From assembly GCF_003018115.1 (NCBI RefSeq), contig NZ_CP027457.1: a DNA stretch of 64,000 nucleotides; one strand, 5' to 3'. Source of the DNA: Escherichia coli. GTDB taxonomy: Bacteria > Pseudomonadota > Gammaproteobacteria > Enterobacterales > Enterobacteriaceae. The notes under the pieces were generated by a model, which was given only the letters and a program-made list of their open reading frames with translations, was not told where the DNA came from and did not search any database. Below are positions 1-64,000 of the stretch, in pieces; positions within the stretch are counted from its first letter, which is position 1; every line of letters begins with the position of its first letter. Both the position numbers and the translations under genes were made by a program.

Positions 1-134
1 TGCGTCTGTAATTCATTGAGATCGCGACGAATGGTTTCTTTACTGACCTTTAGCTGTTCAGAGAGAGCTTCCGTGGTCAGGCTGGTATGGTTCAGCAGCA
101 GGTCGACTATCGCTTGCTGGCGTGCCGCTTTCAT
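1..134 (-). CDS. fucR: DeoR-family activator of the fucose regulon, N-terminal 44 codons only (start codon complement of 132-134; gene runs off the window start)
   Basis: Reverse-strand translation gives MKAARQQAIVDLLLNHTSLTTEALSEQLKVSKETIRRDLNELQT, a DeoR-type HTH N-terminus; position after fucU fits fucPIKUR order. Confidence 0.8.
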   Translation of the reverse strand, partial: MKAARQQAIVDLLLNHTSLTTEALSEQLKVSKETIRRDLNELQT

Positions 135-191
135 ATTTTTCACCCCATCATTCGATAACCGCCCGCGTCATGCGGGCGTACCGGTATGAGA

Positions 192-614
192 TTACGGTGT
201 TACCCCTTTTTTTAAAAGAATATTCCCGTACTTCGCTCGTTCGCCTGTGATAACGATCGCAAAGGCTTTTTGCGCCCGTTCATAAAACGCAAAACGATTG
301 ATGCGGATGATGTCAGGACACGGGGCTTGTAGTGAAAGCGCATTACGGTAACGTTGTTCTACTTCAGGATCGAGAGTGTCACCTTCTACCGCCGCCATCA
401 TCACCAGCGGCGGTGCATAACTGTCCAGTTCAAATAACGGGATAATCGCCTGGAGCAAGTCGCTCACCAACAGGCCATCAGCGCGGATCACCTGCGGTCC
501 CATCGAATGGGCGGGAAAGTGAGCATCGGAAAAAATAATTTCATCTCCATGTCCCATCTCTGCCAGCACTTTCAATAGTTCGGGAGAAATTAACGGCGAA
601 ATTGTTTTCAGCAT
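192..614 (-). CDS. fucU: L-fucose mutarotase
   Basis: 140-aa ORF ([26 protein letters not shown]...), RbsD/FucU family; fuc operon synteny. Confidence 0.9.
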
Positions 615-615
615 T

Positions 616-2034
616 TCACACTTCCTCTATAAATTCAGGTTCAGTTTGCGGGTAGAAATAACGGTACTGATAATGAATCTGTGCGCGGGCTTCTTCCGGG
701 CTGTTAAATTCCCCTACGCCATACCAACCGAACAGCGCAGCTCCTGCGACGGTCGTTTCGGCGTCGTCGAGAACTTTTACCGGAATATCAAGCATATTGG
801 CTTTAATCTGATTCCACAATGTGTTGCGACTTCCTCCACCGACTAACAATAATTCAGAGGCCTTAAAGTGCCCGATTTTTTCCAGCATCTGTAGATTGCG
901 CTGTAATTGCGCAGTTAACCCTTCCAGCGCCGCGCGATAGAAATGCCCCCGCGTGGTATTAAGCGTCACTCCTTGCCAGCCAGCGTTCTGACACGACAAT
1001 AAATCACACTGCATTTTTACGCCATCCGCGCCAGGCGCGATCAGACGAGCTTCTTCAATCAACATTTGCCAGGGTGTTTCAGCCGTCCAGAACAGTTTTC
1101 TCACCCATTCCAGCACGCCGGATGCCAGCCATTGCATACCTGGGTTATACAACCCTGCCTGGCTATCCAGTTCGCAGGTGGAACCGGCGTACTGACTTAA
1201 CAGCGAAGTATCAACCTGGGCGCTACGGACCATTAAAATTTCCCATGTACCGGAAGAGAGCACGGGTTCATTTTGGTCGGCACCAGCGCCAAAAAGGGCG
1301 AACTGGGTATCGTGACCTGCGGAAATCACCGGTATGCCAACGGGTAAGCCGAGCATTGCTGCGGCGCTGTTCTGTAGCGTACCAATCTGTTCACCCGCTT
1401 CCACCAGACGAGGGAAGAGTCGGCGTGGAATACCGGTGGCTTGTAAAATTTGCGGACTGAAATCGCGTTGCTGGATATCCAGCATCTGGCTGGTTCCGGC
1501 CATCGTGATATCAGTAGTGAATTCGCCGGTTAAACGGTGGTTAATCAGCGACGAAATAAAGAGCCAGGCGTGCGCGCGTTCCAGCAGTTGTGGATGATTT
1601 TCTTTCAACCACACCAACTTATATAACGTATTGAAACTAAAGGCTCCGACGCCAGAAATAGCCTGCAACCGCTGTGCGGAGATTAACCGTTCAATATTGT
1701 CCATAACCGCTGCTGTTCGCGGACATTTCCAGCTAATGATCGGATAGAGCAGATTACCTTGCTTATCTACCAGAGCGCCATCCACACCAAAGGTGGTGAC
1801 GGCGATACCGCGGATGTGGCATTCAGTCAGTTCACTATTGATTTGCCGACAGCAATCAGCAAAGCGTTGCAAAATGGCGTCTAAAGACCACTGGTGCCAG
1901 GTGTTGTTTTCCATCGCGATATCGCTGGCATTAGGCGTTGAGGCGCGGGCAACAATTTTGCCCTGCCGATTAACCGCGATGGCCCTGACATTGGTCGCGC
2001 CACAGTCGAGTACCAGGATAACTTCTTGTTTCAT
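616..2034 (-). CDS. fucK: L-fuculokinase (FGGY kinase); start taken at internal Met [18 protein letters not shown] track extends 10 codons further
   Basis: ORF-track protein with FGGY kinase N-terminal motif; follows fucI on the same strand. Confidence 0.9.
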
Positions 2035-2142
2035 AATCGCTCCTGCAATATAGCCGGATAACATTGCTTATCCGGCTAACCACTCTTGCTTGTTCAGGCC
2101 CGGTAGCCGGAGCGACCGGGCATCACATCAGGGAGTAATGTA

Positions 2143-3918
2143 TTAACGCTTGTACAACGGACCGTAGTTCTGGCAAGCGCGGTAATCCTGGCCTTCAATA
2201 TCCATGCCGTGCGCGGCCCAGGCAGAAGGACGATACACTTTGGTCTCTTCAACGTTGTGCATACATACCGGGATACGCAGCATGGAGGCGAGAGTGATAA
2301 AGTCTGCGCCAACGTGGCCGATGGTCAGAACCCCATGGTTAGCGCCCCAGTTCGCCATTACCGAGTACACATCCGTAAACGGCCCTTTACCGGTGAGGCG
2401 CGGTGCAAACCAGGTGGTTGGCCAGGTTGAGTTGGTGCGTTTGTTGAGGATGTCATGCACATCCTTCGGCAATTCCACGCTCCAGCCTTCCGCGATTTGC
2501 AGTACCGGTCCCAGGCCTTTGATGATGTTGACACGAGTCATGGTGAACGGGACGCCGCCTTCGGTAAGGAAGCGGGAAGAGTAACCGCCGCCACGGAAGT
2601 ATTCGTGGATCGCCGGGCACCATTCGGTAGCGGCGAGGCAAGCGTCAGCCTCTTGCTGAGAGATTTCCCAGTGTGGCTTCATCGTCGGGTTACCTTCGCT
2701 GTCGCGTTGTTTACAGGAACCGTCCAGCGCAGCAGAACCTGAGTTGATCAAATGGATGATGCCGTGTTCTGCCAGTCCATCGAGTTTATGCCCCGTTACA
2801 CGCTCAATTGCTTCTGGTGACCAGTAGGTACGCACATCGGCAAATACCTGAGCGGTGCCGGTGAGCTGGTGACCCATTAGCATTGCCACGCCGTTAAGAC
2901 TGTCGTTTTCGGTCGCCACGACAAAGGGTTCGCGCACGCCATTCCAGTCAAATGAACTGTTGAGGATCGCTTCGGCGGTGTCACCATTGGGATATTGATC
3001 GGTCCAGTGACGTTGCCCCTGGAAGCCCGCAGCGATGGCGTTGTAGCCAAGTGATTCTTCCACGCGACCAATATCGGCCAGTTTGCTGTTGCCTTGCATC
3101 ATGTCGCGGATACACATCGCCATCAGTAAACTTTCGCGCAGAACTGCGCGGCTTTGCTCGGCATTGCGTTGATACTGTTTGTTATTTTCATCTTCGCCAT
3201 AGCGGAAGTTTTTATCAGCCCAGGCCAGTGCCATTTCCAGTTCGGCTTCGTCGTAAATCTTCTGATCAATACGGCGACGCAGTTCGGTCATATCCACCGC
3301 CTGGACTTTCATTCCCAGCCAGGATTCAAAGAAGTTGTGATCAACAATAGAACCGGCGATACCCATCGAAACGCCGCCCAGCGACAGATAGCTTTTACCT
3401 TTCATGCTGGCGACGGCCAAACCGGCGCGGGCAAAGCGCAGCAGTTTTTCTTCAACATCGGCAGGAATCGATGTGTCATCGGCATCCTGAACGTCATGAC
3501 CGTAAATGGAGAATGCCGGGATGCCTTTCTGGCTGTGAGCTGCCAGAGCCGCTGCCAGGTAAACAGCGCCGGGACGTTCAGTGCCGTTAAAGCCCCAAAT
3601 GGCTTTCGGGCGGGTTGGATCCATGTCGATGGTTTCACTGCCATAGCACCAGCAAGGCGTTACCGTAATGGTGAGGCCTACATTCTGGCTGCTGAATTTT
3701 TCTTCGCAAGCAGCGGCTTCAGCCATACCCGCGATACAGGTATCGGAAATGACACACTCGACGGCAGCTCCGCAGGCATGGCGCAGTTTCTCGGTCAGCA
3801 GTGCGGCCGTAGCTTTCGCCATATTCATTGTTTGTTCTTCAAGCGACTCACGAACACCCATGCGACGACCGTCAATAACCGGGCGGATACCAATTTTCGG
3901 TAAGCTGATTTTTTTCAT
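2143..3918 (-). CDS. fucI: L-fucose isomerase
   Basis: 591-aa [22 protein letters not shown]...; length and sequence typical of FucI. Confidence 0.92.
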
Positions 3919-3950
3919 TACAGATTCCTCACTTTATTCGGAAAATATGT

Positions 3951-5267
3951 TCAGTTAGTTGCCGTTTGAGAACGGAAACGGGCAAAGATAAAGATGACCG
4001 CGAAGCAGAGTGCGGGGATCAGTTCAGCAGTGGGGATGTTGCCCGCCGCGTCACTGACAAAACCCATGACCGGAGTGACAATACCGCCGCCAATGATGGT
4101 CATAACGATGAAGGACGAACCGTATTTGGTGTCCTGGCCGAGATTCTTAATGCCCAGCGAGAAGATTGTTGGGTACTGAATCGACATAAAGGCGCTGCAT
4201 AAAGTCAGGGCTATTAAGCCCACATGACCGCCAGCGAAGGCTGAGATCAGGCACAGTGCCATAGCGATTAATGCGTAGGCGGCCAGGACTTTGTGTGGTG
4301 CGAAGCGACTGATGAGCCAGGTACCGGTGAAACGACCAATAAAGAAGCACACCATGGTTCCGGTTAAATAGTTAGCGGCAAAGCCTGCAGTCATACCTGG
4401 AATTTCTTCTACAGCGTAGCGAATCAAATAGCTCCAGCAGGCCGTTTGTGCGCCAACGTAGCAGAATTGCGCTAATACTGCCCAGCGCCAGTGGCGAATA
4501 CGCGCCAGGCGAGAAAGCGATGCGGAGAACGATCCTTGTTTGGCGTCACTGTGATTATCACTCTGCAATGCCGGGAATTTCGTCAGCATGATCAGCAGGG
4601 CGACCAGTAACACGATAGCCACGATGATCATATAAGGTGTCTGTACCGATAATACCAGGCTGTGTTTATACGCACTCAATTGCTCTGGAGACATTTTATC
4701 GAGAACGTCTTGCGATTGATGTGGCACGTTAGACAAAATAAGACTTTGCCCAAAGACAACCGCGATAATTGCGCCAAATGAGTTAAATGTTTGCGCAAGA
4801 TTTAAGCGGAAGTGACCACTGCTTTCCGGCCCTAATACCGTAACAAAAGGGTTTGCGGCAGTTTCCAGACAACCTAATCCGGCTGCAATAATAAATAGGC
4901 CAACTAAAAATAAGGTGTAGTTCATTATTTCTGCGGCGGGCCAGAATAATGCAGCACCCAAGGCATATAAAAATAACCCGGTAATAATTCCTGCTTTATA
5001 ACTGAGTTTTTTCATCAATATCCCAGCAGGAATTGGGATAATGAAATAACCAAAGTAAAAGGCCGATTGGATCAGGCCAGCCTGGAAATTTGTCAGCGTA
5101 AAAGCCTGCTGGAATTGAGGTAATAAAATGTCGTTAAGGTTATTGGCTACCGCCCAAAGAAAAAACAGTGAGCACAGCAGCGCGAATGGAATAATGTAAC
5201 TTCTGCTTTTCCCTGCATCTTTATCTACCGCACGGTAACTCTGCGTTTGTATTGATGTGTTTCCCAT
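3951..5267 (-). CDS. fucP: L-fucose:H+ symporter (MFS)
   Basis: 438-aa polytopic membrane ORF; first gene of fucPIKUR. Confidence 0.9.
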   Translation of the reverse strand: MGNTSIQTQSYRAVDKDAGKSRSYIIPFALLCSLFFLWAVANNLNDILLPQFQQAFTLTNFQAGLIQSAFYFGYFIIPIPAGILMKKLSYKAGIITGLFLYALGAALFWPAAEIMNYTLFLVGLFIIAAGLGCLETAANPFVTVLGPESSGHFRLNLAQTFNSFGAIIAVVFGQSLILSNVPHQSQDVLDKMSPEQLSAYKHSLVLSVQTPYMIIVAIVLLVALLIMLTKFPALQSDNHSDAKQGSFSASLSRLARIRHWRWAVLAQFCYVGAQTACWSYLIRYAVEEIPGMTAGFAANYLTGTMVCFFIGRFTGTWLISRFAPHKVLAAYALIAMALCLISAFAGGHVGLIALTLCSAFMSIQYPTIFSLGIKNLGQDTKYGSSFIVMTIIGGGIVTPVMGFVSDAAGNIPTAELIPALCFAVIFIFARFRSQTATN

Positions 5268-5424
5268 AGCATCCTCTTAGGTTCAGAAGCTTAAGCACGT
5301 AATCGGTTATGTTTTCAAAAGTGCAAAACCAGCGAGTTCGGGCTTCATATCAGTGAATATTTGCCTGTCTGAAATGAACTCATGGATTCATTTTCAAATA
5401 AAAAACGCTCTGTAATATGACGGC

Positions 5425-5624
5425 GGTCACACTTATTAGCTGGAAGGTGACTTTATGTGACTACCATCACTTTAATAATCGAAATTTCATGCCCGTTTCA
5501 GAAAATAAATCATAAAAAACACAAATCAGATGACCGTATTAATTGTTTGTGCCGAAAACGGTCATTCCGGGCTTGGAGGAATAGAAAATGACCGTTTTGA
5601 TAAATATTTTTAAGAGCGGTCATT
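5425..5624. promoter_or_regulatory. fucPIKUR/fucAO divergent control region: repeated ATGACCGT / ACGGTCAT motifs plus CRP-like TGTGA-N6-TCACT (5456-5471)
   Basis: Motif copies read at 5425-5430, 5530-5537, 5558-5565, 5588-5595, 5617-5624 in alternating orientation; assignment as FucR operators is inferred. Confidence 0.5.
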
Positions 5625-5812
5625 TTTAATGGGGTTATAAAAAGAGAACTTGCAGTTATTTACTGTGATTAGTTGAACCAGGTCACAAAATATAAGCTTG
5701 TGAATTTCTTTCTGGTTAATCAGGAAGAAGATGGTGGGTAATTAAACGGCTAATTCAATAGTGTGAAAGGAACAACATTATTGCCCTGTTTTGAATCAGA
5801 GAGAGGTAGCTA

Positions 5813-6460
5813 ATGGAACGAAATAAACTTGCTCGTCAGATTATTGACACTTGCCTGGAAATGACCCGCCTGGGACTGAACCAGGGGACAGCGGGGAACG
5901 TCAGTGTACGTTATCAGGATGGGATGCTGATTACGCCTACAGGCATTCCATATGAAAAACTGACGGAGTCGCATATTGTCTTTATTGATGGCAACGGTAA
6001 ACATGAGGAAGGAAAGCTCCCCTCAAGCGAGTGGCGTTTCCATATGGCGGCCTATCAAAGCAGACCGGATGCCAACGCGGTTGTTCACAATCATGCCGTT
6101 CATTGTACAGCAGTTTCCATTCTTAACCGACCGATCCCCGCTATTCACTACATGATTGCGGCGGCTGGCGGTAATTCTATTCCTTGCGCGCCTTATGCGA
6201 CCTTTGGAACACGCGAACTTTCTGAACATGTTGCGCTGGCTCTCAAAAATCGTAAGGCAACTTTGTTACAACATCATGGGCTTATCGCTTGTGAGGTGAA
6301 TCTGGAAAAAGCGTTATGGCTGGCGCATGAAGTTGAAGTGCTGGCGCAACTTTACCTGACGACCCTGGCGATTACGGACCCGGTGCCAGTACTGAGCGAT
6401 GAAGAGATTGCCGTAGTGCTGGAGAAATTCAAAACCTATGGGTTACGGATTGAAGAGTAA
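5813..6460 (+). CDS. fucA: L-fuculose-1-phosphate aldolase
   Basis: 215-aa ORF MERNKLARQIIDTCLEMTRLGLNQGTAGNVS..., class II aldolase. Confidence 0.92.
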   Translation: MERNKLARQIIDTCLEMTRLGLNQGTAGNVSVRYQDGMLITPTGIPYEKLTESHIVFIDGNGKHEEGKLPSSEWRFHMAAYQSRPDANAVVHNHAVHCTAVSILNRPIPAIHYMIAAAGGNSIPCAPYATFGTRELSEHVALALKNRKATLLQHHGLIACEVNLEKALWLAHEVEVLAQLYLTTLAITDPVPVLSDEEIAVVLEKFKTYGLRIEE

Positions 6461-6487
6461 TTTCGTAAAGCAACAAGGAGAAGGATG

Positions 6488-7636
6488 ATGGCTAACAGAA
6501 TGATTCTGAACGAAACGGCATGGTTTGGTCGGGGTGCTGTTGGGGCTTTAACCGATGAGGTGAAACGCCGTGGTTATCAGAAGGCGCTGATCGTCACCGA
6601 TAAAACGCTGGTGCAATGCGGCGTGGTGGCGAAAGTGATCGATAAGATGGATGCTGCAGGGCTGGCATGGGCGATTTACGACGGCGTAGTGCCCAACCCA
6701 ACAATTACTGTCGTCAAAGAAGGGCTCGGTGTATTCCAGAATAGCGGCGCGGATTACCTGATCGCTATTGGTGGTGGTTCTCCACAGGATACTTGTAAAG
6801 CGATTGGCATTATCAGCAACAACCCAGAGTTTGCCGATGTGCGTAGCCTGGAAGGACTTTCCCCGACCAATAAACCCAGTGTACCGATTCTGGCAATCCC
6901 CACCACAGCAGGCACTGCGGCAGAAGTGACCATTAACTACGTGATCACTGACGAAGAAAAACGGCGCAAGTTTGTTTGCGTTGATCCGCATGATATCCCG
7001 CAGGTGGCGTTTATTGACGCTGATATGATGGATGGTATGCCTCCAGCGCTGAAAGCTGCGACGGGTGTCGATGCGCTCACTCATGCGATTGAGGGGTATA
7101 TTACCCGTGGCGCGTGGGCGCTAACTGATGCGCTGCACATTAAAGCGATTGAAATCATTGCTGGGGCGCTGCGAGGATCGGTTGCTGGTGAAAAGGATGC
7201 CGGAGAAGAAATGGCGCTCGGGCAGTATGTTGCGGGTATGGGCTTCTCGAATGTTGGGTTAGGGTTGGTGCATGGTATGGCGCATCCACTGGGCGCGTTT
7301 TACAACACTCCACACGGTGTTGCGAACGCCATCCTGTTACCGCATGTCATGCGCTATAACGCTGACTTTACCGGTGAGAAGTACCGCGATATCGCGCGCG
7401 TTATGGGCGTGAAAGTGGAAGGTATGAGCCTGGAAGAGGCGCGTAATGCCGCTGTTGAAGCGGTGTTTGCTCTCAACCGTGATGTCGGTATTCCGCCACA
7501 TTTGCGTGATGTTGGGGTACGCAAGGAAGACATTCCGGCACTGGCGCAGGCGGCACTGGATGATGTTTGTACCGGTGGCAACCCGCGTGAAGCAACGCTT
7601 GAGGATATTGTAGAGCTTTACCATACCGCCTGGTAA
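6488..7636 (+). CDS. fucO: L-1,2-propanediol oxidoreductase (lactaldehyde reductase), iron-type alcohol dehydrogenase
   Basis: ORF MANRMILNETAWFGRGAVGAL...; follows fucA. Confidence 0.92.
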   Translation: MANRMILNETAWFGRGAVGALTDEVKRRGYQKALIVTDKTLVQCGVVAKVIDKMDAAGLAWAIYDGVVPNPTITVVKEGLGVFQNSGADYLIAIGGGSPQDTCKAIGIISNNPEFADVRSLEGLSPTNKPSVPILAIPTTAGTAAEVTINYVITDEEKRRKFVCVDPHDIPQVAFIDADMMDGMPPALKAATGVDALTHAIEGYITRGAWALTDALHIKAIEIIAGALRGSVAGEKDAGEEMALGQYVAGMGFSNVGLGLVHGMAHPLGAFYNTPHGVANAILLPHVMRYNADFTGEKYRDIARVMGVKVEGMSLEEARNAAVEAVFALNRDVGIPPHLRDVGVRKEDIPALAQAALDDVCTGGNPREATLEDIVELYHTAW

Positions 7637-7654
7637 ATGCGCTGATGTGATAAT

Positions 7655-7686
7655 GCCGGATACGACGTTTGCGGCGTATCCGGCTC
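7655..7686. terminator. REP-like perfect hairpin (GCCGGATACG / CGTATCCGGC stem) between convergent fucO and xni
   Basis: 10-bp perfect inverted repeat at 7655-7664 / 7675-7684 read directly. Confidence 0.5.
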
Positions 7687-7690
7687 GCCG

Positions 7691-8557
<867 letters not shown>

Positions 8558-9925
8558 TTAATCGCAGGCAACGATCTTCATTGCCAGGCCGCCGCGAGAG
8601 GTTTCGCGGTACTTGGCGTTCATATCTTTACCTGTTTCGTACATGGTTTCGATAACTTTATCGAGGCAGACGCGCGGCTCGCTGGTACGGCGCAGCGCCA
8701 TACGTGCGGCGTTCACCGCTTTTACTGCCGCAATGGCGTTACGCTCGATGCATGGCACCTGTACCTGTCCGGCGACCGGATCACACGTCAGACCGAGGTT
8801 GTGCTCCATGGCGATTTCCGCCGCGATGCACACCTGCGCCGGGCTTGCACCTAACAGTTCTGCCAGACCAGCCGCCGCCATTGAGCACGCCACACCAACT
8901 TCACCCTGGCAACCCACTTCGGCACCAGAAATCGACGCGTTCATCTTATAAAGAGAACCAATGGCGCTGGCTACCAGCAGGTAACGAGCCAGTGAGTTAG
9001 CGTTCACTTCGCGGATAAACTTATCGTAGTACGCCAGTACAGCCGGGATAATCCCGCACGCACCGTTAGTCGGCGCAGTCACCACGCGACCGCCAGCAGC
9101 GTTCTCTTCGTTCACTGCCAGTGCAAACATGTTGATCCAGTCAACAACCGCCATCGGGTCAGTGGTGGTTTTATCCTGGCTGACCAGCATCCGGCGTAGT
9201 GCCGCAGCACGGCGTGGTACGCGCAGTTTGCCAGGCAACACGCCTTCGGTGGATATACCGCGCTCAATACCGCCGCGCATGACTTCCCAGACGTTCGCCA
9301 GGTGCTGTTCCAGCTCTTCTTTGCTGTGCAGCGCCAGCTCGTTTTTCATCATCAGGCCAGAGAGTGACAGCCCGGTTTCCTGACAATGTTTTTGCAGATC
9401 GGCTGCTGAACTGTACGGATAAGGAACTTCAACCGGTGCGCTATCCTGCTGGCCAAAATGCTCTTCATCAACGATAAAGCCACCGCCAATAGAGTAGTAA
9501 GTCTGACTGTAAACGACTTTATCACCCGCCAGCGCGGTAATGCGCATACCATTTTCATGCAGAGAAAGGTTGTCGGCATGGAAGTTCATGCACTGATCAA
9601 CTGGGAACTCCACTTCATGCTGACCGTTTGCCAGCATCAGGCGACCATGAGTATTCACATCCTGAATAAAACCAGGGATGGAATCGATATCCACGGTATC
9701 CGGCAGGTTACCCGCCAGGCCCATAATAATGGCGATATCAGTGTGGTGGCCTTTACCAGTCAGAGAGAGCGAGCCGTACACGTCAACCACCACGCGGGTC
9801 ACGTCTTTAAGCAGGTTACGGGCAATCAGATCGTCGGTAAATTGTTTACCCGCTTTCATTGGTCCAACGGTATGAGAACTGGAAGGGCCAATGCCGATTT
9901 TGAAAATATCGAATACGCTAATCAT
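8558..9925 (-). CDS. sdaB: L-serine dehydratase 2
   Basis: 455-aa ORF MISVFDIFKIGIGPSSSHTVGPM..., Fe-S L-serine dehydratase family. Confidence 0.92.
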   Translation of the reverse strand: MISVFDIFKIGIGPSSSHTVGPMKAGKQFTDDLIARNLLKDVTRVVVDVYGSLSLTGKGHHTDIAIIMGLAGNLPDTVDIDSIPGFIQDVNTHGRLMLANGQHEVEFPVDQCMNFHADNLSLHENGMRITALAGDKVVYSQTYYSIGGGFIVDEEHFGQQDSAPVEVPYPYSSAADLQKHCQETGLSLSGLMMKNELALHSKEELEQHLANVWEVMRGGIERGISTEGVLPGKLRVPRRAAALRRMLVSQDKTTTDPMAVVDWINMFALAVNEENAAGGRVVTAPTNGACGIIPAVLAYYDKFIREVNANSLARYLLVASAIGSLYKMNASISGAEVGCQGEVGVACSMAAAGLAELLGASPAQVCIAAEIAMEHNLGLTCDPVAGQVQVPCIERNAIAAVKAVNAARMALRRTSEPRVCLDKVIETMYETGKDMNAKYRETSRGGLAMKIVACD

Positions 9926-9982
9926 AGGAAATACATCGCGTTAAAACGGAGGAAGCGCCGCCCGAAAGCGGCGCGAAAGGAC

Positions 9983-11272
9983 TTAGCTGAACAGAGAGTA
10001 GAAGATTGCGGAGATTGCAATCAGACCCATCACGACAACGAATACGTTGCTGATGTGACCGCTGTACTTACGCATTGCCGGTACTTTCTGAATTGCGTAC
10101 ATCGGCATCAGGAACAGGATCATCGCGATGATTGGGCCGCCCAGGGTTTCAATCATACCCAGGATGCTCGGGTTCAGGGTGGCAACAATCCAGGTCGTTA
10201 CCAGCATGAACAGCGCAGTGATACGGTTCAGCTTGTTGATTTCAATAGACTTACCTTTACCACGCAGAGATTTAATCACCATACCGTTGAAGCCTTCACG
10301 TGCGCCCAGGTAGTGGCCGAGGAAGGATTTGGTGATAGCGATAATCGCGATAATCGGAGCCATCCACGCGATAACCGGTGCGTTAAAGTGGTTAGCCAGG
10401 TAAGACAGAATCGAGATGTTCTGCTCTTTAGCCGCAGCCAGGTCTGCCGGAGTCAGGCTCAGTACGCAGCTGAAGACGAAGAACATTACGGTCAGCACCA
10501 TCATGATGTGTGCGAATGCCAGGATCTTCGAGCATTTCTGTTCTGCCATATCGCCGTACTCTTCACGCTTCGCAACGGCGAAAGAAGAGATGATCGGAGA
10601 GTGGTTGAACGAGAACACCATTACCGGAATTGCCAGCCACAGGGTCATCCACAGACCGTTTCCGGTTGCAGATGCAGTGTCCAGAGACAGCGTTTCCAGT
10701 GCTGCGCCGTTCCACTGCGGGATCAGGTACAGAGCCAGCAGCATCAGTACGCCAACAAACGGGAATACCAGAATACTCATCGCTTTAACGATCATCTGCT
10801 CACCGAAGCGAACGATGGTCATCATACCCACGATCAGGATCAGCGACAGAATCGCACGCGGCGGTGGCGTCATACCCAGCTGGTGAGACATGAAGCTTTC
10901 AACTGTATTGGTGATTGCCACGCTATAAACCAGCAGGATCGGGTAGATAGCGAAGAAGTAGAGCAGGGTAATCAGTTTACCTGCGCCAATACCAAAGTGT
11001 TCTTCTACAACCTCGGTGATGTCTTCGCCCGGGTTTTTACCAGACAGTACGAAGCGAGTCAGGCCGCGGTGAGCAAAAAACGTCATCGGGAACGCAAGGA
11101 TAGCCATGATGATCAGCGGGATCATACCGCCAACACCGGCGTTGATTGGCAGGAACAGCACGCCCGCGCCGATTGCCGTGCCGTAAAGGCCCAGCATCCA
11201 CATGGTGTCTGTCTTGCGCCAGGCACTACGAGAGTCTTTCGACGCAATCGTGCTGGTTTGAGTCGTTTCCAT
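9983..11272 (-). CDS. sdaC: serine:H+ symporter
   Basis: 429-aa membrane ORF upstream of sdaB. Confidence 0.9.
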
Positions 11273-11828
11273 CTATTTCTCCTGGAGGAATGCAAATAAT
11301 TCAGCTTTTAGCCAGTTCAGCCCGGGAAGGTGCCTGACCGTAAAAATGAAATCTGTCTATCGGCGATGGCTTAATCATTTACCGCCGTAATAATTTGAGG
11401 GCGGAAAGATACACACAAGTTATGTATCTATCAGTGATCTTGATCCCAAATACAATAATCTACTTGGAAGATAGATTATCCCAACGCTTTACTCTGTAAA
11501 TCAAAAGTAAAAGAGAATTTAAGGGCAATATTTTCCCATTAAACGACATCTGACTTCTTCCGGGGCGCGCAATATATGTAGGTTGAACTGAAAAAATCAA
11601 TACTTTTAGTTAATCATGGCGATAATTTCTTTTTCATAACGATAAAATACGGTTTATGAAAATAGGGAAACGTTTGCGTTGCAATATAAATTGTATGACA
11701 TATTAACTGTGATGATATTTGTCGCGTGAGGGTGGTAAGAAACATTTATATAACAAATGAAATGAGTTGATGAGTAAGTGACCAAAAACGAGAAAACCCG
11801 GCAACAAACGTCACCGGGGGAGCGGAGA

Positions 11829-13193
11829 TTACGTGCAGATTTCGTAGCAAGGGATGTAGGCTGAGCCTGGCAATTTCATACGATGCTGGGCAACAAAACC
11901 CTGTAGCAGGTCGTCCATACGACGCATAATCTCTTTATCGCCGTTGATTTTGTAAGGACCAAACTCTTCAATGGCGCGAATACCGACTTCTTTTACGTTA
12001 CCCGCCACAATACCGGAGAACGCACGGCGCAGGTCGGCAGCCAGCACTTCAACAGGTTGATCCGGGTAAAGCTTCAGATTAGCCATATTCTCGTGAGACG
12101 GCTCAAACGGCATTTGCAAATCTGGTGCAATGCGCATTGACCAGTTAAAGCTGTAAGCGTCACCAGTGTCGCGGCGATTTTCTTTCACCAGCGGCATCGA
12201 TTTTTTCATCTGACGAGCGACTTCAGCGGCGTCATCAATGATGATGCGGTAATGGCGGCGCGCGTTTTCACCCAGCGTATGCACGACAAACTCGTCCAGT
12301 ACGCGGAAGTAGTCGGCGCTCTCTTTCGGGCCGGTGAGGATCAATGGTAAAACCTGATCTTTATTGGCCGGGTTCATTAAAATTCCCAGCAAATACAGCA
12401 ATTCTTCTGCCGTACCCACACCGCCAGGGAAGATAATGATACCGTGAGCGATACGGACAAACGCTTCCAGACGTTTTTCGATATCCGGCATGATGATCAA
12501 TTCGTTGACCAGCGGGTTAGGCGGTTCAGCGGCGATAATTGACGGCTCTGTCATACCAATAAAACGACTGTCTTTGTAACGCTGCTGCGCGTGTCCGACC
12601 GCAGCACCTTTCATCGGCGCTTCCATCGCTCCCGGACCACAGCCGGTGCAGATATTCAGCTCACGCAGGCCCAGCTGGTTTCCGACGCGACGGGCATACA
12701 AATACTCATTTTCGTTAATTGAGTGACCGCCCCAGCAGACCACCATATTTGGCGCTTCACCCACATGCAGCGCGCGAGCGTTACGCAAGATGGAAAAGAC
12801 CAGGTTAGTGATGTGTACGGAGTTGTCGAGATTCAGGTTGGGAAAACGAACGGTGTTATGGATTTGCCCGTAAACGAAGAGAATGTCTCGCAGAACCGCG
12901 AACAAGTTGGCCTGCAAAGCGCGAATAATTCGCCCATCGACAAAAGCCTCTTCCGGGGGATTAATCAGTTCCAGCTTTACGCCGCGTTCACGGCGCAGGA
13001 CGTTAATATCGAAATTTTCAAAACGAGACAGCAATTCTTTGCTGTTATCGGTCAAACTACCGGAGTTCAGTACGGCAAGTGAACAGTTGCGAAACAGTTG
13101 ATAGAGGTCGCTGCTGGCGGTGCGTTTAAGCATATCCACTTCCAGCTGCGACAACATATCCATGGAGCCAAGCGGGCTAATATGTGTAATCAA
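11829..13193 (-). CDS. ppnN: pyrimidine/purine nucleotide 5'-monophosphate nucleosidase (LOG family)
   Basis: 454-aa [27 protein letters not shown]...; formerly ygdH. Confidence 0.85.
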
Positions 13194-13304
13194 GAAAAAC
13201 TCCTTATGGGACGAATATCGTCATTCCCTTTGATTACAATAGCCCTGCCTGATGACCTTTCACAACCTTCTGCGTGAATCCAGCACGCAAAATTGAGAAA
13301 AAAT

Positions 13305-14153
13305 TTATTGCCGAACCAGTCTTGTGGTCGATGGGACAAAATCGCTATTACTGCGCCACGGGTTAATGTCCAGACCGCCACGACGGGTATAACGTGCGTA
13401 AACGCTCAATTTCTCTGGCTGGCAGAAGCGTAACAGGTCATTAAAGAGGCGTTCCACGCACTGTTCGTGGAACTCGTTGTGATGGCGGAAAGAGACCAGG
13501 TAACGCAGCAGTTTTTCTCTGTCAATTTGGCGTCCACGATACTGAATTTGGATCGAACCCCAATCTGGTTGATGGGTGATCAGGCAGTTTGATTTCAGCA
13601 GGTGGCTGACGAGCGTCTCTTCCACTACTTTTTCACCACTGGTGGCATTCTCCAGATAGTCAGTAGTGAATTCATAGTTATCGATAGTGATATCCTGGTC
13701 ATCAATGCAAGTGCCATTGAAATGACCTATCGGCTGGCCTTCCAGTTCATCAAGACGATATAACGCCACGCTAACCTTACCCTGAGCGCAAGTGCTTAAG
13801 TCGCGCTCCAGCGTCTGGCGCACCTCATCCCAGTTATTAAAACGCGTCTGGTTAAAACTGTTGAGATAGAGCTTAAAACTCTTCGACTCAATCAGATTTA
13901 CGCTGGTGTAATCAAGTTCAACATGACCGACAGCGACCTGCGGCAAACCTTTCGCATTCAGCCAGGAAAGTTCATACAGCGTCCAGATATCCGTACCGTG
14001 AAAAGGCAGGTTATCCGCTTTCAGACCCAGCGGGTCGCGATTCAGGCTGCGTGGAACGCCTTGCAGTAGGCTGGCGTCATAGGTATCCCGGTAATCGGTT
14101 GATTTTCCAAGAGTCAGGCCCGCAAGTGCCTGATGGTTTGCATAAGAAGACAT
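13305..14153 (-). CDS. queF: NADPH-dependent 7-cyano-7-deazaguanine (preQ0) reductase
   Basis: 282-aa [24 protein letters not shown]... Confidence 0.9.
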
Positions 14154-14220
14154 GTTTCACCGTCATAAACCAGATAAACTAAACGACAAGTGTATCTGGT
14201 TTAAGTGAAGAGAGAAATTA

Positions 14221-14766
14221 GTGGACGATTTGACCGCACAAGCCCTGAAAGATTTTACTGCACGCTACTGCGATGCGTGGCATGAAGAGCATAAAAGCTG
14301 GCCGTTAAGTGAGGAACTGTACGGCGTTCCTTCACCGTGCATTATTTCAACTACTGAAGATGCCGTATACTGGCAACCCCAGCCGTTTACCGGGGAACAA
14401 AATGTAAACGCGGTTGAACGCGCTTTTGATGTTGTGATACAACCCACAATTCATACCTTTTATACGACTCAGTTTGCCGGGGATATGCACGCGCAGTTTG
14501 GCGATATCAAACTGACATTGCTGCAAACCTGGAGTGAAGACGACTTCCGTCGGGTGCAGGAAAATCTGATTGGTCATCTGGTGACTCAGAAAAGGCTAAA
14601 ACTGCCACCCACGCTATTTATCGCGACGCTGGAAGAAGAGTTAGAGGTCATCTCGGTGTGTAATCTCTCCGGTGAAGTGTGCAAAGAGACGCTGGGAACA
14701 CGTAAACGGACGCATTTAGCCTCAAATCTTGCGGAATTCCTTAATCAACTTAAGCCTCTTCTGTAA
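14221..14766 (+). CDS. syd: SecY-interacting protein Syd
   Basis: 181-aa [27 protein letters not shown]... Confidence 0.9.
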
Positions 14767-14985
14767 TCCAAATACCCCATCTGGTTGTGAGAGATCTCTT
14801 ACAGACTCTGTAGGAGATCGCCAGGAAATAAGCGAATACTTAAAAAGATAAGAATCGTTATTTTCATTTAAAATCAAAATGTTGATTGTTAATTCTTAAC
14901 TTTCATATGAAATTTTCCTTAAGGCATTGTCTGTAAGCGCCTTGTAAGACTTCGCGAAAAAGACGATTCTATCTTCGTCGACAGG

Positions 14986-15343
14986 GAGTCAGACAACGAA
15001 GTGAACATCAGGATGATGACACTTCTGCAGGACACACCAGGATGGTGTTTCAGGGAAAGGCTTCTGGATGAAGCGAAGAGGATGACGCAGGACGCGTTAA
15101 AGGACACCTCCAGGATGGAGAATGAGAACCGGTCAGGATGATTCGGTGGGTCAGGAAGGCCAGGGACACTTCAGGATGAAGTATCACATCGGGGTGGTGT
15201 GAGCAGGAAGCAATAGTTCAGGATGAACGATTGGCCGCAAGGCCAGAGGAAAAGTTGTCAAGGATGAGCAGGGAGCAACAAAAGTAGCTGGAATGCTGCG
15301 AAACGAACCGGGAGCGCTGTGAATACAGTGCTCCCTTTTTTTA
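14986..15343 (+). ncRNA. csrB: CsrB small RNA (CsrA-sequestering)
   Basis: ORF-free segment with about 18 CAGGA(T/A)G / AGGA motifs spaced 10-25 nt apart, ending in hairpin GGAGCGCTGTGAATACAGTGCTCCC plus T8 (15311-15343); lies between syd and yqcC. Confidence 0.9.
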
Positions 15344-15387
15344 TTCCTGCTATCCTTCGCGGCAGTTTTTCTTATTGAGGTTGCTTT

Positions 15388-15717
15388 ATGACCACTCATG
15401 ACCGCGTTCGTCTCCAGTTGCAGACGCTTGAAGCGTTACTGCGTGAACATCAGCACTGGCGAAACGATGAACCCCAGCCGCATCAATTTAATAGTACCCA
15501 ACCGTTCTTTATGGACACCATGGAACCACTGGAGTGGTTGCAGTGGGTGCTGATCCCGCGAATGCACGATTTGTTAAATAACAACCAGCCGTTACCGGGC
15601 GCTTTTGCCGTTGCTCCCTATTATGAAATGGCGCTGGCGACGGACCATCCGCAACGCGCGCTTATTCTGGCTGAGTTGGAAAAACTGGATGCTCTTTTTG
15701 CGGATGATGCGAGCTAA
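15388..15717 (+). CDS. yqcC: DUF446-family protein
   Basis: 109-aa ORF; synteny csrB-yqcC-truC. Confidence 0.8.
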   Translation: MTTHDRVRLQLQTLEALLREHQHWRNDEPQPHQFNSTQPFFMDTMEPLEWLQWVLIPRMHDLLNNNQPLPGAFAVAPYYEMALATDHPQRALILAELEKLDALFADDAS

Positions 15718-16499
15718 TGCTGGAAATACTCTATCAGGATGAATGGCTGGTTGCGGTAAATAAACCCTCCGGCTGGCTGGTTCACCGCAGCTGGCTGGAT
15801 CGCGACGAGAAAGTAGTGGTCATGCAAACCGTGCGTGACCAGATAGGCCAGCATGTTTTTACTGCTCATCGTCTGGACCGACCCACTTCTGGTGTGTTGT
15901 TGATGGGATTATCCAGCGAGGCCGGACGGCTGCTGGCACAACAGTTTGAACAGCACCAAATCCAGAAACGTTACCATGCGATTGTGCGCGGCTGGTTGAT
16001 GGAAGAAGCGGTGCTGGATTATCCACTGGTGGAAGAACTGGACAAAATCGCTGATAAATTTGCCCGCGAAGATAAAGGCCCGCAGCCAGCAGTGACGCAT
16101 TATCGCGGTCTGGCGACCGTAGAAATGCCGGTAGCGACCGGACGTTACCCGACCACGCGCTACGGCCTGGTGGAACTGGAGCCGAAAACCGGACGCAAAC
16201 ATCAGCTTCGCCGACATCTTGCCCATTTGCGTCATCCGATTATTGGCGATAGCAAACATGGCGATTTACGCCAGAATCGCAGCGGTGCTGAGCATTTTGG
16301 CCTTCAGCGCTTAATGCTGCATGCCAGTCAGTTGTCATTGACGCATCCTTTTACTGGCGAGCCGCTGACTATTCACGCGGGCCTGGACGACACCTGGATG
16401 CAGGCGTTATCACAATTTGGCTGGAGCGGTCTGCTTCCTGAAAATGAAAGGGTTGAGTTCAGTGCGCCATCGGGTCAGGATGGAGAGATAAGTTCCTAA
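15717..16499 (+). CDS. truC: tRNA pseudouridine(65) synthase
   Basis: 260-aa [27 protein letters not shown]..., RluA-family motif HRLDRPTSG. Confidence 0.9.
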
Positions 16500-16516
16500 T
16501 CCAGGGAGAAAACGGT

Positions 16517-16966
16517 ATGGCGGAAATTGGTATTTTTGTCGGCACCATGTACGGAAATTCGCTGTTAGTGGCGGAAGAAGCAGAAGCAATTCTGACCGCA
16601 CAGGGCCACAAAGCAACGGTATTTGAAGATCCTGAATTAAGCGACTGGCTGCCCTATCAGGATAAGTATGTTCTGGTGGTTACGTCCACGACCGGGCAGG
16701 GCGACCTTCCTGATAGCATTGTGCCGCTCTTTCAGGGAATCAAAGATAGTCTGGGCTTCCAGCCGAATCTGCGTTATGGCGTGATTGCGCTCGGCGACAG
16801 CAGTTATGTAAATTTCTGCAATGGCGGCAAACAGTTCGATGCCTTGTTGCAGGAACAGAGCGCTCAGCGGGTTGGCGAAATGCTGTTGATTGACGCCAGT
16901 GAGAACCCGGAACCGGAAACGGAATCAAATCTGTGGGTCGAACAGTGGGGCACGCTGTTGTCCTGA
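16517..16966 (+). CDS. yqcA: flavodoxin-like protein
   Basis: 149-aa [26 protein letters not shown]... Confidence 0.85.
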
Positions 16967-17019
16967 TATGTTCAGCGAGCGGTAAATGTCGTTTTAGCGG
17001 TGCTGAATCGAATCTTTTC

Positions 17020-17074
17020 AGGCAAATGCCAGTAAAAACTGCTTCATAGCGCGGATTTTTACTGGCGTTTGCCT
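17020..17074. other. long inverted repeat (19-bp stem AGGCAAATGCCAGTAAAAA / TTTTTACTGGCGTTTGCCT, 17-nt loop)
   Basis: Read directly; 54 bp downstream of yqcA stop; no adjacent T-run on either strand. Confidence 0.6.
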
Positions 17075-17400
17075 GGAGTCAAGCGATCCATTTCATACTC
17101 TTCTTTATTTCTTCGTTTTAACCCTTCCTTTCTTGTTCTTGTTTTCATTTCCGTGAAGTGGATTCCACCGTCCAGGGCTAATGCCAAAATCGGGCCTCAT
17201 TGAACGCATTAATGTTGTGTTGTTGCACGGTGAGCCGCTATGGCGCGCTTTTTATACTGCTATTGCCAGATATAAACACGCGCCGTATTCGGCGAACGAC
17301 CTATAAAAACGGCAAAAAACACCCTACGTCACCTCTGATTTCCTGGCGATGTCGCAGTCCAGAGTGAGCGTGGCTAACGCGAATTTTCAGGAGTGCAACA

Positions 17401-18753
17401 ATGAGTTCTTTAAGTCAGGCTGCGAGCAGTGTGGAAAAACGCACGAATGCTCGTTACTGGATAGTGGTGATGTTGTTTATCGTCACATCCTTCAACTACG
17501 GCGACCGCGCTACGCTTTCTATTGCCGGTTCGGAAATGGCCAAAGATATCGGCCTTGATCCCGTGGGAATGGGCTATGTGTTCTCTGCCTTCTCATGGGC
17601 TTATGTTATCGGGCAGATCCCTGGTGGTTGGTTGCTGGATCGTTTTGGTTCAAAACGCGTCTACTTCTGGTCGATCTTTATCTGGTCGATGTTTACCTTG
17701 CTGCAAGGCTTCGTCGATATCTTTAGTGGATTCGGCATTATCGTTGCCCTGTTTACGCTGCGCTTCCTGGTCGGGCTTGCTGAAGCGCCATCTTTCCCCG
17801 GCAATAGTCGCATTGTTGCGGCCTGGTTTCCGGCGCAGGAAAGGGGAACGGCGGTGTCGATTTTTAACTCCGCTCAATACTTCGCAACGGTGATCTTCGC
17901 GCCGATTATGGGCTGGCTGACGCATGAAGTGGGCTGGTCACACGTCTTTTTCTTTATGGGCGGTCTGGGCATTGTCATCAGCTTTATCTGGTTGAAAGTC
18001 ATCCACGAGCCAAATCAACATCCGGGTGTAAATCAGAAAGAGCTGGAGTACATCGCCGCGGGTGGCGCGCTGATCAATATGGATCAGCAAAACACCAAAG
18101 TTAAAGTGCCGTTCAGCGTGAAGTGGGGGCAGATCAAACAGCTGCTCGGGTCACGGATGATGATCGGCGTTTATATCGGTCAGTACTGTATCAACGCCCT
18201 GACTTACTTTTTCATTACCTGGTTTCCGGTTTATCTGGTGCAGGCGCGTGGGATGTCGATTCTGAAAGCGGGATTTGTGGCTTCCGTTCCGGCGGTTTGC
18301 GGTTTTATCGGCGGTGTGCTGGGTGGGATTATTTCCGACTGGCTGATGCGCCGCACGGGATCGCTGAACATTGCGCGTAAAACACCGATCGTAATGGGCA
18401 TGTTGCTGTCGATGGTGATGGTGTTCTGCAACTACGTCAACGTTGAGTGGATGATCATCGGCTTTATGGCGCTGGCCTTCTTCGGTAAGGGCATCGGGGC
18501 GCTGGGTTGGGCAGTAATGGCAGATACCGCGCCAAAAGAGATCAGCGGTCTTTCCGGTGGCCTGTTCAACATGTTCGGTAACATTTCTGGCATCGTCACG
18601 CCAATCGCAATTGGTTATATCGTTGGCACGACTGGCTCCTTTAATGGGGCGCTCATTTATGTTGGTGTTCATGCCTTAATCGCGGTACTGAGCTACCTGG
18701 TGCTGGTGGGCGATATCAAGCGTATCGAGCTGAAACCTGTCGCGGGGCAATAA
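17401..18753 (+). CDS. gudP: glucarate/galactarate transporter (MFS)
   Basis: 450-aa membrane ORF preceding gudX-gudD. Confidence 0.88.
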
Positions 18754-18754
18754 G

Positions 18755-20095
18755 ATGACGACACAATCCAGTCCTGTTATTACTGATATGAAAGTCATTC
18801 CGGTCGCCGGGCACGACAGCATGTTGCTTAATATTGGTGGGGCGCATAACGCATATTTCACCCGCAATATTGTGCTACTCACCGATAACGCCGGGCATAC
18901 CGGCATTGGTGAAGCGCCAGGCGGAGAGGTGATTTATCAGACATTGGTCGATGCTATTCCGATGGTGCTGGGCCAGGAAGTTGCGCGCCTGAATAAAGTG
19001 GTTCAGCAGGTGCATAAAGGTAATCAGCCAGCCGATTTTGATACCTTCGGCAAAGGTGCCTGGACTTTTGAATTGCGCGTTAATGCCGTGGCGGCGCTGG
19101 AAGCCGCCTTGCTTGACCTGCTAGGTAAGGCGCTGAATGTTCCGGTCTGCGAACTGTTAGGGCCAGGCAAGCAACGCGATGCTATCACCGTCCTCGGTTA
19201 TCTGTTTTATATCGGTGATCGGACTAAAACCGATCTTCCTTATCTGGAAAATACACCGGGCAACCATGAGTGGTATCAGTTGCGACATCAGAAAGCGATG
19301 AACAGCGAAGCCGTTGTGCGTCTGGCGGAAGCCTCACAGGATCGCTATGGCTTTAAAGATTTCAAACTTAAGGGCGGGGTGTTACCTGGCGAGCAAGAAA
19401 TCGACACTGTTCGTGTATTGAAGAAAAGCTTCCCGGATGCGCGGATTACCGTTGATCCCAACGGTGCCTGGCTGCTTGATGAAGCCATTTCTTTGTGCAA
19501 AGGGCTGAATGATGTTCTTACCTATGCCGAAGATCCATGCGGCGCAGAACAGGGCTTCTCCGGACGTGAAGTGATGGCGGAGTTTCGGCGGGCGACCGGC
19601 TTGCCCGTCGCGACTAACATGATCGCCACCAACTGGCGCGAAATGGGTCATGCGGTGATGCTCAATGCGGTAGATATTCCACTTGCCGATCCGCACTTCT
19701 GGACGCTTTCCGGTGCAGTCCGTGTGGCGCAGCTTTGCGACGACTGGGGGCTGACCTGGGGCTGCCATTCTAATAACCATTTCGATATCTCTCTGGCGAT
19801 GTTTACCCATGTGGGCGCGGCGGCACCGGGTAATCCTACCGCTATCGATACCCACTGGATTTGGCAGGAGGGCGACTGTCGCCTGACCCAAAATCCGCTG
19901 GAGATTAAAAACGGAAAAATTGCCGTTCCTGATGCGCCCGGTCTGGGCGTGGAACTGGACTGGGAACAGGTACAAAAGGCACATGAGGCCTATAAACGTC
20001 TGCCTGGCGGTGCGCGTAACGACGCAGGTCCGATGCAGTACCTGATCCCCGGCTGGACCTTTGACCGTAAACGTCCCGTTTTCGGCCGTCATTGA
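18755..20095 (+). CDS. gudX: glucarate dehydratase-related protein (enolase superfamily)
   Basis: 446-aa ORF paralogous to the following gudD ORF. Confidence 0.88.
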
Positions 20096-20115
20096 TTCTG
20101 AAAAAGGACATAAAT

Positions 20116-21456
20116 ATGAGTTCTCAATTTACGACGCCTGTTGTTACTGAAATGCAGGTCATCCCGGTGGCGGGCCATGACAGTATGCTGATGAATCTGA
20201 GTGGTGCACACGCACCGTTCTTCACGCGTAATATTGTGATTATCAAAGATAATTCTGGTCACACTGGCGTAGGGGAAATTCCCGGCGGCGAGAAAATCCG
20301 TAAAACGCTGGAAGATGCGATTCCGCTGGTAGTGGGTAAAACGCTGGGTGAATACAAAAACGTTCTGACGCTGGTGCGTAATACTTTTGCCGATCGTGAT
20401 GCTGGTGGGCGCGGTTTGCAGACATTTGATTTGCGTACCACTATTCATGTAGTTACCGGGATAGAAGCGGCAATGCTGGATCTGCTGGGGCAGCATCTGG
20501 GGGTAAACGTGGCATCGCTGCTGGGCGATGGTCAACAGCGTAGCGAAGTCGAAATGCTCGGTTATCTGTTCTTCGTCGGTAATCGCAAAGCCACACCTCT
20601 GCCGTATCAAAGCCAGCCGGATGACTCATGCGACTGGTATCGCCTGCGTCATGAAGAAGCGATGACGCCGGATGCGGTGGTGCGCCTGGCGGAAGCGGCG
20701 TATGAAAAATATGGCTTCAACGATTTCAAACTGAAAGGCGGTGTACTGGCCGGGGAAGAAGAGGCCGAGTCTATTGTGGCACTGGCGCAACGCTTCCCGC
20801 AGGCGCGTATTACGCTCGATCCTAACGGTGCCTGGTCGCTGAACGAAGCGATTAAAATTGGTAAATACCTGAAAGGTTCGCTGGCTTATGCAGAAGATCC
20901 GTGTGGTGCGGAGCAAGGTTTCTCCGGGCGTGAAGTGATGGCAGAGTTCCGTCGCGCGACTGGCCTGCCGACTGCAACCAATATGATCGCCACCGACTGG
21001 CGGCAGATGGGCCATACGCTCTCGTTACAATCCGTTGATATCCCGCTGGCGGATCCGCATTTCTGGACGATGCAAGGTTCGGTACGTGTGGCGCAAATGT
21101 GCCATGAATTTGGCCTGATCTGGGGTTCACACTCTAACAACCACTTCGATATTTCCCTGGCGATGTTTACCCATGTTGCCGCCGCTGCACCGGGTAAAAT
21201 TACTGCTATTGATACGCACTGGATTTGGCAGGAAGGCAATCAGCGCCTGACCAAAGAACCGTTTGAGATCAAAGGCGGGCTGGTACAAGTGCCAGAAAAA
21301 CCGGGGCTGGGTGTAGAAATCGATATGGATCAGGTGATGAAAGCGCACGAGCTGTATCAGAAACATGGGCTTGGTGCGCGTGACGATGCGATGGGAATGC
21401 AGTACCTGATTCCTGGCTGGACGTTCGATAACAAGCGCCCGTGCATGGTGCGTTAA
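20116..21456 (+). CDS. gudD: D-glucarate dehydratase
   Basis: [27 protein letters not shown]... (start at internal Met of ORF-track entry). Confidence 0.9.
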
Positions 21457-21468
21457 GACAGAAAACCA

Positions 21469-21494
21469 AAACCGGCTCTATCTGGAGCCGGTTT
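21469..21494. terminator. hairpin AAACCGGCTC-TATCTG-GAGCCGGTTT, likely bidirectional terminator (gudD / barA)
   Basis: 10-bp stem read directly; T-rich tail on the minus-strand side (TTTTGGTTTT). Confidence 0.5.
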
Positions 21495-21580
21495 GAGACT
21501 GATGCCAAACGCAAAATTGCCTGTTGCGCTACGTATCAGGCCTACATGATTTTTTTAATTCATTGAATTTAATTGGTTTT

Positions 21581-21615
21581 GTAGGCCGGATAAAGCGTTA
21601 ACGCCGCATCCGGCA
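21581..21615. repeat. REP element (GTAGGCCGGATAAAGCGTTAACGCCGCATCCGGCA) with a second REP-like copy around 21512-21547
   Basis: Matches enterobacterial REP palindrome consensus. Confidence 0.6.
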
Positions 21616-21688
21616 TAAACACAGACACTTTGTCACCAATCTGAAACCTGCTTCATAAAAAGCCGATTGCTACTCGACAAGACGTCCA

Positions 21689-24445
21689 TTACCCGAGAAT
21701 TTTGCTGGCTTCGCGCGCGACATTATCCATCTCGTCCAACAGTTCCAGCAGCTCCGGCTCCAAATCTTCTTCTTTAGTACCGCTACGTAGCTGTTGTTCG
21801 ATCAGTTGGCAGAGATTCTTCATACGCGGCACACCGCTATAGCCGCAACTGCCATGCAGTTTATGAATCAAATCAACCAGGCCTTCCGGGTTTTCTCCAA
21901 CCAGCTGTTCCTCAACTTTGTTGCGAACTTCAGGCAGGAAATCGAGTAACATTTGCAGCATATCGCGCGCTAAATCGGTTTTTCCTGCTGCCTGGCGTAG
22001 TGCCAGTTGCCAGTCGAGGGTCGCATTCGGGTTCACCACAATTTCGTTGACTTCGGGCGTCACGACGCGAGAGGAAATACCGCTGCCAGGCTTGTAGCGC
22101 AACAGCAAATTATGCAATCGCTCTTCTTCAATCGGTTTCGCCAGATAATCGCTCATCCCTGCGCCAAGCAGCTTCTCTTTTTGCCCGGCCATTGCATGCG
22201 CCGTTACCGCGATAACCGGCGTTTGTTGCTGATGGGGGAGCTGGTGGATGAGCTCGCAGGCCCGAATGCCATCCATGTCAGGCATTTGAATATCCATTAA
22301 GATCAAATCGAACGGCATCTGTTTCGCCCGTTCAACCGCCTGATGCCCGCTATCGCAAAGTTCCACATGTTGCACCATATCTTCCAGCAATGCGCCGATA
22401 AGTTTCAGGTTAGCGGGGTTGTCATCAACTGCCATGACTGTCATTGCCAGCTTGCTTTCATCGGTTACAGGCAAAAGCGTGTTTTGTTTGTGATGACAAA
22501 ATTCCGTCAGGGCAGGCAACAGGCGCGTAGGTGTTAATGGTTTCAGCAGACACGCGCCGATACCATCTTGCTTGAGTTTTTCTGCATTGACTTGTGCATG
22601 GCAAGGAAGTGCCAGCATCAGGAAATCGGTCATCGATACCGCTTTCGCTAATCGCTCATGTTGCATTGTTAGCGGCTCGCGGAAGGTCACCGCGATGCCT
22701 AACAACATCATGTCGTAATGCGCGGGAGGCAGCGCGGAGAACGTTGGGCTATAAACCACTTCCAGCGGCGTTTCACTTAAAATATCCAGCGTGCATTGCG
22801 CTGCTGCGGAGTTTGGTTCGACATAGGCCAGGCGCTTACCGGCGAGGCACTGGGTGGATGGCCCTTCGATAATAATGTTCGGGTTCAGATCGAGATTAAT
22901 GTGGAACCAGAAAGTTGAACCGCGATTCGGCTGGCTATGGAACGAAATATCGCCGCCCATTTCATTAACCAGTTTTTGTGTAATCACCAGCCCCAGACCG
23001 GTGCCACCATGACGGCGGGAAATACTGGCATCAGCCTGTCGGAAGGCCTGGAATAAGCGCGATTGATCGCGTTCAGGAATACCAATGCCGGTATCCCGAA
23101 TCTGCACTTCAATCTGCACTTTGGTATTACTCAGCGCACGTTTTTCTACCAGAATATCAATGTTGCCATTCTCGGTGAATTTAATTGCATTCCCCACCAG
23201 GTTAGTGATGATTTGCTGTAATCGCAGTGGGTCGCCGATCACGTTATCAGGCACGTCGCTTTTAATATTGAGCGTCAGTTCCAACCCTTTATCGTGAGAA
23301 GAATGTGCCAGCAGAGTAACGACTTCATCCAGCGTGCTGCGTAGTGGGAATGGAATACTTTCCAGAATCAGCTTACCTGCTTCCAGTTTCGAGAAGTCGA
23401 GAACATCATTAATAATTGCCAGCAAATTATTTGCCGAACGTTCAATCGTATTCAGGTGATCGCGCTGCGTTGGTGTTAATTCTGTTTTCAGCGTCAGGCG
23501 GGTAAAGCCAATAACACCATTCAGTGGTGTACGCAGCTCGTGTGACATATTTGCCAGAAACTCGGATTTAATACGCGCCGCTTCCTGGGCGCGCTTTTTC
23601 GCCAGATCTAACTCAACGTTCTGAATTTCCATCTGCTCCAGCGTTTCACGCAGATCGGACGTCGCCTGGTCGATATTGTGCTGCATCTCTTCGTGATAAG
23701 CAGCCAGCGACATTGCCATCGAGTTGATACCGTTTTTCAGCATATCCAGCTCGCCGAGCATAAATCCTTCCACCCGGCTGTCGAGTTGCCCGCGACGGAT
23801 GCGGTCGACGGTATTCACCATGTTGCGAATCGGACCGGTTACATCGCGCATTAAGCGCCAGCCAAAAATAAGCGCAATACCGATACAAAACAGCATCATC
23901 ACGCTGGAAATAAAGATCTCTTTATATTGCTGCAAGCGAACCGATTTAAGATCCAGCTCAAGCGCAATATATCCCAACATATTTTGACTATTTTTGGCAT
24001 CGCTACTGGGCGATTCGTCGGGGGAGTAACTCTCAGAAATAATCGGCGTGCGGAGGATCATAATATCGCCGTCACGAGTGACAGTGAGCTGGCGAGGAAA
24101 CGGCACGTTGCTGCCGAGCTGCATTGATGAGGGATCAAGATGAAAATTGGAGGTGACAAAGAGTCGGTTATTTTCATCATAAACCGAAATCGCGCGAACA
24201 ATATCGGAATGGCGACGATGCAGTACGCTTATTAACTGACCGATAGATTCGCGATTTTGCAGGCTCATGCCATATTCAGTAGAAACTGCAAGCGGCTCAA
24301 TAATGCTGGCACCGGCATCTTCCAGTTGACGCTGCAAGTCGTTATAGCGATGCACGACGAAAAAGATACTCAGCAATAAACCAATAAGGACGGTCGGTGC
24401 CAGGATCAGAATCATCATGCGTGCGCGCAGGCTGTAGTTGGTCAT
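21689..24445 (-). CDS. barA: hybrid sensor histidine kinase BarA
   Basis: 918-aa ORF with HAMP, HisKA (SHELRTP), HATPase, receiver and HPt regions. Confidence 0.92.
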
Positions 24446-24501
24446 GGAGTTCCGTTATGGGACAATTAAGGTCACACTGTTAAATTGAGAAAGTCTCGCC
24501 A

Positions 24502-25803
24502 ATGGCGCAATTCTACTCTGCAAAACGACGCACGACGACGCGTCAGATCATAACCGTTTCAGTCAACGACCTCGACTCTTTTGGTCAGGGCGTGGCGCGA
24601 CATAACGGCAAAACGCTATTTATCCCCGGATTATTACCGCAGGAAAACGCGGAAGTTACTGTTACTGAAGATAAAAAACAGTATGCCCGCGCTAAAGTCG
24701 TACGCCGGTTAAGCGATAGCCCGGAACGCGAAACGCCACGCTGTCCTCATTTTGGCGTATGCGGCGGCTGTCAGCAACAACACGCCAGCGTGGATTTACA
24801 GCAGCGAAGCAAAAGTGCGGCACTCGCCCGATTAATGAAACACGAAGTCTCTGAAGTGATCGCCGATGTTCCCTGGGGCTATCGCCGTCGCGCGCGTTTA
24901 AGTCTGAATTACTTACCGAAAACACAGCAACTTCAGATGGGGTTTCGCAAAGCGGGCTCCAGTGACATTGTCGACGTTAAACAATGCCCCATTTTAGCGC
25001 CCCAACTTGAAGCATTGCTGCCCAAAGTCAGGGCATGCCTGGGCAGCTTACAAGCTATGCGCCATCTTGGTCATGTTGAACTGGTACAGGCAACCAGCGG
25101 CACGCTGATGATTTTGCGCCATACCGCACCGCTAAGTTCGGCAGATCGCGAAAAACTGGAACGCTTTTCGCATTCTGAAGGCCTGGATCTGTATCTCGCC
25201 CCCGATAGTGAGATACTCGAAACCGTCTCTGGTGAGATGCCCTGGTATGACTCAAACGGGTTGCGCTTAACTTTTAGCCCCCGCGATTTTATTCAGGTTA
25301 ATGCGGGTGTGAACCAAAAAATGGTAGCGCGTGCGTTGGAATGGCTGGATGTGGAACCTGAAGATCGCGTACTGGATCTGTTCTGCGGTATGGGCAACTT
25401 TACACTGCCATTGGCGACACAAGCAGCCAGTGTGGTGGGTGTAGAAGGTGTTCCGGCGCTGGTGGAAAAAGGCCAGCAGAATGCGCGTCTTAATGGCTTA
25501 CAGAATGTGACGTTTTATCATGAAAATCTTGAAGAAGATGTCACAAAGCAGCCGTGGGCGAAAAACGGCTTCGATAAAGTGTTGCTGGACCCGGCGCGAG
25601 CAGGTGCCGCAGGTGTTATGCAGCAAATTATAAAACTGGAACCTATTCGTATAGTTTATGTATCCTGTAACCCTGCAACGCTGGCTCGGGATAGCGAAGC
25701 GTTATTAAAAGCAGGATATACCATTGCGCGACTGGCGATGCTGGATATGTTCCCACACACGGGACATCTGGAATCGATGGTACTTTTCTCGCGCGTTAAA
25801 TAG
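24502..25803 (+). CDS. rlmD: 23S rRNA (uracil1939-C5)-methyltransferase
   Basis: 433-aa ORF with TRAM domain and Fe-S cysteines ([11 protein letters not shown]). Confidence 0.9.
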
Positions 25804-25850
25804 TTGCGATTTGCCGATTTCGGCAGGTCTGGTCCCTAAAGGAGAGGACG

Positions 25851-28085
25851 ATGGTTGCGGTAAGAAGTGCACATATCAATAAGGCTGGTGAATTTGATCC
25901 GGAAAAATGGATCGCAAGTCTGGGTATTACCAGCCAGAAGTCGTGTGAGTGCTTAGCCGAAACCTGGGCGTATTGTCTGCAACAGACGCAGGGGCATCCG
26001 GATGCCAGTCTGTTATTGTGGCGTGGTGTTGAGATGGTGGAGATCCTCTCGACATTAAGTATGGACATTGACACGCTGCGGGCGGCGCTGCTTTTCCCTC
26101 TGGCGGATGCCAACGTAGTCAGCGAAGATGTGCTGCGTGAGAGCGTCGGTAAGTCGGTCGTTAACCTTATTCACGGCGTGCGTGATATGGCGGCGATCCG
26201 CCAGCTGAAAGCGACGCACACTGATTCTGTTTCCTCCGAACAGGTCGATAACGTTCGCCGGATGTTATTGGCGATGGTCGATGATTTTCGCTGCGTGGTC
26301 ATCAAACTGGCGGAGCGTATTGCTCATCTGCGTGAAGTAAAAGATGCGCCGGAAGATGAACGCGTACTGGCGGCAAAAGAGTGCACCAATATCTACGCGC
26401 CGTTGGCAAACCGTCTTGGGATTGGGCAACTGAAATGGGAGCTGGAAGATTACTGCTTCCGTTATCTCCACCCGACCGAATACAAACGCATCGCAAAACT
26501 GTTGCATGAACGCCGTCTCGACCGCGAACACTATATCGAAGAGTTTGTCGGCCATCTGCGCGCTGAGATGAAAGCTGAAGGCGTTAAAGCTGAAGTGTAT
26601 GGTCGTCCGAAACACATCTACAGCATCTGGCGCAAAATGCAGAAAAAGAACCTCGCCTTCGATGAGCTGTTTGATGTGCGTGCGGTACGTATTGTCGCCG
26701 AGCGTTTACAGGATTGTTATGCCGCACTGGGGATAGTGCACACTCACTATCGCCACCTGCCGGATGAGTTTGACGATTACGTCGCTAACCCGAAACCAAA
26801 CGGTTATCAGTCTATTCATACCGTGGTTCTGGGGCCGGGTGGAAAAACCGTTGAGATCCAAATCCGCACCAAACAGATGCATGAAGATGCAGAGTTGGGT
26901 GTTGCTGCGCACTGGAAATATAAAGAGGGCGCGGCTGCTGGCGGCGCACGTTCGGGACATGAAGACCGGATTGCCTGGCTGCGTAAACTGATTGCGTGGC
27001 AGGAAGAGATGGCTGATTCCGGCGAAATGCTCGACGAAGTACGTAGTCAGGTCTTTGACGACCGAGTGTACGTCTTTACGCCGAAAGGTGATGTCGTTGA
27101 TTTGCCTGCGGGATCAACGCCGCTGGACTTCGCTTACCACATCCACAGTGATGTCGGACACCGCTGCATCGGGGCAAAAATTGGCGGGCGCATTGTGCCG
27201 TTCACCTACCAGCTGCAGATGGGCGACCAGATTGAAATTATCACCCAGAAACAGCCGAACCCCAGCCGTGACTGGTTAAACCCAAACCTCGGTTACGTCA
27301 CAACCAGCCGTGGGCGCTCGAAAATTCACGCCTGGTTCCGTAAACAGGACCGTGACAAAAACATTCTGGCTGGGCGGCAAATCCTTGACGACGAGCTGGA
27401 ACATCTGGGGATCAGCCTGAAAGAAGCAGAAAAACATCTGCTGCCGCGTTACAACTTCAATGATGTCGACGAGTTGTTGGCGGCGATTGGTGGCGGGGAT
27501 ATCCGTCTCAATCAGATGGTGAACTTCCTGCAATCGCAATTTAATAAGCCGAGTGCCGAAGAGCAGGACGCCGCCGCGCTGAAACAGCTTCAGCAAAAAA
27601 GCTACACACCGCAAAACCGCAGTAAAGATAACGGTCGTGTGGTGGTTGAAGGTGTCGGTAACCTGATGCACCACATCGCGCGCTGCTGCCAGCCGATTCC
27701 TGGAGATGAGATTGTCGGCTTCATTACCCAGGGACGCGGTATTTCAGTACACCGCGCCGATTGCGAACAACTGGCGGAACTGCGCTCCCATGCGCCAGAA
27801 CGCATTGTTGACGCGGTATGGGGTGAGAGCTACTCCGCCGGATATTCGCTGGTGGTCCGCGTGGTGGCTAATGATCGTAGTGGGTTGTTACGTGATATCA
27901 CGACCATTCTCGCCAACGAGAAGGTGAACGTACTTGGCGTTGCCAGCCGTAGCGACACCAAACAGCAACTGGCGACCATCGACATGACCATTGAGATTTA
28001 CAACCTGCAGGTGCTGGGTCGCGTGCTGGGTAAACTCAACCAAGTGCCGGATGTTATCGACGCGCGTCGGTTGCACGGGAGTTAG
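25851..28085 (+). CDS. relA: GTP pyrophosphokinase ((p)ppGpp synthetase I)
   Basis: 744-aa ORF MVAVRSAHINKAGEFDPEKWIASL... Confidence 0.93.
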   Translation: MVAVRSAHINKAGEFDPEKWIASLGITSQKSCECLAETWAYCLQQTQGHPDASLLLWRGVEMVEILSTLSMDIDTLRAALLFPLADANVVSEDVLRESVGKSVVNLIHGVRDMAAIRQLKATHTDSVSSEQVDNVRRMLLAMVDDFRCVVIKLAERIAHLREVKDAPEDERVLAAKECTNIYAPLANRLGIGQLKWELEDYCFRYLHPTEYKRIAKLLHERRLDREHYIEEFVGHLRAEMKAEGVKAEVYGRPKHIYSIWRKMQKKNLAFDELFDVRAVRIVAERLQDCYAALGIVHTHYRHLPDEFDDYVANPKPNGYQSIHTVVLGPGGKTVEIQIRTKQMHEDAELGVAAHWKYKEGAAAGGARSGHEDRIAWLRKLIAWQEEMADSGEMLDEVRSQVFDDRVYVFTPKGDVVDLPAGSTPLDFAYHIHSDVGHRCIGAKIGGRIVPFTYQLQMGDQIEIITQKQPNPSRDWLNPNLGYVTTSRGRSKIHAWFRKQDRDKNILAGRQILDDELEHLGISLKEAEKHLLPRYNFNDVDELLAAIGGGDIRLNQMVNFLQSQFNKPSAEEQDAAALKQLQQKSYTPQNRSKDNGRVVVEGVGNLMHHIARCCQPIPGDEIVGFITQGRGISVHRADCEQLAELRSHAPERIVDAVWGESYSAGYSLVVRVVANDRSGLLRDITTILANEKVNVLGVASRSDTKQQLATIDMTIEIYNLQVLGRVLGKLNQVPDVIDARRLHGS

Positions 28086-28094
28086 TCTTACATA

Positions 28095-28135
28095 GCTGGA
28101 TATGGCGTCAGCCGTATCCAGCGATATCTTTTACT
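28095..28135 (+). terminator. intrinsic terminator after relA (12-bp stem GCTGGATATGGC / GCCGTATCCAGC, loop GTCA, tail GATATCTTTT)
   Basis: Read directly; one G-U pair. Confidence 0.65.
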
Positions 28136-28180
28136 CGAAGGTATTACACCTGACAGACCCGCAATTTTCAGGACAATTCA

Positions 28181-28972
28181 ATGAATCAAATCGACCGTTT
28201 GCTCACTATTATGCAGCGCCTGCGCGATCCGGAAAACGGCTGCCCGTGGGATAAAGAGCAGACATTTGCCACCATTGCGCCTTACACCCTTGAAGAAACC
28301 TACGAAGTGCTGGACGCCATCGCCCGTGAAGATTTTGACGATCTTCGCGGTGAACTGGGCGATCTGCTATTCCAGGTGGTGTTTTACGCGCAAATGGCTC
28401 AGGAAGAAGGGCGCTTTGACTTTAATGATATTTGCGCTGCTATTAGCGATAAATTAGAGCGTCGCCATCCGCATGTTTTTGCTGATAGTTCTGCCGAAAA
28501 CAGTAGTGAAGTGCTTGCCCGTTGGGAGCAAATCAAAACCGAAGAGCGCGCGCAGAAAGCGCAGCATTCGGCGCTGGACGATATTCCTCGTAGTTTACCG
28601 GCTTTAATGCGGGCGCAAAAAATCCAGAAACGTTGCGCCAACGTTGGCTTCGACTGGACGACGCTTGGCCCGGTGGTTGATAAAGTCTACGAAGAGATCG
28701 ACGAGGTGATGTACGAGGCGCGGCAGGCTGTTGTCGACCAGGCTAAACTGGAGGAGGAAATGGGTGACCTGCTGTTTGCCACGGTCAATCTGGCTCGTCA
28801 TTTAGGGACAAAAGCGGAAATCGCATTGCAAAAAGCGAACGAAAAATTCGAGCGTCGTTTTCGCGAAGTGGAGCGTATTGTTGCCGCGCGTGGACTGGAA
28901 ATGACAGGTGTTGACCTCGAAACAATGGAAGAAGTCTGGCAACAGGTAAAACGGCAGGAAATTGATCTCTAA
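28181..28972 (+). CDS. mazG: nucleoside triphosphate pyrophosphohydrolase MazG
   Basis: 263-aa ORF MNQIDRLLTIMQRLRDPENGCPWDKEQTF... Confidence 0.92.
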   Translation: MNQIDRLLTIMQRLRDPENGCPWDKEQTFATIAPYTLEETYEVLDAIAREDFDDLRGELGDLLFQVVFYAQMAQEEGRFDFNDICAAISDKLERRHPHVFADSSAENSSEVLARWEQIKTEERAQKAQHSALDDIPRSLPALMRAQKIQKRCANVGFDWTTLGPVVDKVYEEIDEVMYEARQAVVDQAKLEEEMGDLLFATVNLARHLGTKAEIALQKANEKFERRFREVERIVAARGLEMTGVDLETMEEVWQQVKRQEIDL

Positions 28973-29184
28973 GGGAATTACGCGGTCAAGCGCCATTTGT
29001 GTCATTTTTTAAATGACAAGCGCTTGATTTGCGTCAAAAACATTTACCCCAAAGGGGCTATTTTCTCACTCCTGATTTCAATAGTGCGCTGGCGAAGAGG
29101 AGGGATAATGAAAGTTTGTGGCACAGGTCATGTTCGGGTATACTGCTTTCCCGTCCTGGTTATTCCATCGTCTTTTCAACCTAA

Positions 29185-30837
<1,653 letters not shown>

Positions 30838-30855
30838 GTAAAAAAGTTAGAACGG

Positions 30856-30887
30856 CAACGCGTACCCTGGGTACGCGTTGTTTGTCT
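30856..30887 (+). terminator. hairpin CAACGCGTACCC-TGG-GTACGCGTTG + TTTGTCT between pyrG and eno (partial terminator/attenuator)
   Basis: Read directly. Confidence 0.6.
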
Positions 30888-30909
30888 GGAGTTTCAGTTT
30901 AACTAGTGA

Positions 30910-32223
<1,314 letters not shown>

Positions 32224-32245
32224 GTCTGACTTTATCTGATTTGAT

Positions 32246-32275
32246 AATGCCAGCCTTCGGGCTGGCATTTTTTAT
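32246..32275. terminator. hairpin AATGCCAGCC-TTCG-GGCTGGCATT + T7, shared by convergent eno and ygcG
   Basis: Read directly. Confidence 0.75.
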
Positions 32276-32282
32276 GGTGGAG

Positions 32283-33155
32283 TTACCAGCGGCCGGATGC
32301 GCCGCCACCGCCAGAAGAACCGCCCCCGCCGCTAAATCCGCCGCCACTTGAGCCTCCAGCGGAACCGCTGTTGTCTGAATGATAACTTCTACCAGATGCT
32401 CTTTTCTGAAGTACACATAAACAGGTAAAGACCATAAATATGGTGAAAGTAAAAAAGAAGGAAAATACAGCAATGGAAAAAGTTTTATCGGAGAACAGGA
32501 ATAAATCTAAAAGATGGATTGCTGAAATACAGACTCCACTTTTACATGCGCGACAAAAATTACTGCCTTGATGAAAAAACCAGAAAGGGAAGAACATCAC
32601 TGCAAATACCCAAAAAATAGCAAAGTAATAATGATCAGTGGAAGACGTTGATTCACTTTCTGAAGGATTAGCCGGATATTGGTGTTGTGAAGTGAGTTGG
32701 TTATTCAAAGCGATTATAGCTAACTCTAATCCCTTAGCTAATTTTTGTTGTTTAAATGCGGGTATCATGTTGCTACGGATGATATCTCCAGCCAGAGCAT
32801 CGGTTACCTTTTCTTCCAGCCCATAACCTACCTGGATGCGGACAGTGCGATCCGACCAGGCAACAACGATCAGTATCCCATCATTACGTTTGGCATCTCC
32901 TAAACGCCAATTGTCAAAAACTCTTGTAGCATATTGTTCAATTGTCTCATCTTTGGTTGTGGAAACAATTAATACAGCAATTTGCACTTGGGTATTATTG
33001 AAAATAGATTCTAACTTGTGCGTCAGTTCTTTCTTTTCTTGTGAGTTTAAGCTACTCGTAAGATCCGTAACTTGTTGCTGTAATTGTGGGACAATAGTTG
33101 GTTGGGCTGCAACAAAGGAACATACGAAAGTGAACATTAGTATGAAATAGCGCAT
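32283..33155 (-). CDS. ygcG: TPM-domain membrane protein with Gly/Ser-rich C-terminus
   Basis: ORF with signal-like N-terminus [18 protein letters not shown] and [15 protein letters not shown] tail; start taken at internal Met. Confidence 0.75.
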
Positions 33156-33447
33156 TATAAATTTCTCATTAAATCTGGATAAATAAATTGACGGCGGCAT
33201 CGGTAATTTTAGATTCGTTATCATTAAAAACTAATACAGAAAAAATAAATATAATTTTGGTGAATGTTTTGACATGATTAAATCCATTTTATTTATTTTC
33301 TTCTGACATAATACGTTACTCCCTTTAATTATTAACGATATGTTTCGCATTTTTCTTTAAATCTGCATGTAACAGAATGTTAATAAGACATGATTGTTGC
33401 GGCAGGATCTGCAATAATTAACAATTATCCACTTCACAGAGAATGCT

Positions 33448-34119
33448 ATGCAGTACCCGATTAACGAGATGTTCCAGACCCTGCAAGGTGAGGGTTACTT
33501 TACCGGCGTCCCCGCCATTTTTATTCGTTTACAGGGATGCCCGGTTGGCTGTGCCTGGTGCGACACCAAACACACCTGGGAAAAGCTTGAGGATCGGGAA
33601 GTCTCCCTTTTCAGCATTCTGGCGAAGACCAAAGAGAGTGATAAGTGGGGGGCGGCGAGCAGTGAAGATTTGCTGGCTGTCATTGGTCGTCAGGGATATA
33701 CCGCGTGGCATGTGGTGATTACGGGTGGTGAGCCTTGCATTCATGATTTGCTGCCACTGACTGACCTGCTCGAAAAGAACGGTTTTAGCTGCCAGATCGA
33801 AACCAGTGGGACTCATGAAGTACGCTGCACACCGAATACCTGGGTTACCGTATCACCAAAGCTGAACATGCGCGGCGGCTATGAAGTGTTGTCACAGGCA
33901 CTGGAGCGAGCCAACGAAATCAAGCATCCAGTGGGGCGCGTACGTGATATTGAAGCACTGGATGAACTACTGGCAACGCTGACCGATGATAAACCGCGAG
34001 TCATTGCACTGCAGCCGATTAGCCAAAAGGATGATGCCACACGTTTGTGCATTGAAACCTGCATTGCGCGTAATTGGCGTTTGTCGATGCAAACCCATAA
34101 ATATCTAAATATTGCCTGA
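33448..34119 (+). CDS. queE: 7-carboxy-7-deazaguanine synthase (radical SAM)
   Basis: 223-aa ORF with CPVGCAWC cluster; formerly ygcF. Confidence 0.88.
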   Translation: MQYPINEMFQTLQGEGYFTGVPAIFIRLQGCPVGCAWCDTKHTWEKLEDREVSLFSILAKTKESDKWGAASSEDLLAVIGRQGYTAWHVVITGGEPCIHDLLPLTDLLEKNGFSCQIETSGTHEVRCTPNTWVTVSPKLNMRGGYEVLSQALERANEIKHPVGRVRDIEALDELLATLTDDKPRVIALQPISQKDDATRLCIETCIARNWRLSMQTHKYLNIA

Positions 34120-34299
34120 TTAAACATTTATAAGCGTTATAAATGGGTGGAACCTGTAAAGACTTCTACTCATTTATATTGTTTGTCGCCTCTGAAAACT
34201 CCTCCATTTTCCCCATCCAGGGCTAATCATTAGCATTCTCTACAAATTCTGCGGCATTAATTTTTCGCTGGAGTGAAAATTATTGCGGCAAAGTTTGGT

Positions 34300-34458
34300 A
34301 GATTTTAGTTTGTATAGAGTTATTTTAAATATTTACCTTTTTAATCAATGGATTAAGCGCTCTTTAACATAATGGATGTGTTGTTTGTGTGATACTGTAA
34401 AGTTGGTAGATTGTGACTGGCTTAAAAAATCATTAATTAATAATAGGTTATGTTTAGA
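34300..34458 (+). promoter_or_regulatory. type I-E CRISPR leader (AT-rich, ends ...CTGGCTTAAAAAATCATTAATTAATAATAGGTTATGTTTAGA immediately before repeat 1)
   Basis: AT-rich segment directly upstream of the first full repeat; resembles the E. coli leader as recalled. Confidence 0.65.
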
Positions 34459-35219
34459 GAGTTCCCCGCGCCAGCGGGGATAAACCGAAAATTGGGACGC
34501 TAACTCATGGGTCTGGGTAGAGTTCCCCGCGCCAGCGGGGATAAACCGGGAAAAACGCCTGTGGTTGGGGCTGAACCAGGGAGTTCCCCGCGCCAGCGGG
34601 GATAAACCGTCGGCGCGCTCTCTGTAGAGCGGTTGTGTGATGAGTTCCCCGCGCCAGCGGGGATAAACCGTCGTCGGGTCCGACAGGGGTCGGTTGTTCG
34701 CCGAGTTCCCCGCGCCAGCGGGGATAAACCGGCTTAATAAACGAGGAGAATACCGATGTTTTTAAGTTCCCCGCGCCAGCGGGGATAAACCGTTCTTTTA
34801 ATGGCGTCAGGCCCATTACAGAGCGAGTTCCCCGCGCCAGCGGGGATAAACCGTTTTGACGATTATTCTAAAAGTGAAAATAGCAGAGTTCCCCGCGCCA
34901 GCGGGGATAAACCGCACGCTGGAGTGACCGGGTGGCAGAGCATGACGAGTTCCCCGCGCCAGCGGGGATAAACCGCCATTTCATCATGAACGGCGGAAAT
35001 ATCGTGGGAGTTCCCCGCGCCAGCGGGGATAAACCGGTCAGTTCCCGGTTGATATATATGATGAGCATGAGTTCCCCGCGCCAGCGGGGATAAACCGCGC
35101 AATGGCGCGGCGATTGCTCTCGAGATCAAGTGTTCCCCGCGCCAGCGGGGATAAACCGGGTACAAAAGAGGCCCCATTCTGGCAGGGCTCGAGTTCCCCG
35201 CGCCAGTGGGGATAAACCA
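34459..35219 (+). CRISPR. type I-E CRISPR array, 13 repeats and 12 spacers of 32 nt, repeat GAGTTCCCCGCGCCAGCGGGGATAAACCG
   Basis: Repeats start at 34459, 34520, 34581, 34642, 34703, 34764, 34825, 34886, 34947, 35008, 35069, 35130, 35191 (61-bp period); variants AAG.. at 34764 and GTG.. at 35130; last repeat degenerate (..CCAGTGGGGATAAACCA). Confidence 0.97.
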
Positions 35220-35672
35220 CCATATAACCCGTTATCTCTTTCTCAAGTTTTTATATTAGCTGTACTTGTAATAAGCAACATATCCACGTAACACCTCATG
35301 TTCATAATAGTTCCCCATGCCAGATAAGTTCACAATTATCGATACAAAAAATTAAAGTTAATCAAAGTGTTATTTGTATAATTCTTAAGCCGTTAAGAAA
35401 TTTTAATCTATTATTTTTTTAATATTAATTAATGCCTGTTAATTTTTTCTTTAGTATAACAGTGTGTTTTTTAAGCTTGTTATTCATTGATTAAGTAATA
35501 AATCTGGAAATTTGTCTTTGTTTTGAGGCTAATGAGTGGTTTTACATAACCGCCTCTATACGCTGTTGATGAATAGTTCTTATGAATAAAGATATCCAGT
35601 TCATACTTTAAGTGAAAATTGATAAAGTGCGATTCGTATTGTCTTTTATTCTAAAGACATCGAGTGTAGTTA

Positions 35673-35811
35673 ATATTCCTTGTAAAAACAGGGATAAACC
35701 GAACTAGTTGAAGTTTTTATTATGTTCCCTGCATCAGCGGGGATAAACCGGACTTGTTATCATTTTTTAAGTTGTCGAACTTATGTTCCCCGCGTCAGCG
35801 GGGATAACCAT
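35673..35811 (+). CRISPR. degenerate CRISPR remnant (partial repeat ending 35701; repeats at 35722-35750 and 35783-35811; one 32-nt spacer)
   Basis: ATGTTCCCTGCATCAGCGGGGATAAACCG and ATGTTCCCCGCGTCAGCGGGGATAACCAT with 61-bp period. Confidence 0.8.
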
Positions 35812-35856
35812 TCAGGTATGTTCAGGCCGGGCAGTTTCCCGCCCGGTCTTCCTCAC

Positions 35857-37335
35857 TTACGCATTCGACCAGCTCTGGATCGAATCCGCATTCCCCAATT
35901 CCCCATGCATCACTTCATACGATTTTTTCAGGATCACATCAGTATGTTTGGTTAGGGCTTTGAAAATACCTTTATTCATCGCGTCGTAGCGTTTGGCATT
36001 GCTCTCAACAGGCATAAAGATATCTTTCACGCGAACCATTTTGTCGACAGCCGTTGCGTAATCCGGGTATAGCCCCAGACCTACCGCCGTATTGATCGCT
36101 GCCCCCAGACTTGCACAACCGTTAATGGCGTTACGGCGTGCAGGAAGGTTGAACACGTCGGCAAAAATTTGCATAAATAGATCGCTGTTCGAACCGCCGC
36201 CAGTAATGATCACATGCTTTGCAAAGTGATTCATTTCATTACACATATTGTCGTAATTGTTCTTCAGCGTCAGCGCCACGCTTTCCAGTATCGAACGATA
36301 TATCCATGCGTAATCCATGCTGGAATCAAAGCCGATCATAATCCCACGTTTGTAGGGTTCCCACGGGTTGGTCAGCCAGTCCAGCACCGTCATCAGACCA
36401 TTACAGCCAGGCGGCACACAAGAAGCTTTTTTGTTGAGCAAATCTTCCGGTGAAAGATCCTGTGCTTTGGCATCCTGAATTAACGACTCGCCTAACATGT
36501 CGCGTAGCCAGCTCACCGTCCACATGCCTTTACGGATACCGTACCCTTCATACAGCAATGTTTCCGGAATAGAAGACATAATCGGCCAGTACGCCACCGG
36601 ATCTTTCGGCAGTGCTTTACCGTTCATCATCAGCGCGATGTAGGTGCCAAGAGAAATCACCGCCGTTTCATCATCCAGCAATCCGGCTCCCAGAGCTTCT
36701 ACCGGTTTATCACTGGTGGTACAAACAACCGGCAGCCCTGCCGGGAAATGTGTCGCCAGCGCGGCTTGAGGTGTGATCTGTCCAAGAACAGTGCCTGGCA
36801 TTTGCACATCAAACAGCATATGACGGGGGATATTAAACTTCTCCATGACTGCGGCATCTTCACTCCATGCCCAGCTCTTATAATCCACCGGCCACTGACC
36901 AAAATAGTTGGCGATATTGTCTTTAAACTCGCCGGTTAAGCGATGCGTCAGATAACCCGAAAAAGAGGTGACATATGCCACGTCAGGATTAGTGTGTTCG
37001 TAGGGACGCGTTACGCGTGCATCCTGCCAGCTAATCAATGGCGCAGCTGGCGTGCCATCGGCTTTCAATAACGCACGGCAGCAACGGATGGATCCCAGAC
37101 CAATACCGACAATATCTTCTTTATTCCCGGCAAACTGACTCATCAAATCGTGACCGGCAAAACATAATGATGCCCATAAATCGTCGTCAGGATGTTCTGC
37201 GGTATCGGCATCTGGCGTGTGCATCGGCTGCAATAAGCCTTTACCTTCGCAAACCACATTACCTTCCAGATCGTACATCACCACTTTTGTGCTCTGACTT
37301 CCGCCATCAATCCCTATGATGTATTTTTTCGACAT
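35857..37335 (-). CDS. ygcE: FGGY-family carbohydrate kinase
   Basis: 492-aa ORF MSKKYIIGIDGGSQSTKVVMYD... Confidence 0.8.
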   Translation of the reverse strand: MSKKYIIGIDGGSQSTKVVMYDLEGNVVCEGKGLLQPMHTPDADTAEHPDDDLWASLCFAGHDLMSQFAGNKEDIVGIGLGSIRCCRALLKADGTPAAPLISWQDARVTRPYEHTNPDVAYVTSFSGYLTHRLTGEFKDNIANYFGQWPVDYKSWAWSEDAAVMEKFNIPRHMLFDVQMPGTVLGQITPQAALATHFPAGLPVVCTTSDKPVEALGAGLLDDETAVISLGTYIALMMNGKALPKDPVAYWPIMSSIPETLLYEGYGIRKGMWTVSWLRDMLGESLIQDAKAQDLSPEDLLNKKASCVPPGCNGLMTVLDWLTNPWEPYKRGIMIGFDSSMDYAWIYRSILESVALTLKNNYDNMCNEMNHFAKHVIITGGGSNSDLFMQIFADVFNLPARRNAINGCASLGAAINTAVGLGLYPDYATAVDKMVRVKDIFMPVESNAKRYDAMNKGIFKALTKHTDVILKKSYEVMHGELGNADSIQSWSNA

Positions 37336-37361
37336 GATTTTTCTCCTGTAATTTTCCTGGC

Positions 37362-38639
37362 TTACTTGCTGCTAGCTATTGCGGGGGCGCTATCAGCAGT
37401 ACGAATTTTTTGGAACAGCAAAAAGGTAAAGACAATCACCATGGCAAGCGCCGCCATTCCCATCAGCCACATATTGCGGTAGGCTTCTGCTGCGGGCAGG
37501 GTGTCTTGCCAGTGGCCGATAATTGGGTAAACGAAGACATCCGGCAGGAATCCAATCACCGAACAAATACCTACCGTGGTGCCCATAATGTAAGACGGTG
37601 TTCTCGCTTCGCCAGGGCAGGCCCAGTACAGCCCGCGTGAGGCGTAACAGGTGAATCCCAGCAGTATAATCAGGCCAATCCCCATCGCGACCGATTGCGG
37701 GTTAGAGTTCGTGACGAGCAGGGCAGTTAACGCCAGCAGGCCGAGTACGGAAAGGATTTGGATCACGCGGGTAGGGGATTTCACTTTACTGTAGGTGGTG
37801 ATAATGCCGCCAAGTGGGCCGCACAGCGCGCGGAAGATTTTGTTGATCACAATCCCCATGTAGCTCGCCGCCACCAGCGACATGCCGTACATTTCGGTCA
37901 GATAGTTGGTGGAGTAACTCAGAATGGCGTAGATGGTGAAGACACCAAAAATCACCATGCTGCAATACCAGGTGGTGCTGATGCGCAAAACGGCCAGGAT
38001 GTCGCTAAGCTGGAATGACTGTTTTTCTTCGTTATTGGCACTGCGCAGGTTGTTGTTATCGCTAACAAAAAACCAGCACAGAATCCCCAACAAGATGTAA
38101 ACCACACTATAGATGATAATGACCGTTTTCAGGCTGGTGCTGTCATCCGGTGCAAAGCGAGAAAAGACCCACATGGTAAACACCGCCAGCGACATTACAC
38201 CGACGCCGCGCAGCCCTTCCATCCAGCCCATAATTTTCCCTTGCTCGCTATGATCGCCAAGCAACGAGGCGGCTTTAATCGACACCGACCACAGCATTAA
38301 AATCGTTGTTATCGCAAAGGCGACCTGAATACAGAGCATTACCCACAGCGGTGGATACGTTGCCATTAACAGACCCAGTAATCCGGTAATGATCATCGCG
38401 GAAGTAATCATTTTGCGGTGTGAAAATTTATCGGCAATAACGCCGCTGGGGGCATAAAGAATAATAGCCGCAATACCAAAGGTACTCATTATTAAACCTA
38501 TCTCGGTATTGCTGAATCCCATAAATTTCGCCATGGGAATTTGATAAATATAACGTAAATAAGCCAGGTCGAAACTAACGCCGCCGCTAAAACTAATTAT
38601 CGCGAGGGTTATCCAACGGCGATATGAGTTGTGTTGCAT
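37362..38639 (-). CDS. yqcE: MFS transporter
   Basis: 425-aa polytopic membrane ORF. Confidence 0.75.
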   Translation of the reverse strand: MQHNSYRRWITLAIISFSGGVSFDLAYLRYIYQIPMAKFMGFSNTEIGLIMSTFGIAAIILYAPSGVIADKFSHRKMITSAMIITGLLGLLMATYPPLWVMLCIQVAFAITTILMLWSVSIKAASLLGDHSEQGKIMGWMEGLRGVGVMSLAVFTMWVFSRFAPDDSTSLKTVIIIYSVVYILLGILCWFFVSDNNNLRSANNEEKQSFQLSDILAVLRISTTWYCSMVIFGVFTIYAILSYSTNYLTEMYGMSLVAASYMGIVINKIFRALCGPLGGIITTYSKVKSPTRVIQILSVLGLLALTALLVTNSNPQSVAMGIGLIILLGFTCYASRGLYWACPGEARTPSYIMGTTVGICSVIGFLPDVFVYPIIGHWQDTLPAAEAYRNMWLMGMAALAMVIVFTFLLFQKIRTADSAPAIASSK

Positions 38640-38663
38640 ATCGTATTCCCATTTGTAATAGAC

Positions 38664-38711
38664 AAAAAAAAGAGAAAAGTAAGCCTCCCTTTCAGGTGGA
38701 TTACTTTTCTC
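38664..38711 (-). terminator. leader intrinsic terminator about 25 nt upstream of the yqcE start (11-bp stem GAGAAAAGTAA / TTACTTTTCTC, 18-nt loop, T8 on minus strand)
   Basis: Perfect inverted repeat 38672-38682 / 38701-38711 with A8 at 38664-38671 on plus strand. Confidence 0.6.
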
Positions 38712-38760
38712 AGGTCTCTAGTAATTGAAATAATAAATAACATGGAAAGCAGAGGTGTTG

Positions 38761-38833
38761 TGTGAGAGTAATCACGCTTCTGCTTTTTAAAATTATTTGA
38801 CAATACGAATATCACACTGTGATTACGATCACA
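38761..38833. promoter_or_regulatory. two CRP-type sites: TGTGAGAGTAATCACG (38761-38776) and perfect TGTGATTACGATCACA (38818-38833); TTGACA -35-like hexamer at 38797-38802
   Basis: Match to CRP consensus TGTGA-N6-TCACA read directly. Confidence 0.6.
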
Positions 38834-38886
38834 TTAGCAGTTATGTCCTTATGCTAAAAATTATCTCCAGTTACCAGAGATAATGA

Positions 38887-38933
38887 GAAAGGTAACTTCC
38901 CTCTCGCGGGGGAAGTTACCTTTCTTTTTTTTT
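38887..38933 (+). terminator. leader intrinsic terminator 24 nt upstream of the ygcW start (15-bp perfect stem GAAAGGTAACTTCCC / GGGAAGTTACCTTTC, 8-nt loop, T9)
   Basis: Read directly; sits between the putative promoter and the ygcW RBS (GGAG 38946-38949). Confidence 0.7.
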
Positions 38934-38957
38934 GCCTTACGGAAATTGGAGCTAACT

Positions 38958-39743
38958 ATGTCAATCGAATCTCTCAATGCGTTCTCAATGGATTTTTTCT
39001 CCCTGAAAGGTAAAACAGCAATTGTTACCGGCGGGAATAGCGGTTTAGGTCAGGCATTTGCAATGGCGTTGGCCAAAGCTGGCGCAAATATTTTTATTCC
39101 AAGTTTTGTCAAAGATAACGGCGAAACAAAGGAAATGATTGAAAAACAGGGTGTTGAAGTGGACTTCATGCAGGTGGATATCACCGCAGAAGGCGCACCG
39201 CAGAAGATTATCGCTGCCTGCTGTGAGCGCTTCGGTACCGTCGATATTCTGGTTAACAATGCCGGTATTTGTAAGCTGAATAAGGTGCTGGATTTCGGTC
39301 GTGCCGACTGGGATCCAATGATTGATGTGAACCTGACCGCCGCATTCGAGTTAAGCTACGAAGCGGCAAAAATTATGATCCCGCAGAAAAGCGGTAAAAT
39401 TATTAATATCTGTTCATTGTTCTCTTACTTAGGTGGACAATGGTCACCTGCTTATTCAGCCACTAAACATGCTCTTGCCGGATTCACCAAATCCTATTGC
39501 GATGAATTAGGTCAATATAATATTCAGGTGAATGGTATTGCCCCGGGATATTACGCTACCGATATCACTCTGGCGACCCGTAGTAATCCAGAAACTAACC
39601 AGCGCGTTCTTGATCATATTCCGGCAAACCGTTGGGGCGATACTCAGGATTTAATGGGCGCAGCCGTATTCCTCGCAAGTCCGGCATCGAATTATGTCAA
39701 CGGGCATTTATTAGTGGTTGATGGCGGTTATTTAGTGCGCTAA
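38958..39743 (+). CDS. ygcW: short-chain dehydrogenase/reductase (SDR)
   Basis: ORF from MSIESLNAFSMDFFSLKGKTAIVTGGNSGLG (Rossmann TGGxSGxG); ORF-track N-terminal extension rejected. Confidence 0.8.
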   Translation: MSIESLNAFSMDFFSLKGKTAIVTGGNSGLGQAFAMALAKAGANIFIPSFVKDNGETKEMIEKQGVEVDFMQVDITAEGAPQKIIAACCERFGTVDILVNNAGICKLNKVLDFGRADWDPMIDVNLTAAFELSYEAAKIMIPQKSGKIINICSLFSYLGGQWSPAYSATKHALAGFTKSYCDELGQYNIQVNGIAPGYYATDITLATRSNPETNQRVLDHIPANRWGDTQDLMGAAVFLASPASNYVNGHLLVVDGGYLVR

Positions 39744-39812
39744 CCCATAACGGTGGTTTCTGTTTTCTCTTATTAATGATTATTCCATTTTTATTATCAG
39801 GAAGGAATTACT

Positions 39813-41267
39813 ATGTCTTTATCTCGCGCAGCGATTGTCGACCAGCTAAAGGAAATTGTTGGTGCAGATCGCGTAATTACCGATGAAACAGTATTAAAGA
39901 AGAACAGTATTGACCGTTTTCGTAAATTTCCGGATATTCATGGCATTTATACTTTGCCGATTCCGGCAGCGGTCGTAAAACTCGGTTCCACAGAGCAAGT
40001 ATCCCGTGTGCTGAATTTTATGAATGCGCACAAAATTAACGGTGTGCCGCGTACCGGTGCTTCCGCCACCGAAGGTGGGCTGGAAACTGTTGTAGAAAAC
40101 TCGGTGGTGCTCGACGGTTCCGCCATGAATCAAATCATTAATATTGATATTGAGAATATGCAGGCGACGGCGCAATGTGGCGTTCCGCTGGAGGTGCTGG
40201 AAAACGCGTTGCGTGAAAAAGGTTACACCACGGGGCATTCTCCGCAGTCAAAGCCGCTGGCGCAGATGGGCGGCCTGGTAGCAACCCGCAGTATCGGGCA
40301 GTTCTCCACACTCTACGGCGCAATCGAAGATATGGTCGTTGGTCTGGAAGCAGTATTGGCTGATGGCACCGTGACACGTATTAAAAACGTGCCACGCCGC
40401 GCGGCTGGCCCGGACATTCGTCACATCATCATCGGCAACGAAGGTGCATTGTGCTATATCACTGAAGTAACAGTGAAAATCTTTAAATTCACCCCGGAAA
40501 ACAACCTCTTCTACGGCTATATCCTGGAAGACATGAAAACCGGCTTCAACATCCTGCGTGAAATCATGGTGGAAGGGTATCGTCCGTCGATCGCTCGTTT
40601 GTATGACGTTGAAGATGGCACCCAACACTTCACCCATTTTGCCGACGGAAAATGCGTGCTGATCTTTATGGCTGAAGGTAACCCTCGCATTGCGAAGGCG
40701 ACGGGCGAAGGGATTGCGGAAATCGTTGCCCGCTACCCGCAATGCCAGCGCGTGGACAGCAAGCTGATCGAAACCTGGTTTAACAACCTGAACTGGGGAC
40801 CGGATAAAGTGGCTGCCGAACGTGTGCAGATCCTCAAAACCGGCAACATGGGCTTTACCACCGAAGTGTCCGGCTGCTGGAGCTGCATCCACGAAATCTA
40901 CGAAAGTGTTATTAACCGTATTCGTACCGAGTTCCCGCACGCCGACGACATCACTATGCTGGGCGGTCACTCCTCTCATAGCTATCAGAACGGCACCAAC
41001 ATGTACTTCGTCTACGACTACAACGTTGTCGACTGTAAGCCGGAAGAGGAAATCGACAAGTACCACAATCCGCTCAACAAAATCATTTGCGAAGAAACCA
41101 TTCGCCTCGGTGGTTCGATGGTGCACCACCACGGTATCGGTAAACATCGCGTTCACTGGAGCAAACTGGAACACGGCAGCGCGTGGGCGTTGCTGGAAGG
41201 GCTGAAAAAGCAATTCGATCCTAACGGCATTATGAACGCGGGTACTATCTATCCGATTGAAAAATAA
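39813..41267 (+). CDS. ygcU: FAD-linked oxidase (glycolate oxidase / alkyl-DHAP synthase-like)
   Basis: 484-aa ORF. Confidence 0.75.
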   Translation: MSLSRAAIVDQLKEIVGADRVITDETVLKKNSIDRFRKFPDIHGIYTLPIPAAVVKLGSTEQVSRVLNFMNAHKINGVPRTGASATEGGLETVVENSVVLDGSAMNQIINIDIENMQATAQCGVPLEVLENALREKGYTTGHSPQSKPLAQMGGLVATRSIGQFSTLYGAIEDMVVGLEAVLADGTVTRIKNVPRRAAGPDIRHIIIGNEGALCYITEVTVKIFKFTPENNLFYGYILEDMKTGFNILREIMVEGYRPSIARLYDVEDGTQHFTHFADGKCVLIFMAEGNPRIAKATGEGIAEIVARYPQCQRVDSKLIETWFNNLNWGPDKVAAERVQILKTGNMGFTTEVSGCWSCIHEIYESVINRIRTEFPHADDITMLGGHSSHSYQNGTNMYFVYDYNVVDCKPEEEIDKYHNPLNKIICEETIRLGGSMVHHHGIGKHRVHWSKLEHGSAWALLEGLKKQFDPNGIMNAGTIYPIEK

Positions 41268-41360
41268 TGTGTCAGGCAGCGTCCCGTGATGACGGGGCGT
41301 TGCCTTTTCGGCTTCTCAGGTGAGAAGCCGTTCTTATTACCGGACAATGAAGGGGTAAAG

Positions 41361-42698
41361 ATGAACACTTCACCGGTGCGAATGGATGATTTACCGCTTA
41401 ACCGTTTTCACTGTCGAATTGCTGCGCTCACTTTCGGCGCACACCTGACCGACGGTTATGTTCTCGGCGTCATTGGTTACGCCATTATTCAACTTACGCC
41501 CGCCATGCAACTGACGCCGTTTATGGCGGGAATGATCGGCGGCTCGGCGCTCCTTGGTTTGTTTCTTGGCAGCCTGGTTCTTGGGTGGATCTCCGACCAT
41601 ATTGGTCGGCAAAAAATCTTCACCTTCAGCTTTTTGCTGATTACGCTCGCTTCGTTCTTGCAATTTTTTGCCACCACGCCAGAGCATCTTATTGGGCTGC
41701 GCATTTTGATCGGCATTGGGCTGGGAGGCGATTACTCAGTCGGTCACACCTTGCTGGCTGAATTTTCCCCGCGCCGCCATCGCGGTGTTTTGCTGGGCGC
41801 ATTCAGCGTGGTGTGGACCGTAGGCTATGTGCTGGCAAGTATTGCCGGACATCACTTTATTTCCGAAAACCCGGAGGCCTGGCGCTGGCTACTGGCATCG
41901 GCAGCTCTGCCCGCGTTGTTGATTACGTTATTACGCTGGGGAACGCCAGAATCGCCACGCTGGCTACTGCGCCAGGGGCGTTTTGCAGAAGCTCACGCTA
42001 TCGTGCATCGCTATTTTGGTCCCCATGTTTTACTGGGCGATGAAGTGGTAACGGCGACCCATAAACACATCAAAACCTTGTTCTCTTCGCGTTACTGGCG
42101 GCGCACGGCGTTTAACAGCGTCTTCTTTGTCTGCCTCGTAATCCCATGGTTTGTGATTTATACCTGGCTGCCAACTATCGCCCAGACTATTGGTCTGGAA
42201 GATGCGCTGACTGCCAGCCTGATGCTTAATGCGTTGTTAATTGTGGGCGCGCTGCTGGGATTAGTTCTGACGCACCTGCTGGCACATCGCAAATTTTTGC
42301 TGGGAAGTTTTTTGCTGCTGGCGGCAACGCTGGTAGTAATGGCCTGTTTGCCTTCCGGCAGTTCATTAACGCTGCTGCTTTTTGTTCTCTTCAGCACCAC
42401 CATTTCGGCAGTCAGTAATCTGGTGGGCATTTTGCCTGCGGAAAGTTTTCCTACTGACATTCGCTCGCTGGGCGTCGGTTTTGCCACCGCCATGAGTCGA
42501 CTTGGCGCGGCGGTAAGTACTGGCCTGCTGCCGTGGGTGCTGGCGCAGTGGGGAATGCAAGTCACCTTATTGCTCCTGGCGACAGTGTTGTTGGTTGGTT
42601 TTGTTGTGACCTGGCTATGGGCACCAGAAACCAAAGCCCTCCCGCTGGTGGCGGCGGGAAATGTAGGAGGTGCGAATGAACATTCTGTTAGCGTTTAA
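41361..42698 (+). CDS. ygcS: MFS sugar-type transporter
   Basis: Membrane ORF from MNTSPVRMDDLPLNRF... Confidence 0.75.
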   Translation: MNTSPVRMDDLPLNRFHCRIAALTFGAHLTDGYVLGVIGYAIIQLTPAMQLTPFMAGMIGGSALLGLFLGSLVLGWISDHIGRQKIFTFSFLLITLASFLQFFATTPEHLIGLRILIGIGLGGDYSVGHTLLAEFSPRRHRGVLLGAFSVVWTVGYVLASIAGHHFISENPEAWRWLLASAALPALLITLLRWGTPESPRWLLRQGRFAEAHAIVHRYFGPHVLLGDEVVTATHKHIKTLFSSRYWRRTAFNSVFFVCLVIPWFVIYTWLPTIAQTIGLEDALTASLMLNALLIVGALLGLVLTHLLAHRKFLLGSFLLLAATLVVMACLPSGSSLTLLLFVLFSTTISAVSNLVGILPAESFPTDIRSLGVGFATAMSRLGAAVSTGLLPWVLAQWGMQVTLLLLATVLLVGFVVTWLWAPETKALPLVAAGNVGGANEHSVSV

Positions 42699-43455
42699 AG
42701 CCGAACCGGATGCCGGAATGCTGGCGGAAAAAGAGTGGCGGGCGGCGGCTCAGGGTAATAGCGGACCGGATATTTCGCTACTGCGAAGTTTACTCGGTGC
42801 TGATGAACAGGCTGCCGCCGCGCTGCTGTTGGCGCAGAGAAAAAACGGTACGCCGATGTCTTTAACCGCGTTGAGCATGGGGGATGAACGGGCGTTGCAC
42901 TGGCTGCGCTATCTCATGGCTCTTGGGTTTGAGGAAGCTGTATTGCTGGAGACGGCGGCAGATCTGCGCTTTGCGCCGGAATTTGTCGCTCGCCATATTG
43001 CCGAATGGCAGCGTCAGAATCCGCTGGATCTGATAATTACCGGCTGCCAAAGCAGCGAAGGGCAGAATGGGCAAACGCCATTTTTGCTGGCGGAAATGCT
43101 GGGCTGGCCCTGCTTCACCCAGGTGGAGCGTTTCACTCTCGACGCGCTGTTTATCACCCTCGAACAGCGTACTGAACATGGGTTGCGTTGTTGCCGGGTT
43201 CGCTTGCCTGCGGTGATTGCCGTGCGTCAGTGCGGTGAAGTGGCCTTGCCAGTACCGGGAATGCGCCAGCGAATGGCTGCGGGGAAAGCAGAAATTATCC
43301 GTAAAACTGTTGCTGCCGAAATGCCAGCGATGCAGTGTCTGCAACTGGCAAGAGCAGAGCAACGACGCGGAGCGACGCTGATTGATGGGCAAACGGTAGC
43401 AGAAAAAGCTCAAAAGCTATGGCAGGACTATTTACGCCAAAGGATGCAGCCATGA
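42676..43455 (+). CDS. ygcR: electron-transfer-flavoprotein beta-subunit-like protein
   Basis: ORF MNILLAFKAEPDAGML..., FixA/EtfB-like. Confidence 0.75.
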   Translation: MNILLAFKAEPDAGMLAEKEWRAAAQGNSGPDISLLRSLLGADEQAAAALLLAQRKNGTPMSLTALSMGDERALHWLRYLMALGFEEAVLLETAADLRFAPEFVARHIAEWQRQNPLDLIITGCQSSEGQNGQTPFLLAEMLGWPCFTQVERFTLDALFITLEQRTEHGLRCCRVRLPAVIAVRQCGEVALPVPGMRQRMAAGKAEIIRKTVAAEMPAMQCLQLARAEQRRGATLIDGQTVAEKAQKLWQDYLRQRMQP

Positions 43456-44312
43456 ATATCGCAATTGTGACAATAAATCAGGAGAATGCCGCAATAGCAA
43501 GCTGGCTGGCGGCGCAGGATTTCAGCGGTTGTACCCTGGCGCACTGGCAGATTGAACCTCAGCCTGTAGTGGCGGAACAGGTGCTGGATGCGTTGGTGGA
43601 ACAGTGGCAGCGAACGCCTGCGGACGTTGTTCTCTTTCCGCCGGGAACGTTTGGCGATGAACTGTCGACCCGGCTGGCCTGGCGTTTACATGGTGCAAGC
43701 ATCTGCCAGGTGACTTCGTTAGATATTCCAACCGTAAGCGTGCGCAAATCCCACTGGGGAAATGCGCTAACGGCGACGCTGCAAACAGAAAAACGCCCGC
43801 TATGCCTTTCCCAGGCGCGTCAGGCGGGAGCAGCGAAAAACGCCACGTTGCCCTCTGGAATGCAACAACTGAACATTGTCCCGGGTGCGCTTCCCGACTG
43901 GCTGGTTAGCACAGAGGATCTGAAAAATGTTACTCGCGACCCATTAGCTGAGGCCAGACGGGTGCTGGTGGTGGGGCAGGGCGGAGAGGCAGATAACCAG
44001 GAAATCGCTATGCTGGCAGAAAAGCTGGGAGCCGAAGTGGGCTACAGTCGGGCGCGAGTGATGAACGGTGGCGTTGATGCTGAAAAAGTGATTGGTATTT
44101 CCGGACATCTGCTGGCACCTGAGGTGTGTATTGTTGTTGGCGCTTCTGGCGCAGCAGCGTTAATGGCGGGCGTACGCAATAGCAAGTTTGTGGTGGCGAT
44201 TAATCATGACGCCAGCGCTGCGGTATTTTCACAGGTAGATGTTGGCGTGGTTGATGACTGGAAAGTGGTGCTGGAGGCACTGGTGACAAACATTCACGCA
44301 GATTGCCAATAA
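43452..44312 (+). CDS. ygcQ: electron-transfer-flavoprotein alpha-subunit-like protein
   Basis: ORF MNIAIVTINQENAAIASWLAAQ..., FixB/EtfA-like. Confidence 0.75.
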   Translation: MNIAIVTINQENAAIASWLAAQDFSGCTLAHWQIEPQPVVAEQVLDALVEQWQRTPADVVLFPPGTFGDELSTRLAWRLHGASICQVTSLDIPTVSVRKSHWGNALTATLQTEKRPLCLSQARQAGAAKNATLPSGMQQLNIVPGALPDWLVSTEDLKNVTRDPLAEARRVLVVGQGGEADNQEIAMLAEKLGAEVGYSRARVMNGGVDAEKVIGISGHLLAPEVCIVVGASGAAALMAGVRNSKFVVAINHDASAAVFSQVDVGVVDDWKVVLEALVTNIHADCQ

Positions 44313-44356
44313 CGTGTTGCCGGATGATCCTGCCTACGGTTCTGGCCTGGGGACTT

Positions 44357-44394
44357 GTAGGCCTGATAAGACGCGTCAAGCGTCGCATCAGGCG
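44357..44394. repeat. REP element (TGTAGGCCTGATAAGACGCGTCAAGCGTCGCATCAGGCG) with flanking REP-like halves
   Basis: REP palindrome consensus. Confidence 0.6.
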
Positions 44395-44459
44395 CTGAAT
44401 GTCGGATGTGGCGTGCGGCCTACAAATCAAACCAAATTCAATTGGTTACGATTATCCCG

Positions 44460-45035
44460 TCAAAGTAATTTTTTCGCTAACGTCCAGACCCCGGTATTCG
44501 TGGTGGAAAGCGCCACGACACCCGCGTTAATCGCATTACGCGCATCTTCTTCATCGCACACCAGCCCACCGGCAATCAGCGGTTGGCGGATTTTCTCTGT
44601 CACCCAGCCCAGCACTTTGGGCATACAGCCTGGCAGGATCTCAATACAATCCGGATTCGATTGCGCAACTTGCTTATCAATGTTGTGAAACGAAATTGAA
44701 TCAACAATAAACAGGCGATGAATACAGAAAAAACCTTCCGCTCTTGCCGCTTTCAACATTGAGGCTTTGGTACTGATAATGCCGTCCGCCTCGGTCACCA
44801 GTTTCAAAAACTGAATCACGACTTCTTTATTTGACGCGCCTTCCAGCAAATCAACATGAATAAAAGCATATTTCCCGGCGTTCTTAATCTTTTTAACGAT
44901 ATTACTGATGGTGCAGATATTGCCGTACAACACGGAAATAAACTGGCATTCAGAGTCGATTGCCAGTTGCAGGCTGGCATTATCTTTAACGGCAGCAATC
45001 ACCGGATTCTGGCGGAGCAGGTGTAAGAGGGGCAT
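44460..45035 (-). CDS. ygcP: GlpP-family (glycerol-3-phosphate-responsive-type) antiterminator-like protein
   Basis: 191-aa ORF MPLLHLLRQNPVIAAVKDNASLQLAI... Confidence 0.75.
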   Translation of the reverse strand: MPLLHLLRQNPVIAAVKDNASLQLAIDSECQFISVLYGNICTISNIVKKIKNAGKYAFIHVDLLEGASNKEVVIQFLKLVTEADGIISTKASMLKAARAEGFFCIHRLFIVDSISFHNIDKQVAQSNPDCIEILPGCMPKVLGWVTEKIRQPLIAGGLVCDEEDARNAINAGVVALSTTNTGVWTLAKKLL

Positions 45036-45051
45036 AAATTATCCTTATTAT

Positions 45052-45312
45052 TTATCCAAAGCGGTAGGTGATGCCGAATCCGGAAGGCGGATAGCGCCAC
45101 TGTTGTAGTGTGGATTCGTCGCACAGCAAACGGCAGGTGCCACACTCCAGGCAGCCGTGATAATCAACGCGTAAGTCACCTTCCGGTGTGAGCGAAAAAA
45201 GACCTGCCGGACAGGCGTTAATCAACCGTTGTACCATCTGACGCTCAACGGAGTCAGCCGGAACAATGTGCGGCGCATCAGCAACGCGCCAGAGATTATG
45301 GGCTACAGACAT
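45052..45312 (-). CDS. ygcO: ferredoxin-like protein (FixX-like)
   Basis: ORF MSVAHNLWRVADAPHIV... with CxxC cysteines. Confidence 0.7.
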   Translation of the reverse strand: MSVAHNLWRVADAPHIVPADSVERQMVQRLINACPAGLFSLTPEGDLRVDYHGCLECGTCRLLCDESTLQQWRYPPSGFGITYRFG

Positions 45313-46574
45313 CGCAGACTCCTGATAACATCGCCCGCCAGATGCCACAGGCCATGACGACGTAAATGACGCCAGAATAACTGGCGCAGCGGTGGAACAG
45401 GTTTATCACCCTGATCCCATAAATCGCGGGAAATATCCTGCATTAACGCAGGCCACGCCCGATACCAGCCAGGGCGTTGCAAAAGCGCCGGAACATGCTG
45501 ATAACGTTGTAGAACATCCCATAGCAGGCTGCGCTCTACGTTGTGATGATAAAGCGCAAACAGATTTTGCGGCTCGCGGTGCTGGCAGGCGCTTATCAGC
45601 GTTTGTGCCGCCGCCTGCGCGCCAGTCAGCGCCATATCCATGCCGCGCACGGAAATTCCGGTATTGACGCAACTGCGCAACGCATCGCCCACCAGCAGCC
45701 AGCCGTTACCGGCGTATTGCACCGGCATACTGTGCAAGCCACCTTCTGGCACCAGATGCGCACCATACTCCAGTGATTCCGTGTTTTTGATAAGCGGGCG
45801 CACTGCCGGATGCGCTTTAAAGCGAGTCAGCAGCTCGCTTGCCGGAACACGACTTTGCGTAAGGGAAGAGAGCGGGCAAACAATCCCTAACGAGAGCGTT
45901 TGTTGATTAGTATAAAGAAATGCGCCGCCGGGTAAGTCATCACAGATCCTGCCGCTGAACAGCAACGCTGCGCCTTCGTTTTTCTCCAGATGAAAACGTT
46001 CTTCAATAGCGGATGTTTCCAGCGACAGCACTTCTTTGATCCCCAACGCCATCGCTTCGCCAGCAGGACGAGTCACTAATCCGTGACGTTCAGCCAGGAC
46101 GCTGTTGGCACCTTCTGCCAGCACCACATAACGGGCGCGGAGAATATCGTCACCACAAATGACACCACACACCCTGCCGTTTTCTTCATACAGTGCATCC
46201 ACCGTCGCTCCGGGGATGCATTCGACACCTTCTTTTTCGGCTTCGGCAACCAGCCACGGATCGAACCGTGCACGTAATACACTCCAGGATTCACCGCCGG
46301 GCTGTAAGCTGGAAAACGTCGTTACGCCATCGGGCGTTAACAGGGAAAGGCTTTCGTGAGTGATGCGTCGTTCAAGAGGCGCGGTCAGATGAAACTGAGG
46401 GAGGAGTTCCGCGAGTGCATGGGTATATAACCGCCCGCCGGAAAGATTTTTGCTGCCGGGGATTTCAGCGCGTTCCAGTAACAAAACGGATAAACCCGCT
46501 CGCGCGCAGCGTAACGCGCAAGCGGTGCCTGCAATACCGGCACCAATAATAATAATGTCGCAGTCGTCTTCCAT
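45303..46574 (-). CDS. ygcN: FAD-dependent oxidoreductase (FixC-like)
   Basis: ORF MEDDCDIIIIGAGIAGTACALR... (dinucleotide-binding GxGxxG). Confidence 0.75.
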   Translation of the reverse strand: MEDDCDIIIIGAGIAGTACALRCARAGLSVLLLERAEIPGSKNLSGGRLYTHALAELLPQFHLTAPLERRITHESLSLLTPDGVTTFSSLQPGGESWSVLRARFDPWLVAEAEKEGVECIPGATVDALYEENGRVCGVICGDDILRARYVVLAEGANSVLAERHGLVTRPAGEAMALGIKEVLSLETSAIEERFHLEKNEGAALLFSGRICDDLPGGAFLYTNQQTLSLGIVCPLSSLTQSRVPASELLTRFKAHPAVRPLIKNTESLEYGAHLVPEGGLHSMPVQYAGNGWLLVGDALRSCVNTGISVRGMDMALTGAQAAAQTLISACQHREPQNLFALYHHNVERSLLWDVLQRYQHVPALLQRPGWYRAWPALMQDISRDLWDQGDKPVPPLRQLFWRHLRRHGLWHLAGDVIRSLRCL

Positions 46575-46651
46575 GTCATGCCCCAGATATCCAGAACACA
46601 ACACCCTAACATAGCGTTACTTAAGGGAAATTGACCGCCGACACACTCTTA

Positions 46652-47017
46652 TCATTCGCCGCGATAGATACAACCTGCGGTACAGGTTTCTTTTACCATC
46701 ACCGCACTTAACAGCGGCACAACGGGTTTAACCTGATCCCAAATCCATTTTGCTAAAACCTCGCTGGTTGGGTTTTCCAGACCTGGAATATCATTGAGAT
46801 AATGGTGATCGAGGCGCTCGTAGGTTGGTTTAAACGCCGCTTTTAGTTCAGCGAAATCGATAATCCAGCCCGTATGCGGATCGACTTCCCCGGTAATTTC
46901 CAGTCGCACCATAAAGGAATGCCCGTGCAGGCGACCACATTTATGCCCTTCCGGGACGTGTGGTAAGCGGTGAGCGGCTTCGAAGGTGAAATCTTTAAAT
47001 AACGTGGTGGACATCAT
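46652..47017 (-). CDS. queD: 6-carboxy-5,6,7,8-tetrahydropterin synthase
   Basis: [38 protein letters not shown]...; ORF-track N-terminal extension rejected. Confidence 0.88.
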
Positions 47018-47331
47018 AATTTCTCTACAGGACGATAAAACCGCCGTAGAGTACCGGAAAGGCTGTTTTTTCGCATTATCTAAAACGACTTTGTTGCGCA
47101 AAATCGCTGATTTATCTTAATGATTGGCTAAATTCATTTGTTTTTCATTGGGTTGGTTAATCTATTTTGTTGTTAAAGACTATTGCTAAAACAGGTTAGT
47201 CGATTTGGTTATTAGTTATCGCTATCCCGTCTTTAATCCACACCATTTGCCCCGTTAACCTTACCTTCTCTTCTGTTTTTGGGCGCTGACAGGGCGCAGA
47301 AACAGCTTTGCTTACTGGAACATAACGACGC

Positions 47332-49131
47332 ATGACGACACAGGTCCCACCTTCCGCGTTGCTTCCGCTGAACCCGGAGCAACTGGCACGCCTTCAGGCG
47401 GCCACGACCGATTTAACTCCCACCCAGCTTGCCTGGGTTTCTGGCTATTTCTGGGGCGTGCTCAATCAGCAGCCTGCTGCGCTTGCAGCGACGCCAGCGC
47501 CAGCCGCAGAAATGCCGGGTATAACTATTATCTCTGCTTCGCAAACCGGCAATGCGCGCCGGGTTGCTGAAGCATTACGCGATGATTTATTGACGGCAAA
47601 ACTGAACGTTAAGCTGGTGAACGCGGGCGACTATAAATTCAAACAAATCGCCAGCGAAAAACTGCTTATCGTGGTGACGTCAACGCAAGGGGAAGGGGAA
47701 CCGCCGGAAGAAGCCGTCGCGCTGCATAAGTTCCTGTTCTCCAAAAAAGCGCCAAAGCTGGAAAACACCGCGTTTGCCGTGTTTAGCCTCGGCGATAGCT
47801 CTTATGAATTTTTCTGCCAGTCCGGGAAAGATTTCGACAGCAAGCTGGCGGAACTGGGCGGTGAACGCCTGCTCGACCGTGTCGATGCCGATGTTGAATA
47901 CCAGGCTGCTGCCAGCGAGTGGCGCGCCCGCGTGGTTGATGCGCTTAAATCGCGTGCGCCTGTCGCGGCACCTTCGCAATCCGTCGCTACTGGCGCGGTA
48001 AATGAAATCCACACCAGCCCGTACAGCAAAGACGCGCCACTGGTGGCTAGCCTCTCTGTTAACCAGAAAATTACCGGGCGTAACTCTGAAAAAGACGTTC
48101 GCCATATCGAAATTGACTTAGGTGACTCGGGCCTGCGTTACCAGCCGGGTGACGCGCTGGGCGTCTGGTATCAGAACGATCCGGCACTGGTGAAAGAACT
48201 TGTCGAACTGCTGTGGCTGACAGGCGATGAACCTGTCACCGTCGAGGGCAAAACGTTGCCTCTGAACGAAGCGCTACAGTGGCACTTCGAACTGACCGTC
48301 AACACCGCCAACATTGTTGAGAATTACGCCACGCTTACCCGCAGTGAAACACTGCTGCCGCTGGTGGGCGATAAAGCGAAGTTACAGCATTACGCCGCGA
48401 CGACGCCGATTGTTGACATGGTGCGTTTCTCCCCGGCACAGCTTGATGCCGAAGCGCTAATTAATCTGCTGCGCCCGCTGACGCCGCGTCTGTATTCCAT
48501 CGCCTCCTCGCAGGCGGAAGTCGAGAACGAAGTACACGTCACCGTTGGTGTGGTGCGTTACGACGTGGAAGGCCGCGCCCGTGCCGGTGGTGCCTCCAGC
48601 TTCCTCGCGGACCGCGTGGAAGAAGAGGGCGAACTCCGCGTATTTATCGAACATAACGATAACTTCCGCCTGCCCGCTAACCCGGAAACCCCGGTGATTA
48701 TGATTGGCCCAGGCACCGGTATCGCGCCGTTCCGCGCCTTTATGCAGCAACGTGCTGCCGATGAAGCACCGGGTAAAAACTGGCTGTTCTTTGGCAACCC
48801 GCATTTTACGGAAGATTTCCTCTACCAGGTGGAGTGGCAGCGCTACGTCAAAGAGGGCGTGCTGACACGTATCGATCTCGCCTGGTCGCGCGATCAAAAA
48901 GAAAAAGTTTACGTACAAGACAAACTACGCGAACAGGGCGCGGAGCTGTGGCGCTGGATCAATGACGGTGCCCACATTTATGTCTGCGGCGACGCTAATC
49001 ACATGGCGAAAGACGTTGAGCAGGCACTTCTGGAAGTGATTGCCGAATTTGGTGGCATGGACACCGAAGCGGCGGATGAATTTTTAAGTGAGCTGCGCGT
49101 AGAGCGCCGTTATCAGCGAGATGTCTACTAA
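47332..49131 (+). CDS. cysJ: sulfite reductase [NADPH] flavoprotein alpha subunit
   Basis: 599-aa ORF. Confidence 0.93.
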
Positions 49132-50843
49132 TGAGCGAAAAACATCCAGGGCCTTTAGTGGTCGAAGGAAAACTGACAGACGCCGAGCGCATGAAGCTTG
49201 AAAGCAACTACCTGCGCGGCACCATTGCGGAAGATTTAAACGACGGTCTGACCGGCGGCTTTAAGGGCGACAACTTCCTGCTGATCCGCTTCCACGGCAT
49301 GTATCAGCAGGATGACCGCGACATCCGCGCCGAACGTGCTGAACAGAAGCTGGAGCCGCGCCATGCGATGCTGTTGCGCTGTCGTCTGCCGGGTGGGGTG
49401 ATTACCACTAAACAGTGGCAGGCGATCGACAAATTTGCCGGTGAAAACACCATCTATGGCAGCATTCGCCTGACCAACCGCCAGACGTTTCAGTTCCACG
49501 GCATTCTGAAAAAGAACGTCAAACCGGTGCACCAGATGCTGCACTCGGTCGGTCTTGATGCGCTGGCGACAGCTAACGACATGAACCGTAACGTACTCTG
49601 CACCTCGAACCCTTACGAGTCGCAGCTGCACGCAGAAGCGTACGAGTGGGCGAAGAAAATCTCTGAACATCTGCTGCCTCGTACCCGCGCGTATGCGGAG
49701 ATCTGGCTCGATCAGGAAAAAGTCGCCACCACTGATGAAGAACCGATCCTCGGCCAGACTTACCTGCCGCGTAAATTCAAAACCACGGTAGTGATCCCGC
49801 CACAGAACGATATCGATCTGCACGCCAACGACATGAACTTCGTGGCGATCGCCGAAAACGGCAACCTGGTGGGCTTTAACCTGCTGGTGGGCGGTGGGCT
49901 TTCCATCGAACACGGCAACAAGAAAACCTACGCCCGCACCGCGAGTGAGTTTGGCTATCTGCCGCTGGAGCATACGCTGGCAGTGGCGGAAGCAGTCGTG
50001 ACAACTCAGCGTGACTGGGGTAACCGAACCGATCGTAAAAATGCCAAAACCAAATACACGCTGGAGCGCGTGGGGGTTGAGACGTTTAAAGCGGAAGTGG
50101 AGCGTCGCGCGGGGATCAAGTTCGAGCCGATTCGCCCGTATGAGTTTACCGGACGCGGAGATCGTATTGGCTGGGTTAAGGGCATTGATGATAACTGGCA
50201 CCTGACGCTGTTTATCGAAAATGGTCGCATCCTTGATTATCCGGGGCGTCCGCTGAAAACCGGCCTGCTGGAGATCGCGAAGATCCACAAAGGTGATTTC
50301 CGCATTACGGCGAACCAGAATCTGATCATCGCCGGTGTGCCGGAAAGCGAGAAAGCGAAGATCGAGAAGATCGCCAAAGAGAGCGGGTTAATGAATGCCG
50401 TCACGCCGCAGCGTGAAAACTCAATGGCCTGCGTCTCGTTCCCGACTTGCCCGCTGGCGATGGCGGAAGCGGAGCGTTTCCTGCCGTCTTTTATCGACAA
50501 CATCGATAATTTAATGGCGAAACATGGTGTCAGCGATGAGCATATCGTGATGCGTGTAACAGGCTGCCCGAACGGTTGTGGTCGCGCGATGCTGGCGGAA
50601 GTGGGCCTGGTGGGTAAAGCGCCGGGTCGCTACAACCTGCATCTTGGCGGCAACCGTATTGGGACACGTATCCCACGGATGTATAAAGAAAACATCACCG
50701 AGCCGGAAATCCTGGCGTCGCTTGATGAACTGATAGGGCGCTGGGCGAAAGAGCGCGAAGCGGGTGAAGGCTTCGGCGACTTTACGGTGCGTGCGGGCAT
50801 CATTCGCCCGGTGCTCGATCCGGCGCGCGATTTGTGGGATTAA
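49131..50843 (+). CDS. cysI: sulfite reductase [NADPH] hemoprotein beta subunit
   Basis: 570-aa [25 protein letters not shown]... Confidence 0.93.
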
Positions 50844-50857
50844 CCATCAGCCCGGTC

Positions 50858-50896
50858 TTGTAGGCCTGATAAGACACGTGAGCGTCGCATCAGGCA
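50858..50896. repeat. REP element between cysI and cysH
   Basis: TTGTAGGCCTGATAAGACACGTGAGCGTCGCATCAGGCA read directly. Confidence 0.6.
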
Positions 50897-50916
50897 AGGC
50901 AAACAGTGAGGAATCT

Positions 50917-51651
50917 ATGTCCAAACTCGATCTAAACGCCCTGAACGAACTGCCGAAGGTAGATCGCATTCTGGCGCTGGCGGAAACTAACGCCCAACTG
51001 GAAAAACTGGACGCTGAAGGCCGCGTAGCCTGGGCGCTGGATAATCTGCCCGGTGAATATGTGCTTTCTTCCAGCTTCGGCATTCAGGCGGCGGTGAGCC
51101 TGCATCTGGTGAATCAGATTCGCCCGGATATTCCAGTGATCCTCACCGATACCGGTTACTTGTTCCCGGAAACCTACCGCTTTATTGACGAGTTAACGGA
51201 CAAACTCAAGCTCAACCTGAAAGTGTACCGTGCTACCGAAAGCGCAGCCTGGCAGGAAGCACGCTACGGAAAACTGTGGGAGCAGGGCGTTGAAGGCATT
51301 GAAAAGTACAATGACATCAACAAAGTCGAACCGATGAACCGGGCGCTGAAAGAACTTAACGCGCAAACGTGGTTTGCTGGCCTGCGCCGCGAACAATCCG
51401 GCAGCCGCGCCAATTTACCGGTGCTGGCAATTCAGCGTGGCGTATTTAAAATGCTGCCGATTATCGACTGGGATAACCGAACGATATATCAGTATCTGCA
51501 AAAGCATGGCCTGAAATATCACCCATTATGGGACGAAGGATATTTATCGGTGGGCGATACCCATACAACCCGTAAATGGGAACCCGGCATGGCGGAAGAA
51601 GAAACGCGTTTCTTTGGCTTAAAAAGGGAATGTGGGTTACACGAAGGGTAA
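50917..51651 (+). CDS. cysH: phosphoadenosine phosphosulfate (PAPS) reductase
   Basis: ORF from [23 protein letters not shown]...; upstream extension in ORF track rejected. Confidence 0.92.
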
Positions 51652-51915
51652 ATATTGCCGGATAAATTAAACGCCTCTGTCAGAAATGATGGGGGCGTTT
51701 TTATTTTGCGAGCAGCATTCCTGATTTTAAACGTGAACGCCGCTGGAAGAATTATCAGGTATAGAATGGCGTCGGGTGCTTGAGGCTGTCTGGCGTTAAG
51801 CATTCGCGAGGTTCCAGATGGACAAAAGCCCCAGGCGATATTTCTATCAACCTGAGGCTTACGTTCGAACCCAAACAATTCGAATGTTAGTCTCTTCTTT
51901 GCAGGGAGGCAAGAC

Positions 51916-52068
51916 ATGCTGACAAAATATGCCCTTGTGGCAATCATCGTACTGTGTTGTACAGTACTGGGATTCACGCTGATGGTAGGTGACTCGTTGT
52001 GTGAGTTGAGTATCAGAGAACGTGGTATGGAGTTTAAGGCAGTTCTCGCTTACGAATCGAAGAAGTAG
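51916..52068 (+). CDS. Hok/Gef-family type I toxin (50 aa)
   Basis: [50 protein letters not shown]: one TM helix plus conserved SLCEL...AYES signature; RBS GGGAGG at 51904-51909; a 34-codon upstream ORF (51818-51922) ends overlapping the start codon. Confidence 0.75.
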
Positions 52069-52261
52069 CCACCACGCGGGGGTAAAACCCCGCGTACTGA
52101 ATTGTGATGGTTTGGTCTCCTGCACCCTTTTTTAAAATTTATATTTTTTATGTGAATATATAGTCTCTATTTATTATTATGAATTTCAAATGAAAATCAT
52201 TAATTTATTCATAATGTAAATGTTTTATTGGCTGATATATATCACAGATAATTTTTAAAAT

Positions 52262-54358
52262 ATGCGTAAATATCCTTTAAGTTTACTGAAGGATAAAAAT
52301 ATTGTGACTTTTTTTGATTTCTGGGGAAAAACCCGACGCGGCGAGAAAGACGGGGGCGACGACTATCACCTTCTTTGCTGGCATTCGCTGGATGTAGCCG
52401 CGATGGGCTATTTAATGGTTAAAAGAAATTGCTTCGGGCTGGCTGATTATTTTCGTCAATTAGGGATTTCTGACAAGGAACAGGCGGCTCAATTTTTCGC
52501 CTGGTTGCTGTGCTGGCACGATATTGGAAAATTTGCCCGCTCTTTTCAACAACTTTACCTGCCCCCTGAACTCAAGATTCAGGAAAGTGCCAGAAAAAAT
52601 TACGAAAAAATCTCTCATTCAACGCTGGGCTACTGGTTGTGGAATCATTATTTAAGTGAATGTCAGGAGTTACTTCCTTCATCTTCGCTCTCTCCGCGCA
52701 AACTTAGGCGAGTGATAGAAATGTGGATGCCCGTGACGACAGGGCATCATGGTCGGCCCCCTGATCGTATGGATGAATTGGATAATTTTCTGCCTGAAGA
52801 CAAAGCTGCAGCACGAGATTTTCTCCTTGAAATCAAACCACTGTTTCCGCTCATAGAGATCCCCGCATTCTGGGATGATGATGAGGGCATTGAACTTATA
52901 AAACACCTTTCCTGGTATATCTCTGCAACCGTCGTGCTCGCAGACTGGACGGGTTCGTCAACGCGATTTTTTCCACGCGTCGCACACCCAATGGATATTA
53001 AAGGTTACTGGCAGAAAACTTTAATTCAGGCTCAAAACGCCTTAACCGTCTTTCCTCTAAAAGCAAAAGTCGCGCCTTTCAACGGAATTAATACGCTGTT
53101 TCCTTTTATTGAGAATCCGACACCGTTACAGCAAAAGGTGCTGGATCTGGATATCAGCCAGCAAGGACCGCAGTTATTTATTCTGGAAGATGTGACTGGC
53201 GCAGGTAAAACAGAAGCGGCGCTTATCCTGGCGCACAGGTTGATAGCTGCGGGGAAAGCTCAGGGGCTGTTTTTTGGTCTGCCAACAATGGCAACGGCCA
53301 ATGCCATGTACGATCGGCTGGTCAAAACCTGGCTTGCTTTCTATTCGCCAGAATCCCGCCCCAGCCTGGTGCTGGCACATAGTGCCCGCACATTAATGGA
53401 CCGCTTTAATGAATCACTCTGGTCTGGTGATTTAGTCGGGTCAGAAGAACCGGATGAACAAACGTTCAGTCAGGGATGTGCGGCCTGGTTTGCCGACAGT
53501 AACAAGAAGGCGTTGCTGGCTGAAATTGGCGTCGGCACGCTGGATCAGGCGATAATGGCGGTGATGCCGTTCAAACATAATAATCTGCGGCTTCTGGGGC
53601 TGAGTAACAAAATCCTGCTGGCTGATGAGATCCACGCCTGTGACGCTTACATGTCGTGCATTCTTGAAGGGTTGATCGAGCGGCAGGCGCGTGGCGGAAA
53701 CAGCGTTATTTTGCTTTCTGCCACGTTATCTCAACAGCAGCGCGACAAACTCGTCGCTGCCTTTGCGCGGGGTACAGAGGGCCAGCAAGAAGCTCCGTTC
53801 CTGGAAAAGGATGATTACCCCTGGCTGACGCATGTCACGAAATCCGATGTGAACTCACACCGGGTAGCGACGCGCAAAGACGTTGAGCGTAGCGTCAGCG
53901 TGGGTTGGCTTCATAGTGAACAAGAGTGTATTGCGCGTATCGAATCGGCGGTAAGTCAGGGGAAATGCATCGCCTGGATCCGGAATTCTGTCGATGACGC
54001 TATTAAGGTTCATCGTCAGCTGCTTGCCCGCGGCGTCATTCCTGCTTCCAGCCTTTCACTTTTTCATAGCCGCTTTGCTTTTAGCGATCGCCAGCGAATT
54101 GAAACGGAAACGCTGGCACGCTTTGGTAAATATTGTAGTTTACAGAGAGCGTCGCAAGTCATTGTTTGTACACAAGTAATTGAGCAAAGCGTGGATATTG
54201 ACCTGGACGAAATGATCTCCGACCTGGCCCCTGTTGATTTGCTGATTCAGCGAGCAGGACGATTACAGCGGCATATCCGCGATATTAATGGTCAGTTAAA
54301 GCGTGACGTGTTCCCCGCGCCAGCGGGGATAAACCGGGTACACGGATATTCTGTCTAA
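52262..54358 (+). pseudogene. cas3: cas3 (type I-E), truncated at its 3' end: about 682 codons of Cas3 fused in frame to a CRISPR repeat at 54307/54308
   Basis: HD motifs (HSLDVAAM, WHDIGKF), Walker A (TGAGKTEAA), DEIH box (LADEIHACD), motif VI (QRAGRLQRH); the final 17 ORF codons (VFPAPAGINRVHGYSV) translate repeat and spacer. Confidence 0.85.
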
Positions 54359-54702
54359 AAGTTAACTAGTGTTCCCCGCGCCAGCGGGGATAAACCGACT
54401 GATAACGCCGGAGCCTTCTTTTTCAGCAAGTGTTCCCCGCGCCAGCGGGGATAAACCGAGGTTGACGTTGATTTTGTTCGTTATGTTGCCGTGTTCCCCG
54501 CGCCAGCGGGGATAAACCGACCTCGACAATGACACGGGCGCGAAAACAATCGTGTTCCCCGCGCCAGCGGGGATAAACCGTCGGTGGCTGGATTGAAAAA
54601 GAAGATAATCTGGTGTTCCCCGCGTCAGCGGGGATAAACCGGGCGCACTGGATGCGATGATGGATATCACTTAGAATTCCCCGCCCCTGCGGTAGAACTC
54701 CC
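54308..54702 (+). CRISPR. type I-E CRISPR array, 7 repeats and 6 spacers, repeat GTGTTCCCCGCGCCAGCGGGGATAAACCG; no leader
   Basis: Repeats start at 54308, 54369, 54430, 54491, 54552, 54613 (GCGTCAG variant) and 54674 (degenerate terminal repeat); spacers 32 nt. Confidence 0.96.
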
Positions 54703-54722
54703 AGCTCCCATTTTCAAACCCA

Positions 54723-55760
54723 TCAAGACGCCTTCGCCAGCTCCTTCACCAGCGGTAGCATTATCCGCATAACATCACGGCAGCGACGTTCTATTCTTCC
54801 AGGAAGTGCCTTATCAATATGTTGTTGATTATCCAGTCTTACGTCATGCCAGCTATTTCCCGCCGGGAAGGCAGGTGTTTTTGCGCGTTGCTGATAACCA
54901 TCCTTATTCCCAAGATTCCAGTTAGTCGCTTCCACCGAAAGTACAGCAATGCCCGCTTTGTCGAATATTTCTGCGTCATTACAACACCCAGTGCCTTTCG
55001 GATAATTTTTATTCAAACCCGGATTGGTCGTTGCGGCTATTCCGTGACTGCGCGCAATTGCCAGCGCCCTGTCGCGCGTTAATTTCCTTACTGCTTCAGG
55101 GGTTTTTACACCGCTGTTGAAATACAATTTATCGCCAACAATTAAGTTATCGAGATTAATCACCAGCAGCGTATTTTTCTTTTCGGTGTCACTCATCCGC
55201 TTGAGTAAATTCTCAGCGCCTAATTTCCCTTCCTCTTCGCCGCTGGTCGCCACAAATCGAATACCATACTCGGTAGGCGTATTTTTCAGGCGTTCTGCCA
55301 ATTCCAGCATGACACCTAAACCTGCGGCGTTATCATCCATTCCTTGTAACGTCAGCCCGCCGAGATTGGCATCGGCGTCAGCATCGCTCAGCGGGGCGTA
55401 AGTATCCAGATGCGCCATAATGATGATCTGCTGCGGCGCTTTGCCTTCATGAGCGGCAATCACCGTACTTCCTGTCACGTTATGCCAGTTCTTGCGATTA
55501 TCGCGGGCGGTATAAATATACCGACTATTAAATGTCCGAATATCACTGCGATAACCCATTTGCTGAAACTGTTGGCGAATATAATCGGCAGATAACATTT
55601 CTGCAGGAGTTCCGGTCATGCGTCCCGGAAAGAAAGTAGCAATATGTCGTGCCTGAGTATTAGCAAAATCGCCAGGTTTAGGTGACGAGGCGTGTACGGG
55701 GAGAATAAAGCATACGCCGAGCGCCAGGGCAGCGGTACGGTGGCGCAATGCGGAAAACAT
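54723..55760 (-). CDS. iap: alkaline phosphatase isozyme conversion aminopeptidase
   Basis: 345-aa ORF MFSALRHRTAALALGVCFILPVHA... Confidence 0.88.
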   Translation of the reverse strand: MFSALRHRTAALALGVCFILPVHASSPKPGDFANTQARHIATFFPGRMTGTPAEMLSADYIRQQFQQMGYRSDIRTFNSRYIYTARDNRKNWHNVTGSTVIAAHEGKAPQQIIIMAHLDTYAPLSDADADANLGGLTLQGMDDNAAGLGVMLELAERLKNTPTEYGIRFVATSGEEEGKLGAENLLKRMSDTEKKNTLLVINLDNLIVGDKLYFNSGVKTPEAVRKLTRDRALAIARSHGIAATTNPGLNKNYPKGTGCCNDAEIFDKAGIAVLSVEATNWNLGNKDGYQQRAKTPAFPAGNSWHDVRLDNQQHIDKALPGRIERRCRDVMRIMLPLVKELAKAS

Positions 55761-56011
55761 AGTGAGTCCTTAAATACCATGCAAATTTTTTTACCGCCAT
55801 AGTATGAAACTGCCGCTGCGCTAAAACAATTTCAAATATTCCTAAACGCCCGAAATCCGGTGCCTTAAGCACTTTTTGATATTAGCTTTGCCAAATCGTT
55901 ATTCCGTTAAGGAACTACTCATTCTAATTGGTAATTTCATTCGTTCTCTTACGCTCCCTATAGTCGAAACATCTGATGGCAAGAAAATAGCGGTATTGCA
56001 AAGGAACGGTT

Positions 56012-56920
56012 ATGGATCAAATACGACTTACTCACCTGCGGCAACTGGAGGCGGAAAGCATCCACATTATTCGCGAGGTGGCGGCAGAATTCTCAAATCC
56101 GGTGATGCTCTACTCTATCGGTAAAGATTCCAGCGTCATGCTGCATCTGGCGCGCAAGGCGTTTTATCCAGGTACGCTGCCTTTCCCGTTGCTGCATGTC
56201 GATACCGGCTGGAAATTCCGCGAGATGTATGAGTTCCGCGATCGTACGGCGAAAGCCTACGGCTGCGAGCTGCTGGTGCATAAAAATCCGGAAGGCGTGG
56301 CGATGGGGATTAATCCATTCGTGCACGGCAGCGCGAAACATACCGATATTATGAAAACTGAAGGCCTGAAGCAGGCGCTGAATAAATACGGTTTTGATGC
56401 CGCCTTCGGTGGTGCGCGCCGCGACGAAGAGAAATCCCGTGCTAAAGAGCGTATCTACTCTTTCCGTGATCGCTTCCATCGCTGGGACCCGAAAAATCAG
56501 CGCCCGGAGCTGTGGCACAACTATAACGGGCAGATTAACAAAGGCGAAAGCATCCGCGTTTTCCCGCTCTCTAACTGGACCGAGCAGGATATCTGGCAAT
56601 ACATCTGGCTGGAAAATATCGACATTGTGCCGTTGTATCTCGCTGCGGAACGTCCGGTTCTGGAACGCGACGGTATGTTGATGATGATTGATGACAACCG
56701 TATCGACCTGCAACCGGGCGAAGTGATTAAAAAACGGATGGTGCGTTTCCGTACGCTGGGCTGCTGGCCGCTGACCGGTGCGGTGGAGTCAAATGCACAA
56801 ACACTGCCGGAGATCATCGAAGAGATGCTGGTTTCTACCACCAGTGAACGTCAGGGCCGCGTGATTGACCGCGACCAGGCGGGGTCTATGGAGCTGAAAA
56901 AACGTCAGGGGTATTTTTAA
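56012..56920 (+). CDS. cysD: sulfate adenylyltransferase subunit 2
   Basis: 302-aa [30 protein letters not shown]... Confidence 0.93.
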
Positions 56921-56921
56921 G

Positions 56922-58349
56922 ATGAACACCGCACTTGCACAACAAATCGCCAATGAAGGCGGCGTCGAAGCCTGGATGATTGCGCAACAACATAAAAGCC
57001 TGCTGCGTTTTCTGACCTGTGGTAGCGTCGATGACGGCAAAAGTACCCTGATTGGTCGCCTGCTGCACGATACCCGCCAAATCTACGAAGATCAGCTCTC
57101 ATCGCTGCATAACGACAGTAAGCGTCACGGCACCCAGGGCGAAAAACTGGATCTGGCTCTGCTGGTGGACGGCCTGCAAGCTGAGCGCGAACAGGGCATC
57201 ACTATTGATGTGGCCTACCGCTATTTCTCTACCGAGAAGCGTAAATTTATTATCGCCGACACCCCCGGGCACGAGCAGTATACCCGCAATATGGCGACCG
57301 GCGCCTCAACGTGTGAGCTGGCGATCTTACTGATCGATGCCCGTAAAGGCGTGCTCGATCAAACCCGTCGTCACAGTTTTATCTCCACGCTGCTGGGGAT
57401 CAAACATCTGGTCGTAGCGATCAACAAAATGGATCTGGTGGATTACAGTGAAGAGACGTTCACACGTATTCGTGAAGATTATCTGACTTTTGCCGGGCAA
57501 CTGCCGGGGAATCTGGATATCCGCTTTGTGCCGCTCTCCGCACTGGAAGGTGACAACGTGGCTTCACAAAGTGAAAGTATGCCGTGGTACAGCGGTCCTA
57601 CACTGCTCGAAGTGCTGGAAACCGTGGAGATCCAGCGAGTGGTGGATGCTCAGCCAATGCGCTTCCCGGTGCAGTACGTTAACCGCCCGAATCTCGATTT
57701 TCGTGGCTACGCCGGAACGCTGGCATCCGGTCGCGTGGAAGTCGGGCAACGTGTCAAAGTGCTGCCCTCTGGTGTGGAATCAAACGTCGCGCGGATCGTG
57801 ACTTTTGATGGTGATCGCGAAGAAGCCTTTGCCGGAGAAGCGATCACCCTGGTGCTGACGGATGAGATCGACATCAGCCGTGGCGATCTGCTGCTGGCGG
57901 CAGACGAAGCGTTACCGGCGGTGCAGAGCGCGTCGGTGGATGTGGTATGGATGGCGGAACAGCCGCTTTCTCCAGGGCAGAGTTACGACATCAAAATTGC
58001 CGGTAAGAAGACGCGCGCGCGTGTTGATGGCATTCGCTATCAGGTTGATATTAATAACCTTACCCAGCGTGAAGTTGAAAACCTGCCACTGAATGGGATC
58101 GGCCTCGTGGATCTCACTTTTGACGAGCCGCTGGTGTTAGATCGTTATCAACAAAATCCGGTGACGGGTGGGCTGATTTTTATCGATCGCCTGAGCAATG
58201 TGACCGTGGGTGCCGGTATGGTGCACGAGCCAGTTAGCCAGGCAACTGCTGCGCCATCTGAATTCAGTGCATTCGAACTGGAATTGAATGCTCTGGTTCG
58301 TCGCCACTTTCCGCACTGGGGCGCGCGCGATTTGCTGGGGGATAAATAA
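56922..58349 (+). CDS. cysN: sulfate adenylyltransferase subunit 1 (GTPase)
   Basis: 475-aa ORF with GTP-binding motifs ([18 protein letters not shown]). Confidence 0.93.
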
Positions 58350-58954
58350 TGGCGCTGCATGACGAAAACGTCGTCTGGCATAGCCATCCGGTCACTGTGC
58401 AACAACGCGAGCTACACCACGGTCATCGTGGTGTAGTGCTGTGGTTTACCGGCCTCTCCGGGTCCGGTAAATCAACGGTCGCCGGGGCGCTGGAGGAGGC
58501 GTTACATAAACTCGGCGTCAGTACGTATCTGCTGGATGGCGATAATGTTCGCCACGGATTATGCAGCGATCTCGGTTTTAGCGATGCCGATCGTAAAGAG
58601 AATATCCGTCGCGTCGGTGAAGTGGCGAATTTGATGGTTGAAGCCGGACTGGTAGTGCTGACCGCATTTATCTCGCCACACCGCGCCGAACGCCAGATGG
58701 TTCGCGAACGCGTAGGAGAAGGGCGCTTTATCGAAGTGTTTGTCGATACGCCGCTGGCGATTTGCGAAGCCCGCGATCCAAAAGGCTTATATAAGAAAGC
58801 GCGTGCCGGTGAACTGCGCAACTTTACGGGAATAGATTCTGTTTACGAAGCGCCTGAATCGGCAGAAATTCATCTCAATGGTGAACAATTAGTAACAAAT
58901 TTGGTACAGCAATTATTAGATCTGTTGAGACAGAACGATATTATCAGATCCTGA
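58349..58954 (+). CDS. cysC: adenylylsulfate (APS) kinase
   Basis: 201-aa ORF with P-loop GLSGSGKST. Confidence 0.93.
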
Positions 58955-59003
58955 GACACCACCGGGTTTCCATGCCCGGTTCGTCAAAGTAACAGGATCA
59001 AAT

Positions 59004-59327
59004 ATGCGTAATAGCCATAACATTACACTAACAAATAACGACAGCCTTACTGAGGATGAAGAAACCACATGGTCACTGCCTGGTGCCGTGGTCGGTTTTA
59101 TCTCCTGGTTATTTGCGCTGGCGATGCCGATGTTGATTTATGGCTCTAACACGCTGTTCTTCTTTATCTACACCTGGCCTTTCTTTCTGGCGCTGATGCC
59201 CGTCGCGGTAGTGGTGGGGATTGCGCTGCATTCATTGATGGACGGAAAGCTACGCTACAGTATTGTTTTCACCCTGATGACAGTAGGCATTATGTTTGGC
59301 GCACTGTTTATGTGGCTACTGGGCTAA
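59004..59327 (+). CDS. ygbE: small inner-membrane protein
   Basis: 107-aa hydrophobic ORF between cysC and ftsB. Confidence 0.7.
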   Translation: MRNSHNITLTNNDSLTEDEETTWSLPGAVVGFISWLFALAMPMLIYGSNTLFFFIYTWPFFLALMPVAVVVGIALHSLMDGKLRYSIVFTLMTVGIMFGALFMWLLG

Positions 59328-59520
59328 TTTGTACTTTCTTGTCTCCTCTGTTCATAATTCAAACCGTAACTAATAATGAGATTATGTTCTGCACGCCCTG
59401 GGTATACGTAACAATGGACAAATGTGGTACATTTGCCCGCGTTGTCGCGGTATCCCCAACAGAGGATGTAGAGTCGTCTTCGGATGCATGGGATGATGAT
59501 GCCGTTTTTCAGGGGGCAGG

Positions 59521-59832
59521 ATGGGTAAACTAACGCTGCTGTTGCTGGCTATTCTGGTCTGGCTACAGTATTCGCTGTGGTTCGGTAAGAACGGTATACA
59601 TGACTATACCCGCGTCAATGATGATGTGGCGGCACAGCAAGCTACAAACGCGAAACTTAAAGCGCGAAACGATCAACTTTTTGCCGAAATTGACGATCTC
59701 AATGGCGGCCAGGAGGCGCTCGAAGAGCGTGCGCGTAATGAACTCAGCATGACCAGGCCGGGCGAAACTTTTTATCGTCTGGTGCCTGACGCGTCGAAGC
59801 GCGCACAGTCTGCGGGGCAAAACAATCGATAA
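59521..59832 (+). CDS. ftsB: cell division protein FtsB
   Basis: 103-aa [32 protein letters not shown]... Confidence 0.9.
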
Positions 59833-59850
59833 ATCAGCCCGGGAATTAAC

Positions 59851-60561
59851 ATGGCAACCACTCATTTGGATGTTTGCGCCGTGGTTCCGGCGGCCGGATT
59901 TGGCCGTCGAATGCAAACGGAATGTCCTAAGCAATATCTCTCAATCGGTAATCAAACCATTCTTGAACACTCGGTGCATGCGCTGCTGGCGCATCCCCGG
60001 GTGAAACGTGTCGTCATTGCCATAAGTCCTGGCGATAGCCGTTTTGCACAACTTCCTCTGGCGAATCATCCGCAAATCACCGTTGTAGATGGCGGTGATG
60101 AGCGTGCCGATTCCGTGCTGGCAGGTTTGAAAGCCGCTGGCGACGCGCAGTGGGTATTGGTGCATGACGCCGCTCGTCCTTGTCTGCATCAGGATGACCT
60201 CGCGCGATTGTTGGCGTTGAGCGAAACCAGCCGCACGGGAGGGATCCTAGCCGCACCAGTGCGCGATACTATGAAACGTGCCGAACCGGGCAAAAATGCC
60301 ATTGCTCATACCGTTGATCGCAACGGCTTATGGCACGCGCTGACGCCGCAATTTTTCCCTCGTGAGCTGTTACATGACTGTCTGACGCGCGCTCTAAATG
60401 AAGGCGCGACTATTACCGACGAAGCCTCGGCGCTGGAATATTGCGGATTTCATCCGCAGTTGGTCGAAGGCCGCGCGGATAACATTAAAGTCACGCGCCC
60501 GGAAGATTTGGCACTGGCCGAGTTTTACCTCACCCGAACCATCCATCAGGAGAATACATAA
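59851..60561 (+). CDS. ispD: 2-C-methyl-D-erythritol 4-phosphate cytidylyltransferase
   Basis: 236-aa ORF. Confidence 0.92.
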
Positions 60562-61040
60562 TGCGAATTGGACACGGTTTTGACGTACACGCCTTTGGCG
60601 GTGAAGGCCCAATTATCATTGGTGGCGTACGCATTCCTTACGAAAAAGGATTGCTGGCGCATTCTGATGGCGACGTGGCGCTCCATGCGTTGACCGATGC
60701 ATTGCTTGGCGCGGCGGCGCTGGGGGATATCGGCAAACTGTTCCCGGATACCGATCCGGCATTTAAAGGTGCCGACAGCCGCGAGCTGCTACGCGAAGCC
60801 TGGCGTCGTATTCAGGCGAAGGGTTATACCCTTGGCAACGTCGATGTCACTATCATCGCTCAGGCACCGAAGATGTTGCCGCACATTCCACAAATGCGCG
60901 TGTTTATTGCCGAAGATCTCGGCTGTCATATGGATGATGTTAACGTGAAAGCCACTACTACGGAAAAACTTGGATTTACCGGACGTGGGGAAGGGATTGC
61001 CTGTGAAGCGGTGGCGCTACTCATTAAGGCAACAAAATGA
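60561..61040 (+). CDS. ispF: 2-C-methyl-D-erythritol 2,4-cyclodiphosphate synthase
   Basis: 159-aa [42 protein letters not shown]... Confidence 0.94.
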
Positions 61041-62066
61041 TTGAGTTTGATAATCTCACTTACCTCCACGGTAAACCGCAAGGCACCGGGCTGCTGAAAG
61101 CCAATCCGGAAGACTTTGTGGTGGTGGAAGATTTGGGCTTTGAGCCTGATGGTGAAGGTGAGCATATTCTGGTTAGAATCCTCAAAAACGGCTGCAATAC
61201 CCGTTTTGTGGCGGATGCACTGGCGAAATTCCTGAAAATTCATTCCCGTGAAGTCAGCTTCGCTGGGCAAAAAGACAAACATGCTGTAACGGAACAGTGG
61301 TTATGCGCTCGCGTGCCGGGCAAAGAGATGCCCGATCTGAGCGCCTTTCAACTGGAAGGCTGCCAGGTGCTGGAGTATGCGCGGCACAAGCGCAAGCTGC
61401 GTTTAGGGGCGCTGAAAGGTAACGCCTTTACCCTGGTACTACGCGAAGTGAGCAATCGCGATGACGTTGAACAACGTCTGATCGATATTTGCGTAAAAGG
61501 TGTACCGAACTACTTCGGTGCCCAACGTTTTGGGATTGGCGGTAGCAACTTGCAGGGCGCGCTGCGCTGGGCGCAAACCAATACTCCGGTGCGCGATCGC
61601 AATAAACGGAGTTTTTGGTTGTCGGCAGCCCGCAGTGCGTTGTTTAATCAGATTGTTGCTGAGCGCCTCAAAAAAGCAGACGTTAATCAAGTTGTTGACG
61701 GCGATGCGCTACAATTAGCCGGACGTGGTAGCTGGTTTGTAGCAACCACCGAAGAACTGGCGGAATTACAGCGTCGCGTCAACGATAAAGAGCTGATGAT
61801 AACCGCCGCATTGCCGGGCAGTGGCGAATGGGGAACTCAGCGTGAAGCGCTGGCATTCGAACAAGCAGCTGTCGCCGCAGAAACTGAATTACAAGCTTTA
61901 CTGGTGCGCGAAAAAGTTGAAGCCGCGCGCAGAGCGATGCTGCTGTATCCGCAACAATTAAGCTGGAATTGGTGGGATGACGTCACCGTAGAGATCCGTT
62001 TCTGGCTTCCGGCGGGTAGTTTTGCAACCAGCGTTGTCAGGGAACTTATCAACACAACAGGTGATT

Positions 62067-62086
<20 letters not shown>
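61037..62086 (+). CDS. truD: tRNA pseudouridine(13) synthase
   Basis: 349-aa ORF. Confidence 0.9.
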
Positions 62087-63448
<1,362 letters not shown>

Positions 63449-63587
63449 AACGTGAGGAAATACCTGGATTTTTCCTGGTTATTTTGCCGCAGGTCAGCGT
63501 ATCGTGAACATCTTTTCCAGTGTTCAGTATGGTGCCTTGCACGGTAATTATGTCACTGGTTATTAACCAATTTTTCCTGGGGGATAA

Positions 63588-64000
63588 ATGAGCGCGGGAA
63601 GCCCAAAATTCACCGTTCGCCGCATTGCGGCTTTGTCACTGGTTTCGCTATGGCTGGCAGGCTGTTCTGACACTTCAAATCCACCGGCACCGGTCAGCTC
63701 CGTTAATGGCAATGCGCCTGCAAATACCAATTCTGGTATGTTGATTACGCCGCCGCCGAAAATGGGGACGACGTCTACAGCGCAGCAACCGCAAATTCAG
63801 CCGGTACAGCAGCCACAAATTCAGGCTACTCAACAACCGCAAATCCAGCCAGTGCAGCCAGTAGCTCAGCAGCCGGTACAGATGGAAAACGGACGAATCG
63901 TCTACAACCGTCAGTATGGGAACATTCCGAAAGGCAGTTATAGCGGCAGTACATACACCGTGAAAAAAGGCGACACACTTTTCTATATCGCCTGGATTAC
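63588..64000 (+). CDS. nlpD: murein hydrolase activator lipoprotein NlpD, N-terminal part (runs off window end)
   Basis: Translation from ATG 63588: [28 protein letters not shown] (lipobox LAGC) followed by QQPQIQ repeats. Confidence 0.85.

Follow-up and report, generated by a model that had tools for sequence, protein, structure and literature searches.

Gene content and genomic setting of the ygc locus

The ygc locus occupies positions 35857–46574 of a 64,000-nucleotide stretch of Escherichia coli DNA (the window) and consists of ten intact ORFs without internal stops (Table 1). RefSeq gives identical gene names for the closest E. coli match and for K-12, all as 'putative', and the proteins are 91–100% identical to those of K-12 (YgcP, 100%). 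The ORF check, Pfam and the RefSeq names bore out the gene inventory and family calls of an earlier sequence-only reading, including the GlpP-like regulator encoded by ygcP. That reading had also regarded both substrate and function as unestablished, and our literature search, which found no functional assignment for any of the ten genes, agrees. A 2026 PNAS paper names YgcU just an FAD-binding oxidoreductase.

Table 1. Features of the ygc locus, in window coordinates.
Feature	Position	Strand	Description
ygcE	35857-37335	-	Pfam FGGY_N/FGGY_C; second gene of yqcE-ygcE operon
yqcE	37362-38639	-	Pfam MFS_1; first gene past minus-strand leader
yqcE leader	38658-38736	-	Covariance-model match, 74.7 bits, E 9e-14
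yqcE leader parts		-	5' arm AAUUACU 38720-38726; AG-rich loop; 3' arm AGUAAU; terminator 38672-38711; U8 38664-38671
Second CRP site (predicted)	38761-38776		TGTGAGAGTAATCACG; centre 41.5 nt upstream of inferred yqcE start (~38727)
CRP site (perfect)	38818-38833		TGTGATTACGATCACA; centre 41.5 nt upstream of inferred ygcW start (~38867)
ygcW leader	38859-38940	+	Covariance-model match, 73.2 bits, E 2e-13
ygcW leader helix		+	5' arm AGUUACC 38869-38875; AG-rich loop AGAGAUAAUGAGAAA; 3' arm GGUAACU 38891-38897
ygcW leader terminator	38885-38926	+	19-bp hairpin; U9 run 38927-38935
ygcW	38958-39743	+	Pfam adh_short; SDR dehydrogenase
ygcU	39813-41267	+	Pfam FAD_binding_4 + FAD-oxidase_C; VAO-family flavoenzyme
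ygcU-ygcS hairpins	41274-41305; 41309-41330	+	First followed by UUUUC
ygcS	41361-42698	+	Pfam Sugar_tr; MFS transporter, sugar-porter / aromatic-acid:H+ type
ygcR	42676-43455	+	Pfam ETF; EtfB-like
ygcQ	43452-44312	+	Pfam ETF_alpha; EtfA-like
ygcP	44460-45035	-	Pfam G3P_antiterm (PF04309), 1.4e-62; GlpP-family RNA-binding antiterminator
ygcO	45052-45312	-	FixX-like ferredoxin; NCBIfam NF011993, 84 bits, below cutoff 166
ygcN	45303-46574	-	FixC / ETF-QO-like flavoprotein; Pfam ETFQO_UQ-bd

The ygcE side is flanked by a type I-E CRISPR array (period 61, 34581–35160), the opposite side by queD-cysJI. Neighbourhood comparison of 84 loci from many phyla placed the cluster between queE/CRISPR and queD-cysJI in Escherichia and closely related Enterobacteriaceae, so the proposal of a conserved core context stands for these genera; its corollary, that the locus is not an island, is right only in part. 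Identity across phyla reaches 65–80% for YgcW and 65–75% for YgcU and the cluster is patchy in Enterobacterales, a sequence pattern that implies horizontal spread.

Of 5426 complete E. coli genomes, 5060 contain 80% or more of the region and 5066 contain the regulatory region. This retention, together with the ten intact ORFs, makes it very improbable that E. coli carries the cluster as a decaying, cryptic relic without present function, even though the literature search found no phenotype or inducing condition, the strong leader terminators described below silence the cluster by default, and the ETF/Fix genes diverge quickly (the ygcO protein is 90.8% identical to that of K-12). Relative to K-12, ygcW shows 95.0% nucleotide and 99.2% amino acid identity, that is, differences at 5% of nucleotides and 0.8% of residues, which indicates strong purifying selection; YgcW, YgcU and YgcP are 97, 94 and 96% identical to their Klebsiella counterparts, matching or exceeding the neighbouring housekeeping protein QueD (93%).

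Divergent promoters and leader RNAs

Two divergent class II CRP-dependent promoters, for yqcE-ygcE and for ygcW-ygcU(-ygcS-ygcR-ygcQ), are well supported. The ygcW site is bound by CRP in vivo in ETEC H10407 (PMC4287617) and in vitro with a Kd of ~1.7 nM (PMC12871828), and yqcE-ygcE figures on a list of Crp-activated genes (PMC8085971). PhyloScan had earlier predicted the ygcW site.

Both transcription units carry a conserved leader element of ~75 nt comprising a strong terminator and a 7-bp antiterminator helix, each with covariation. The antiterminator helix is 96% paired, with compensatory changes at four of seven pairs, compared with 15–56% pairing in slid controls; the terminator stem is 99.1% paired, with compensatory changes at four of eight. 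Since the two share columns 43–44 of the tested stems (43–49 in the full E. coli terminator), they are mutually exclusive. The ygcW terminator (−30.6 kcal/mol, z −7.8) ranks first among the terminator-like sites of the region, with an antiterminator hairpin of −6.7 kcal/mol alone; the corresponding values for yqcE are −19.2 kcal/mol (z −4.25) and −1.4 kcal/mol. Rfam has no family for the element, and the two leader RNAs are previously undescribed.

YgcP matches Listeria GlpP (PDB 3kts, 1e-27), and the leader architecture agrees with the established GlpP mechanism (PMC9604022). The element and YgcP occur together in 53 of 54 loci, and 22 of 30 lack both; in 43 loci the element lies upstream of yqcE. 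YgcP-dependent antitermination at the yqcE and ygcW leaders is thus, in our assessment, very likely. By default, each leader folds into the strong intrinsic terminator. YgcP loaded with a phosphorylated pathway intermediate would bind the 5' hairpin, formed by the 7-bp helix and its AG-rich loop, and because the 3' arm of this hairpin belongs to the terminator stem, binding would block termination. The ygc-type covariance model found no match at canonical glp loci, so that RNA binding by YgcP and its effector are deduced from family membership and co-occurrence only.

The same lack of a match at glp leaders could be read to mean that the leaders act without YgcP, as small-molecule riboswitches, constitutive attenuators or RNA-stability elements, with YgcP regulating something else or nothing. 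The element is, moreover, conserved in sequence besides structure, and eight loci carry it with no YgcP in the stretch examined, but several of these are contigs ending close to the element. We consider this alternative improbable given the near-complete co-occurrence, and given that element and YgcP are jointly missing from the Desulfobacterota and SAR324 clusters, where sigma-54 or GntR regulators are found. Typical aptamers are also more elaborate than this 7-bp helix and its ~15-nt loop, and a helix of −1.4 to −6.7 kcal/mol could not outcompete the terminator unaided.

A further RNA feature occupies the ygcU-ygcS gap, where two strong hairpins were found (fold −47.6 kcal/mol, z −5.6), also seen in the terminator scan. 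They are predicted to form a possible internal attenuator or RNA-stability element.

Core and accessory genes across phyla

The conserved unit consists of YgcW, YgcE and YgcU, usually with YgcP, and extends over at least five phyla. Across the 84 loci, the three genes are adjacent and intact in Enterobacterales, Bacilli, Clostridia, Negativicutes, Desulfobacterota and SAR324; in Actinomycetes they are apparently adjacent, at loci poorly resolved in ORF calling (L072, L078 and L081). Bacilli clusters carry only YgcP and a YgcW-YgcE-YgcU-transporter unit. Within the same set, ETF genes were not found in Bacilli, Pantoea/Erwinia-type clusters or some Serratia, and YgcN/O were not detected outside Enterobacterales.

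Sequence divergence follows the same partition. YgcR, YgcQ and YgcN are only 73, 58 and 78% identical to their Klebsiella counterparts, far below the values for YgcW, YgcU and YgcP, and YgcR-YgcQ show 44–73% identity within Enterobacteriaceae and 26–39% when compared with Etf pairs from other phyla. Every NCBIfam match of YgcR and YgcQ is far below cutoff, and the matches of YgcN to PRK10015 (382 bits) and FixC (364 bits) also fall below theirs. We are highly confident that YgcW, YgcE and YgcU form the core and that the ETF/Fix genes are fast-evolving accessories; the earlier emphasis on the ETF/Fix electron chain as what defines the cluster is not supported in that form.

YgcU resembles alkyl-DHAP synthase

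Among PDB sequences, YgcU matched alkyl-DHAP synthase (AGPS; 4bby, 4e-40; 2uuu, 4e-38) ahead of glycolate oxidase (8e-26) and LctD (7qh2_C, 5e-22). Its R262, Y398 and H438–H440, invariant in 15 cross-phylum homologues, align with R419, Y578 and the HHH loop of AGPS, and the aligned Arg and Tyr are precisely the positions altered in the mutant AGPS chains 4bc7 and 4bca; the AGPS mechanism is described, with R352 and Y508 as essential residues (PMC3509576). In contrast, LctD/GlcD-type enzymes and the second FAD oxidase of anaerobes carry an EHG motif where YgcU has HHH. Against an AGPS-type assignment, YgcU lacks the AGPS N-terminal domain. For Dictyostelium R447, the third mutagenesis-defined AGPS residue, no aligned YgcU position was obtained, and the AlphaFold model (pLDDT 63) was too poor for active-site inspection. 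By sequence comparison, YgcU is closest to AGPS, and not a generic oxidase.

In most anaerobes and facultative bacteria, EtfB-EtfA come immediately after YgcU, and the genes frequently overlap. Such an arrangement is no less compatible with a net redox role for YgcU than with an AGPS-like exchange that is redox-neutral.

YgcW scores 349.8 bits against the KduD model NF005390, just short of the cutoff of 369, consistent with an SDR of the KduD / gluconate-5-dehydrogenase type. Such enzymes convert terminal diols to R-CO-CH2OH. YgcE falls below all NCBIfam equivalog cutoffs (XylB, 143 vs 380; LsrK, 141 vs 528; GlpK, 101 vs 590), with LsrK as its top PDB sequence match (5ya0, 3e-29); its homologues, at 43–58% identity, adjoin YgcW/YgcU in every phylum sampled.

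Transporters, methyltransferases and alternative pathways

YqcE gave weak NCBIfam matches only, to the D-galactonate and PgtP subfamilies, and all subfamily matches of YgcS were below cutoff. In Pantoea/Erwinia, ygcS belongs instead to an operon that is linked to LysR and includes Fae-like, AKR and ALDH genes. Outside Enterobacterales, the gene neighbourhoods tie the cluster and its leader element to betaine-type BCCT/OpuA transporters and MttB methyltransferases: BCCT genes occur at 14 loci, OpuA-type ABC transporters at 7–10 and MTTB at no fewer than six, with the element directly upstream of BCCT genes in L003 and L064, of probable BCCTs (judged by size) in L065 and L068, and of an MTTB gene in L074.

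These associations, together with the AGPS-like residues, bear on the pathway suggested by the sequence-only reading, the uptake, phosphorylation and flavin-dependent oxidation of a sugar or polyol with electron transfer through an ETF/Fix-type chain. Spelled out, YgcE would phosphorylate the imported compound and YgcU would oxidize the polyol phosphate as a conventional flavin dehydrogenase, much as in glp or erythritol pathways, passing electrons through YgcRQ (ETF) and YgcNO (FixCX-like) to quinone, with YgcW as an auxiliary NAD-linked step. The Pfam/NCBIfam assignments, the placement of EtfB-EtfA directly after YgcU in Enterobacterales, Clostridia, Negativicutes and Desulfobacterota, and the ETF-QO ubiquinone-binding domain of YgcN agree with it, and a GlpP-type regulator implies an effector like glycerol-3-phosphate. 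E. coli also has two other Fix-like sets, which serve flavin dehydrogenases. ETF is missing mainly in aerobic Bacilli, where O2 could serve an oxidase, but facultative Pantoea, Erwinia and some Serratia lack it as well. ETF-paired dehydrogenases carry EHG, unlike YgcU; in anaerobe loci the gene after the ETF pair encodes a separate LctD-like dehydrogenase, the natural partner of ETF; and evolution is much faster in YgcR/Q/N/O than in the core genes. Minimal operons contain no downstream aldolase or isomerase, and betaine-type transporters and MttB are at odds with a plain sugar or polyol. Overall, we regard this pathway as unlikely, though far from negligible.

A sugar-acid or 2-hydroxy-acid route appears improbable. 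Here YqcE, an anion:cation-symporter-like MFS protein, would import a sugar acid, the KduD-/gluconate-5-dehydrogenase-like YgcW and the kinase YgcE would yield a phosphorylated keto-acid, and YgcU with ETF would form a D-lactate/glycolate-type 2-hydroxy-acid dehydrogenase complex resembling LctBCD. The near-cutoff KduD score of YgcW, the D-galactonate transporter as top, though weak, YqcE match, and the matches of YgcU to LctD and GlcD (TIGR00387, 1.3e-41) all point this way; yet YgcU reaches only 143 bits against the GlcD cutoff of 568, has AGPS as its top matches and lacks the EHG motif, E. coli has no counterpart of the anaerobes' LctD-like partner, and neither a GlpP-type regulator nor BCCT/OpuA and MttB are expected for sugar acids.

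A proposed model of glyceryl-X catabolism

We favour catabolite-controlled, substrate-induced catabolism of a glyceryl-X compound, organized in core and accessory layers, and give this model as a whole a probability of roughly 45%. Its chemistry, an AGPS-type cleavage suggested by the residues of YgcU, is tentative. The substrate would be a terminal 1,2-diol, a glycerol substituted at the other primary carbon, entering through YqcE and/or YgcS. YgcW would oxidize the secondary alcohol to a ketone, and phosphorylation of the primary alcohol by YgcE would produce an X-substituted dihydroxyacetone phosphate. In YgcU, the conserved Tyr would enolise this intermediate, a covalent flavin-N5 adduct would form, and X would then be expelled as the leaving group, yielding X and a DHAP-level C3 phosphate. 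These three steps would run eukaryotic ether-lipid synthesis in reverse, with its alkylglycerol kinase, alkyl-DHAP reductase (an SDR) and AGPS. As the minimal operons lack an aldolase or isomerase, the three enzymes must arrive at a central metabolite. Under anaerobic or facultative conditions, YgcRQ and YgcNO probably link the quinone pool to a flavin, that of YgcU if the reaction is net oxidative.

In other phyla, the BCCT/OpuA transporters and adjacent MttB suggest that X carries a quaternary ammonium, and deacylated head groups of choline or betaine lipids would be candidate substrates, for example glycerophosphocholine or betaine glyceryl ethers. If X were phosphocholine, released from glycerophosphocholine, the pathway would be redundant with ordinary glycerophosphodiesterases, which counts against this candidate. 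The E. coli cluster encodes MFS transporters, whereas other phyla use BCCT, and the X of E. coli may thus differ from theirs.

Gene content of the ygc cluster

All ten genes that the sequence-only reading had assigned to the ygc cluster are intact and lie in the order and orientation it described; its family calls were upheld by Pfam and NCBIfam, and the CRISPR array it placed beside the cluster consists of type I-E repeats in two blocks between queE and ygcE, with queD-cysJI as the neighbour on the opposite side (see table). RefSeq gives identical gene names, and the K-12 products are all labelled 'putative'. The proteins of the window are 91–100% identical to those of K-12, and 5060 of the 5426 complete E. 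coli genomes contain at least 80% of the ygc region.

None of the ten proteins reaches an NCBIfam equivalog cutoff. The nearest is YgcW, which falls below both KduD models (NF005390, 349.8 versus 369; TIGR01832, 276.5 versus 338.9), and the kinase YgcE scores below the cutoffs for GlpK (101 versus 590), XylB (143 versus 380) and LsrK (141 versus 528). EtfB, EtfA, a FixC-like flavoprotein and a FixX-like ferredoxin are all encoded in the cluster, and the FixA, FixB, FixC and FixX models each match ygc proteins, every score being under the curated cutoff. Searches of the literature, whether with the gene names or with pathway terms, turned up no function assigned to the ygc genes; YgcU still figures as an uncharacterised FAD oxidoreductase in a 2026 paper.

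Genes, sites and elements of the ygc region and of homologous loci (L-numbers)
Sequence	Feature	Coordinates	Strand	Description
Window	ygc cluster	35857-46574		ygcE, yqcE, ygcW, ygcU, ygcS, ygcR, ygcQ, ygcP, ygcO, ygcN
Window	ygcE			FGGY kinase (Pfam/NCBIfam)
Window	yqcE, ygcS			MFS (Pfam/NCBIfam)
Window	ygcW			SDR (Pfam/NCBIfam)
Window	ygcU			FAD_binding_4/FAD-oxidase_C (Pfam/NCBIfam)
Window	ygcR, ygcQ			ETF beta and alpha (Pfam ETF, ETF_alpha)
Window	ygcP			G3P_antiterm, PF04309 (1.4e-62; 210.6 bits versus cutoff 27)
Window	ygcO			FixX-like ferredoxin (Pfam/NCBIfam)
Window	ygcN			FixC-like flavoprotein with ETF-QO ubiquinone-binding domain (ETFQO_UQ-bd)
Window	CRISPR array	34581-35160		type I-E repeats GAGTTCCCCGCGCCAGCGGGGATAAACCG, period 61
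Window	CRP site	38818-38833		perfect site, TGTGATTACGATCACA
Window	second CRP site	38761-38776		predicted, near-consensus
Window	ygcW transcript start	~38867	+	inferred
Window	yqcE transcript start	~38727	-	inferred
Window	ygcW upstream extension	38883-38957	+	in-frame ATG at 38883, +25 codons
Window	ygcW start codon	38958	+	RefSeq and orthologues
Window	ygcU-ygcS gap hairpins	41274-41330	+	14-bp GC-rich stem, UUUUC, 9-bp stem
Window	naRNA4/CssrE match	44360-44433	-	sub-threshold, 34 bits versus gathering score 59.5
Window	segment compared among genomes	35000-47200		12.2 kb
L064 (Dethiosulfatibacter)	SurE-type phosphatase	14670-15437		inside or beside core operon
L002 (Alkalihalobacillus)	APH / choline-kinase-like gene	11836-12732		inside or beside core operon
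L086 (glpK-glpF)	AGAG-N4-(A)AGAG	1310-1385		at leader terminator
L085 (Fe-ADH neighbour)	AGAG-N4-(A)AGAG	2125-2185		at leader terminator
L063	extra leader copy	9852-9912		directly before YgcU
L065	extra leader copy	9827-9911		directly before YgcU
L068	extra leader copy	8714-8797		directly before YgcU
L060	extra leader copy	1744-1804		directly before YgcU
L034, L039, L048, L049	separate YgcS operon	about 1-5400		Erwinia/Pantoea-type

A conserved core with variable accessory genes

A scan for YgcU loci, taking one genome per species, returned at least 553 loci, 80 of which were kept. Relatives of YgcU in distant phyla are 65–75% identical, and mapping the E. coli proteins onto the surveyed loci identified YgcW, YgcE and YgcU as the recurring unit, with cross-phylum identities to E. 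coli of 65–80% for YgcW and 43–58% for YgcE. A YgcP homologue (50–61% identical) usually adjoins this core; halophilic Bacilli carry only YgcP and YgcW-YgcE-YgcU plus a transporter.

The ETF/Fix-type electron transfer chain, which the sequence-only reading had emphasised, is not the defining feature of the cluster. In the 84-locus survey, most Enterobacterales clusters and those of Clostridia, Negativicutes and Desulfobacterota encode EtfB/EtfA (~30% identical), and the clusters of Bacilli and of the Pantoea/Erwinia type do not; neither ETF nor YgcN/O is present in Pantoea, Erwinia and some Serratia, and YgcN/O were seen in Enterobacterales only. In Klebsiella, the accessory proteins YgcR, YgcQ and YgcN are 73, 58 and 78% identical to their counterparts, versus 97, 94 and 96% for YgcW, YgcU and YgcP and 93% for QueD. 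Against K-12, ygcW is 95.0% identical in nucleotides and 99.2% in amino acids, and ygcO 95.0% and 90.8%. With loci that lack it and with its fast divergence, the module is not an obligatory conserved part of the system, and because its occurrence is patchy and it diverges faster than YgcW, YgcU and YgcP, we regard it as an add-on. Outside Enterobacterales, EtfB/EtfA are followed by a second FAD oxidase with an EHG motif, whose best solved relative is LctD; this LctD-like dehydrogenase accompanies EtfBA in 18 non-enterobacterial loci, and none is encoded in the window.

Several further features of the loci were recorded. The 12.2-kb segment reaches 98.3% identity at best with any of the 5426 complete E. 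coli genomes, and 1184 records match the 291-nt regulatory region at 99% identity or more. Nucleotide identity to K-12 is ~95% for ygcW, ygcE and ygcO and 98–99.7% for the other genes, and this uneven divergence suggests a mosaic or recombinant history of the region. A contig labelled as a Planctomycetota MAG (L005) encodes a YgcU 99% identical to that of E. coli, and one labelled Chryseobacterium sp. (L029) has a ygc cluster resembling that of Enterobacter; in both cases the public record appears contaminated or mis-binned. Four Erwinia/Pantoea-type loci encode YgcS in a separate operon, together with a homologue of the formaldehyde-activating enzyme Fae, an aldo-keto reductase and an aldehyde dehydrogenase. 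This operon adjoins genes for a LysR regulator and YgcP, and ETF/Fix genes are absent from the loci.

YgcU resembles alkyl-DHAP synthase

The top sequence matches of YgcU in the PDB are alkyl-DHAP synthases (AGPS, EC 2.5.1.26; 4bby, 4e-40; 2uuu, 4e-38), followed more weakly by glycolate oxidase (8e-26) and LctD (5e-22). With AGPS as its nearest characterised relative, YgcU shares with it the FAD_binding_4 and FAD-oxidase_C domains and the catalytic Arg, Tyr and HHH residues: R262, Y398 and H438-H440 align with R419, Y578 and the HHH loop of guinea-pig AGPS, and the AGPS mutant chains 4bc7 and 4bca deviate from wild type exactly at the aligned Arg and Tyr. These residues are invariant across 15 homologues from several phyla, and dehydrogenase-type relatives have EHG in place of HHH. 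Nenci et al. in 2012 reportedly ascribed a role in AGPS to the HHH loop. An AlphaFold2 model of YgcU built from the 15-sequence alignment reached a mean pLDDT of 63, with active-site segments below 50.

In Dictyostelium AGPS, the equivalents of R419 and Y578 (R352 and Y508) are required according to a review (PMC3509576). In the mechanism described there, Tyr takes the C1 proton of acyl-DHAP and the carbanion adds to flavin N5; a second nucleophile then takes the place of the departing carboxylate, and the reaction is redox-neutral overall (PMC3509576). On the strength of its aligned residues, YgcU may work like AGPS. We do not file it as AGPS itself because it lacks the N-terminal domain (484 versus 584–658 residues; alignments start at AGPS residue ~138 in 2uuu and ~215 in 4bby) and lies in a catabolic, polar gene context. 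A lipid-biosynthetic role, in which acyl-DHAP and a fatty alcohol would yield alkyl-DHAP, is disfavoured by the polar-solute transporters and the catabolic regulator. A redox-neutral YgcU reaction fits both AGPS and the ETF-less Bacilli and Pantoea clusters, and a net oxidative one fits the tight YgcU-EtfB-EtfA linkage of the anaerobes and the FixCX-like YgcNO of E. coli.

Promoters and leader RNA elements

The 318-nt yqcE-ygcW intergenic region contains a perfect CRP site, bound in vivo in ETEC (PMC4287617) and in vitro at ~1.7 nM (PMC12871828), and a second, predicted one. With transcription starts inferred from plausible −10 hexamers, both sites would lie 41.5 nt upstream of a start, which corresponds to class II geometry.

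Each inferred transcript, ygcW on the plus strand and yqcE on the minus strand, opens with a conserved element of ~75 nt. It comprises a 5' arm (AGUUACC or AAUUACU), an AG-rich stretch (AGAG-N4-5-GAGAAA) and a complementary arm (GGUAACU or AGUAAU). The latter arm also lies within the 5' half of a strong terminator hairpin, behind which comes a U8-9 run. The terminators, conserved across the 84-locus survey, lie between the inferred starts and the start codons (ygcW, 19-bp hairpin and U9; yqcE, 11+-bp and U8), with folding energies of −30.6 and −19.2 kcal/mol for ygcW and yqcE, respectively, compared to −6.7 and −1.4 kcal/mol for the 5' hairpins alone. The longer ygcW reading frame from the upstream in-frame ATG is most likely spurious, since it crosses the leader terminator and both RefSeq and the orthologues begin at the downstream codon.

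The element also occurs in other Enterobacterales, Bacilli, Clostridia, Negativicutes and one actinomycete, typically 7–12 nt after a −10 box. In an alignment of 43 leaders, the 7-bp antiterminator helix (columns 17–23 with 43–49) is 96% paired, versus 15–56% for slid controls, with compensatory changes at four of seven pairs; the lower stem of the terminator is 99.1% paired, with compensatory changes at four of eight. The two structures are mutually exclusive because they share columns 43–44 of the tested stem, and columns through 49 in the full E. coli terminator. A covariance model of the leader finds exactly two copies in the 64-kb window and BLAST places the leader region in E. coli at the ygc locus only, which rules out dispersed repeats; no Rfam family matches the leader in the window or the Firmicute loci.

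Of the 54 loci with a YgcP homologue, 53 carry the element; of the 30 that have none, 22 lack it as well, and several of the exceptions are contigs cut nearby. YgcP-less clusters use sigma-54 or GntR-type regulators and no leader element. YgcP matches the structure of Listeria GlpP (3kts) at 1e-27, and B. subtilis GlpP binds glycerol-3-phosphate and overrides the leader terminators of glpD, glpFK and glpTQ (PMC9604022). From the structure and covariation of the leaders, the co-occurrence of YgcP and the known GlpP mechanism, we conclude that YgcP is very probably the antiterminator of both ygc leaders: loaded with a phosphorylated intermediate as its presumed effector, it would bind and override both terminators. 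The ygc-type covariance model had no match in the canonical glp loci sampled (five GlpP-family loci, two of them informative).

Two GlpP loci associated with glycerol contain an AGAG-N4-(A)AGAG stretch immediately 5' of their leader terminator and overlapping it; in the glpK-glpF locus the stretch is located in a small hairpin's loop, which recalls the AG-rich loop of the ygc leaders. The AGAG stretch may be a GlpP-family recognition motif common to both, a lead from two examples. Elsewhere, some Clostridia and one gammaproteobacterium carry an extra leader copy inside the operon directly before YgcU, so YgcU would be gated separately from YgcW and YgcE in these four loci. Two very stable hairpins in the E. 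coli ygcU-ygcS gap may either attenuate transcription of the downstream ygcS-ygcR-ygcQ genes or make the ygcWU mRNA more stable. The window's only sub-threshold Rfam match (naRNA4/CssrE), in the convergent ygcQ-ygcP gap, is probably a REP-type element.

Substrate clues and a proposed pathway

Outside Enterobacterales, the transporters beside the core are BCCT carriers (14 loci) and OpuA/OpuC-type ABC systems with OpuAC binding proteins (7–10 loci). MttB-family methyltransferases adjoin the core in at least six loci, and in Desulfobacula a full set of MTTB, corrinoid protein and pterin methyltransferase lies directly upstream of YgcW. A ygc-type leader precedes BCCT genes in L003 and L064 (also in L065 and L068, where the gene is BCCT by size only) and an MTTB gene in L074, which places BCCT and MTTB genes in the ygc regulon. 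Together, the transporters, the MttB neighbours and the leader-linked genes point to a solute carrying a quaternary ammonium and an acidic group. A member of the MttB family acts on phosphocholine (PMC12155760), and a deacylated DGCC head group has been described from marine animals (PMC10362313). A SurE-type phosphatase in Dethiosulfatibacter and an APH / choline-kinase-like gene in Alkalihalobacillus lie inside or beside core operons, a hint that what is released is a phosphate ester or is turned into one.

Three requirements were set for a substrate: a free primary and secondary hydroxyl, a need for all three enzymes, and betaine-type transport. Plain glycerol or G3P, carnitine, choline, DHPS and sn-glycerol-1-phosphate each fail at least one. 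We propose that YgcW would oxidise a glyceryl conjugate (glyceryl-X, X being its substituent) to a ketone, YgcE would convert the ketone to an X-substituted DHAP, and YgcU would split this into X and a DHAP-level product. Among schemes that employ every one of the three enzymes and lead into central metabolism, this is the simplest; the minimal operons contain no aldolase or isomerase. The route would be the reverse of ether-lipid synthesis by alkylglycerol kinase, alkyl-DHAP reductase and AGPS.

Candidates for glyceryl-X would be deacylated head groups of choline or betaine lipids, such as glycerophosphocholine or glyceryl ethers like glyceryl-trimethylhomoserine. Ether-linked conjugates would justify the unusual chemistry better, since ordinary phosphodiesterases cleave glycerophosphocholine. 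In E. coli, X may differ from that of other phyla because MFS carriers replace BCCT/OpuA; speculatively, one carrier would import the conjugate and the other export X.

Comparison with known systems

The ygc cluster belongs to two known kinds, protein-mediated antitermination and the flavoenzyme-centred catabolic operon. As in the B. subtilis glp regulon, a PF04309 protein faces 5' UTR intrinsic terminators to be overridden, the targets include a kinase, a flavoenzyme and transporters, and catabolite control acts at the same promoters (CcpA in glp, CRP in ygc). However, the ygc targets are genes other than glpK, glpD and glpF, the system is proteobacterial and under CRP, and its leader has its own conserved sequence and 7-bp antiterminator helix, absent from Rfam and from the sampled canonical glp loci.

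Eukaryotic ether-lipid metabolism likewise combines a kinase for 1-substituted glycerols, an SDR at the C2 alcohol/ketone and a VAO-family flavoenzyme, AGPS, that resembles YgcU in its FAD domain and catalytic residues. The ygc system differs in its catabolic context, its hydrophilic-solute transporters and the proposed direction, cleavage; YgcE is an FGGY kinase, lipid-handling genes are absent, and YgcU is without the AGPS N-terminal domain.

The E. coli fixABCX/caiTABCDE and ydiQRST sets are paralogous to the ygc genes and also place EtfB/EtfA, FixC and FixX beside a catabolic operon containing a flavoenzyme. The cai (carnitine) system has a quaternary-amine substrate and a BCCT antiporter. 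In contrast to the Fix sets, YgcRQ/NO fall below all Fix equivalog cutoffs and are absent from most homologous clusters, and the partner enzyme is not an acyl-CoA dehydrogenase. Clusters of anaerobes resemble Acetobacterium woodii LctBCD, with EtfB-EtfA followed by a FAD oxidase that carries EHG and has LctD as its best solved relative (7qh2_C, 4e-22), whereas the E. coli cluster has no LctD-like gene and its YgcU is AGPS-like. They also resemble MttB-superfamily systems, with MTTB, corrinoid protein and pterin-binding methyltransferase next to YgcW-YgcU in Desulfobacula and further anaerobes; MthBCA/MthK, of this superfamily, demethylates choline via phosphocholine (PMC12155760). These genes are absent from the E. 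coli cluster.

Discussion

We confirm the observation of the ygc cluster and offer its catabolic function as a proposal. The cluster is not ordinary, in that a cross-phylum enzyme triad with an AGPS-like flavoenzyme is combined with an undescribed GlpP-family leader switch. The most far-reaching reading, to which we give a probability of roughly 0.3, is that ygcW-ygcE-ygcU form an unrecognised, widespread catabolic route that harvests the C3 unit of glyceryl conjugates through AGPS-like bond cleavage, controlled by a GlpP-family leader switch of a new class that is at work in E. coli too. YgcU would then break a stable C-O (ether or phosphodiester) or C-N bond, and the notable substrates would be deacylated choline- or betaine-lipid head groups with a quaternary amine. 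Searches of the literature on AGPS with FGGY/BCCT/ETF, on trimethylhomoserine, on glyceryl compounds and on MttB found no pathway of this kind described; we see a substantial, if less than even, chance that the cluster encodes a genuinely new catabolic pathway.

If true, the proposal would give a function and an experimental entry point to ten 'y-ome' genes present in ~93% of complete E. coli genomes. Proteobacteria would gain their first defined GlpP-type antitermination switch of protein and RNA, whose leader is small and portable and could serve as a genetic tool. AGPS chemistry, in which DHAP derivatives undergo covalent flavin-N5 catalysis, would reach beyond the synthesis of eukaryotic lipids into the catabolism of bacteria. 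Anaerobes as well as gut and marine bacteria link the core to betaine-type transporters and MttB methyltransferases, and it may thus be relevant to how head groups of choline- and betaine-containing lipids are turned over and to metabolism related to trimethylamine.

Follow-up and report, generated by a model that had tools for sequence, protein, structure and literature searches.

Twin leader RNAs in the divergent yqcE/ygcW spacer of Escherichia coli suggest CRP-linked antitermination by the GlpP-family protein YgcP

Results

Genomic context of the yqcE/ygcW spacer

The 64,000-nt stretch of Escherichia coli DNA analysed here (hereafter referred to as the window) contains a 318-bp intergenic region separating the divergently transcribed yqcE-ygcE and ygcW-ygcU-ygcS-ygcR-ygcQ operons (Table 1). 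This spacer differs from that of E. coli K-12 MG1655 at 2 of its 318 positions, and window positions are converted to K-12 coordinates by subtracting them from 2939231. Both operons form part of the ygc cluster, which is found in approximately 93% of complete E. coli genomes and whose regulon products comprise a short-chain dehydrogenase/reductase (SDR), a FAD oxidase, a FGGY kinase, electron-transfer flavoproteins and MFS transporters, with no glycerol genes among them. The candidate trans-acting regulator of the cluster, ygcP, lies 5.5 kb from the leaders described below, within the separate ygcNOP unit. Comparison of positions 38300-39300 with 5,426 E. coli genomes yielded at least 99% identity in only 19 of them, with most genomes falling between 95 and 99%; the 76-nt ygcW leader, in turn, is at least 99% identical in 4,497 genomes of the same set, and is hence better conserved than its surroundings.

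Several other elements were recorded in the window. At gathering score, its Rfam matches are limited to CsrB and the sok-type antitoxin RNA sokX. Between queE and ygcE there are two short CRISPR arrays with repeat GAGTTCCCCGCGCCAGCGGGGATAAACCG, in a stretch for which a published Term-seq table lists several 3' ends, and the convergent ygcQ/ygcP spacer is full of REP/BIME-like palindromes (GCCGGATG…, GCCTGATAAGACGCG…CGCATCAGGC).

Table 1. Coordinates of the features of the yqcE/ygcW region and of other elements located in the window
Feature	Position	Strand	Basis and remarks
CsrB small RNA	14986-15345	+	Rfam, 380 bits
CRISPR arrays (two)	34581-34731; 35008-35160		
yqcE-ygcE operon	leftward from 38639 (yqcE ATG 38639)	-	as in the earlier note
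yqcE/ygcW spacer	38640-38957		
Complete yqcE leader (P1, terminator, U8)	38664..38728	-	covariance model R1, 71.6 bits, E 2e-11
yqcE leader terminator	stem 38711 to 38672, T8/U8 38671 to 38664	-	fold and Term-seq
yqcE P1, candidate antiterminator	38700..38725: AUUACU (38725-38720), loop AGAGACCUGAGAAA, AGUAAU (38705-38700)	-	sequence scan
Predicted extended -10, yqcE promoter, TGtTATTTA	38734..38742	-	read from sequence; predicted start ~38727/38726
CRP site 2, one mismatch, TGTGAGAGTAATCACG	38761-38776		pattern match; centre 41.5 nt upstream of predicted yqcE start
CRP site 1, perfect, TGTGATTACGATCACA	38818-38833		pattern match; centre 41.5 nt upstream of predicted ygcW start
Predicted extended -10, ygcW promoter, TGcTAAAAA	38852..38860	+	read from sequence; predicted start ~38867-38869
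Complete ygcW leader (P1, terminator, U9)	38867..38933	+	covariance model R1, 76.9 bits, E 1e-12
ygcW P1, candidate antiterminator	38869..38897: AGUUACC (38869-38875), loop AGAGAUAAUGAGAAA, GGUAACU (38891-38897)	+	fold, pairing, covariation
ygcW leader terminator	stem 38885-38926, T9/U9 38925-38933	+	fold and Term-seq
ygcW-ygcU-ygcS-ygcR-ygcQ operon	rightward from 38958 (ygcW ATG 38958)	+	as in the earlier note
Convergent ygcQ/ygcP spacer	44313-44459		
ygcP, candidate trans-acting antiterminator (191 aa)	44460..45035	-	last gene of ygcN-ygcO-ygcP
sok-type antitoxin RNA (sokX)	51774-51931	+	Rfam, 113 bits

CRP sites and predicted divergent promoters

An earlier note, made from the sequence of this region, described two CRP-type palindromes in the spacer, one of them perfect, and a canonical intrinsic terminator 24-25 nt upstream of each start codon. 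Both palindromes are present, site 1 being the sole perfect match in the 64 kb and site 2 departing from the pattern at one position; across the window as a whole, the CRP pattern with up to two mismatches shows no enrichment (27 found against 25 expected). Site 1 was already published as a prediction in 2007, is bound by CRP in enterotoxigenic E. coli (ETEC) according to ChIP-seq (PMC4287617), and has an in vitro Kd of 1.7 nM in Footprint-seq (PMC12871828). The yqcE-ygcE operon has been inferred to be Crp-activated (PMC8085971), and genomic SELEX found the spacer bound by RNA polymerase holoenzyme.

An extended -10 element conforming to TGnTAnnnT can be read between each CRP site and the leader that follows it, and this element, together with its spacing to the leader, is conserved in the Enterobacterales. 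In all gammaproteobacterial copies of the leader, the centre of a CRP-like site lies 43.5-45.5 nt upstream of a conserved xUUAC anchor, with TGnTAnnnT in between, and Firmicutes copies carry at the equivalent position a TTGACA-17-TATACT promoter instead of the CRP site. This conserved spacing places each CRP site at approximately -41.5 of its own predicted promoter, and hence assigns one site to each operon, so that each unit is predicted to be a class II CRP-dependent promoter. The fixed distance to the CRP site, or to the Firmicutes promoter, likewise positions the first conserved leader hairpin (P1, see below) no more than ~3 nt from the predicted RNA 5' end in all lineages.

Leader terminators coincide with in vivo RNA 3' ends

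Eight terminator-like sites were detected between positions 38000 and 39600, against 1.4 expected, and the two upstream of ygcW and yqcE are strong folds whose U-tracts both end 24 nt before the respective ATG, as the earlier note had held. The ygcW terminator stem comprises 19 pairs including G-U (16 of them perfect) closed by a UCGC loop, with a folding energy of -31 kcal/mol and a z-score of -8.1, none of 200 shuffled sequences folding as well. The yqcE terminator has an 11-bp base and an imperfect top (-20.8 kcal/mol, z = -3.1).

Premature 3' ends, which the earlier note had proposed to map by Term-seq as a check, are on record at both hairpins. The Term-seq data of Adams et al. (2021; PMC7815308) contain a 3' end on the ygcW side at K-12 position 2900311(-), corresponding to window position 38920(+), with 40,640 reads and an intrinsic score of 15.8, and another on the yqcE side at 2900556(+), window position 38675(-), with 1,557 reads and an intrinsic score of 11.4. 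Neither falls within a Rho termination region, both being listed as 'No' for Rho-region significance (PMC7815308). With a stem, a U-tract and in vivo 3' ends at each site, both hairpins are intrinsic, Rho-independent terminators, and it follows that transcripts begin upstream of both and terminate there in LB. Each 3'-end coordinate appears only once in the three-condition Term-seq table (PMC7815308) and is absent from the curated ends of the two remaining conditions, which include glucose minimal medium; this constitutes weak evidence in keeping with CRP dependence. The mapped ends fall within the 3' arms, on the margin of the G+C-rich core and 13 nt (ygcW) or 11 nt (yqcE) before the last U, a displacement that we attribute to exonuclease trimming of the weak A-U stem base as an unproven explanation, and for which early release could be an alternative.

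Both hairpins belong to copies of one conserved leader RNA

The two hairpins share the sequence GAGAAARGUAA…UUACYUUUCU followed by a U-tract, and can be summarized with their relatives by the consensus (C)AGUUACU-AGAG-N3-5-GAGAAAAGUAACUUCC-loop-GGAAGnUGCUUUUCUC-U8. Judged by sequence, they are copies of one ~65-nt leader RNA. Among 80 genomic loci fetched through YgcP homologues, this leader precedes the first gene of each ygc-type operon in Enterobacterales, Vibrio and Firmicutes. In about 35 Enterobacterales species the same element is found upstream of yqcE orthologues, and ygcP is linked to ygcW, ygcU and ygcE. The same linkage occurs in Vibrio hannami, in Halobacillus, Thalassobacillus, Gracilibacillus, Salibacterium, Geosporobacter and Sporomusa, and in a Tissierellia MAG, with protein identities of 45-79%.

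All matches above 42 bits to covariance model R1 in 1.15 Mb of loci are ygc-type leaders, and within the window the model identifies the two leaders only, with no copy upstream of ygcN or ygcP. Rfam searches of the spacer region with permissive E-values, of the whole window and of seven related loci returned no family at gathering score for the leader, the best match in the spacer region reaching 27 bits against a gathering score of 100. When the ygcW hairpin was searched with BLASTN against the 5,426 E. coli genomes, it matched a median of two places per genome, with a maximum of four and none on a plasmid; the two places are most simply explained by the two leaders, or by the palindrome matching itself in reverse, and at that sensitivity the search gave no sign of a dispersed repeat family or of a larger regulon. 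An origin of the hairpins in REP, ERIC or similar repeat elements was considered and rejected, as they are single-locus, gene-oriented and conserved along with the operons.

Some loci depart from this arrangement. In Citrobacter youngae and Klebsiella spallanzanii (L007 16320-16470 and L008 12666-12816, respectively) an insertion of ~130 bp between the terminator of the yqcE leader and the yqcE start codon, which may be an ERIC/IRU-like repeat, leaves the leader undisturbed and puts the terminator ~150 nt from yqcE. In Deltaproteobacteria bacterium Smac51 (L073 10550-10722) a ygcW gene encoding a 70% identical product directly follows ygcP, and the covariance model detects no leader there; the G+C-rich spacer contains GGAGAGUAAC without a U-tract, and may be a divergent or terminator-less variant of the leader. 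A second type of cluster was observed in human gut and fermentation metagenomes (L089, L094, L106 and about 25 further loci within L083-L147), where a divergent MFS gene, whose product is 30% identical to YqcE, faces ygcU-ygcR-ygcQ across twin divergent leaders (GUUACA…GAGAGAAGUAAC), and a YgcP only 42% identical is encoded ~9 kb away.

A conserved hairpin near the predicted 5' end is a candidate competitor of the terminator

The RNA motif common to both leaders overlaps the 5' arm of both terminators, as the earlier note had anticipated, and can form an alternative hairpin, P1. The conserved block nearest the 5' end, xGUUACy, can pair with rGUAACx, located midway along the terminator 5' arm, and this pairing over 6-7 bp encloses the purine loop AGAG…GAGAAA, in which 3-5 variable nucleotides separate the two conserved parts (AGAG-N3-5-GAGAAA). 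Since this middle part of the terminator 5' arm provides the 3' strand of P1, P1 and the full terminator are mutually exclusive.

Conservation of the pairing was assessed by sliding the partner strand. P1 positions pair in 92.6% of cases across 60 leaders, compared with 15-56% for slid partners, and in 89.2% across 90 leaders aligned with a model lacking the P1 pairs, compared with 15-45%; the corresponding values for the terminator helix are 84.6% and 53-66%. Compensatory changes accompany this conservation. One P1 pair is A-U in the yqcE leader where the ygcW copy has G-C, and this change from G-C to A-U, for which G-U intermediates exist, occurs in yqcE leaders of the E. coli type and independently in Firmicutes, Sporomusa among them. 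At a second P1 pair U-A is replaced by C-G, and the terminator partner of the same 3' base shifts in step, column 32 of the alignment covarying with column 12, its partner in P1, as well as with column 68, its partner in the terminator. Further independent P1 variants in the Firmicutes include AUUAC/GUAAU, GUUGC/GCGAC (Bacillus sp. DNRA2) and G-U pairs, and the terminator helix shows compensatory changes of its own, such as GAGGAAAG/CUUUCCUC and GAGAUAG/CUAUCUC. Independent covariation events in P1 are few because GUUAC/GUAAC is so conserved, and we regard pairing and covariation together as good, but not overwhelming, evidence in the aligned sequences for an antiterminator layout.

Folding predictions define the balance between the two structures. 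The nascent ygcW RNA adopts P1 as its minimum-energy structure (-6.7 kcal/mol), and the complete leader folds into the terminator at -34.2 kcal/mol, compared with -15.6 kcal/mol when P1 is enforced; for yqcE the equivalent values are -1.4, -21.0 and -8.8 kcal/mol. With P1 contributing -1 to -7 kcal/mol against -21 to -34 kcal/mol for the terminator, termination is the expected default and P1 would need outside help to prevail.

These features bear on the possibility that a transcription factor uses the palindromes as DNA operators, their resemblance to terminators being incidental. Both are indeed inverted repeats, and they flank a CRP-controlled divergent promoter region. Each palindrome nonetheless follows the orientation of its own gene, with a T-tract confined to the sense strand; G-U pairs and changes in a single strand maintain the RNA helices and not the DNA symmetry; RNA 3' ends map at the palindromes; and no DNA-binding regulator is conserved in ygc clusters. 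We thus consider a role as DNA operators extremely unlikely.

The leader co-occurs with a PF04309 gene

The earlier note had read the two terminators as evidence of antitermination, with the product of ygcP, taken to be a GlpP-family antiterminator-like protein, as the candidate effector. The family assignment is borne out: YgcP is a full-length match to PF04309 (G3P_antiterm; E 1.6e-62) and is homologous to the Listeria GlpP structure 3KTS (E 1e-27) as well as to the GlpP structure 1VKF. NCBIfam has no model for YgcP, and a literature search returned few mentions of ygcP and none on its regulation.

The association between leader and protein was evaluated on 12 clusters selected on long contigs solely by homology to YgcU, and thus not via YgcP. 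All four clusters with a PF04309 gene within 10 kb have the leader (30-58 bits), heading the operon or a transporter gene, and none of the eight clusters without PF04309 shows a match above 17.7 bits, even with filters off. The association has a one-sided Fisher p of 0.002, a value to be read with the kinship between two of the four positives (L153 and L154) in mind, which makes the effective sample smaller than 12. Some PF04309-less loci, such as L158, have short flanks. The homologous pathways that lack YgcP are exactly those that lack the leader, which argues for YgcP as the partner of the leader rather than as an enzyme of the pathway. A second search independent of YgcP, scanning metagenomes for the RNA pattern, returned 67 loci, of which 44 match the covariance model, all of them beside ygc-type genes, with YgcP present in all 12 loci whose flanks reach far enough. 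The remaining 23, with neither a covariance-model match nor ygc genes, were discarded as chance matches to the pattern. In the Firmicutes, the PF04309 gene immediately adjoins the leader. Taken with the shared leader and P1, this tracking of the leader by a ygcP-type gene supports, at the level of sequence comparison, the antitermination reading of the earlier note.

The clusters retrieved via YgcU (L149-L160) also provide information on the pathway itself. Their SDR/FAD-oxidase/ETF/FGGY-kinase genes often adjoin genes for BCCT or OpuAC transporters and MttB-family methyltransferases, which may hint at the substrate class. The PF04309-less clusters lie near sigma-54 activators, or MarR or LacI regulators, which shows that the catabolic module has swapped regulators.

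Three further explanations can be weighed against this distribution. Under the first, the hairpins would be constitutive attenuators, small RNA genes derived from 5' UTRs or stabilizing 5' structures, with fixed read-through, regulation by CRP only and no control by YgcP. In favour of this, the terminated ygcW leader is, by its read count, fairly abundant in LB, and many E. coli 5' UTR fragments do act as small RNAs (PMC7815308); this explanation leaves unaccounted for, however, the conserved alternative hairpin with its compensatory changes, the strict co-occurrence with PF04309, and the presence of one element on two operons with different downstream genes, and we deem it unlikely.

A riboswitch, with the antiterminator stabilized by direct binding of a metabolite to the GA-rich P1 region and YgcP acting as a pathway enzyme or having no role, appears less likely still. 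A terminator competing with a 5' hairpin is the layout of an expression platform, and the phosphate-binding barrel of PF04309 proteins is related in fold to enzymes. Outside the terminator, however, the leader offers only the 6-7 bp hairpin and a purine loop of 14-18 nt, with no room for a complex aptamer; no Rfam family matches it; an experimentally defined GlpP target has a similar element; and the leader occurs only where PF04309 is encoded, homologous catabolic clusters lacking both, as expected of a regulator and its target and not of an enzyme.

Antitermination might, lastly, be real and be exerted by a small RNA, by an RNA-binding protein other than YgcP or through the translation of an unrecognised leader peptide, the role of YgcP being putative and its gene in E. 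coli lying 5.5 kb off in the leaderless ygcNOP unit. Against this, only the PF04309 gene tracks the presence of the leader, which it directly adjoins in Firmicutes, and the length of the leader does not allow for a leader peptide, so that we give an effector other than YgcP very little credence.

Discussion

The arrangement that emerges from this analysis is a spacer made of what would be two back-to-back copies of one regulatory unit, each consisting of a CRP site, an extended -10 element and a leader of ~65 nt. By default, the leader transcript would end at the strong intrinsic terminator located 24 nt before the start codon. P1, formed from the first nucleotides of the leader, would compete with this terminator, and we infer that YgcP, by binding to P1 and its GA-rich loop as the RNA is being made, clamps this structure. 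For this YgcP would need to be loaded with an inducer, probably a phosphorylated intermediate of the pathway, by analogy with glycerol-3-phosphate for GlpP, and transcription would then continue past the terminators into yqcE-ygcE and ygcW-ygcU-ygcS-ygcR-ygcQ. Twin CRP-dependent promoter and leader units with YgcP-mediated antitermination are in our view the best explanation for the data, and probably the correct one. The CRP site and the RNA 3' ends at both hairpins are already published; the shared leader RNA, the antiterminator design, the cross-phylum spread and the coupling to YgcP appear undescribed.

A broader proposal, which we favour by a narrower measure of confidence, holds that the ygc leaders are an uncatalogued cross-phylum class of cis-regulatory RNA, defined by a 5' hairpin with an AGAG…GAGAAA loop and targeted by the YgcP subfamily of GlpP proteins. 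Under this proposal, the RNA, the protein and the catabolic module (SDR, FAD oxidase and FGGY kinase) would have passed as a set between Firmicutes and Proteobacteria, and the metabolite sensed by YgcP would not be glycerol-3-phosphate.

The leader RNA, together with the protein that probably acts on it, provides a handle on the regulation and the substrate of the ygc cluster, a set of 10 genes without assigned function, and the function of the cluster would become experimentally approachable if the proposed mechanism holds. GlpP-type antitermination would then extend from the Firmicutes to the Proteobacteria, and in E. coli K-12 Bgl would be joined by a second system of antitermination through a protein, one not recognised before. 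The leader, with its many natural variants, would also offer a well-delimited RNA target for a protein family about whose mode of RNA recognition little is understood. GlpP and the glpD promoter have already been adopted in synthetic biology (PMC9604022), and the ygc system would add a compact protein-plus-RNA switch to that toolbox.

Comparison with known systems

With the expression platforms of transcriptional riboswitches, the ygc leaders share mutually exclusive terminator and antiterminator helices and a decision taken co-transcriptionally. They differ from riboswitches in having no conserved structure of aptamer size and no Rfam match, and in that their presence depends on a protein gene.

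The antiterminators BglG, SacY and LicT act on the RAT elements of E. coli bgl and of B. subtilis sac and lic, where the protein stabilizes a weak antiterminator overlapping the 5' arm of a terminator. Compared on the basis of established knowledge, these systems and the one proposed here obey the same logic of a weak antiterminator stabilized by a protein. The proteins are nevertheless of different build (a CAT-PRD fold as opposed to the PF04309 barrel) and the RNA elements unrelated, and control is exerted by PTS phosphorylation in the former and, as proposed, by a small-molecule ligand in ygc.

The closest parallel is B. subtilis GlpP, which acts on the glpD, glpFK and glpTQ leaders in a glycerol-3-phosphate-dependent manner. 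Both systems include a PF04309 protein, and in both an intrinsic terminator is located in the 5' UTR right after the promoter, the ygc promoters being predicted ones. A GA-rich element with an apparent short closing helix abuts or overlaps the 5' arm of the terminator in each case (GAGAUGAGGAGAGA in B. subtilis glpD, AGAG…GAGAAA in ygc); in the 5' UTR of glpD, a known GlpP target, GGUC-CUGAGAUGAGGAGA-GACC is located directly at the start of the terminator. The leaders of glycerol-3-phosphate oxidase-like, glpK and glpQ-like genes beside canonical glpP also contain an AGAG…GAGA element, within apparent short closing helices of unrelated sequence, and match R1 with E-values of 0.004-0.16. An unconstrained test for such helices in the leaders of canonical GlpP systems gave a non-significant combined p of 0.17, and a P1-type hairpin across the whole GlpP family is therefore a lead only. 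The ygc system, known here from its sequence, differs from B. subtilis GlpP in its Gram-negative host, in its two divergent leaders within one spacer, and in a regulon unrelated to glycerol; because the regulated genes are not glp genes, its ligand is probably not glycerol-3-phosphate. The sequence of the ygc leader (GUUAC…GAGAAAAGUAAC) is also far more conserved than that of the glp leaders. In both systems catabolite control is layered on top of the leader, through CcpA in B. subtilis glp and through CRP in ygc.

Follow-up and report, generated by a model that had tools for sequence, protein, structure and literature searches.

The hok/mok/sok locus of plasmid R1 (parB) encodes a toxin mRNA whose full-length form is inactive. 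In the R1 model, the 3' end of this mRNA is trimmed, the RNA refolds, and it is then bound by the antisense RNA Sok and cleaved by RNase III (PMC9841398). R1 also has a 70-amino-acid frame, mok, which starts 57 nt before hok. Translation of mok up to the Shine-Dalgarno (SD) sequence of hok is required, and toxicity is lost if mok contains a stop codon upstream of the hok SD (PMC9841398). The Hok proteins have an N-terminal hydrophobic helix with Cys14, a periplasmic Cys29, and either a cysteine or an editable tyrosine at position 46 (PMC5630033, PMC12214031). According to the same papers, hokC, hokD, and hokE undergo editing by TadA to give Cys46, and formation of the Cys29-Cys46 disulfide matters for the toxicity of HokB. 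As for post-segregational killing, a preprint (bioRxiv 10.1101/2025.08.07.668861) cites the chromosomal hokA, hokB, and hokC as reported to be inactive.

A Hok-type locus next to cysH has also been described. The copy between cysH and iap is a homologue of the hokX of E. coli B (PMC7232551). Among urological isolates, 90% have hok and sokX beside cysH, and the remainder have sokX only, as in K-12 (PMC12736100). A "hok sok system" also served as a marker in a map of CRISPR-I arrangements (PMC3903273). In a 2025 preprint that surveys Hok, we found nothing specific on cysH, hokX, cas3, or the HokX peptide.

We analysed a window of 64,000 nucleotides of E. coli DNA (from contig NZ_CP027457.1). In the list of ORFs for the window, cysH ends at 51651 and the cas3 ORF starts at 52262, and between them is what is very likely E. 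coli's chromosomal type I toxin-antitoxin locus hokX/sokX, with every sequence element intact. A preliminary description of the window had placed an intact Hok-type toxin here, and this is supported by Pfam and NCBIfam, by the annotation in RefSeq, and by two of the papers above (PMC7232551, PMC12736100). The chromosomal position is that of hokX/sokX (sokX is b4701 in K-12), and the protein, WP_000956458.1, is the same. Because thousands of RefSeq genomes annotate the gene and the literature names the locus, we consider the module to be already known. The present copy is its ordinary intact form, and nothing of substance distinguishes it from hokX/sokX elsewhere in E. coli.

The toxin ORF (51916-52068, + strand) had been described beforehand as a 50-codon Hok-family ORF, with a protein sequence that proved exact. 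Its product of 50 amino acids is identical to WP_000956458.1, which RefSeq names "Hok/Gef family protein" at the same cysH-proximal site. Where the ORF is present in other genomes, RefSeq annotates a protein of this name between cysH and cas3 or iap. Residues 5-46 of HokX align to positions 1-42 of the Pfam model HOK_GEF (PF01848; E = 6.3e-10), which is the entire model (42 positions). The best NCBIfam matches are HokA (NF007290, 53 bits) and the Hok subfamily (NF007279, 39.5 bits); neither score reaches the curated cut-off (89 and 73, respectively). So we consider HokX to be a member of the Hok family by Pfam, and a member of neither HokA nor NF007279. The expected similarity to individual Hok proteins was also found: HokX shares 51% identity with HokA and 39% with HokC of K-12 by BLASTP, and about 42% with plasmid Hok proteins by tblastn. 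HokA is the closest paralogue both by profile and by BLASTP, and the two proteins share the motif DSLCEL.

The residues C14, C29, and Y46 of HokX follow the published pattern and align with HokA and HokC. At position 46, HokA has a hard-coded cysteine, while HokX has a tyrosine (TAC). HokC, like HokX, is a 50-amino-acid toxin with C14, C29, and an editable-type Y46 within GCTTACGAATC. The Tyr46 codon of hokX lies within a TACG motif (52051-52054, + strand), in the same context as in hokC, which makes it a candidate site for A-to-I editing by TadA (Y46C). TACG sits in a predicted 9-nt loop, and since the stem is no more stable than that of shuffled sequence, the structural support for editing of TACG is weak. 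We consider Y46C editing of hokX to be a reasonable prediction and not a finding.

The putative full-length hok mRNA runs for about 360 nt, from GGGUGCUUGAGG to a T-run (51774-52133, + strand). Its 5' end was set by position 1 of the Rfam model RF01794 and by identity with the start of the hokC leader; hokX and hokC share the 5' end of the mRNA (GGGTGCTTGAGGCTGTCTG) as well as the AAAAGCCCC and GAGGC boxes discussed below. Reading of the sequence suggests TAGAAT (51762-51767, + strand) as the -10 box of the promoter. This candidate is 6 nt upstream of the putative 5' end, aligns with TATAAT of hokC, and is invariant across alleles amid a variable promoter region, and no good -35 box was found for it. 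At the other end, the consensus terminator scan found no intrinsic terminator hairpin ahead of the six Ts at 52128-52133. Therefore, we infer the 3' end of the mRNA from the fbi-like element and the T-run itself, where conservation among strains stops.

The two ends of this RNA are predicted to pair. In the MFE fold of 51774-52136 (-129.8 kcal/mol, z = -3.96), the tac-like 5' element (51774-51787, invariant in 15 alleles) pairs with the fbi-like 3' element GGUCUCCUGCACCC (52114-52127, followed by the T-run). Specifically, 51774-51779 pairs with 52122-52127 and 51782-51787 pairs with 52114-52119, for a total of 12 base pairs. Fold-back of the 5' and 3' ends, which the preliminary description had proposed to look for, is thus predicted. 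Two natural variants keep the fbi pairing: 52116 U>C in four strains turns a G-U pair into G-C, and 52123 C>U in O157 turns a G-C pair into G-U. Because the comparison of alleles turned up no double compensatory changes in the fold-back pairing, the support that it receives from substitutions is modest.

The leader also contains the internal elements of a hok mRNA. In the Rfam consensus structure, the 5' end is paired to a ucb-like box, AAAAGCCCC (51824-51832, + strand). In the full-length fold, AAGCC (51826-51830) pairs with GGCUU (51856-51860) of the SD-like GAGGC box. The same GAGGC, which precedes the mok start in hokC, begins the Sok-target hairpin (51854-51894, + strand), as identified from the Rfam structure and from the fold of the truncated mRNA: if the RNA is cut just past the GC-rich hairpin, then the fold-back is lost and the hairpin at 51854-51894 forms, in agreement with the Rfam consensus structure. 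Its loop, CCCAAAC, is complementary to the 5' end of SokX. Downstream, the SD of hok is GGAGG (51905-51909, + strand), 6 nt before the ATG, so the strong ribosome binding site that had been noted is there; some of it pairs with 51897-51900 when the full-length mRNA is folded.

The GC-rich hairpin, CGCGGGGGTAAAACCCCGCG, lies just past the stop codon on the + strand. It had been noticed before, off by one nucleotide: its coordinates are 52075-52094, not 52074-52093. Four alleles have a 1-nt deletion in the G-run beside the loop, which keeps the 7-bp stem, and a similar GC-rich element occupies this place in hokC. We considered that the hairpin might be a transcription terminator and rejected this because it has no U-tract and because both conservation and the fbi element continue for about 40 nt beyond it. 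Instead, by analogy to the R1 model (PMC9841398), it is probably the point where 3' processing of the mRNA stops. Overall, hokX shares with R1 the predicted tac/fbi fold-back, the ucb box, the target hairpin, a cis-antisense Sok with its promoter inside the leader, and the GC hairpin after the stop codon (PMC9841398), although hokX is chromosomal and R1 hok/mok/sok is plasmid-borne.

A Sok-type antisense RNA had been expected at this locus, and by homology to K-12 sokX we could map it: the putative SokX is a 59-nt RNA on the - strand, from 51876 to 51818. In K-12, the ncRNA sokX (b4701, 2887353-2887411) is annotated on the strand opposite to cysH, and a gap-free alignment carries its coordinates onto the window. 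In the predicted fold of SokX, about 15 nt at the 5' end form a free tail, and a long hairpin and UUUUGU come next (-26.6 kcal/mol, z = -4.8). The annotated SokC of the hokC locus has the same length (59 nt) and the same architecture, and 28 of the 59 positions are identical without gaps.

As to how SokX would be transcribed, the minus-strand promoter search that had been suggested gave a candidate at 51884-51912, with a -35 box of TTGCCT (51912-51907), a 17-nt spacer, and a -10 box of TAACAT (51889-51884). It is the single match in the window, it agrees with the consensus at 8 of 12 positions, and TAACAT is 7 nt upstream of the annotated 5' end of SokX. A scan for consensus promoters and terminators (with a threshold of 9/12) detected no Sok promoter because 8/12 falls below its threshold. 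Both the Sok promoter and the hok promoter are weak matches to the consensus. The -35 box overlaps the hok SD, and 15 alleles show no variation at 51895-51915 or at 51884-51889. Judged by its sequence, the locus has a cis-antisense Sok that overlaps the hok leader and comes with a candidate promoter and a terminator-type hairpin.

The Rfam family for these RNAs needs some care. The match to RF01794 ("sok") covers the full model at 51774-51931 with 113 bits, as compared to a gathering score of 59, and it is on the + strand. At hokC and at K-12 sokX too, RF01794 matches the strand of the mRNA, whereas the annotated Sok genes are on the other one. Therefore, the match marks the hok leader and not the antitoxin strand, and the strand of an RF01794 match should not be read as the strand of the antitoxin RNA.

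The locus departs from the described systems at mok. An upstream ORF of 34 codons (51818-51922, + strand), with GAGG at 51808-51811 as its SD, ends in a TGA that overlaps the ATG of hok (ATGCTGA), and it had been proposed as a mok-like ORF that is translationally coupled to hok. This proposal is upheld in part: the ORF and its overlap with hok are real, but its start is not positionally homologous to that of mok in R1 or hokC, and the ORF has just 18 codons in about half of the genomes that carry hok. The start codon at 51818 is 98 nt before hok and corresponds to ATA in hokC. In K-12, GAGGC is immediately followed by the ATG of mokC, which is in frame with the ATG of hokC and 57 nt before it, while in place of this start hokX has a near-perfect GTTCGAA/TTCGAA hairpin with no start codon. 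R1 has a mok start at the corresponding distance, and hokX does not. In none of 15 alleles is GAGGC (51854-51858) followed by ATG, GTG, or TTG. We also considered an in-frame N-terminal extension of hok, as in mokC, but this frame is closed by TGA at 51853 and there is no start codon in between. In sum, hokX lacks an ORF that starts just past the SD box of the leader, 57 nt before hok, and is translated through the hok SD.

The length of the upstream ORF is polymorphic. Of 15 alleles, 6 have the 34-codon form and 9 have a form of 18 codons, where a TAA or TAG in the loop of the target hairpin (the polymorphic positions 51871-51875) ends it 40-41 nt before the ATG of hok. We also took an evenly spaced sample of 60 rows from the results for all genomes and checked the identity classes against sequenced examples. 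About 24 rows had the long ORF, 22 had the short ORF, and 13 were K-12-like, so among the genomes that carry hok, the 34- and 18-codon forms are split about half and half. The Hok peptide is conserved while the length of the leader ORF varies. Because the leader ORF reaches hok in some alleles only, the overlap of stop and start codons is a feature of this allele and is not a conserved one.

To see which parts of the locus are maintained, we compared hokX across 15 alleles that come from diverse E. coli. Just 1 of 80 sites varies in the leader (51774-51853), and none of 21 vary in the stretch with the hok SD and the Sok promoter (51895-51915). Variation is greatest in the target hairpin (51854-51894), with changes at 8 of 41 sites; these cluster at 51859-51861 and in the loop (51871-51875), the cluster being the stretch where Sok and its target would make first contact. 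The Hok ORF has 11 variable sites, of which 9 are synonymous and 2 are conservative nonsynonymous changes (C15F and K41R). Given 35 synonymous and 115 nonsynonymous sites, pN/pS is about 0.07 (P = 7e-5, binomial test). This excess of synonymous changes implies that the peptide, and not the RNA alone, is under purifying selection, which lends indirect support to HokX being toxic at the membrane.

The region is nearly universal in E. coli: a 631-bp region matches 5,425 of 5,426 complete genomes. An 89-nt probe that spans the start of hok is covered over at least 80% of its length in 4,181 of the 5,426 (77%). About 22% of genomes are K-12-like, and retain the leader and sokX without the ORF. From cysH through the ATG of hok, MG1655 aligns to the window with 98.1% identity over 267 bases, and within 51745-51918 the only differences are at 51859-51861. 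Past the ATG, MG1655 has unrelated sequence that leads to its own variant of cas3. The preliminary description had suggested that sokX is annotated in K-12 and had been unsure whether the toxin ORF is intact there: sokX is indeed annotated, and K-12 keeps it along with the hok leader but lacks both the toxin ORF and the 3' end of the locus.

The locus is lost through structural changes. Replacement of the K-12 type starts right after the ATG of hok. E. coli B and S30 have an insertion of IS421 at about 52091, within the 3' hairpin, which removes the fbi element and leaves the toxin ORF intact; this agrees with the reported inactivation of hokX in E. coli B by an insertion sequence. NCCP 13918 has a larger deletion and has lost the entire hok locus along with cas3; its similarity to the window stops about 85 bp past cysH, and casA is about 165 bp further on.

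We propose that hokX works much as R1 does. Four parts of this proposal come from our comparisons: a Hok-family ORF of 50 amino acids is under purifying selection, the leader shares homology with those of other hok genes, the opposite strand encodes a homologue of the annotated SokX, and a fold-back of the mRNA is predicted. The rest leans on analogy to R1. A weak constitutive promoter would produce a stable mRNA of about 360 nt, from 51774 to about 52133. The full-length mRNA would be translationally silent, as the 3' fbi element (52114-52127) would pair with the 5' tac element (51774-51787), and internal pairings would also sequester the SD-like GAGGC and the hok SD. Slow trimming of the 3' end back to the GC hairpin (52075-52094) would release the 5' end, and the released leader could refold into the target hairpin at 51854-51894. 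Short-lived SokX (51876 to 51818, - strand) would then bind the loop of this hairpin via its 5' tail, leading to cleavage by RNase III and blocking ribosome entry. Once SokX is exhausted, Hok would be made, insert into the inner membrane, and collapse the membrane potential. For hokX, we infer the trimming, refolding, Sok binding, and RNase III steps from the R1 model.

How does this fit with the missing mok start? hokX might represent a naturally occurring Hok locus in which no canonical mok is needed, but we view this as an unlikely conjecture. If it were true, then SokX would act mainly by triggering decay of the mRNA through duplex formation, or else through the non-homologous leader ORF. 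Also, the polymorphism between 34 and 18 codons would set different toxin translatabilities in different lineages.

We also considered that the locus might be intact in sequence yet functionally silent: with mok coupling missing or polymorphic, the native mRNA would never yield toxin, and the locus would be a neutral passenger. This would fit with the absence of a canonical mok start, and with an upstream ORF whose stop codon, in roughly one genome of two, is 40 nt away from hok, given that mok stops upstream of the hok SD abolish toxicity in R1 (PMC9841398). The reported inactivity of hokA, hokB, and hokC in post-segregational killing, as cited in the bioRxiv preprint (10.1101/2025.08.07.668861), points the same way. 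But an ORF that is never translated should not show 9 synonymous changes against 2 conservative nonsynonymous ones (P = 7e-5). Furthermore, the hok SD, the Sok promoter, and the leader are essentially invariant, and natural losses are by deletion or IS insertion and not by point decay. A silent passenger therefore seems quite improbable to us.

The K-12-like genomes raise another issue. Because about 22% of genomes retain the leader and sokX up to the ATG of hok without the ORF, and because conservation is higher in the leader than in the ORF, the functional unit might be RNA only: the SokX sRNA, the structured sense leader, or both could act in trans or on the expression of cas3, and the hok ORF would be incidental. 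This seems inconsistent with an ORF that matches the Hok family over its full length and whose pattern of substitutions is codon-aware. Also, a single recombination breakpoint that is linked to the cas-E variant (PMC3903273) explains the K-12 leader equally well. We consider an RNA-only unit to be very improbable, even more so than a silent locus, and we favor an intact hokX/sokX toxin-antitoxin module.

The cas3 adjacent to hokX is a truncated remnant (ORF 52262-54358, 698 amino acids) that continues straight into a CRISPR array with six repeats (GTGTTCCCCGCGCCAGCGGGGATAAACCG, 54308-54654). After the array come iap (- strand, 54723-55760), cysD, and cysN, and there are no casABCDE, cas1, or cas2, so that nothing else is left of the type I-E cas operon. 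Just 86 of the 5,426 genomes have this layout (at least 80% of a 6-kb probe). We noticed that the breakpoints of the variable CRISPR-Cas region hit precise points of hok (51918/51919, 52090, and 52134): after the ATG of hok in the K-12 type, in the 3' hairpin in E. coli B, and after the T-run in strains without cas genes. On the other side, cysH has an intrinsic terminator at 51669-51700, with a 14-bp stem and a T-run, which is the only terminator that the consensus scan found. Sub-threshold Rfam matches to ctRNA_p42d and Spot_42 at 51609-51709 correspond to this terminator, and we discarded them. Elsewhere in the window, there is a full-length gene for the CsrB RNA at 14986-15345 (Rfam RF00018, 380 bits).

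As a discovery, the locus matters little, and its use is for annotation: in this strain, a toxin-antitoxin module that has been lost from K-12 is intact, and the positions of the antisense RNA and of the regulatory boxes are now fixed for hokX. Beyond routine annotation, there are only two points, namely that a canonical mok start is absent and that the leader ORF is polymorphic. That hokX differs in its mok step from R1, the textbook design, could interest those who study how the translation of type I toxins is gated. It could also interest those who seek to relate the module to the variable CRISPR-Cas I-E region, which starts right after hokX.

Follow-up and report, generated by a model that had tools for sequence, protein, structure and literature searches.

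Type I-E CRISPR-Cas systems require Cascade together with full-length Cas3 for interference, Cas6e for crRNA maturation, and Cas1-Cas2 plus the leader for adaptation. Loci that have lost most of these components have long been known. Touchon and Rocha (2010, PMC2886076) described 'Ecoli subtype' loci with a cas3 pseudogene alone in Shigella flexneri and in Salmonella SL92/SPB7 and found that arrays shrink after cas loss, and Geue et al. (2017, Front Microbiol, PMC5359238) reported a cas3/CRISPR2.1 deletion in atypical EPEC O156:H8, for which they proposed no mechanism. Loss of the cas-F operon of E. coli has left a merged CRISPR4.1-2 array, a single cassette implying the absence of cas genes in the I-F locus (PMC3903273); by our own inference, recombination between the two co-oriented flanking arrays could remove the operon in that case. 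K-12-type (cas-E2) loci carry IS-mediated deletions that truncate cas3 and remove the Cascade genes, with an IS1 or IS3-family element at the junction.

The 64-kb stretch of E. coli DNA analyzed here (the window) contains a locus of this long-known kind, and its allele has already been annotated by PGAP and published, since it is the deletion reported from O156:H8 (PMC5359238). Strain 13E0767 of that serotype is one of the 11 carriers identified below, and its junction is identical to that of the window. The two differ in CRISPR-1 spacer content (17-18-19-39-40-23 in the window and 18-22-38-39-40-23 in 13E0767, in the spacer numbering of this analysis), and a segment of about 12 kb from the CRISPR-II array to cysJ that is deleted in O156:H8 is kept in the window. 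As in the Shigella flexneri and Salmonella SL92/SPB7 loci, the cas operon is deleted, a cas3 pseudogene lies beside CRISPR1 and the arrays are short, although those loci represent other events in other species. The cas-F loss is similar in that the operon is gone and an orphan array is left, but there is no array upstream of cas3 in the window and the left breakpoints fall in unique cas3 sequence; and unlike the K-12-type deletions, the window has no IS element at its junction.

The gene order at the CRISPR-I locus is cysH, hok/gef, cas3, array and iap, so a cas3 fragment lies beside CRISPR1 between normal cysH and iap flanks with the other cas genes deleted, as in degraded or orphan loci. The usual left flank, cysH (50917..51651, +, within an ORF at 50764..51651), was positioned from that ORF and the PGAP tables of syntenic loci. 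The 50-aa ORF at 51916..52068 (+) is a hok/gef-family toxin gene, the usual neighbor upstream of cas3-E1, and a Hok/Gef family protein is annotated at the matching offset in loci L003-L007. The leaderless CRISPR-1 (CRISPR2.1) array (54308..54702, +) consists of six spacers and six repeats (54308-54641, 61-nt spacing, the last repeat with one mismatch) followed by a degenerate terminal repeat at 54674-54702; the number of repeat matches expected in shuffled sequence is 0. The usual right flank, iap, is represented by a 345-aa ORF at 54723..55760 (-), and PGAP places iap at the matching offset in L002-L007. A second I-E array, at the CRISPR-II locus (CRISPR2.2-3; 34380..35219, +), contains 13 repeats (34459-35219, 61-nt period) and retains a leader-like AT-rich region with a 14-nt leader match at 34401-34414; this array is also orphaned by the cas gene loss. 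Both arrays have 29-nt repeats of the type I-E (CRISPR2) type and spacers of 32-33 nt, and the window's 17 spacers yielded no match to the cas operon or to the window itself.

The ORF at 52262..54358 (+) encodes 698 aa and represents the cas-E1 (O157-like) type of E. coli cas3, a variant described by Almendros et al. (2014) and Diez-Villasenor et al. (2013). When the intact 899-aa Cas3 of the same variant from strain VTB97420v (L001 12001-14700) was used as the tblastn query, residues 1-682 aligned to 52262-54307 with 99.7% identity and only two substitutions (G109S and M431I), and the alignment ended there, placing the breakpoint at cas3 nt 2046/2047. The initial annotation had read this ORF as a cas3 cut off after the helicase core and fused in frame to a full repeat, and the alignment bears this out, with identity stopping at 54307 and the repeat running from 54308. 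Its figure of about 16 codons between motif VI and the junction has to be corrected to 11, as 16 is the length of the tail encoded by repeat and spacer; and its size for intact Cas3 (about 890 aa, of which some 200 residues would be gone) was close, the exact figures being 899 aa and 217 residues. At 899 aa, the intact variant also shows that a Cas3 ending near residue 680 is not the norm.

The start ATG of the ORF coincides with the cas3 start annotated by PGAP in syntenic genomes. As judged from tblastn, the Pfam and NCBIfam domains and the PGAP label of identical loci, the remnant comprises codons 1-682 of 899 (52262..54307, +) and keeps the HD nuclease (Cas3_HD, residues 21-237) and both RecA-like helicase lobes through motif VI (Cas3-like_C_2, residues 566-672), the motif QRAGRLQRH occupying residues 663-671. 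It scores above the NCBIfam cut-offs of TIGR01596 (cas3_HD, 91.3 bits, cut-off 43.45) and TIGR01587 (cas3_core, 222.2 bits, cut-off 102.45) and matches Pfam PF18019 (E = 1e-32) and PF22590 (E = 8.5e-32). The full-length equivalog NF007248 (cut-off 569) is non-discriminating here because the intact E1 protein (425), like the remnant (403), scores below it. The protein is not a full-length Cas3: the C-terminal 217 residues are missing, which, going by published Cas3 structures, presumably include the linker and the accessory C-terminal domain. Intact Cas3 aligns to structure 4Q2C up to residue 763, and the part past residue 682 is lost in the remnant; PGAP labels identical loci as a pseudogene, 'incomplete; missing C-terminus'. 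Downstream of the junction, the chimeric ORF reads through repeat 1 into spacer 1 as a 16-codon tail (54308..54358, +) with the translation VFPAPAGINRVHGYSV, and then stops. A protein search with the C-terminal 218 aa of the ORF for truncated Cas3 proteins ending in a repeat-encoded peptide returned fragments only, and the promoter and terminator scan gave only near-background matches.

At the junction itself (54307..54308, +), the window reads ...AAGCGTGACG|TGTTCCCC (in longer form ...AAGCGTGACG|TGTTCCCCGCG), whereas intact cas3 reads ...AAGCGTGACG|GAAAGG at the breakpoint (in longer form ...AAGCGTGACG|GAAAGGACG). The full repeat GTGTTCCCCGCGCCAGCGGGGATAAACCG begins at 54308, and its G at this position is common to both partners, since either codon 683 of cas3 or the repeat could supply it. 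The cas3 coding sequence thus directly abuts repeat 1, with no leader in front of this array. Alignment to intact loci revealed neither filler nor an IS at the junction, where the two partners have no more than 1 nt in common. If the first repeat was the partner, the missing segment corresponds to 14048-20655 of the intact L001 locus (about 6.6 kb) and covers the cas3 tail, cse1, cse2, cas7, cas5, cas6e, cas1, cas2 and the 96-nt leader. In the 64-kb window, tblastn gave a best hit of E = 0.02 over about 30 aa for the Cascade proteins (Cse1, Cse2, Cas7, Cas5 and Cas6e) and no significant match for Cas1 and Cas2, and blastn with the 96-nt CRISPR-1 leader of L001 and the cas3 tail found nothing significant, the leader having no match near 54308. 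The absence of these genes and of the leader, and their removal in a single several-kb deletion ending exactly at a repeat boundary, had both been put forward in the initial annotation and both hold. It had also raised the question of microhomology or a repeat-like sequence inside cas3. Such a stretch, GCGTTCCCCCCC, does occur in intact cas3 12 nt downstream of the breakpoint, but it was rejected as a microhomology partner because recombination there would have kept GGAAAGGACGAGC, which is absent from the window. We are highly confident that the locus is an inert remnant of a type I-E (cas-E1) locus left by one clean deletion of about 6.6 kb.

Among 5,426 complete E. coli genomes, 11 have the identical junction, and they include O169:H41 ETEC, O156:H8 and O8:H8 strains. 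The carriers are F9792, F8111-1SC3, F6326-C1 and 2014EL-1345-2 of the O169:H41 ETEC group, together with OkiPb01716, LR882990, JNE23-001, 13E0767, 16F5M1D1 (O8:H8), WEC and YZLc4-1. The exact 698-aa ORF is present on 40 contigs in public data, and the protein is found in NCBI, for example from TA447 and KTE196. Comparison of the fetched carriers showed 0-3 nt differences across the 2,046 nt of the cas3 remnant, no stop codons, and a distance of 0-3 nt to the closest intact cas3 alleles. The carrier arrays are subsets of one ancestral order, 16-17-18-19-...-21-22-38-39-40-23, whose trailer end is common to all (38-39-40-23 in the nested-subset comparison; the window itself has 39-40-23). The near-identity of the remnants and their common trailer spacers indicate a single recent event followed by spacer losses, and comparison of the nested arrays shows shrinkage through repeat-repeat recombination that did not touch the cas3::repeat junction. 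Two flanking haplotypes occur, which differ by 11-12 SNPs in 850 nt upstream and by 12 in 1,800 nt downstream; homologous recombination has therefore moved the allele or its flanks, so that after the deletion the allele either spread or acquired new flanks.

Two further fusions of cas3 to a repeat were recovered among the other truncations sampled. In GF131 (1 genome), cas3 nt 2168/2169 is joined to repeat base 1 (L008 3242/3243) with one shared G, and in the CX12 lineage (8 genomes), cas3 nt 1470 is joined to repeat base 1 (L019 5471/5472) with no shared base; the CX12-type remnant is older and independent, with a frameshift and an internal stop. No intact relative carrying the leading spacers was found for GF131, whose spacers are unique, or for CX12, where all 8 genomes bearing those spacers have the deletion. 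Gene-gene fusions were represented by cas3(nt 2037)::cas2e, with two variants separated by 8 bp that each show 2-nt microhomology, cas3(nt 1764)::cas7e and cas3(nt 135)::cas1, and the K-12-type (E2) cas3 truncations sampled (n = 3) were all IS-associated, none being a repeat fusion. The right end lies at repeat base 1 in three of the ten sampled junction classes, that is, in all three independent cas3::repeat fusions, and in a spacer, a repeat interior or the leader in none of the ten; two of the three fusions were found with repeat-containing queries, which introduces a bias to array-adjacent events and not to base-exactness. Given landing in the array, the probability of three right ends on one phase of the 61-nt unit is about (1/61)^3.

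Breaks and spacer capture are known to concentrate in the DNA upstream of CRISPR-1. Repeat base 1 is the experimentally defined leader/repeat insertion point of Cas1-Cas2 (PMC3737337), and the non-PAM 3'-OH of the prespacer is joined first at the leader-side end of the repeat, generating a half-site intermediate (PMC10011333). The recurrence of right ends at this base hints at, without proving, deletions that start at the integrase target. The longest carrier array starts with spacer 16, which is also the point above which the arrays diverge in the intact strains W, SE11 and CFSAN061769; as the point of divergence, spacer 16 was once leader-proximal, and for the window type alone the deletion partner can plausibly be taken as repeat 1. 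The strand chemistry is compatible: on the sense strand of cas3, the 3' end of the cas3 sequence is linked to the 5' end of the repeat. We propose that the deletion may have been initiated at the leader-side integration site of Cas1-Cas2, base 1 of repeat 1, because its right end coincides with this site to the base. The event could have followed one of two routes, either half-site (or aborted) integration of a chromosomal 3' end from inside cas3, or a nick or break at the integration site, from which RecBCD would have resected into cas3 before the ends were joined. We give such initiation something approaching an even chance for the window deletion. The wider proposal, that cas operon loss at E. 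coli cas-E1 loci was repeatedly initiated at the Cas1-Cas2 leader-side site, is made tentatively, and it is possible, though we would lean slightly the other way, that the adaptation integrase in effect deleted its own operon and left a base-exact scar.

In adjacent deletions generated by intramolecular transposition of IS elements, Tn10 or Mu, the recognition site of a recombinase fixes one end with base precision. By analogy, the deletions described here would resemble them in combining a fixed end with a variable other end and in requiring no homology, but in those cases the fixed end is the attacking 3'-OH of the element, whereas in our proposal it would be the phosphodiester targeted by the integrase, attacked by a chromosomal end. 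To our knowledge, no experiment links Cas1-Cas2 to such deletions. Several observations weigh against the integrase site: the involvement of Cas1-Cas2 is suggested indirectly, by three events, and leader-proximity of the partner repeat can be inferred for one event only. In addition, the top-strand Chi sites of the intact operon (L001 14531, 15823 and 18563) do not adjoin a breakpoint, and the K-12-type truncations are IS-associated.

The main rival of initiation at the integrase site is a self-spacer route, in which a same-orientation, cas3-derived spacer at the leader end would have recombined with its 32-nt source in cas3, looping out the DNA between them. This route predicts the base-exact spacer/repeat junction seen in three events as well as a partner repeat beside a formerly leader-proximal spacer. 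Moreover, self-spacers are known to be captured preferentially from cas-proximal DNA, and recombination between spacer and protospacer has reportedly been observed in staphylococci by Varble et al. in 2019. In GF131, the last 32 nt of cas3 are preceded by ATG, which fits the preferred acquisition motif of the E1 variant (CWT = AWG), but the same position is occupied by ATA in the window type and GAA in the CX12 type, so only one of the three events has the canonical AWG, a proportion near what chance and the self-spacer hypothesis both predict. Chimeric repeat-spacer-repeat queries for the window and GF131 events uncovered no genome with the predicted cas3-derived spacer in its array (there was no single-piece full-length match, and the top matches were deletion carriers or joined pieces of repeats), and the spacers of the fetched loci gave no match to the cas operon when up to 5-7 mismatches were allowed; we consider this route distinctly unlikely. 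Ordinary illegitimate recombination or replication slippage would involve no CRISPR-specific step, the boundary being set by chance or by hairpin stalling. A microhomology of 0-1 nt is typical of such joins, and the other operon deletions are indeed plain fusions, such as cas3::cas2e with its 2-nt microhomology, or IS-associated. This explanation is nevertheless unlikely in view of the three independent right ends on one base of the 61-nt period, with the probability estimated above; hairpin stalling does not predict base 1 either, for the palindrome of the repeat starts 5 nt inside it.

Alternatives to the main reading, a single deletion that left an inert locus, fare worse still. Misassembly commonly arises at repeat arrays, and the initial annotation had allowed for one across repeats, in which case the Cascade and cas1-cas2 genes would really be present. 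A collapse of reads between repeats cannot join unique cas3 sequence to a repeat, however, and the same junction recurs in the 11 independently assembled complete genomes, which come from different laboratories and countries, as well as on 40 public contigs, and has been independently reported from long-read genomes, all of which makes an assembly artefact exceedingly improbable. It is also conceivable that the truncated Cas3, with its HD domain and helicase core, was kept for a Cascade-independent function: every carrier has an uninterrupted ORF, which retains its own promoter region and the full set of catalytic motifs, and three distinct deletions break cas3 within nt 2037-2047, immediately past the helicase core. 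Yet the allele is too young for an open ORF to be informative on selection, so few SNPs (0-3) having accumulated after the deletion that the frame would be expected to stay open in any case, and the older CX12-type remnant has decayed by frameshift and internal stop. The clustering is partly a matter of ascertainment, as the queries covered nt 1947-2046, and truncations at cas3 nt 135, 1470 and 1764 also exist. We therefore regard a retained function as very unlikely.

An inert remnant is the reading that we retain. The remnant almost certainly does nothing, neither the truncated Cas3 nor either array supporting interference or adaptation, because Cascade, Cas6e, Cas1-Cas2 and the CRISPR-1 leader are missing. 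Any array transcript would need read-through from the cas3 promoter and, from established I-E biology, could not be processed. For this strain, as for the other O169:H41, O156:H8 and O8:H8 carriers, this means that the arrays are usable for typing while conferring no CRISPR immunity. The base-exact recurrence of deletion ends at the integrase target offers a modest, testable lead beyond the published deletion. If general, it would mean that CRISPR adaptation carries a self-inflicted cost and that E. coli lineages have a concrete route to losing their cas genes, and would provide a sequence scar by which such deletions may be recognized in genome surveys.

As in the window, cas3 was also found joined exactly to the first base of a CRISPR repeat in other lineages. 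In GF131, cas3 nt 2168/9 is joined exactly to repeat base 1 (L008:3242-3243), and in CX12 the same repeat base directly follows cas3 nt 1470 (L019:5471-5472), a junction also present in AH04, CX08, AH02, CT01, LHM10-1, XJ5.2 and CP52E. The cas3 truncations of GF131 and CX12 are two more, independent events. The cas3::cas2e fusions, carried by at least 13 genomes among the matches listed, break cas3 at nt 2037 (L009:3091 and L010-L012:3091), just 9-10 nt away from the window's breakpoint. These fusions comprise two junction variants lying 8 bp apart within cas2e, with TA microhomology at each. The closeness of the cas3::cas2e and window breakpoints may be due in part to ascertainment.

Inspection of intact cas3 revealed that a stretch lying 12 nt beyond the window's breakpoint, GCGTTCCCCCCC (L001:14059-14070), resembles the repeat start GTGTTCCCCGCG at 9 of 12 positions, with GTTCCCC matching exactly. 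The window's junction was formed without use of this repeat-like stretch, and its occurrence so near the breakpoint may be a coincidence. The breakpoint region is closely followed by a run of seven C (L001:14062-14068), apparently a site of frameshifting. Public genomes contain a Cas3 variant of 692 aa ending in GKDERSPLNC (P0037), and this variant represents a second route to Cas3 truncation at nearly the same place.

Comparison of the window flanks (51000-52261 and 54723-56500) with five of the loci sharing its junction (L003-L007) revealed that the cas3 remnants of deletion carriers are near-identical, yet lie within two flank haplotypes differing by 11-12 SNPs per side, suggesting that the deletion allele or its flanks were transferred via homologous recombination. 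In F9792, whose junction and array are identical to the window's, the cysH-hok region upstream of cas3 has been replaced by IS186B and ISVsa5 elements (L002:1-1701), which shows that the window comes from another carrier than F9792. In the array of 16F5M1D1 (L005:3121-3881), an insertion of five spacers, 44-48, separates the old spacers 17 and 21, and an adjacent spacer is duplicated in JNE23-001 (38-38, L003) and 13E0725 (36-36, L016); the inserted and duplicated spacers suggest recombination between arrays as well as slippage at repeats.

The second I-E array of the window, CRISPR-II (34380-35219), has 13 repeats, mostly of the GAGTTCC... type, keeps a leader-like region, and is orphaned as well. 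None of its spacers matched the cas operon or the window. Unlike O156:H8, for which Geue et al. (PMC5359238) report a deletion of ~12 kb at the CRISPR-II locus, the window's strain retains this segment. CRISPR-II is also rearranged in the CX12-type lineage (L022:1487-2252 and L023:1487-2252), where a truncated FGGY-family kinase pseudogene comes next after the array and immediately precedes queD, indicating that most genes usually found between this array and queD have been lost.

The closest intact-locus relatives, judged by cas3 allele and trailer spacers, are 13E0725, 2014C-3061 and OkiPb01683. All three carry a frameshifted cas6e (L016:7708-8357, L017:7525-8174 and L018:7617-8266, respectively), and in 2014C-3061 cas3 is frameshifted too, which indicates that decay of this allele group extends beyond the deletion carriers.

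What the first reader, a model, noticed from the sequence alone, without database searches (positions are those of the whole stretch)
54308..54702. Leaderless, cas-less type I-E array (6 spacers) retained next to iap
Seven repeats survive, the terminal one degenerate, but the first repeat abuts cas3 coding sequence instead of a leader. New spacers cannot be added at the normal leader-proximal position, and with no Cas6e present the transcript cannot be processed into crRNA. The six 32-nt spacers are therefore a frozen record of past encounters. Any transcription would have to come from cas3 read-through.
Basis: seen in the sequence. Interest (0 to 1): 0.5.

Follow-up and report, generated by a model that had tools for sequence, protein, structure and literature searches.

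The report
Orphaned CRISPR array fused to truncated cas3
This is a dead remnant of the E. coli type I-E CRISPR locus, an ordinary kind of decay; what deserves follow-up is that its deletion, like at least ten other independent ones in E. coli and Salmonella, ends exactly at the first base of a CRISPR repeat.

Summary
Window 54308-54702 holds six 29-nt type I-E repeats, one degenerate terminal repeat and six 32-nt spacers, lying between a truncated cas3 and iap in an E. coli cysH-iap (CRISPR-I) locus.

cas3 (non-K-12 "E1" variant) is intact for codons 1-682. It then runs straight into repeat nt 1. At least 6.6 kb is missing: the cas3 3' end, casA-E, cas1, cas2 and the leader. No other cas gene and no CRISPR-I leader occur in the 64 kb.

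The same junction is present in 12 of 5,426 complete E. coli genomes, where PGAP annotates a cas3 pseudogene plus CRISPR. It is identical by descent. The arrays in these genomes differ only by loss or duplication of repeat-spacer units, so the record is eroding rather than frozen.

One spacer has a perfect protospacer with an AAG PAM in a lambdoid prophage. None matches the phage or plasmid collections.

Loci with only a cas3 pseudogene were already described in 2010, so the object itself is ordinary.

One thing was unexpected. Nine independent E. coli cas3-to-array deletions and two Salmonella ones all end precisely at repeat nt 1, and one ends demonstrably at the leader/first-repeat boundary. 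They show no microhomology and no PAM signature. This points to the Cas1-Cas2 integration site as the fixed breakpoint, which is untested.

The parts
52262..54307 (+). cas3 pseudogene. It covers codons 1-682 of an 899-codon E1-variant cas3. The HD nuclease and nearly the whole helicase core are kept; the C-terminal ~217 residues are lost.
   Evidence: tblastn gives 99.7% identity to intact Cas3 over residues 1-682. NCBIfam matches are cas3_HD at 38-233 and cas3_core at 306-676. PGAP calls the same stretch a pseudogene in 12 genomes.
52262..54358 (+). Open reading frame of 698 aa: Cas3 residues 1-682 plus 16 residues (VFPAPAGINRVHGYSV) encoded by repeat 1 and the start of spacer 1.
   Evidence: The exact protein is in NCBI and UniRef (ELH35798.1, OSK92404.1, A0A1X3IWA6) on 40 contigs.
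54307..54308 (+). Deletion junction: cas3 nt 2046 joined to repeat nt 1. Intact cas3 continues GGAAAGG, so only the G is shared.
   Evidence: At least 6,609 bp are missing relative to HS30-1 (L008 11081-17689).
54308..54702 (+). Type I-E (CRISPR2.1 / CRISPR-I) array: six good repeats, six 32-nt spacers and a degenerate terminal repeat at 54674-54702.
54337..54368 (+). Spacer 1 (my number 17), GGTACACGG... It lies mid-array in cas-positive strains.
54398..54429 (+). Spacer 2 (number 18), ACTGATAAC...
54459..54490 (+). Spacer 3 (number 19), AGGTTGACG... It has a perfect protospacer preceded by AAG in a lambdoid prophage integrated at ttcA in strain STEC384.
54520..54551 (+). Spacer 4 (number 44), ACCTCGACA...
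54581..54612 (+). Spacer 5 (number 45), TCGGTGGCT...
54642..54673 (+). Spacer 6 (number 23), GGCGCACTGG... This is the ancient terminal spacer shared with K-12 and with most of the other arrays examined.
54723..55760 (-). iap, convergent with the array. It marks the distal border of the CRISPR-I locus.
51774..52068 (+). hok/sok module between cysH and cas3. It is a marker of the E1 arrangement of the locus.
   Evidence: Rfam sok scores 113 bits at 51774-51931. The Hok ORF is at 51916-52068. Almendros 2014 gives the association.
34380..35219 (+). Second I-E array (CRISPR-II / CRISPR2.3): 13 repeats at 34459-35219 and 12 spacers, with its own leader at about 34380-34458. It depends on the deleted cas operon, so it is orphaned too.

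Best explanation
The region is the non-functional remnant of an E. coli type I-E CRISPR-I locus (E1 variant, order cysH-hok/sok-cas3-casABCDE-cas1-cas2-leader-array-iap).

A single deletion of at least 6.6 kb joined cas3 nt 2046 to the first nucleotide of a repeat. It removed the cas3 C-terminal domain, all Cascade genes including cas6e, cas1-cas2 and the leader with its promoter and IHF site.

Consequences (inferred from established I-E biology):
- No new spacers can be integrated.
- No mature crRNA can be made.
- There can be no interference.
- Any transcript of the array must start at the cas3 promoter.

The allele arose once and is shared by descent by a small clade (O169:H41 ETEC, O8:H8 and others). 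Since then the array has only lost, and once duplicated, repeat-spacer units by repeat-repeat recombination. The window retains 6 of at least 16 ancestral spacers.

The spacers are genuine old immunity records, and at least one derives from a lambdoid phage with an AAG PAM.
For: - Anatomy and junction.
- Cas3 domains kept and lost.
- No other Cas protein and no CRISPR-I leader in the window.
- Same junction in 12 of 5,426 complete genomes.
- Single origin: cas3' differs by 0-3 nt in 2,046 and iap by 0-3 nt in 1,038 among junction carriers.
- Array variants are explained by deletions plus one duplication.
- Shared ordered spacers with cas-positive arrays, with 4-19 further units on the leader side.
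- AAG-flanked protospacer for spacer 3.
- No self-match in the window or in the nearest genomes (one place per record).
- No terminator-like site between cas3 and the array, and no promoter signal above chance.
- Literature on the locus and on degraded versions of it.
Against: - The whole genome of the window's strain is not available, so a cas operon elsewhere (for example on a plasmid) cannot be excluded directly.
- Transcription and processing were not measured.
- A 9-of-12 promoter-like match lies inside spacer 4 (54523-54550), but the number of such matches is at chance level.
Confidence: 0.9

Rival explanations
1. The junction was made at the Cas1-Cas2 integration site. A top-strand 3'-OH end inside cas3, for example a broken or RecBCD-processed chromosome end, was joined to the 5' end of a repeat. 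Either the integrase did this itself (a half-site integration using the chromosome as the 'prespacer'), or a host ligase did so after an integrase nick. The system thereby deleted its own operon. This concerns the origin of the junction and is compatible with the best explanation.
For: - Nine independent E. coli deletions have different cas3 breakpoints: nt 1356, 1470, 1555, 1569, 1672, 1694, 2046, 2169 and 2459.
- Two Salmonella deletions have breakpoints at about nt 2029 and at nt 1787.
- All eleven keep a complete repeat from nt 1.
- Of ten E. coli deletions that remove the leader and that I examined at the DNA level, nine fit. Chance is about 4e-13 if the phase in the 61-nt period were random.
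- Overlap at the junction is 0-1 nt, which is what chance gives.
- In STEC384 the first retained spacer is the leader-proximal spacer of many cas-positive strains. That deletion therefore ended exactly at the leader/first-repeat bond. This bond is the site of the first Cas1-Cas2 attack (review PMC10011333).
- The same review reports a protospacer hotspot and frequent double-strand breaks just upstream of CRISPR-1.
- Deletions that end inside cas genes instead use 2-4 nt microhomology.
Against: - No experiment links Cas1-Cas2 to deletions.
- Long DNA ends are not known integrase substrates.
- For the window's own clade, the first ancestral spacer (number 16) is never leader-proximal in cas-positive genomes. 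The junction was therefore either at an internal repeat or was followed by unit loss.
- One casA-to-array deletion (EC596) ends inside a repeat.
- The restriction of left ends to cas3 is unexplained, and no casA|repeat fusion was found.
- The Salmonella cases were recognised from repeat-encoded peptides, which biases that part of the sample.
Confidence: 0.45
2. A self-spacer was first acquired from cas3 in direct orientation. Homologous recombination between that 32-nt spacer and its protospacer in cas3 then deleted everything between them. This automatically leaves cas3 sequence running up to the next repeat.
For: - It explains an exact repeat boundary with ordinary RecA recombination.
- It explains the direct orientation and the loss of the operon.
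- The region upstream of CRISPR-1 is a known source of self-spacers.
- Two of eleven candidate PAM positions (ATG, GAG) are PAMs I recall as interference-competent, which is own knowledge and was not checked here.
Against: - The three bases at -35 to -33 from the junction are ATA, ATG, GAG, CGT, GAA, ATA, CCA, GTG, CAA, GGT and CTT. That is 0 of 11 AAG.
- The genuine protospacer of this very array carries AAG.
- There is no CTT after the breakpoint, so flipped spacers are not the answer either.
- No array with a cas3-derived spacer was seen among the loci examined.
Confidence: 0.15
3. This was an ordinary illegitimate (microhomology) deletion that by chance ended at a spacer-repeat boundary, for instance between cas3 ...AGCGTGAC|G and the end of an upstream spacer such as SE11 spacer 5 (...AGCGTAAC|G).
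For: An 8-of-9 match exists between the cas3 breakpoint and the end of spacer 5 plus the repeat G. That spacer lies leader-side of spacer 16 in SE11, AR_452 and GMM060. Post hoc, p is about 0.02.
Against: - It cannot explain ten further independent junctions at the same phase without microhomology.
- It requires later loss of all units between spacer 5 and spacer 16, for which no carrier gives evidence.
Confidence: 0.1
4. Assembly artefact: a collapsed or misjoined contig hides an intact leader and cas operon.
For: None found. Repeats are a classical source of assembly breaks; the Logan contigs L031 and L032 end inside arrays.
Against: - The identical junction is in 12 complete genomes from different laboratories and countries.
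- The fusion ORF is on 40 contigs from NCBI, ENA and Logan.
Confidence: 0.01

Closest known systems
E. coli CRISPR-I locus (CRISPR2.1 array with the cas-E1 variant, leader L1 and hok/sok), as in SE11, W and HS30-1
   Same: - Same chromosomal site (cysH-iap) and same 29-nt repeat, 32-nt spacers and 61-nt period.
- Same degenerate terminal repeat and terminal spacer.
- Spacers 17-18-19 are shared in order.
- cas3 is 99.7% identical over residues 1-682.
   Different: It lacks cas3 codons 683-899, casA-E, cas1, cas2 and the leader. The array is shortened.
Degraded I-E loci in which 'only a cas3 pseudogene is still present' (Salmonella SL92 and SPB7, Shigella flexneri; Touchon & Rocha 2010, PMC2886076)
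   Same: Same class of decay: a cas3 remnant plus a short residual array.
   Different: This is a different allele and lineage. The published description does not give breakpoints, and Shigella cases are mostly IS-driven, whereas no IS lies at this junction.
cas-less arrays of E. coli B strains (BL21, REL606) and arrangement G of Almendros et al. 2014
   Same: The array is retained while the cas genes and leader are gone.
   Different: Those deletions are attributed to recombination between flanking IS elements and leave no cas3 fragment. Here the joint is a direct cas3|repeat fusion.
Half-site spacer-integration intermediate of Cas1-Cas2/IHF (first attack at the leader/first-repeat junction)
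   Same: The bond formed is a DNA 3' end joined to the 5' end of the repeat top strand. That is the bond seen at all eleven junctions, and for STEC384 it is at the leader/R1 position.
   Different: The 'donor' would be a chromosomal end kilobases long, not a 33-bp prespacer. There is no PAM, no repeat duplication and no new spacer. The resemblance concerns the bond formed, not a demonstrated reaction.
Transposase-mediated adjacent deletions
   Same: One fixed endpoint is defined by a recombinase site and the other endpoint is variable and nearby.
   Different: In transposition the fixed end is the nucleophile, whereas here the fixed end would be the target. This is an analogy only.

Membership tests
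Type I-E CRISPR array (E. coli CRISPR2.1) | 29-nt partially palindromic repeat GWGTTCCCCGCGCCAGCGGGGATAAACCG with about 32-nt spacers and a 61-nt period | tested here: met
   Six repeats have 0-1 change from the consensus and the spacing is exactly 61 nt.
Type I-E CRISPR array (E. coli CRISPR2.1) | Location between iap and cysH, with a degenerate terminal repeat next to iap | tested here: met
Type I-E CRISPR array (E. coli CRISPR2.1) | Spacers derived from mobile elements, with an AAG PAM 5' of the protospacer | tested here: met
   Spacer 3 matches 32 of 32 nt in a lambdoid prophage and the match is preceded by AAG. The other five spacers have no match in the phage or plasmid collections. In E. 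coli genomes, spacers 1, 2, 4 and 5 hit only CRISPR arrays; spacer 6 was not included in that search.
Type I-E CRISPR array (E. coli CRISPR2.1) | AT-rich leader with promoter and IHF site immediately 5' of the first repeat | tested here: not met
   cas3 coding sequence abuts the repeat. The 96-nt L1 leader has no match at this locus.
[quoted passage not shown] | cas1 and cas2 (adaptation module) | tested here: not met
   tblastn with E1 and E2 Cas1 and Cas2 gives no hit in the 64 kb. The whole genome is not testable.
[quoted passage not shown] | Cascade genes casA-casE, including the Cas6e pre-crRNA endonuclease | tested here: not met
   No hit in the window. The attempt to check the nearest complete genomes with a chimeric query failed.
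[quoted passage not shown] | Full-length Cas3 (HD domain, two RecA domains and the C-terminal domain) | tested here: not met
   Only residues 1-682 of 899 remain, and the C-terminal domain is missing.
Degraded CRISPR-I locus with only a cas3 pseudogene | A cas3 fragment is the only cas sequence, next to a residual array at the native site | tested here: met
   with the description of the class.
Product of Cas1-Cas2 site-1 transesterification (proposed) | Foreign 3' end joined exactly to nt 1 of the repeat top strand | tested here: met
   The window junction and ten independent others fit. This is consistent with the proposal but not specific proof.
Product of Cas1-Cas2 site-1 transesterification (proposed) | The target is the leader-proximal repeat | tested here: inconclusive
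   Met for STEC384. For the window clade, spacer 16 is never leader-proximal in cas-positive genomes.
Product of Cas1-Cas2 site-1 transesterification (proposed) | Dependence on Cas1 catalysis and IHF | not testable with these tools
   This needs genetics.

The most novel reading that the evidence does not exclude
Type I-E CRISPR-Cas loci in E. coli and Salmonella are recurrently destroyed through their own spacer-integration site. A chromosomal DNA end inside cas3 is joined, by Cas1-Cas2 itself or at a Cas1-Cas2 nick, to the 5' edge of the leader-proximal repeat. This excises the operon and the leader and leaves a diagnostic cas3|repeat-nt-1 scar. The window carries one such scar.
Probability: 0.4. 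Interest if true: 0.75.

Novelty: new variant of a known kind. Interest (0 to 1): 0.45.

Why it matters
The array itself adds nothing new. Cas-less or cas3-pseudogene-only I-E loci are well documented, and this allele is already in RefSeq and UniProt.

What could matter is the recurrent, base-exact junction. If the fixed breakpoint reflects integrase chemistry, natural genomes carry scars of an integrase side-reaction. That would be a concrete molecular route for the frequent loss of CRISPR-Cas, a cost of adaptation distinct from autoimmunity by self-targeting spacers. It is also easy to test genetically.

The scar gives a simple bioinformatic marker, namely the phase of the first repeat relative to the upstream sequence. 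The marker separates integrase-linked losses from IS-mediated or microhomology losses across thousands of genomes.

Tried and rejected
1. **Protospacer searches.** I searched the whole array against the phage and plasmid collections. The hits were repeat-driven matches to other arrays, plus 23-25-nt matches at E = 5. I treat these as no protospacers.

2. **Rfam.** A scan of 50-58 kb found only sok.

3. **Checking nearest genomes for cas6e.** I used a chimeric query (junction + cas6e + casE) to see from 'places per record' whether the nearest complete genomes carry cas6e elsewhere. Partial-deletion genomes outranked the target genomes, so the test gave no answer.

4. **Self-spacer model.** It predicts AAG at -35 to -33. 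I found 0 of 11, and no CTT downstream for flipped spacers.

5. **Microhomology with SE11 spacer 5**. This is possible for this one event but cannot explain the recurrent pattern.
   - A GTTCCCC motif lies 13 nt downstream of the breakpoint in intact cas3. It is out of register with the junction, so I rejected it.

6. **Chi sites**.
   - All nine E. coli breakpoints lie 5' of the single cas3 Chi at nt 2531.
   - The two Salmonella breakpoints also lie 5' of a Chi at nt 2492.
   - The Salmonella cas3 has a further Chi at nt 1449.
   - The survey could not see left ends in casB-cas2.
   - I draw no conclusion from this.

7. **CasA protein search for casA|repeat fusions**. None was found.

8. **Possible self-targeting in STEC384.** I suspected its prophage protospacer might make STEC384 self-targeting. 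Its CRISPR-I array lacks that spacer, so I dropped the idea.
Full report
**1. What is there**

The window is Escherichia coli. Megablast of 51600-55800 hits 5,425 of 5,426 complete E. coli genomes. The best hits are at 99.9% identity, to O169:H41 ETEC strains.

- Gene order is cysJ-cysI-cysH, hok/sok, cas3', array, iap (minus strand), cysD-cysN. This is the CRISPR-I locus of Almendros et al. 2014 (PMC3903273).
- The array runs from 54308 to 54702. It has six repeats of GTGTTCCCCGCGCCAGCGGGGATAAACCG at an exact 61-nt period, six 32-nt spacers, and a degenerate terminal repeat at 54674-54702 with 18 of 29 matches. The terminal repeat is homologous to the K-12 terminal repeat.

**2. The upstream border**

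- The ORF 52262-54358 (698 aa) is Cas3 of the non-K-12 "E1" variant. It is 99.7% identical to intact Cas3 of strain HS30-1 over residues 1-682, and only 31% identical to K-12 Cas3.
- Homology stops at 54307 and the repeat starts at 54308.
- Intact cas3 continues GGAAAGGACG..., so only one G is ambiguous.
- The last 16 codons of the ORF (VFPAPAGINRVHGYSV) are repeat 1 and the start of spacer 1.
- The HD domain and almost the whole helicase core are retained. The C-terminal ~217 residues are gone.
- Relative to HS30-1, 6,609 bp are missing: the cas3 3' end, casA, casB, cas7, cas5, cas6e, cas1, cas2 and the 96-nt leader. Any lost repeat-spacer units come on top of that.
- tblastn with all eight Cas proteins of both E. 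coli variants finds nothing else in the 64 kb. The CRISPR-I leader is absent.
- The window also contains the CRISPR-II array (34459-35219, 13 repeats) with its own leader, plus a solitary degenerate repeat at 35722-35750. That array depends on the same, now deleted, cas operon.

**3. It is real and shared by descent**

- A 109-nt probe across the junction is fully matched in 12 of 5,426 complete genomes: F6326-C1, 2014EL-1345-2, F8111-1SC3, F9792, LR882990, OkiPb01716, 13E0767, JNE23-001, O8:H8 16F5M1D1, WEC and YZLc4-1, plus GF131 at 99.1% in two joined pieces. GF131 in fact carries a different, independent junction, described in section 6.
- PGAP annotates 'cas3, incomplete, missing C-terminus' followed directly by 'CRISPR'.
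- Among carriers, cas3' differs by 0-3 nt in 2,046 and iap by 0-3 nt in 1,038. Other cas3 alleles differ by 12-135 nt. The origin was therefore single and recent.
- The exact 698-aa fusion protein is in NCBI and UniRef (for example ELH35798.1 from KTE196, OSK92404.1 from TA447) on 40 contigs.
- Misassembly is excluded.

**4. The array is eroding, not frozen**

Carriers of the same junction have these spacer orders:

| Strain(s) | Spacer order |
|---|---|
| O8:H8 | 16-17-38-41-39-40-42-21-22-43-44-45-23 |
| OkiPb01716 | 17-18-22-43-44-45-23 |
| 13E0767 | 18-22-43-44-45-23 |
| JNE23-001 | 22-43-43-44-45-23 |
| WEC, YZLc4-1 | 16-45-23 |
| window and O169:H41 strains | 17-18-19-44-45-23 |

- All orders derive from one ancestor of at least 16 spacers by unit deletions and one duplication. 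Each such change preserves the cas3|repeat joint.
- Spacers 16-19 occur in the same order in cas-positive arrays. There, 4 (SCU-152), 6 (W), 9 (Eco_70239), 15 (SE11, AR_452) or 19 (GMM060) further spacers lie on the leader side.
- No cas-positive genome has spacer 16 next to the leader.
Relative to living relatives, at least 4-19 units plus spacer 16 are missing.

**5. Spacer targets**

- There are no convincing protospacers in 50,697 phage or 72,556 plasmid records.
- In E. coli genomes, spacers 1-5 hit arrays only, with one exception. Spacer 3 matches 32 of 32 nt, preceded by AAG, in an early-region gene of a lambdoid prophage integrated at ttcA in STEC384.
- This confirms the orientation of the array and its authenticity.
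- The nearest genomes show a single place each, and the window has no second match. No self-targeting is evident.

**6. The unexpected part**

While looking for an intact reference I found other, independent cas3-to-array deletions. In every one, cas3 homology runs up to the first base of a complete repeat.

| Strain or contig | cas3 breakpoint (nt) |
|---|---|
| GF4-3 | 1356 |
| LHM10-1, AH04 | 1470 |
| N17 | 1555 |
| STEC384 | 1569 |
| A36 | 1672 |
| RMDEC465 | 1694 |
| window clade | 2046 |
| GF131 | 2169 |
| 2020CK-00188 | 2459 |
| Salmonella contig L031 | about 2029 |
| Salmonella contig L032 | 1787 |

- Two of these junctions also exist as abundant fusion proteins: P0084 with 609 member sequences and P0015 with 650.
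- The two Salmonella contigs (cysH-sopD-cas3') were found through repeat-encoded C-terminal peptides.
- Of ten E. coli deletions that remove the leader and that I examined at the DNA level, nine fit. The exception is EC596, where casA is joined inside a repeat and keeps only ATAAACCG.
- If the phase were random within the 61-nt unit, nine of ten would have a probability of about 4e-13.
- Overlap at the joints is 0-1 nt, as expected by chance.
- Deletions that end inside cas genes behave differently. 23CRST035 (cas3 to cas2) and TW10690 (cas3 to cas6e) show 2-4 nt microhomology.
- For STEC384, the first retained spacer is the leader-proximal spacer in many cas-positive strains, seen as a single 118/118 match of leader + R1 + spacer. 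That deletion therefore ended exactly at the leader/first-repeat bond.

**7. Reading the pattern**

- The bond 'DNA 3' end to 5' end of the repeat top strand' at the leader/first-repeat junction is the product of the first Cas1-Cas2/IHF transesterification.
- The region upstream of CRISPR-1 is a known site of breaks and a Chi-delimited protospacer hotspot (review PMC10011333).
- The simplest alternative is recombination between a cas3-derived spacer and cas3 itself. It predicts an AAG PAM 35-33 nt upstream of each joint.
- The observed triplets are ATA, ATG, GAG, CGT, GAA, ATA, CCA, GTG, CAA, GGT and CTT. None is AAG.
- I therefore favour an integrase-site-dependent joining, with probability about 0.4-0.45, over self-spacer recombination (about 0.15). 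Neither has been tested.
- The restriction of left ends to cas3 is unexplained. All E. coli breakpoints lie 5' of the cas3 Chi at nt 2531, and no casA|repeat fusion was found. This may partly reflect how I sampled.
- I found no paper describing this regularity. The library is incomplete, so prior description cannot be excluded.

**8. Comparison with the known**

- Touchon & Rocha (2010) already reported degraded loci where 'only a cas3 pseudogene is still present', and that I-E cas genes occur nowhere else in these genomes.
- Almendros et al. (2014) catalogued arrangements of the locus, including truncated cas genes.
- A 2025 survey reports incomplete operons in urinary isolates.
- The object is thus a member of a known class, and the allele is already deposited. 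Only the recurrent base-exact junction, and what it implies, goes beyond that.

**9. Verdict**

- As an array the finding is ordinary.
- As one example of a recurrent scar at the spacer-integration site it deserves a systematic survey and a simple genetic test.
- Interest is 0.45.

Noticed in passing
window 54307/54308; loci L010, L022-L025, L027-L032: Eleven independent cas3-to-array deletions (nine in E. coli, two in Salmonella) all end exactly at nt 1 of a repeat. They show 0-1 nt overlap and no AAG at the position a self-spacer would require.
   Followed up: partly
window 34380-35219 and 35722-35750: A second type I-E array (CRISPR-II) is present, with 13 GAGTTCCCC-type repeats and 12 spacers, and its leader is intact. 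About 500 bp downstream lies a solitary degenerate repeat. Both are orphaned by the same cas deletion. Two adjacent spacer pairs are unusually alike (16/32 and 14/32 identities).
   Followed up: partly
window 51774-52068: A complete hok/sok toxin-antitoxin module lies between cysH and cas3 (Rfam sok 113 bits; 50-aa Hok ORF at 51916-52068). It may limit how far leftward viable deletions can extend.
   Followed up: no
L001 2046-3158 (F6326-C1), corresponding to window about 52100-52250: The closest complete genomes (O169:H41 and relatives) carry an IS421 between hok/sok and cas3 that the window lacks. The window therefore comes from a relative that predates or lacks that insertion.
   Followed up: no
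L021 12001-12032 (STEC384 prophage at ttcA): The protospacer of window spacer 3 lies in a gene annotated 'type I restriction endonuclease', next to the cI/cro-like immunity region of a lambdoid prophage. It is preceded by AAG. STEC384's own CRISPR-I array does not carry this spacer.
   Followed up: yes
L026 4690-4770 (EC596): A casA-to-array deletion keeps only the last 8 nt of a repeat (ATAAACCG, the crRNA 5' handle) after 5 nt of unassigned filler (ACCTA). It is the only leader-removing deletion I examined that is not at repeat nt 1.
   Followed up: partly
proteins P0003, P0005, P0006, P0011-P0014, P0130, P0148, P0223: Public databases hold in-frame fusion proteins Cas3-Cas1, Cas3-Cas6e, Cas3-Cas7, Cas3-CasA, CasA-Cas1 and CasA-Cas7. 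They come from internal deletions of the E. coli and Salmonella cas operon, and some are annotated under the name of the downstream gene.
   Followed up: no
L008 11565, 12857, 15597; L033 11449, 12492, 16437, 17112: Properly oriented Chi sites lie inside the cas operon. All nine E. coli breakpoints are 5' of the cas3 Chi at nt 2531, and both Salmonella breakpoints lie between two cas3 Chi sites. The significance is unclear because of how the sample was drawn.
   Followed up: partly
L015 (JNE23-001 array): A tandem duplication of one repeat-spacer unit (spacer 43) occurs in a cas-less array. Arrays therefore change by duplication as well as by loss, without Cas1-Cas2.
   Followed up: no
proteins P0008, P0010, P0096, P0113, P0251: cas3 alleles occur with internal in-frame deletions. 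One has a frameshift in the C7 run just downstream of the window's breakpoint (GTTCCCCCCCTG). This indicates frequent decay of cas3 itself.
   Followed up: no
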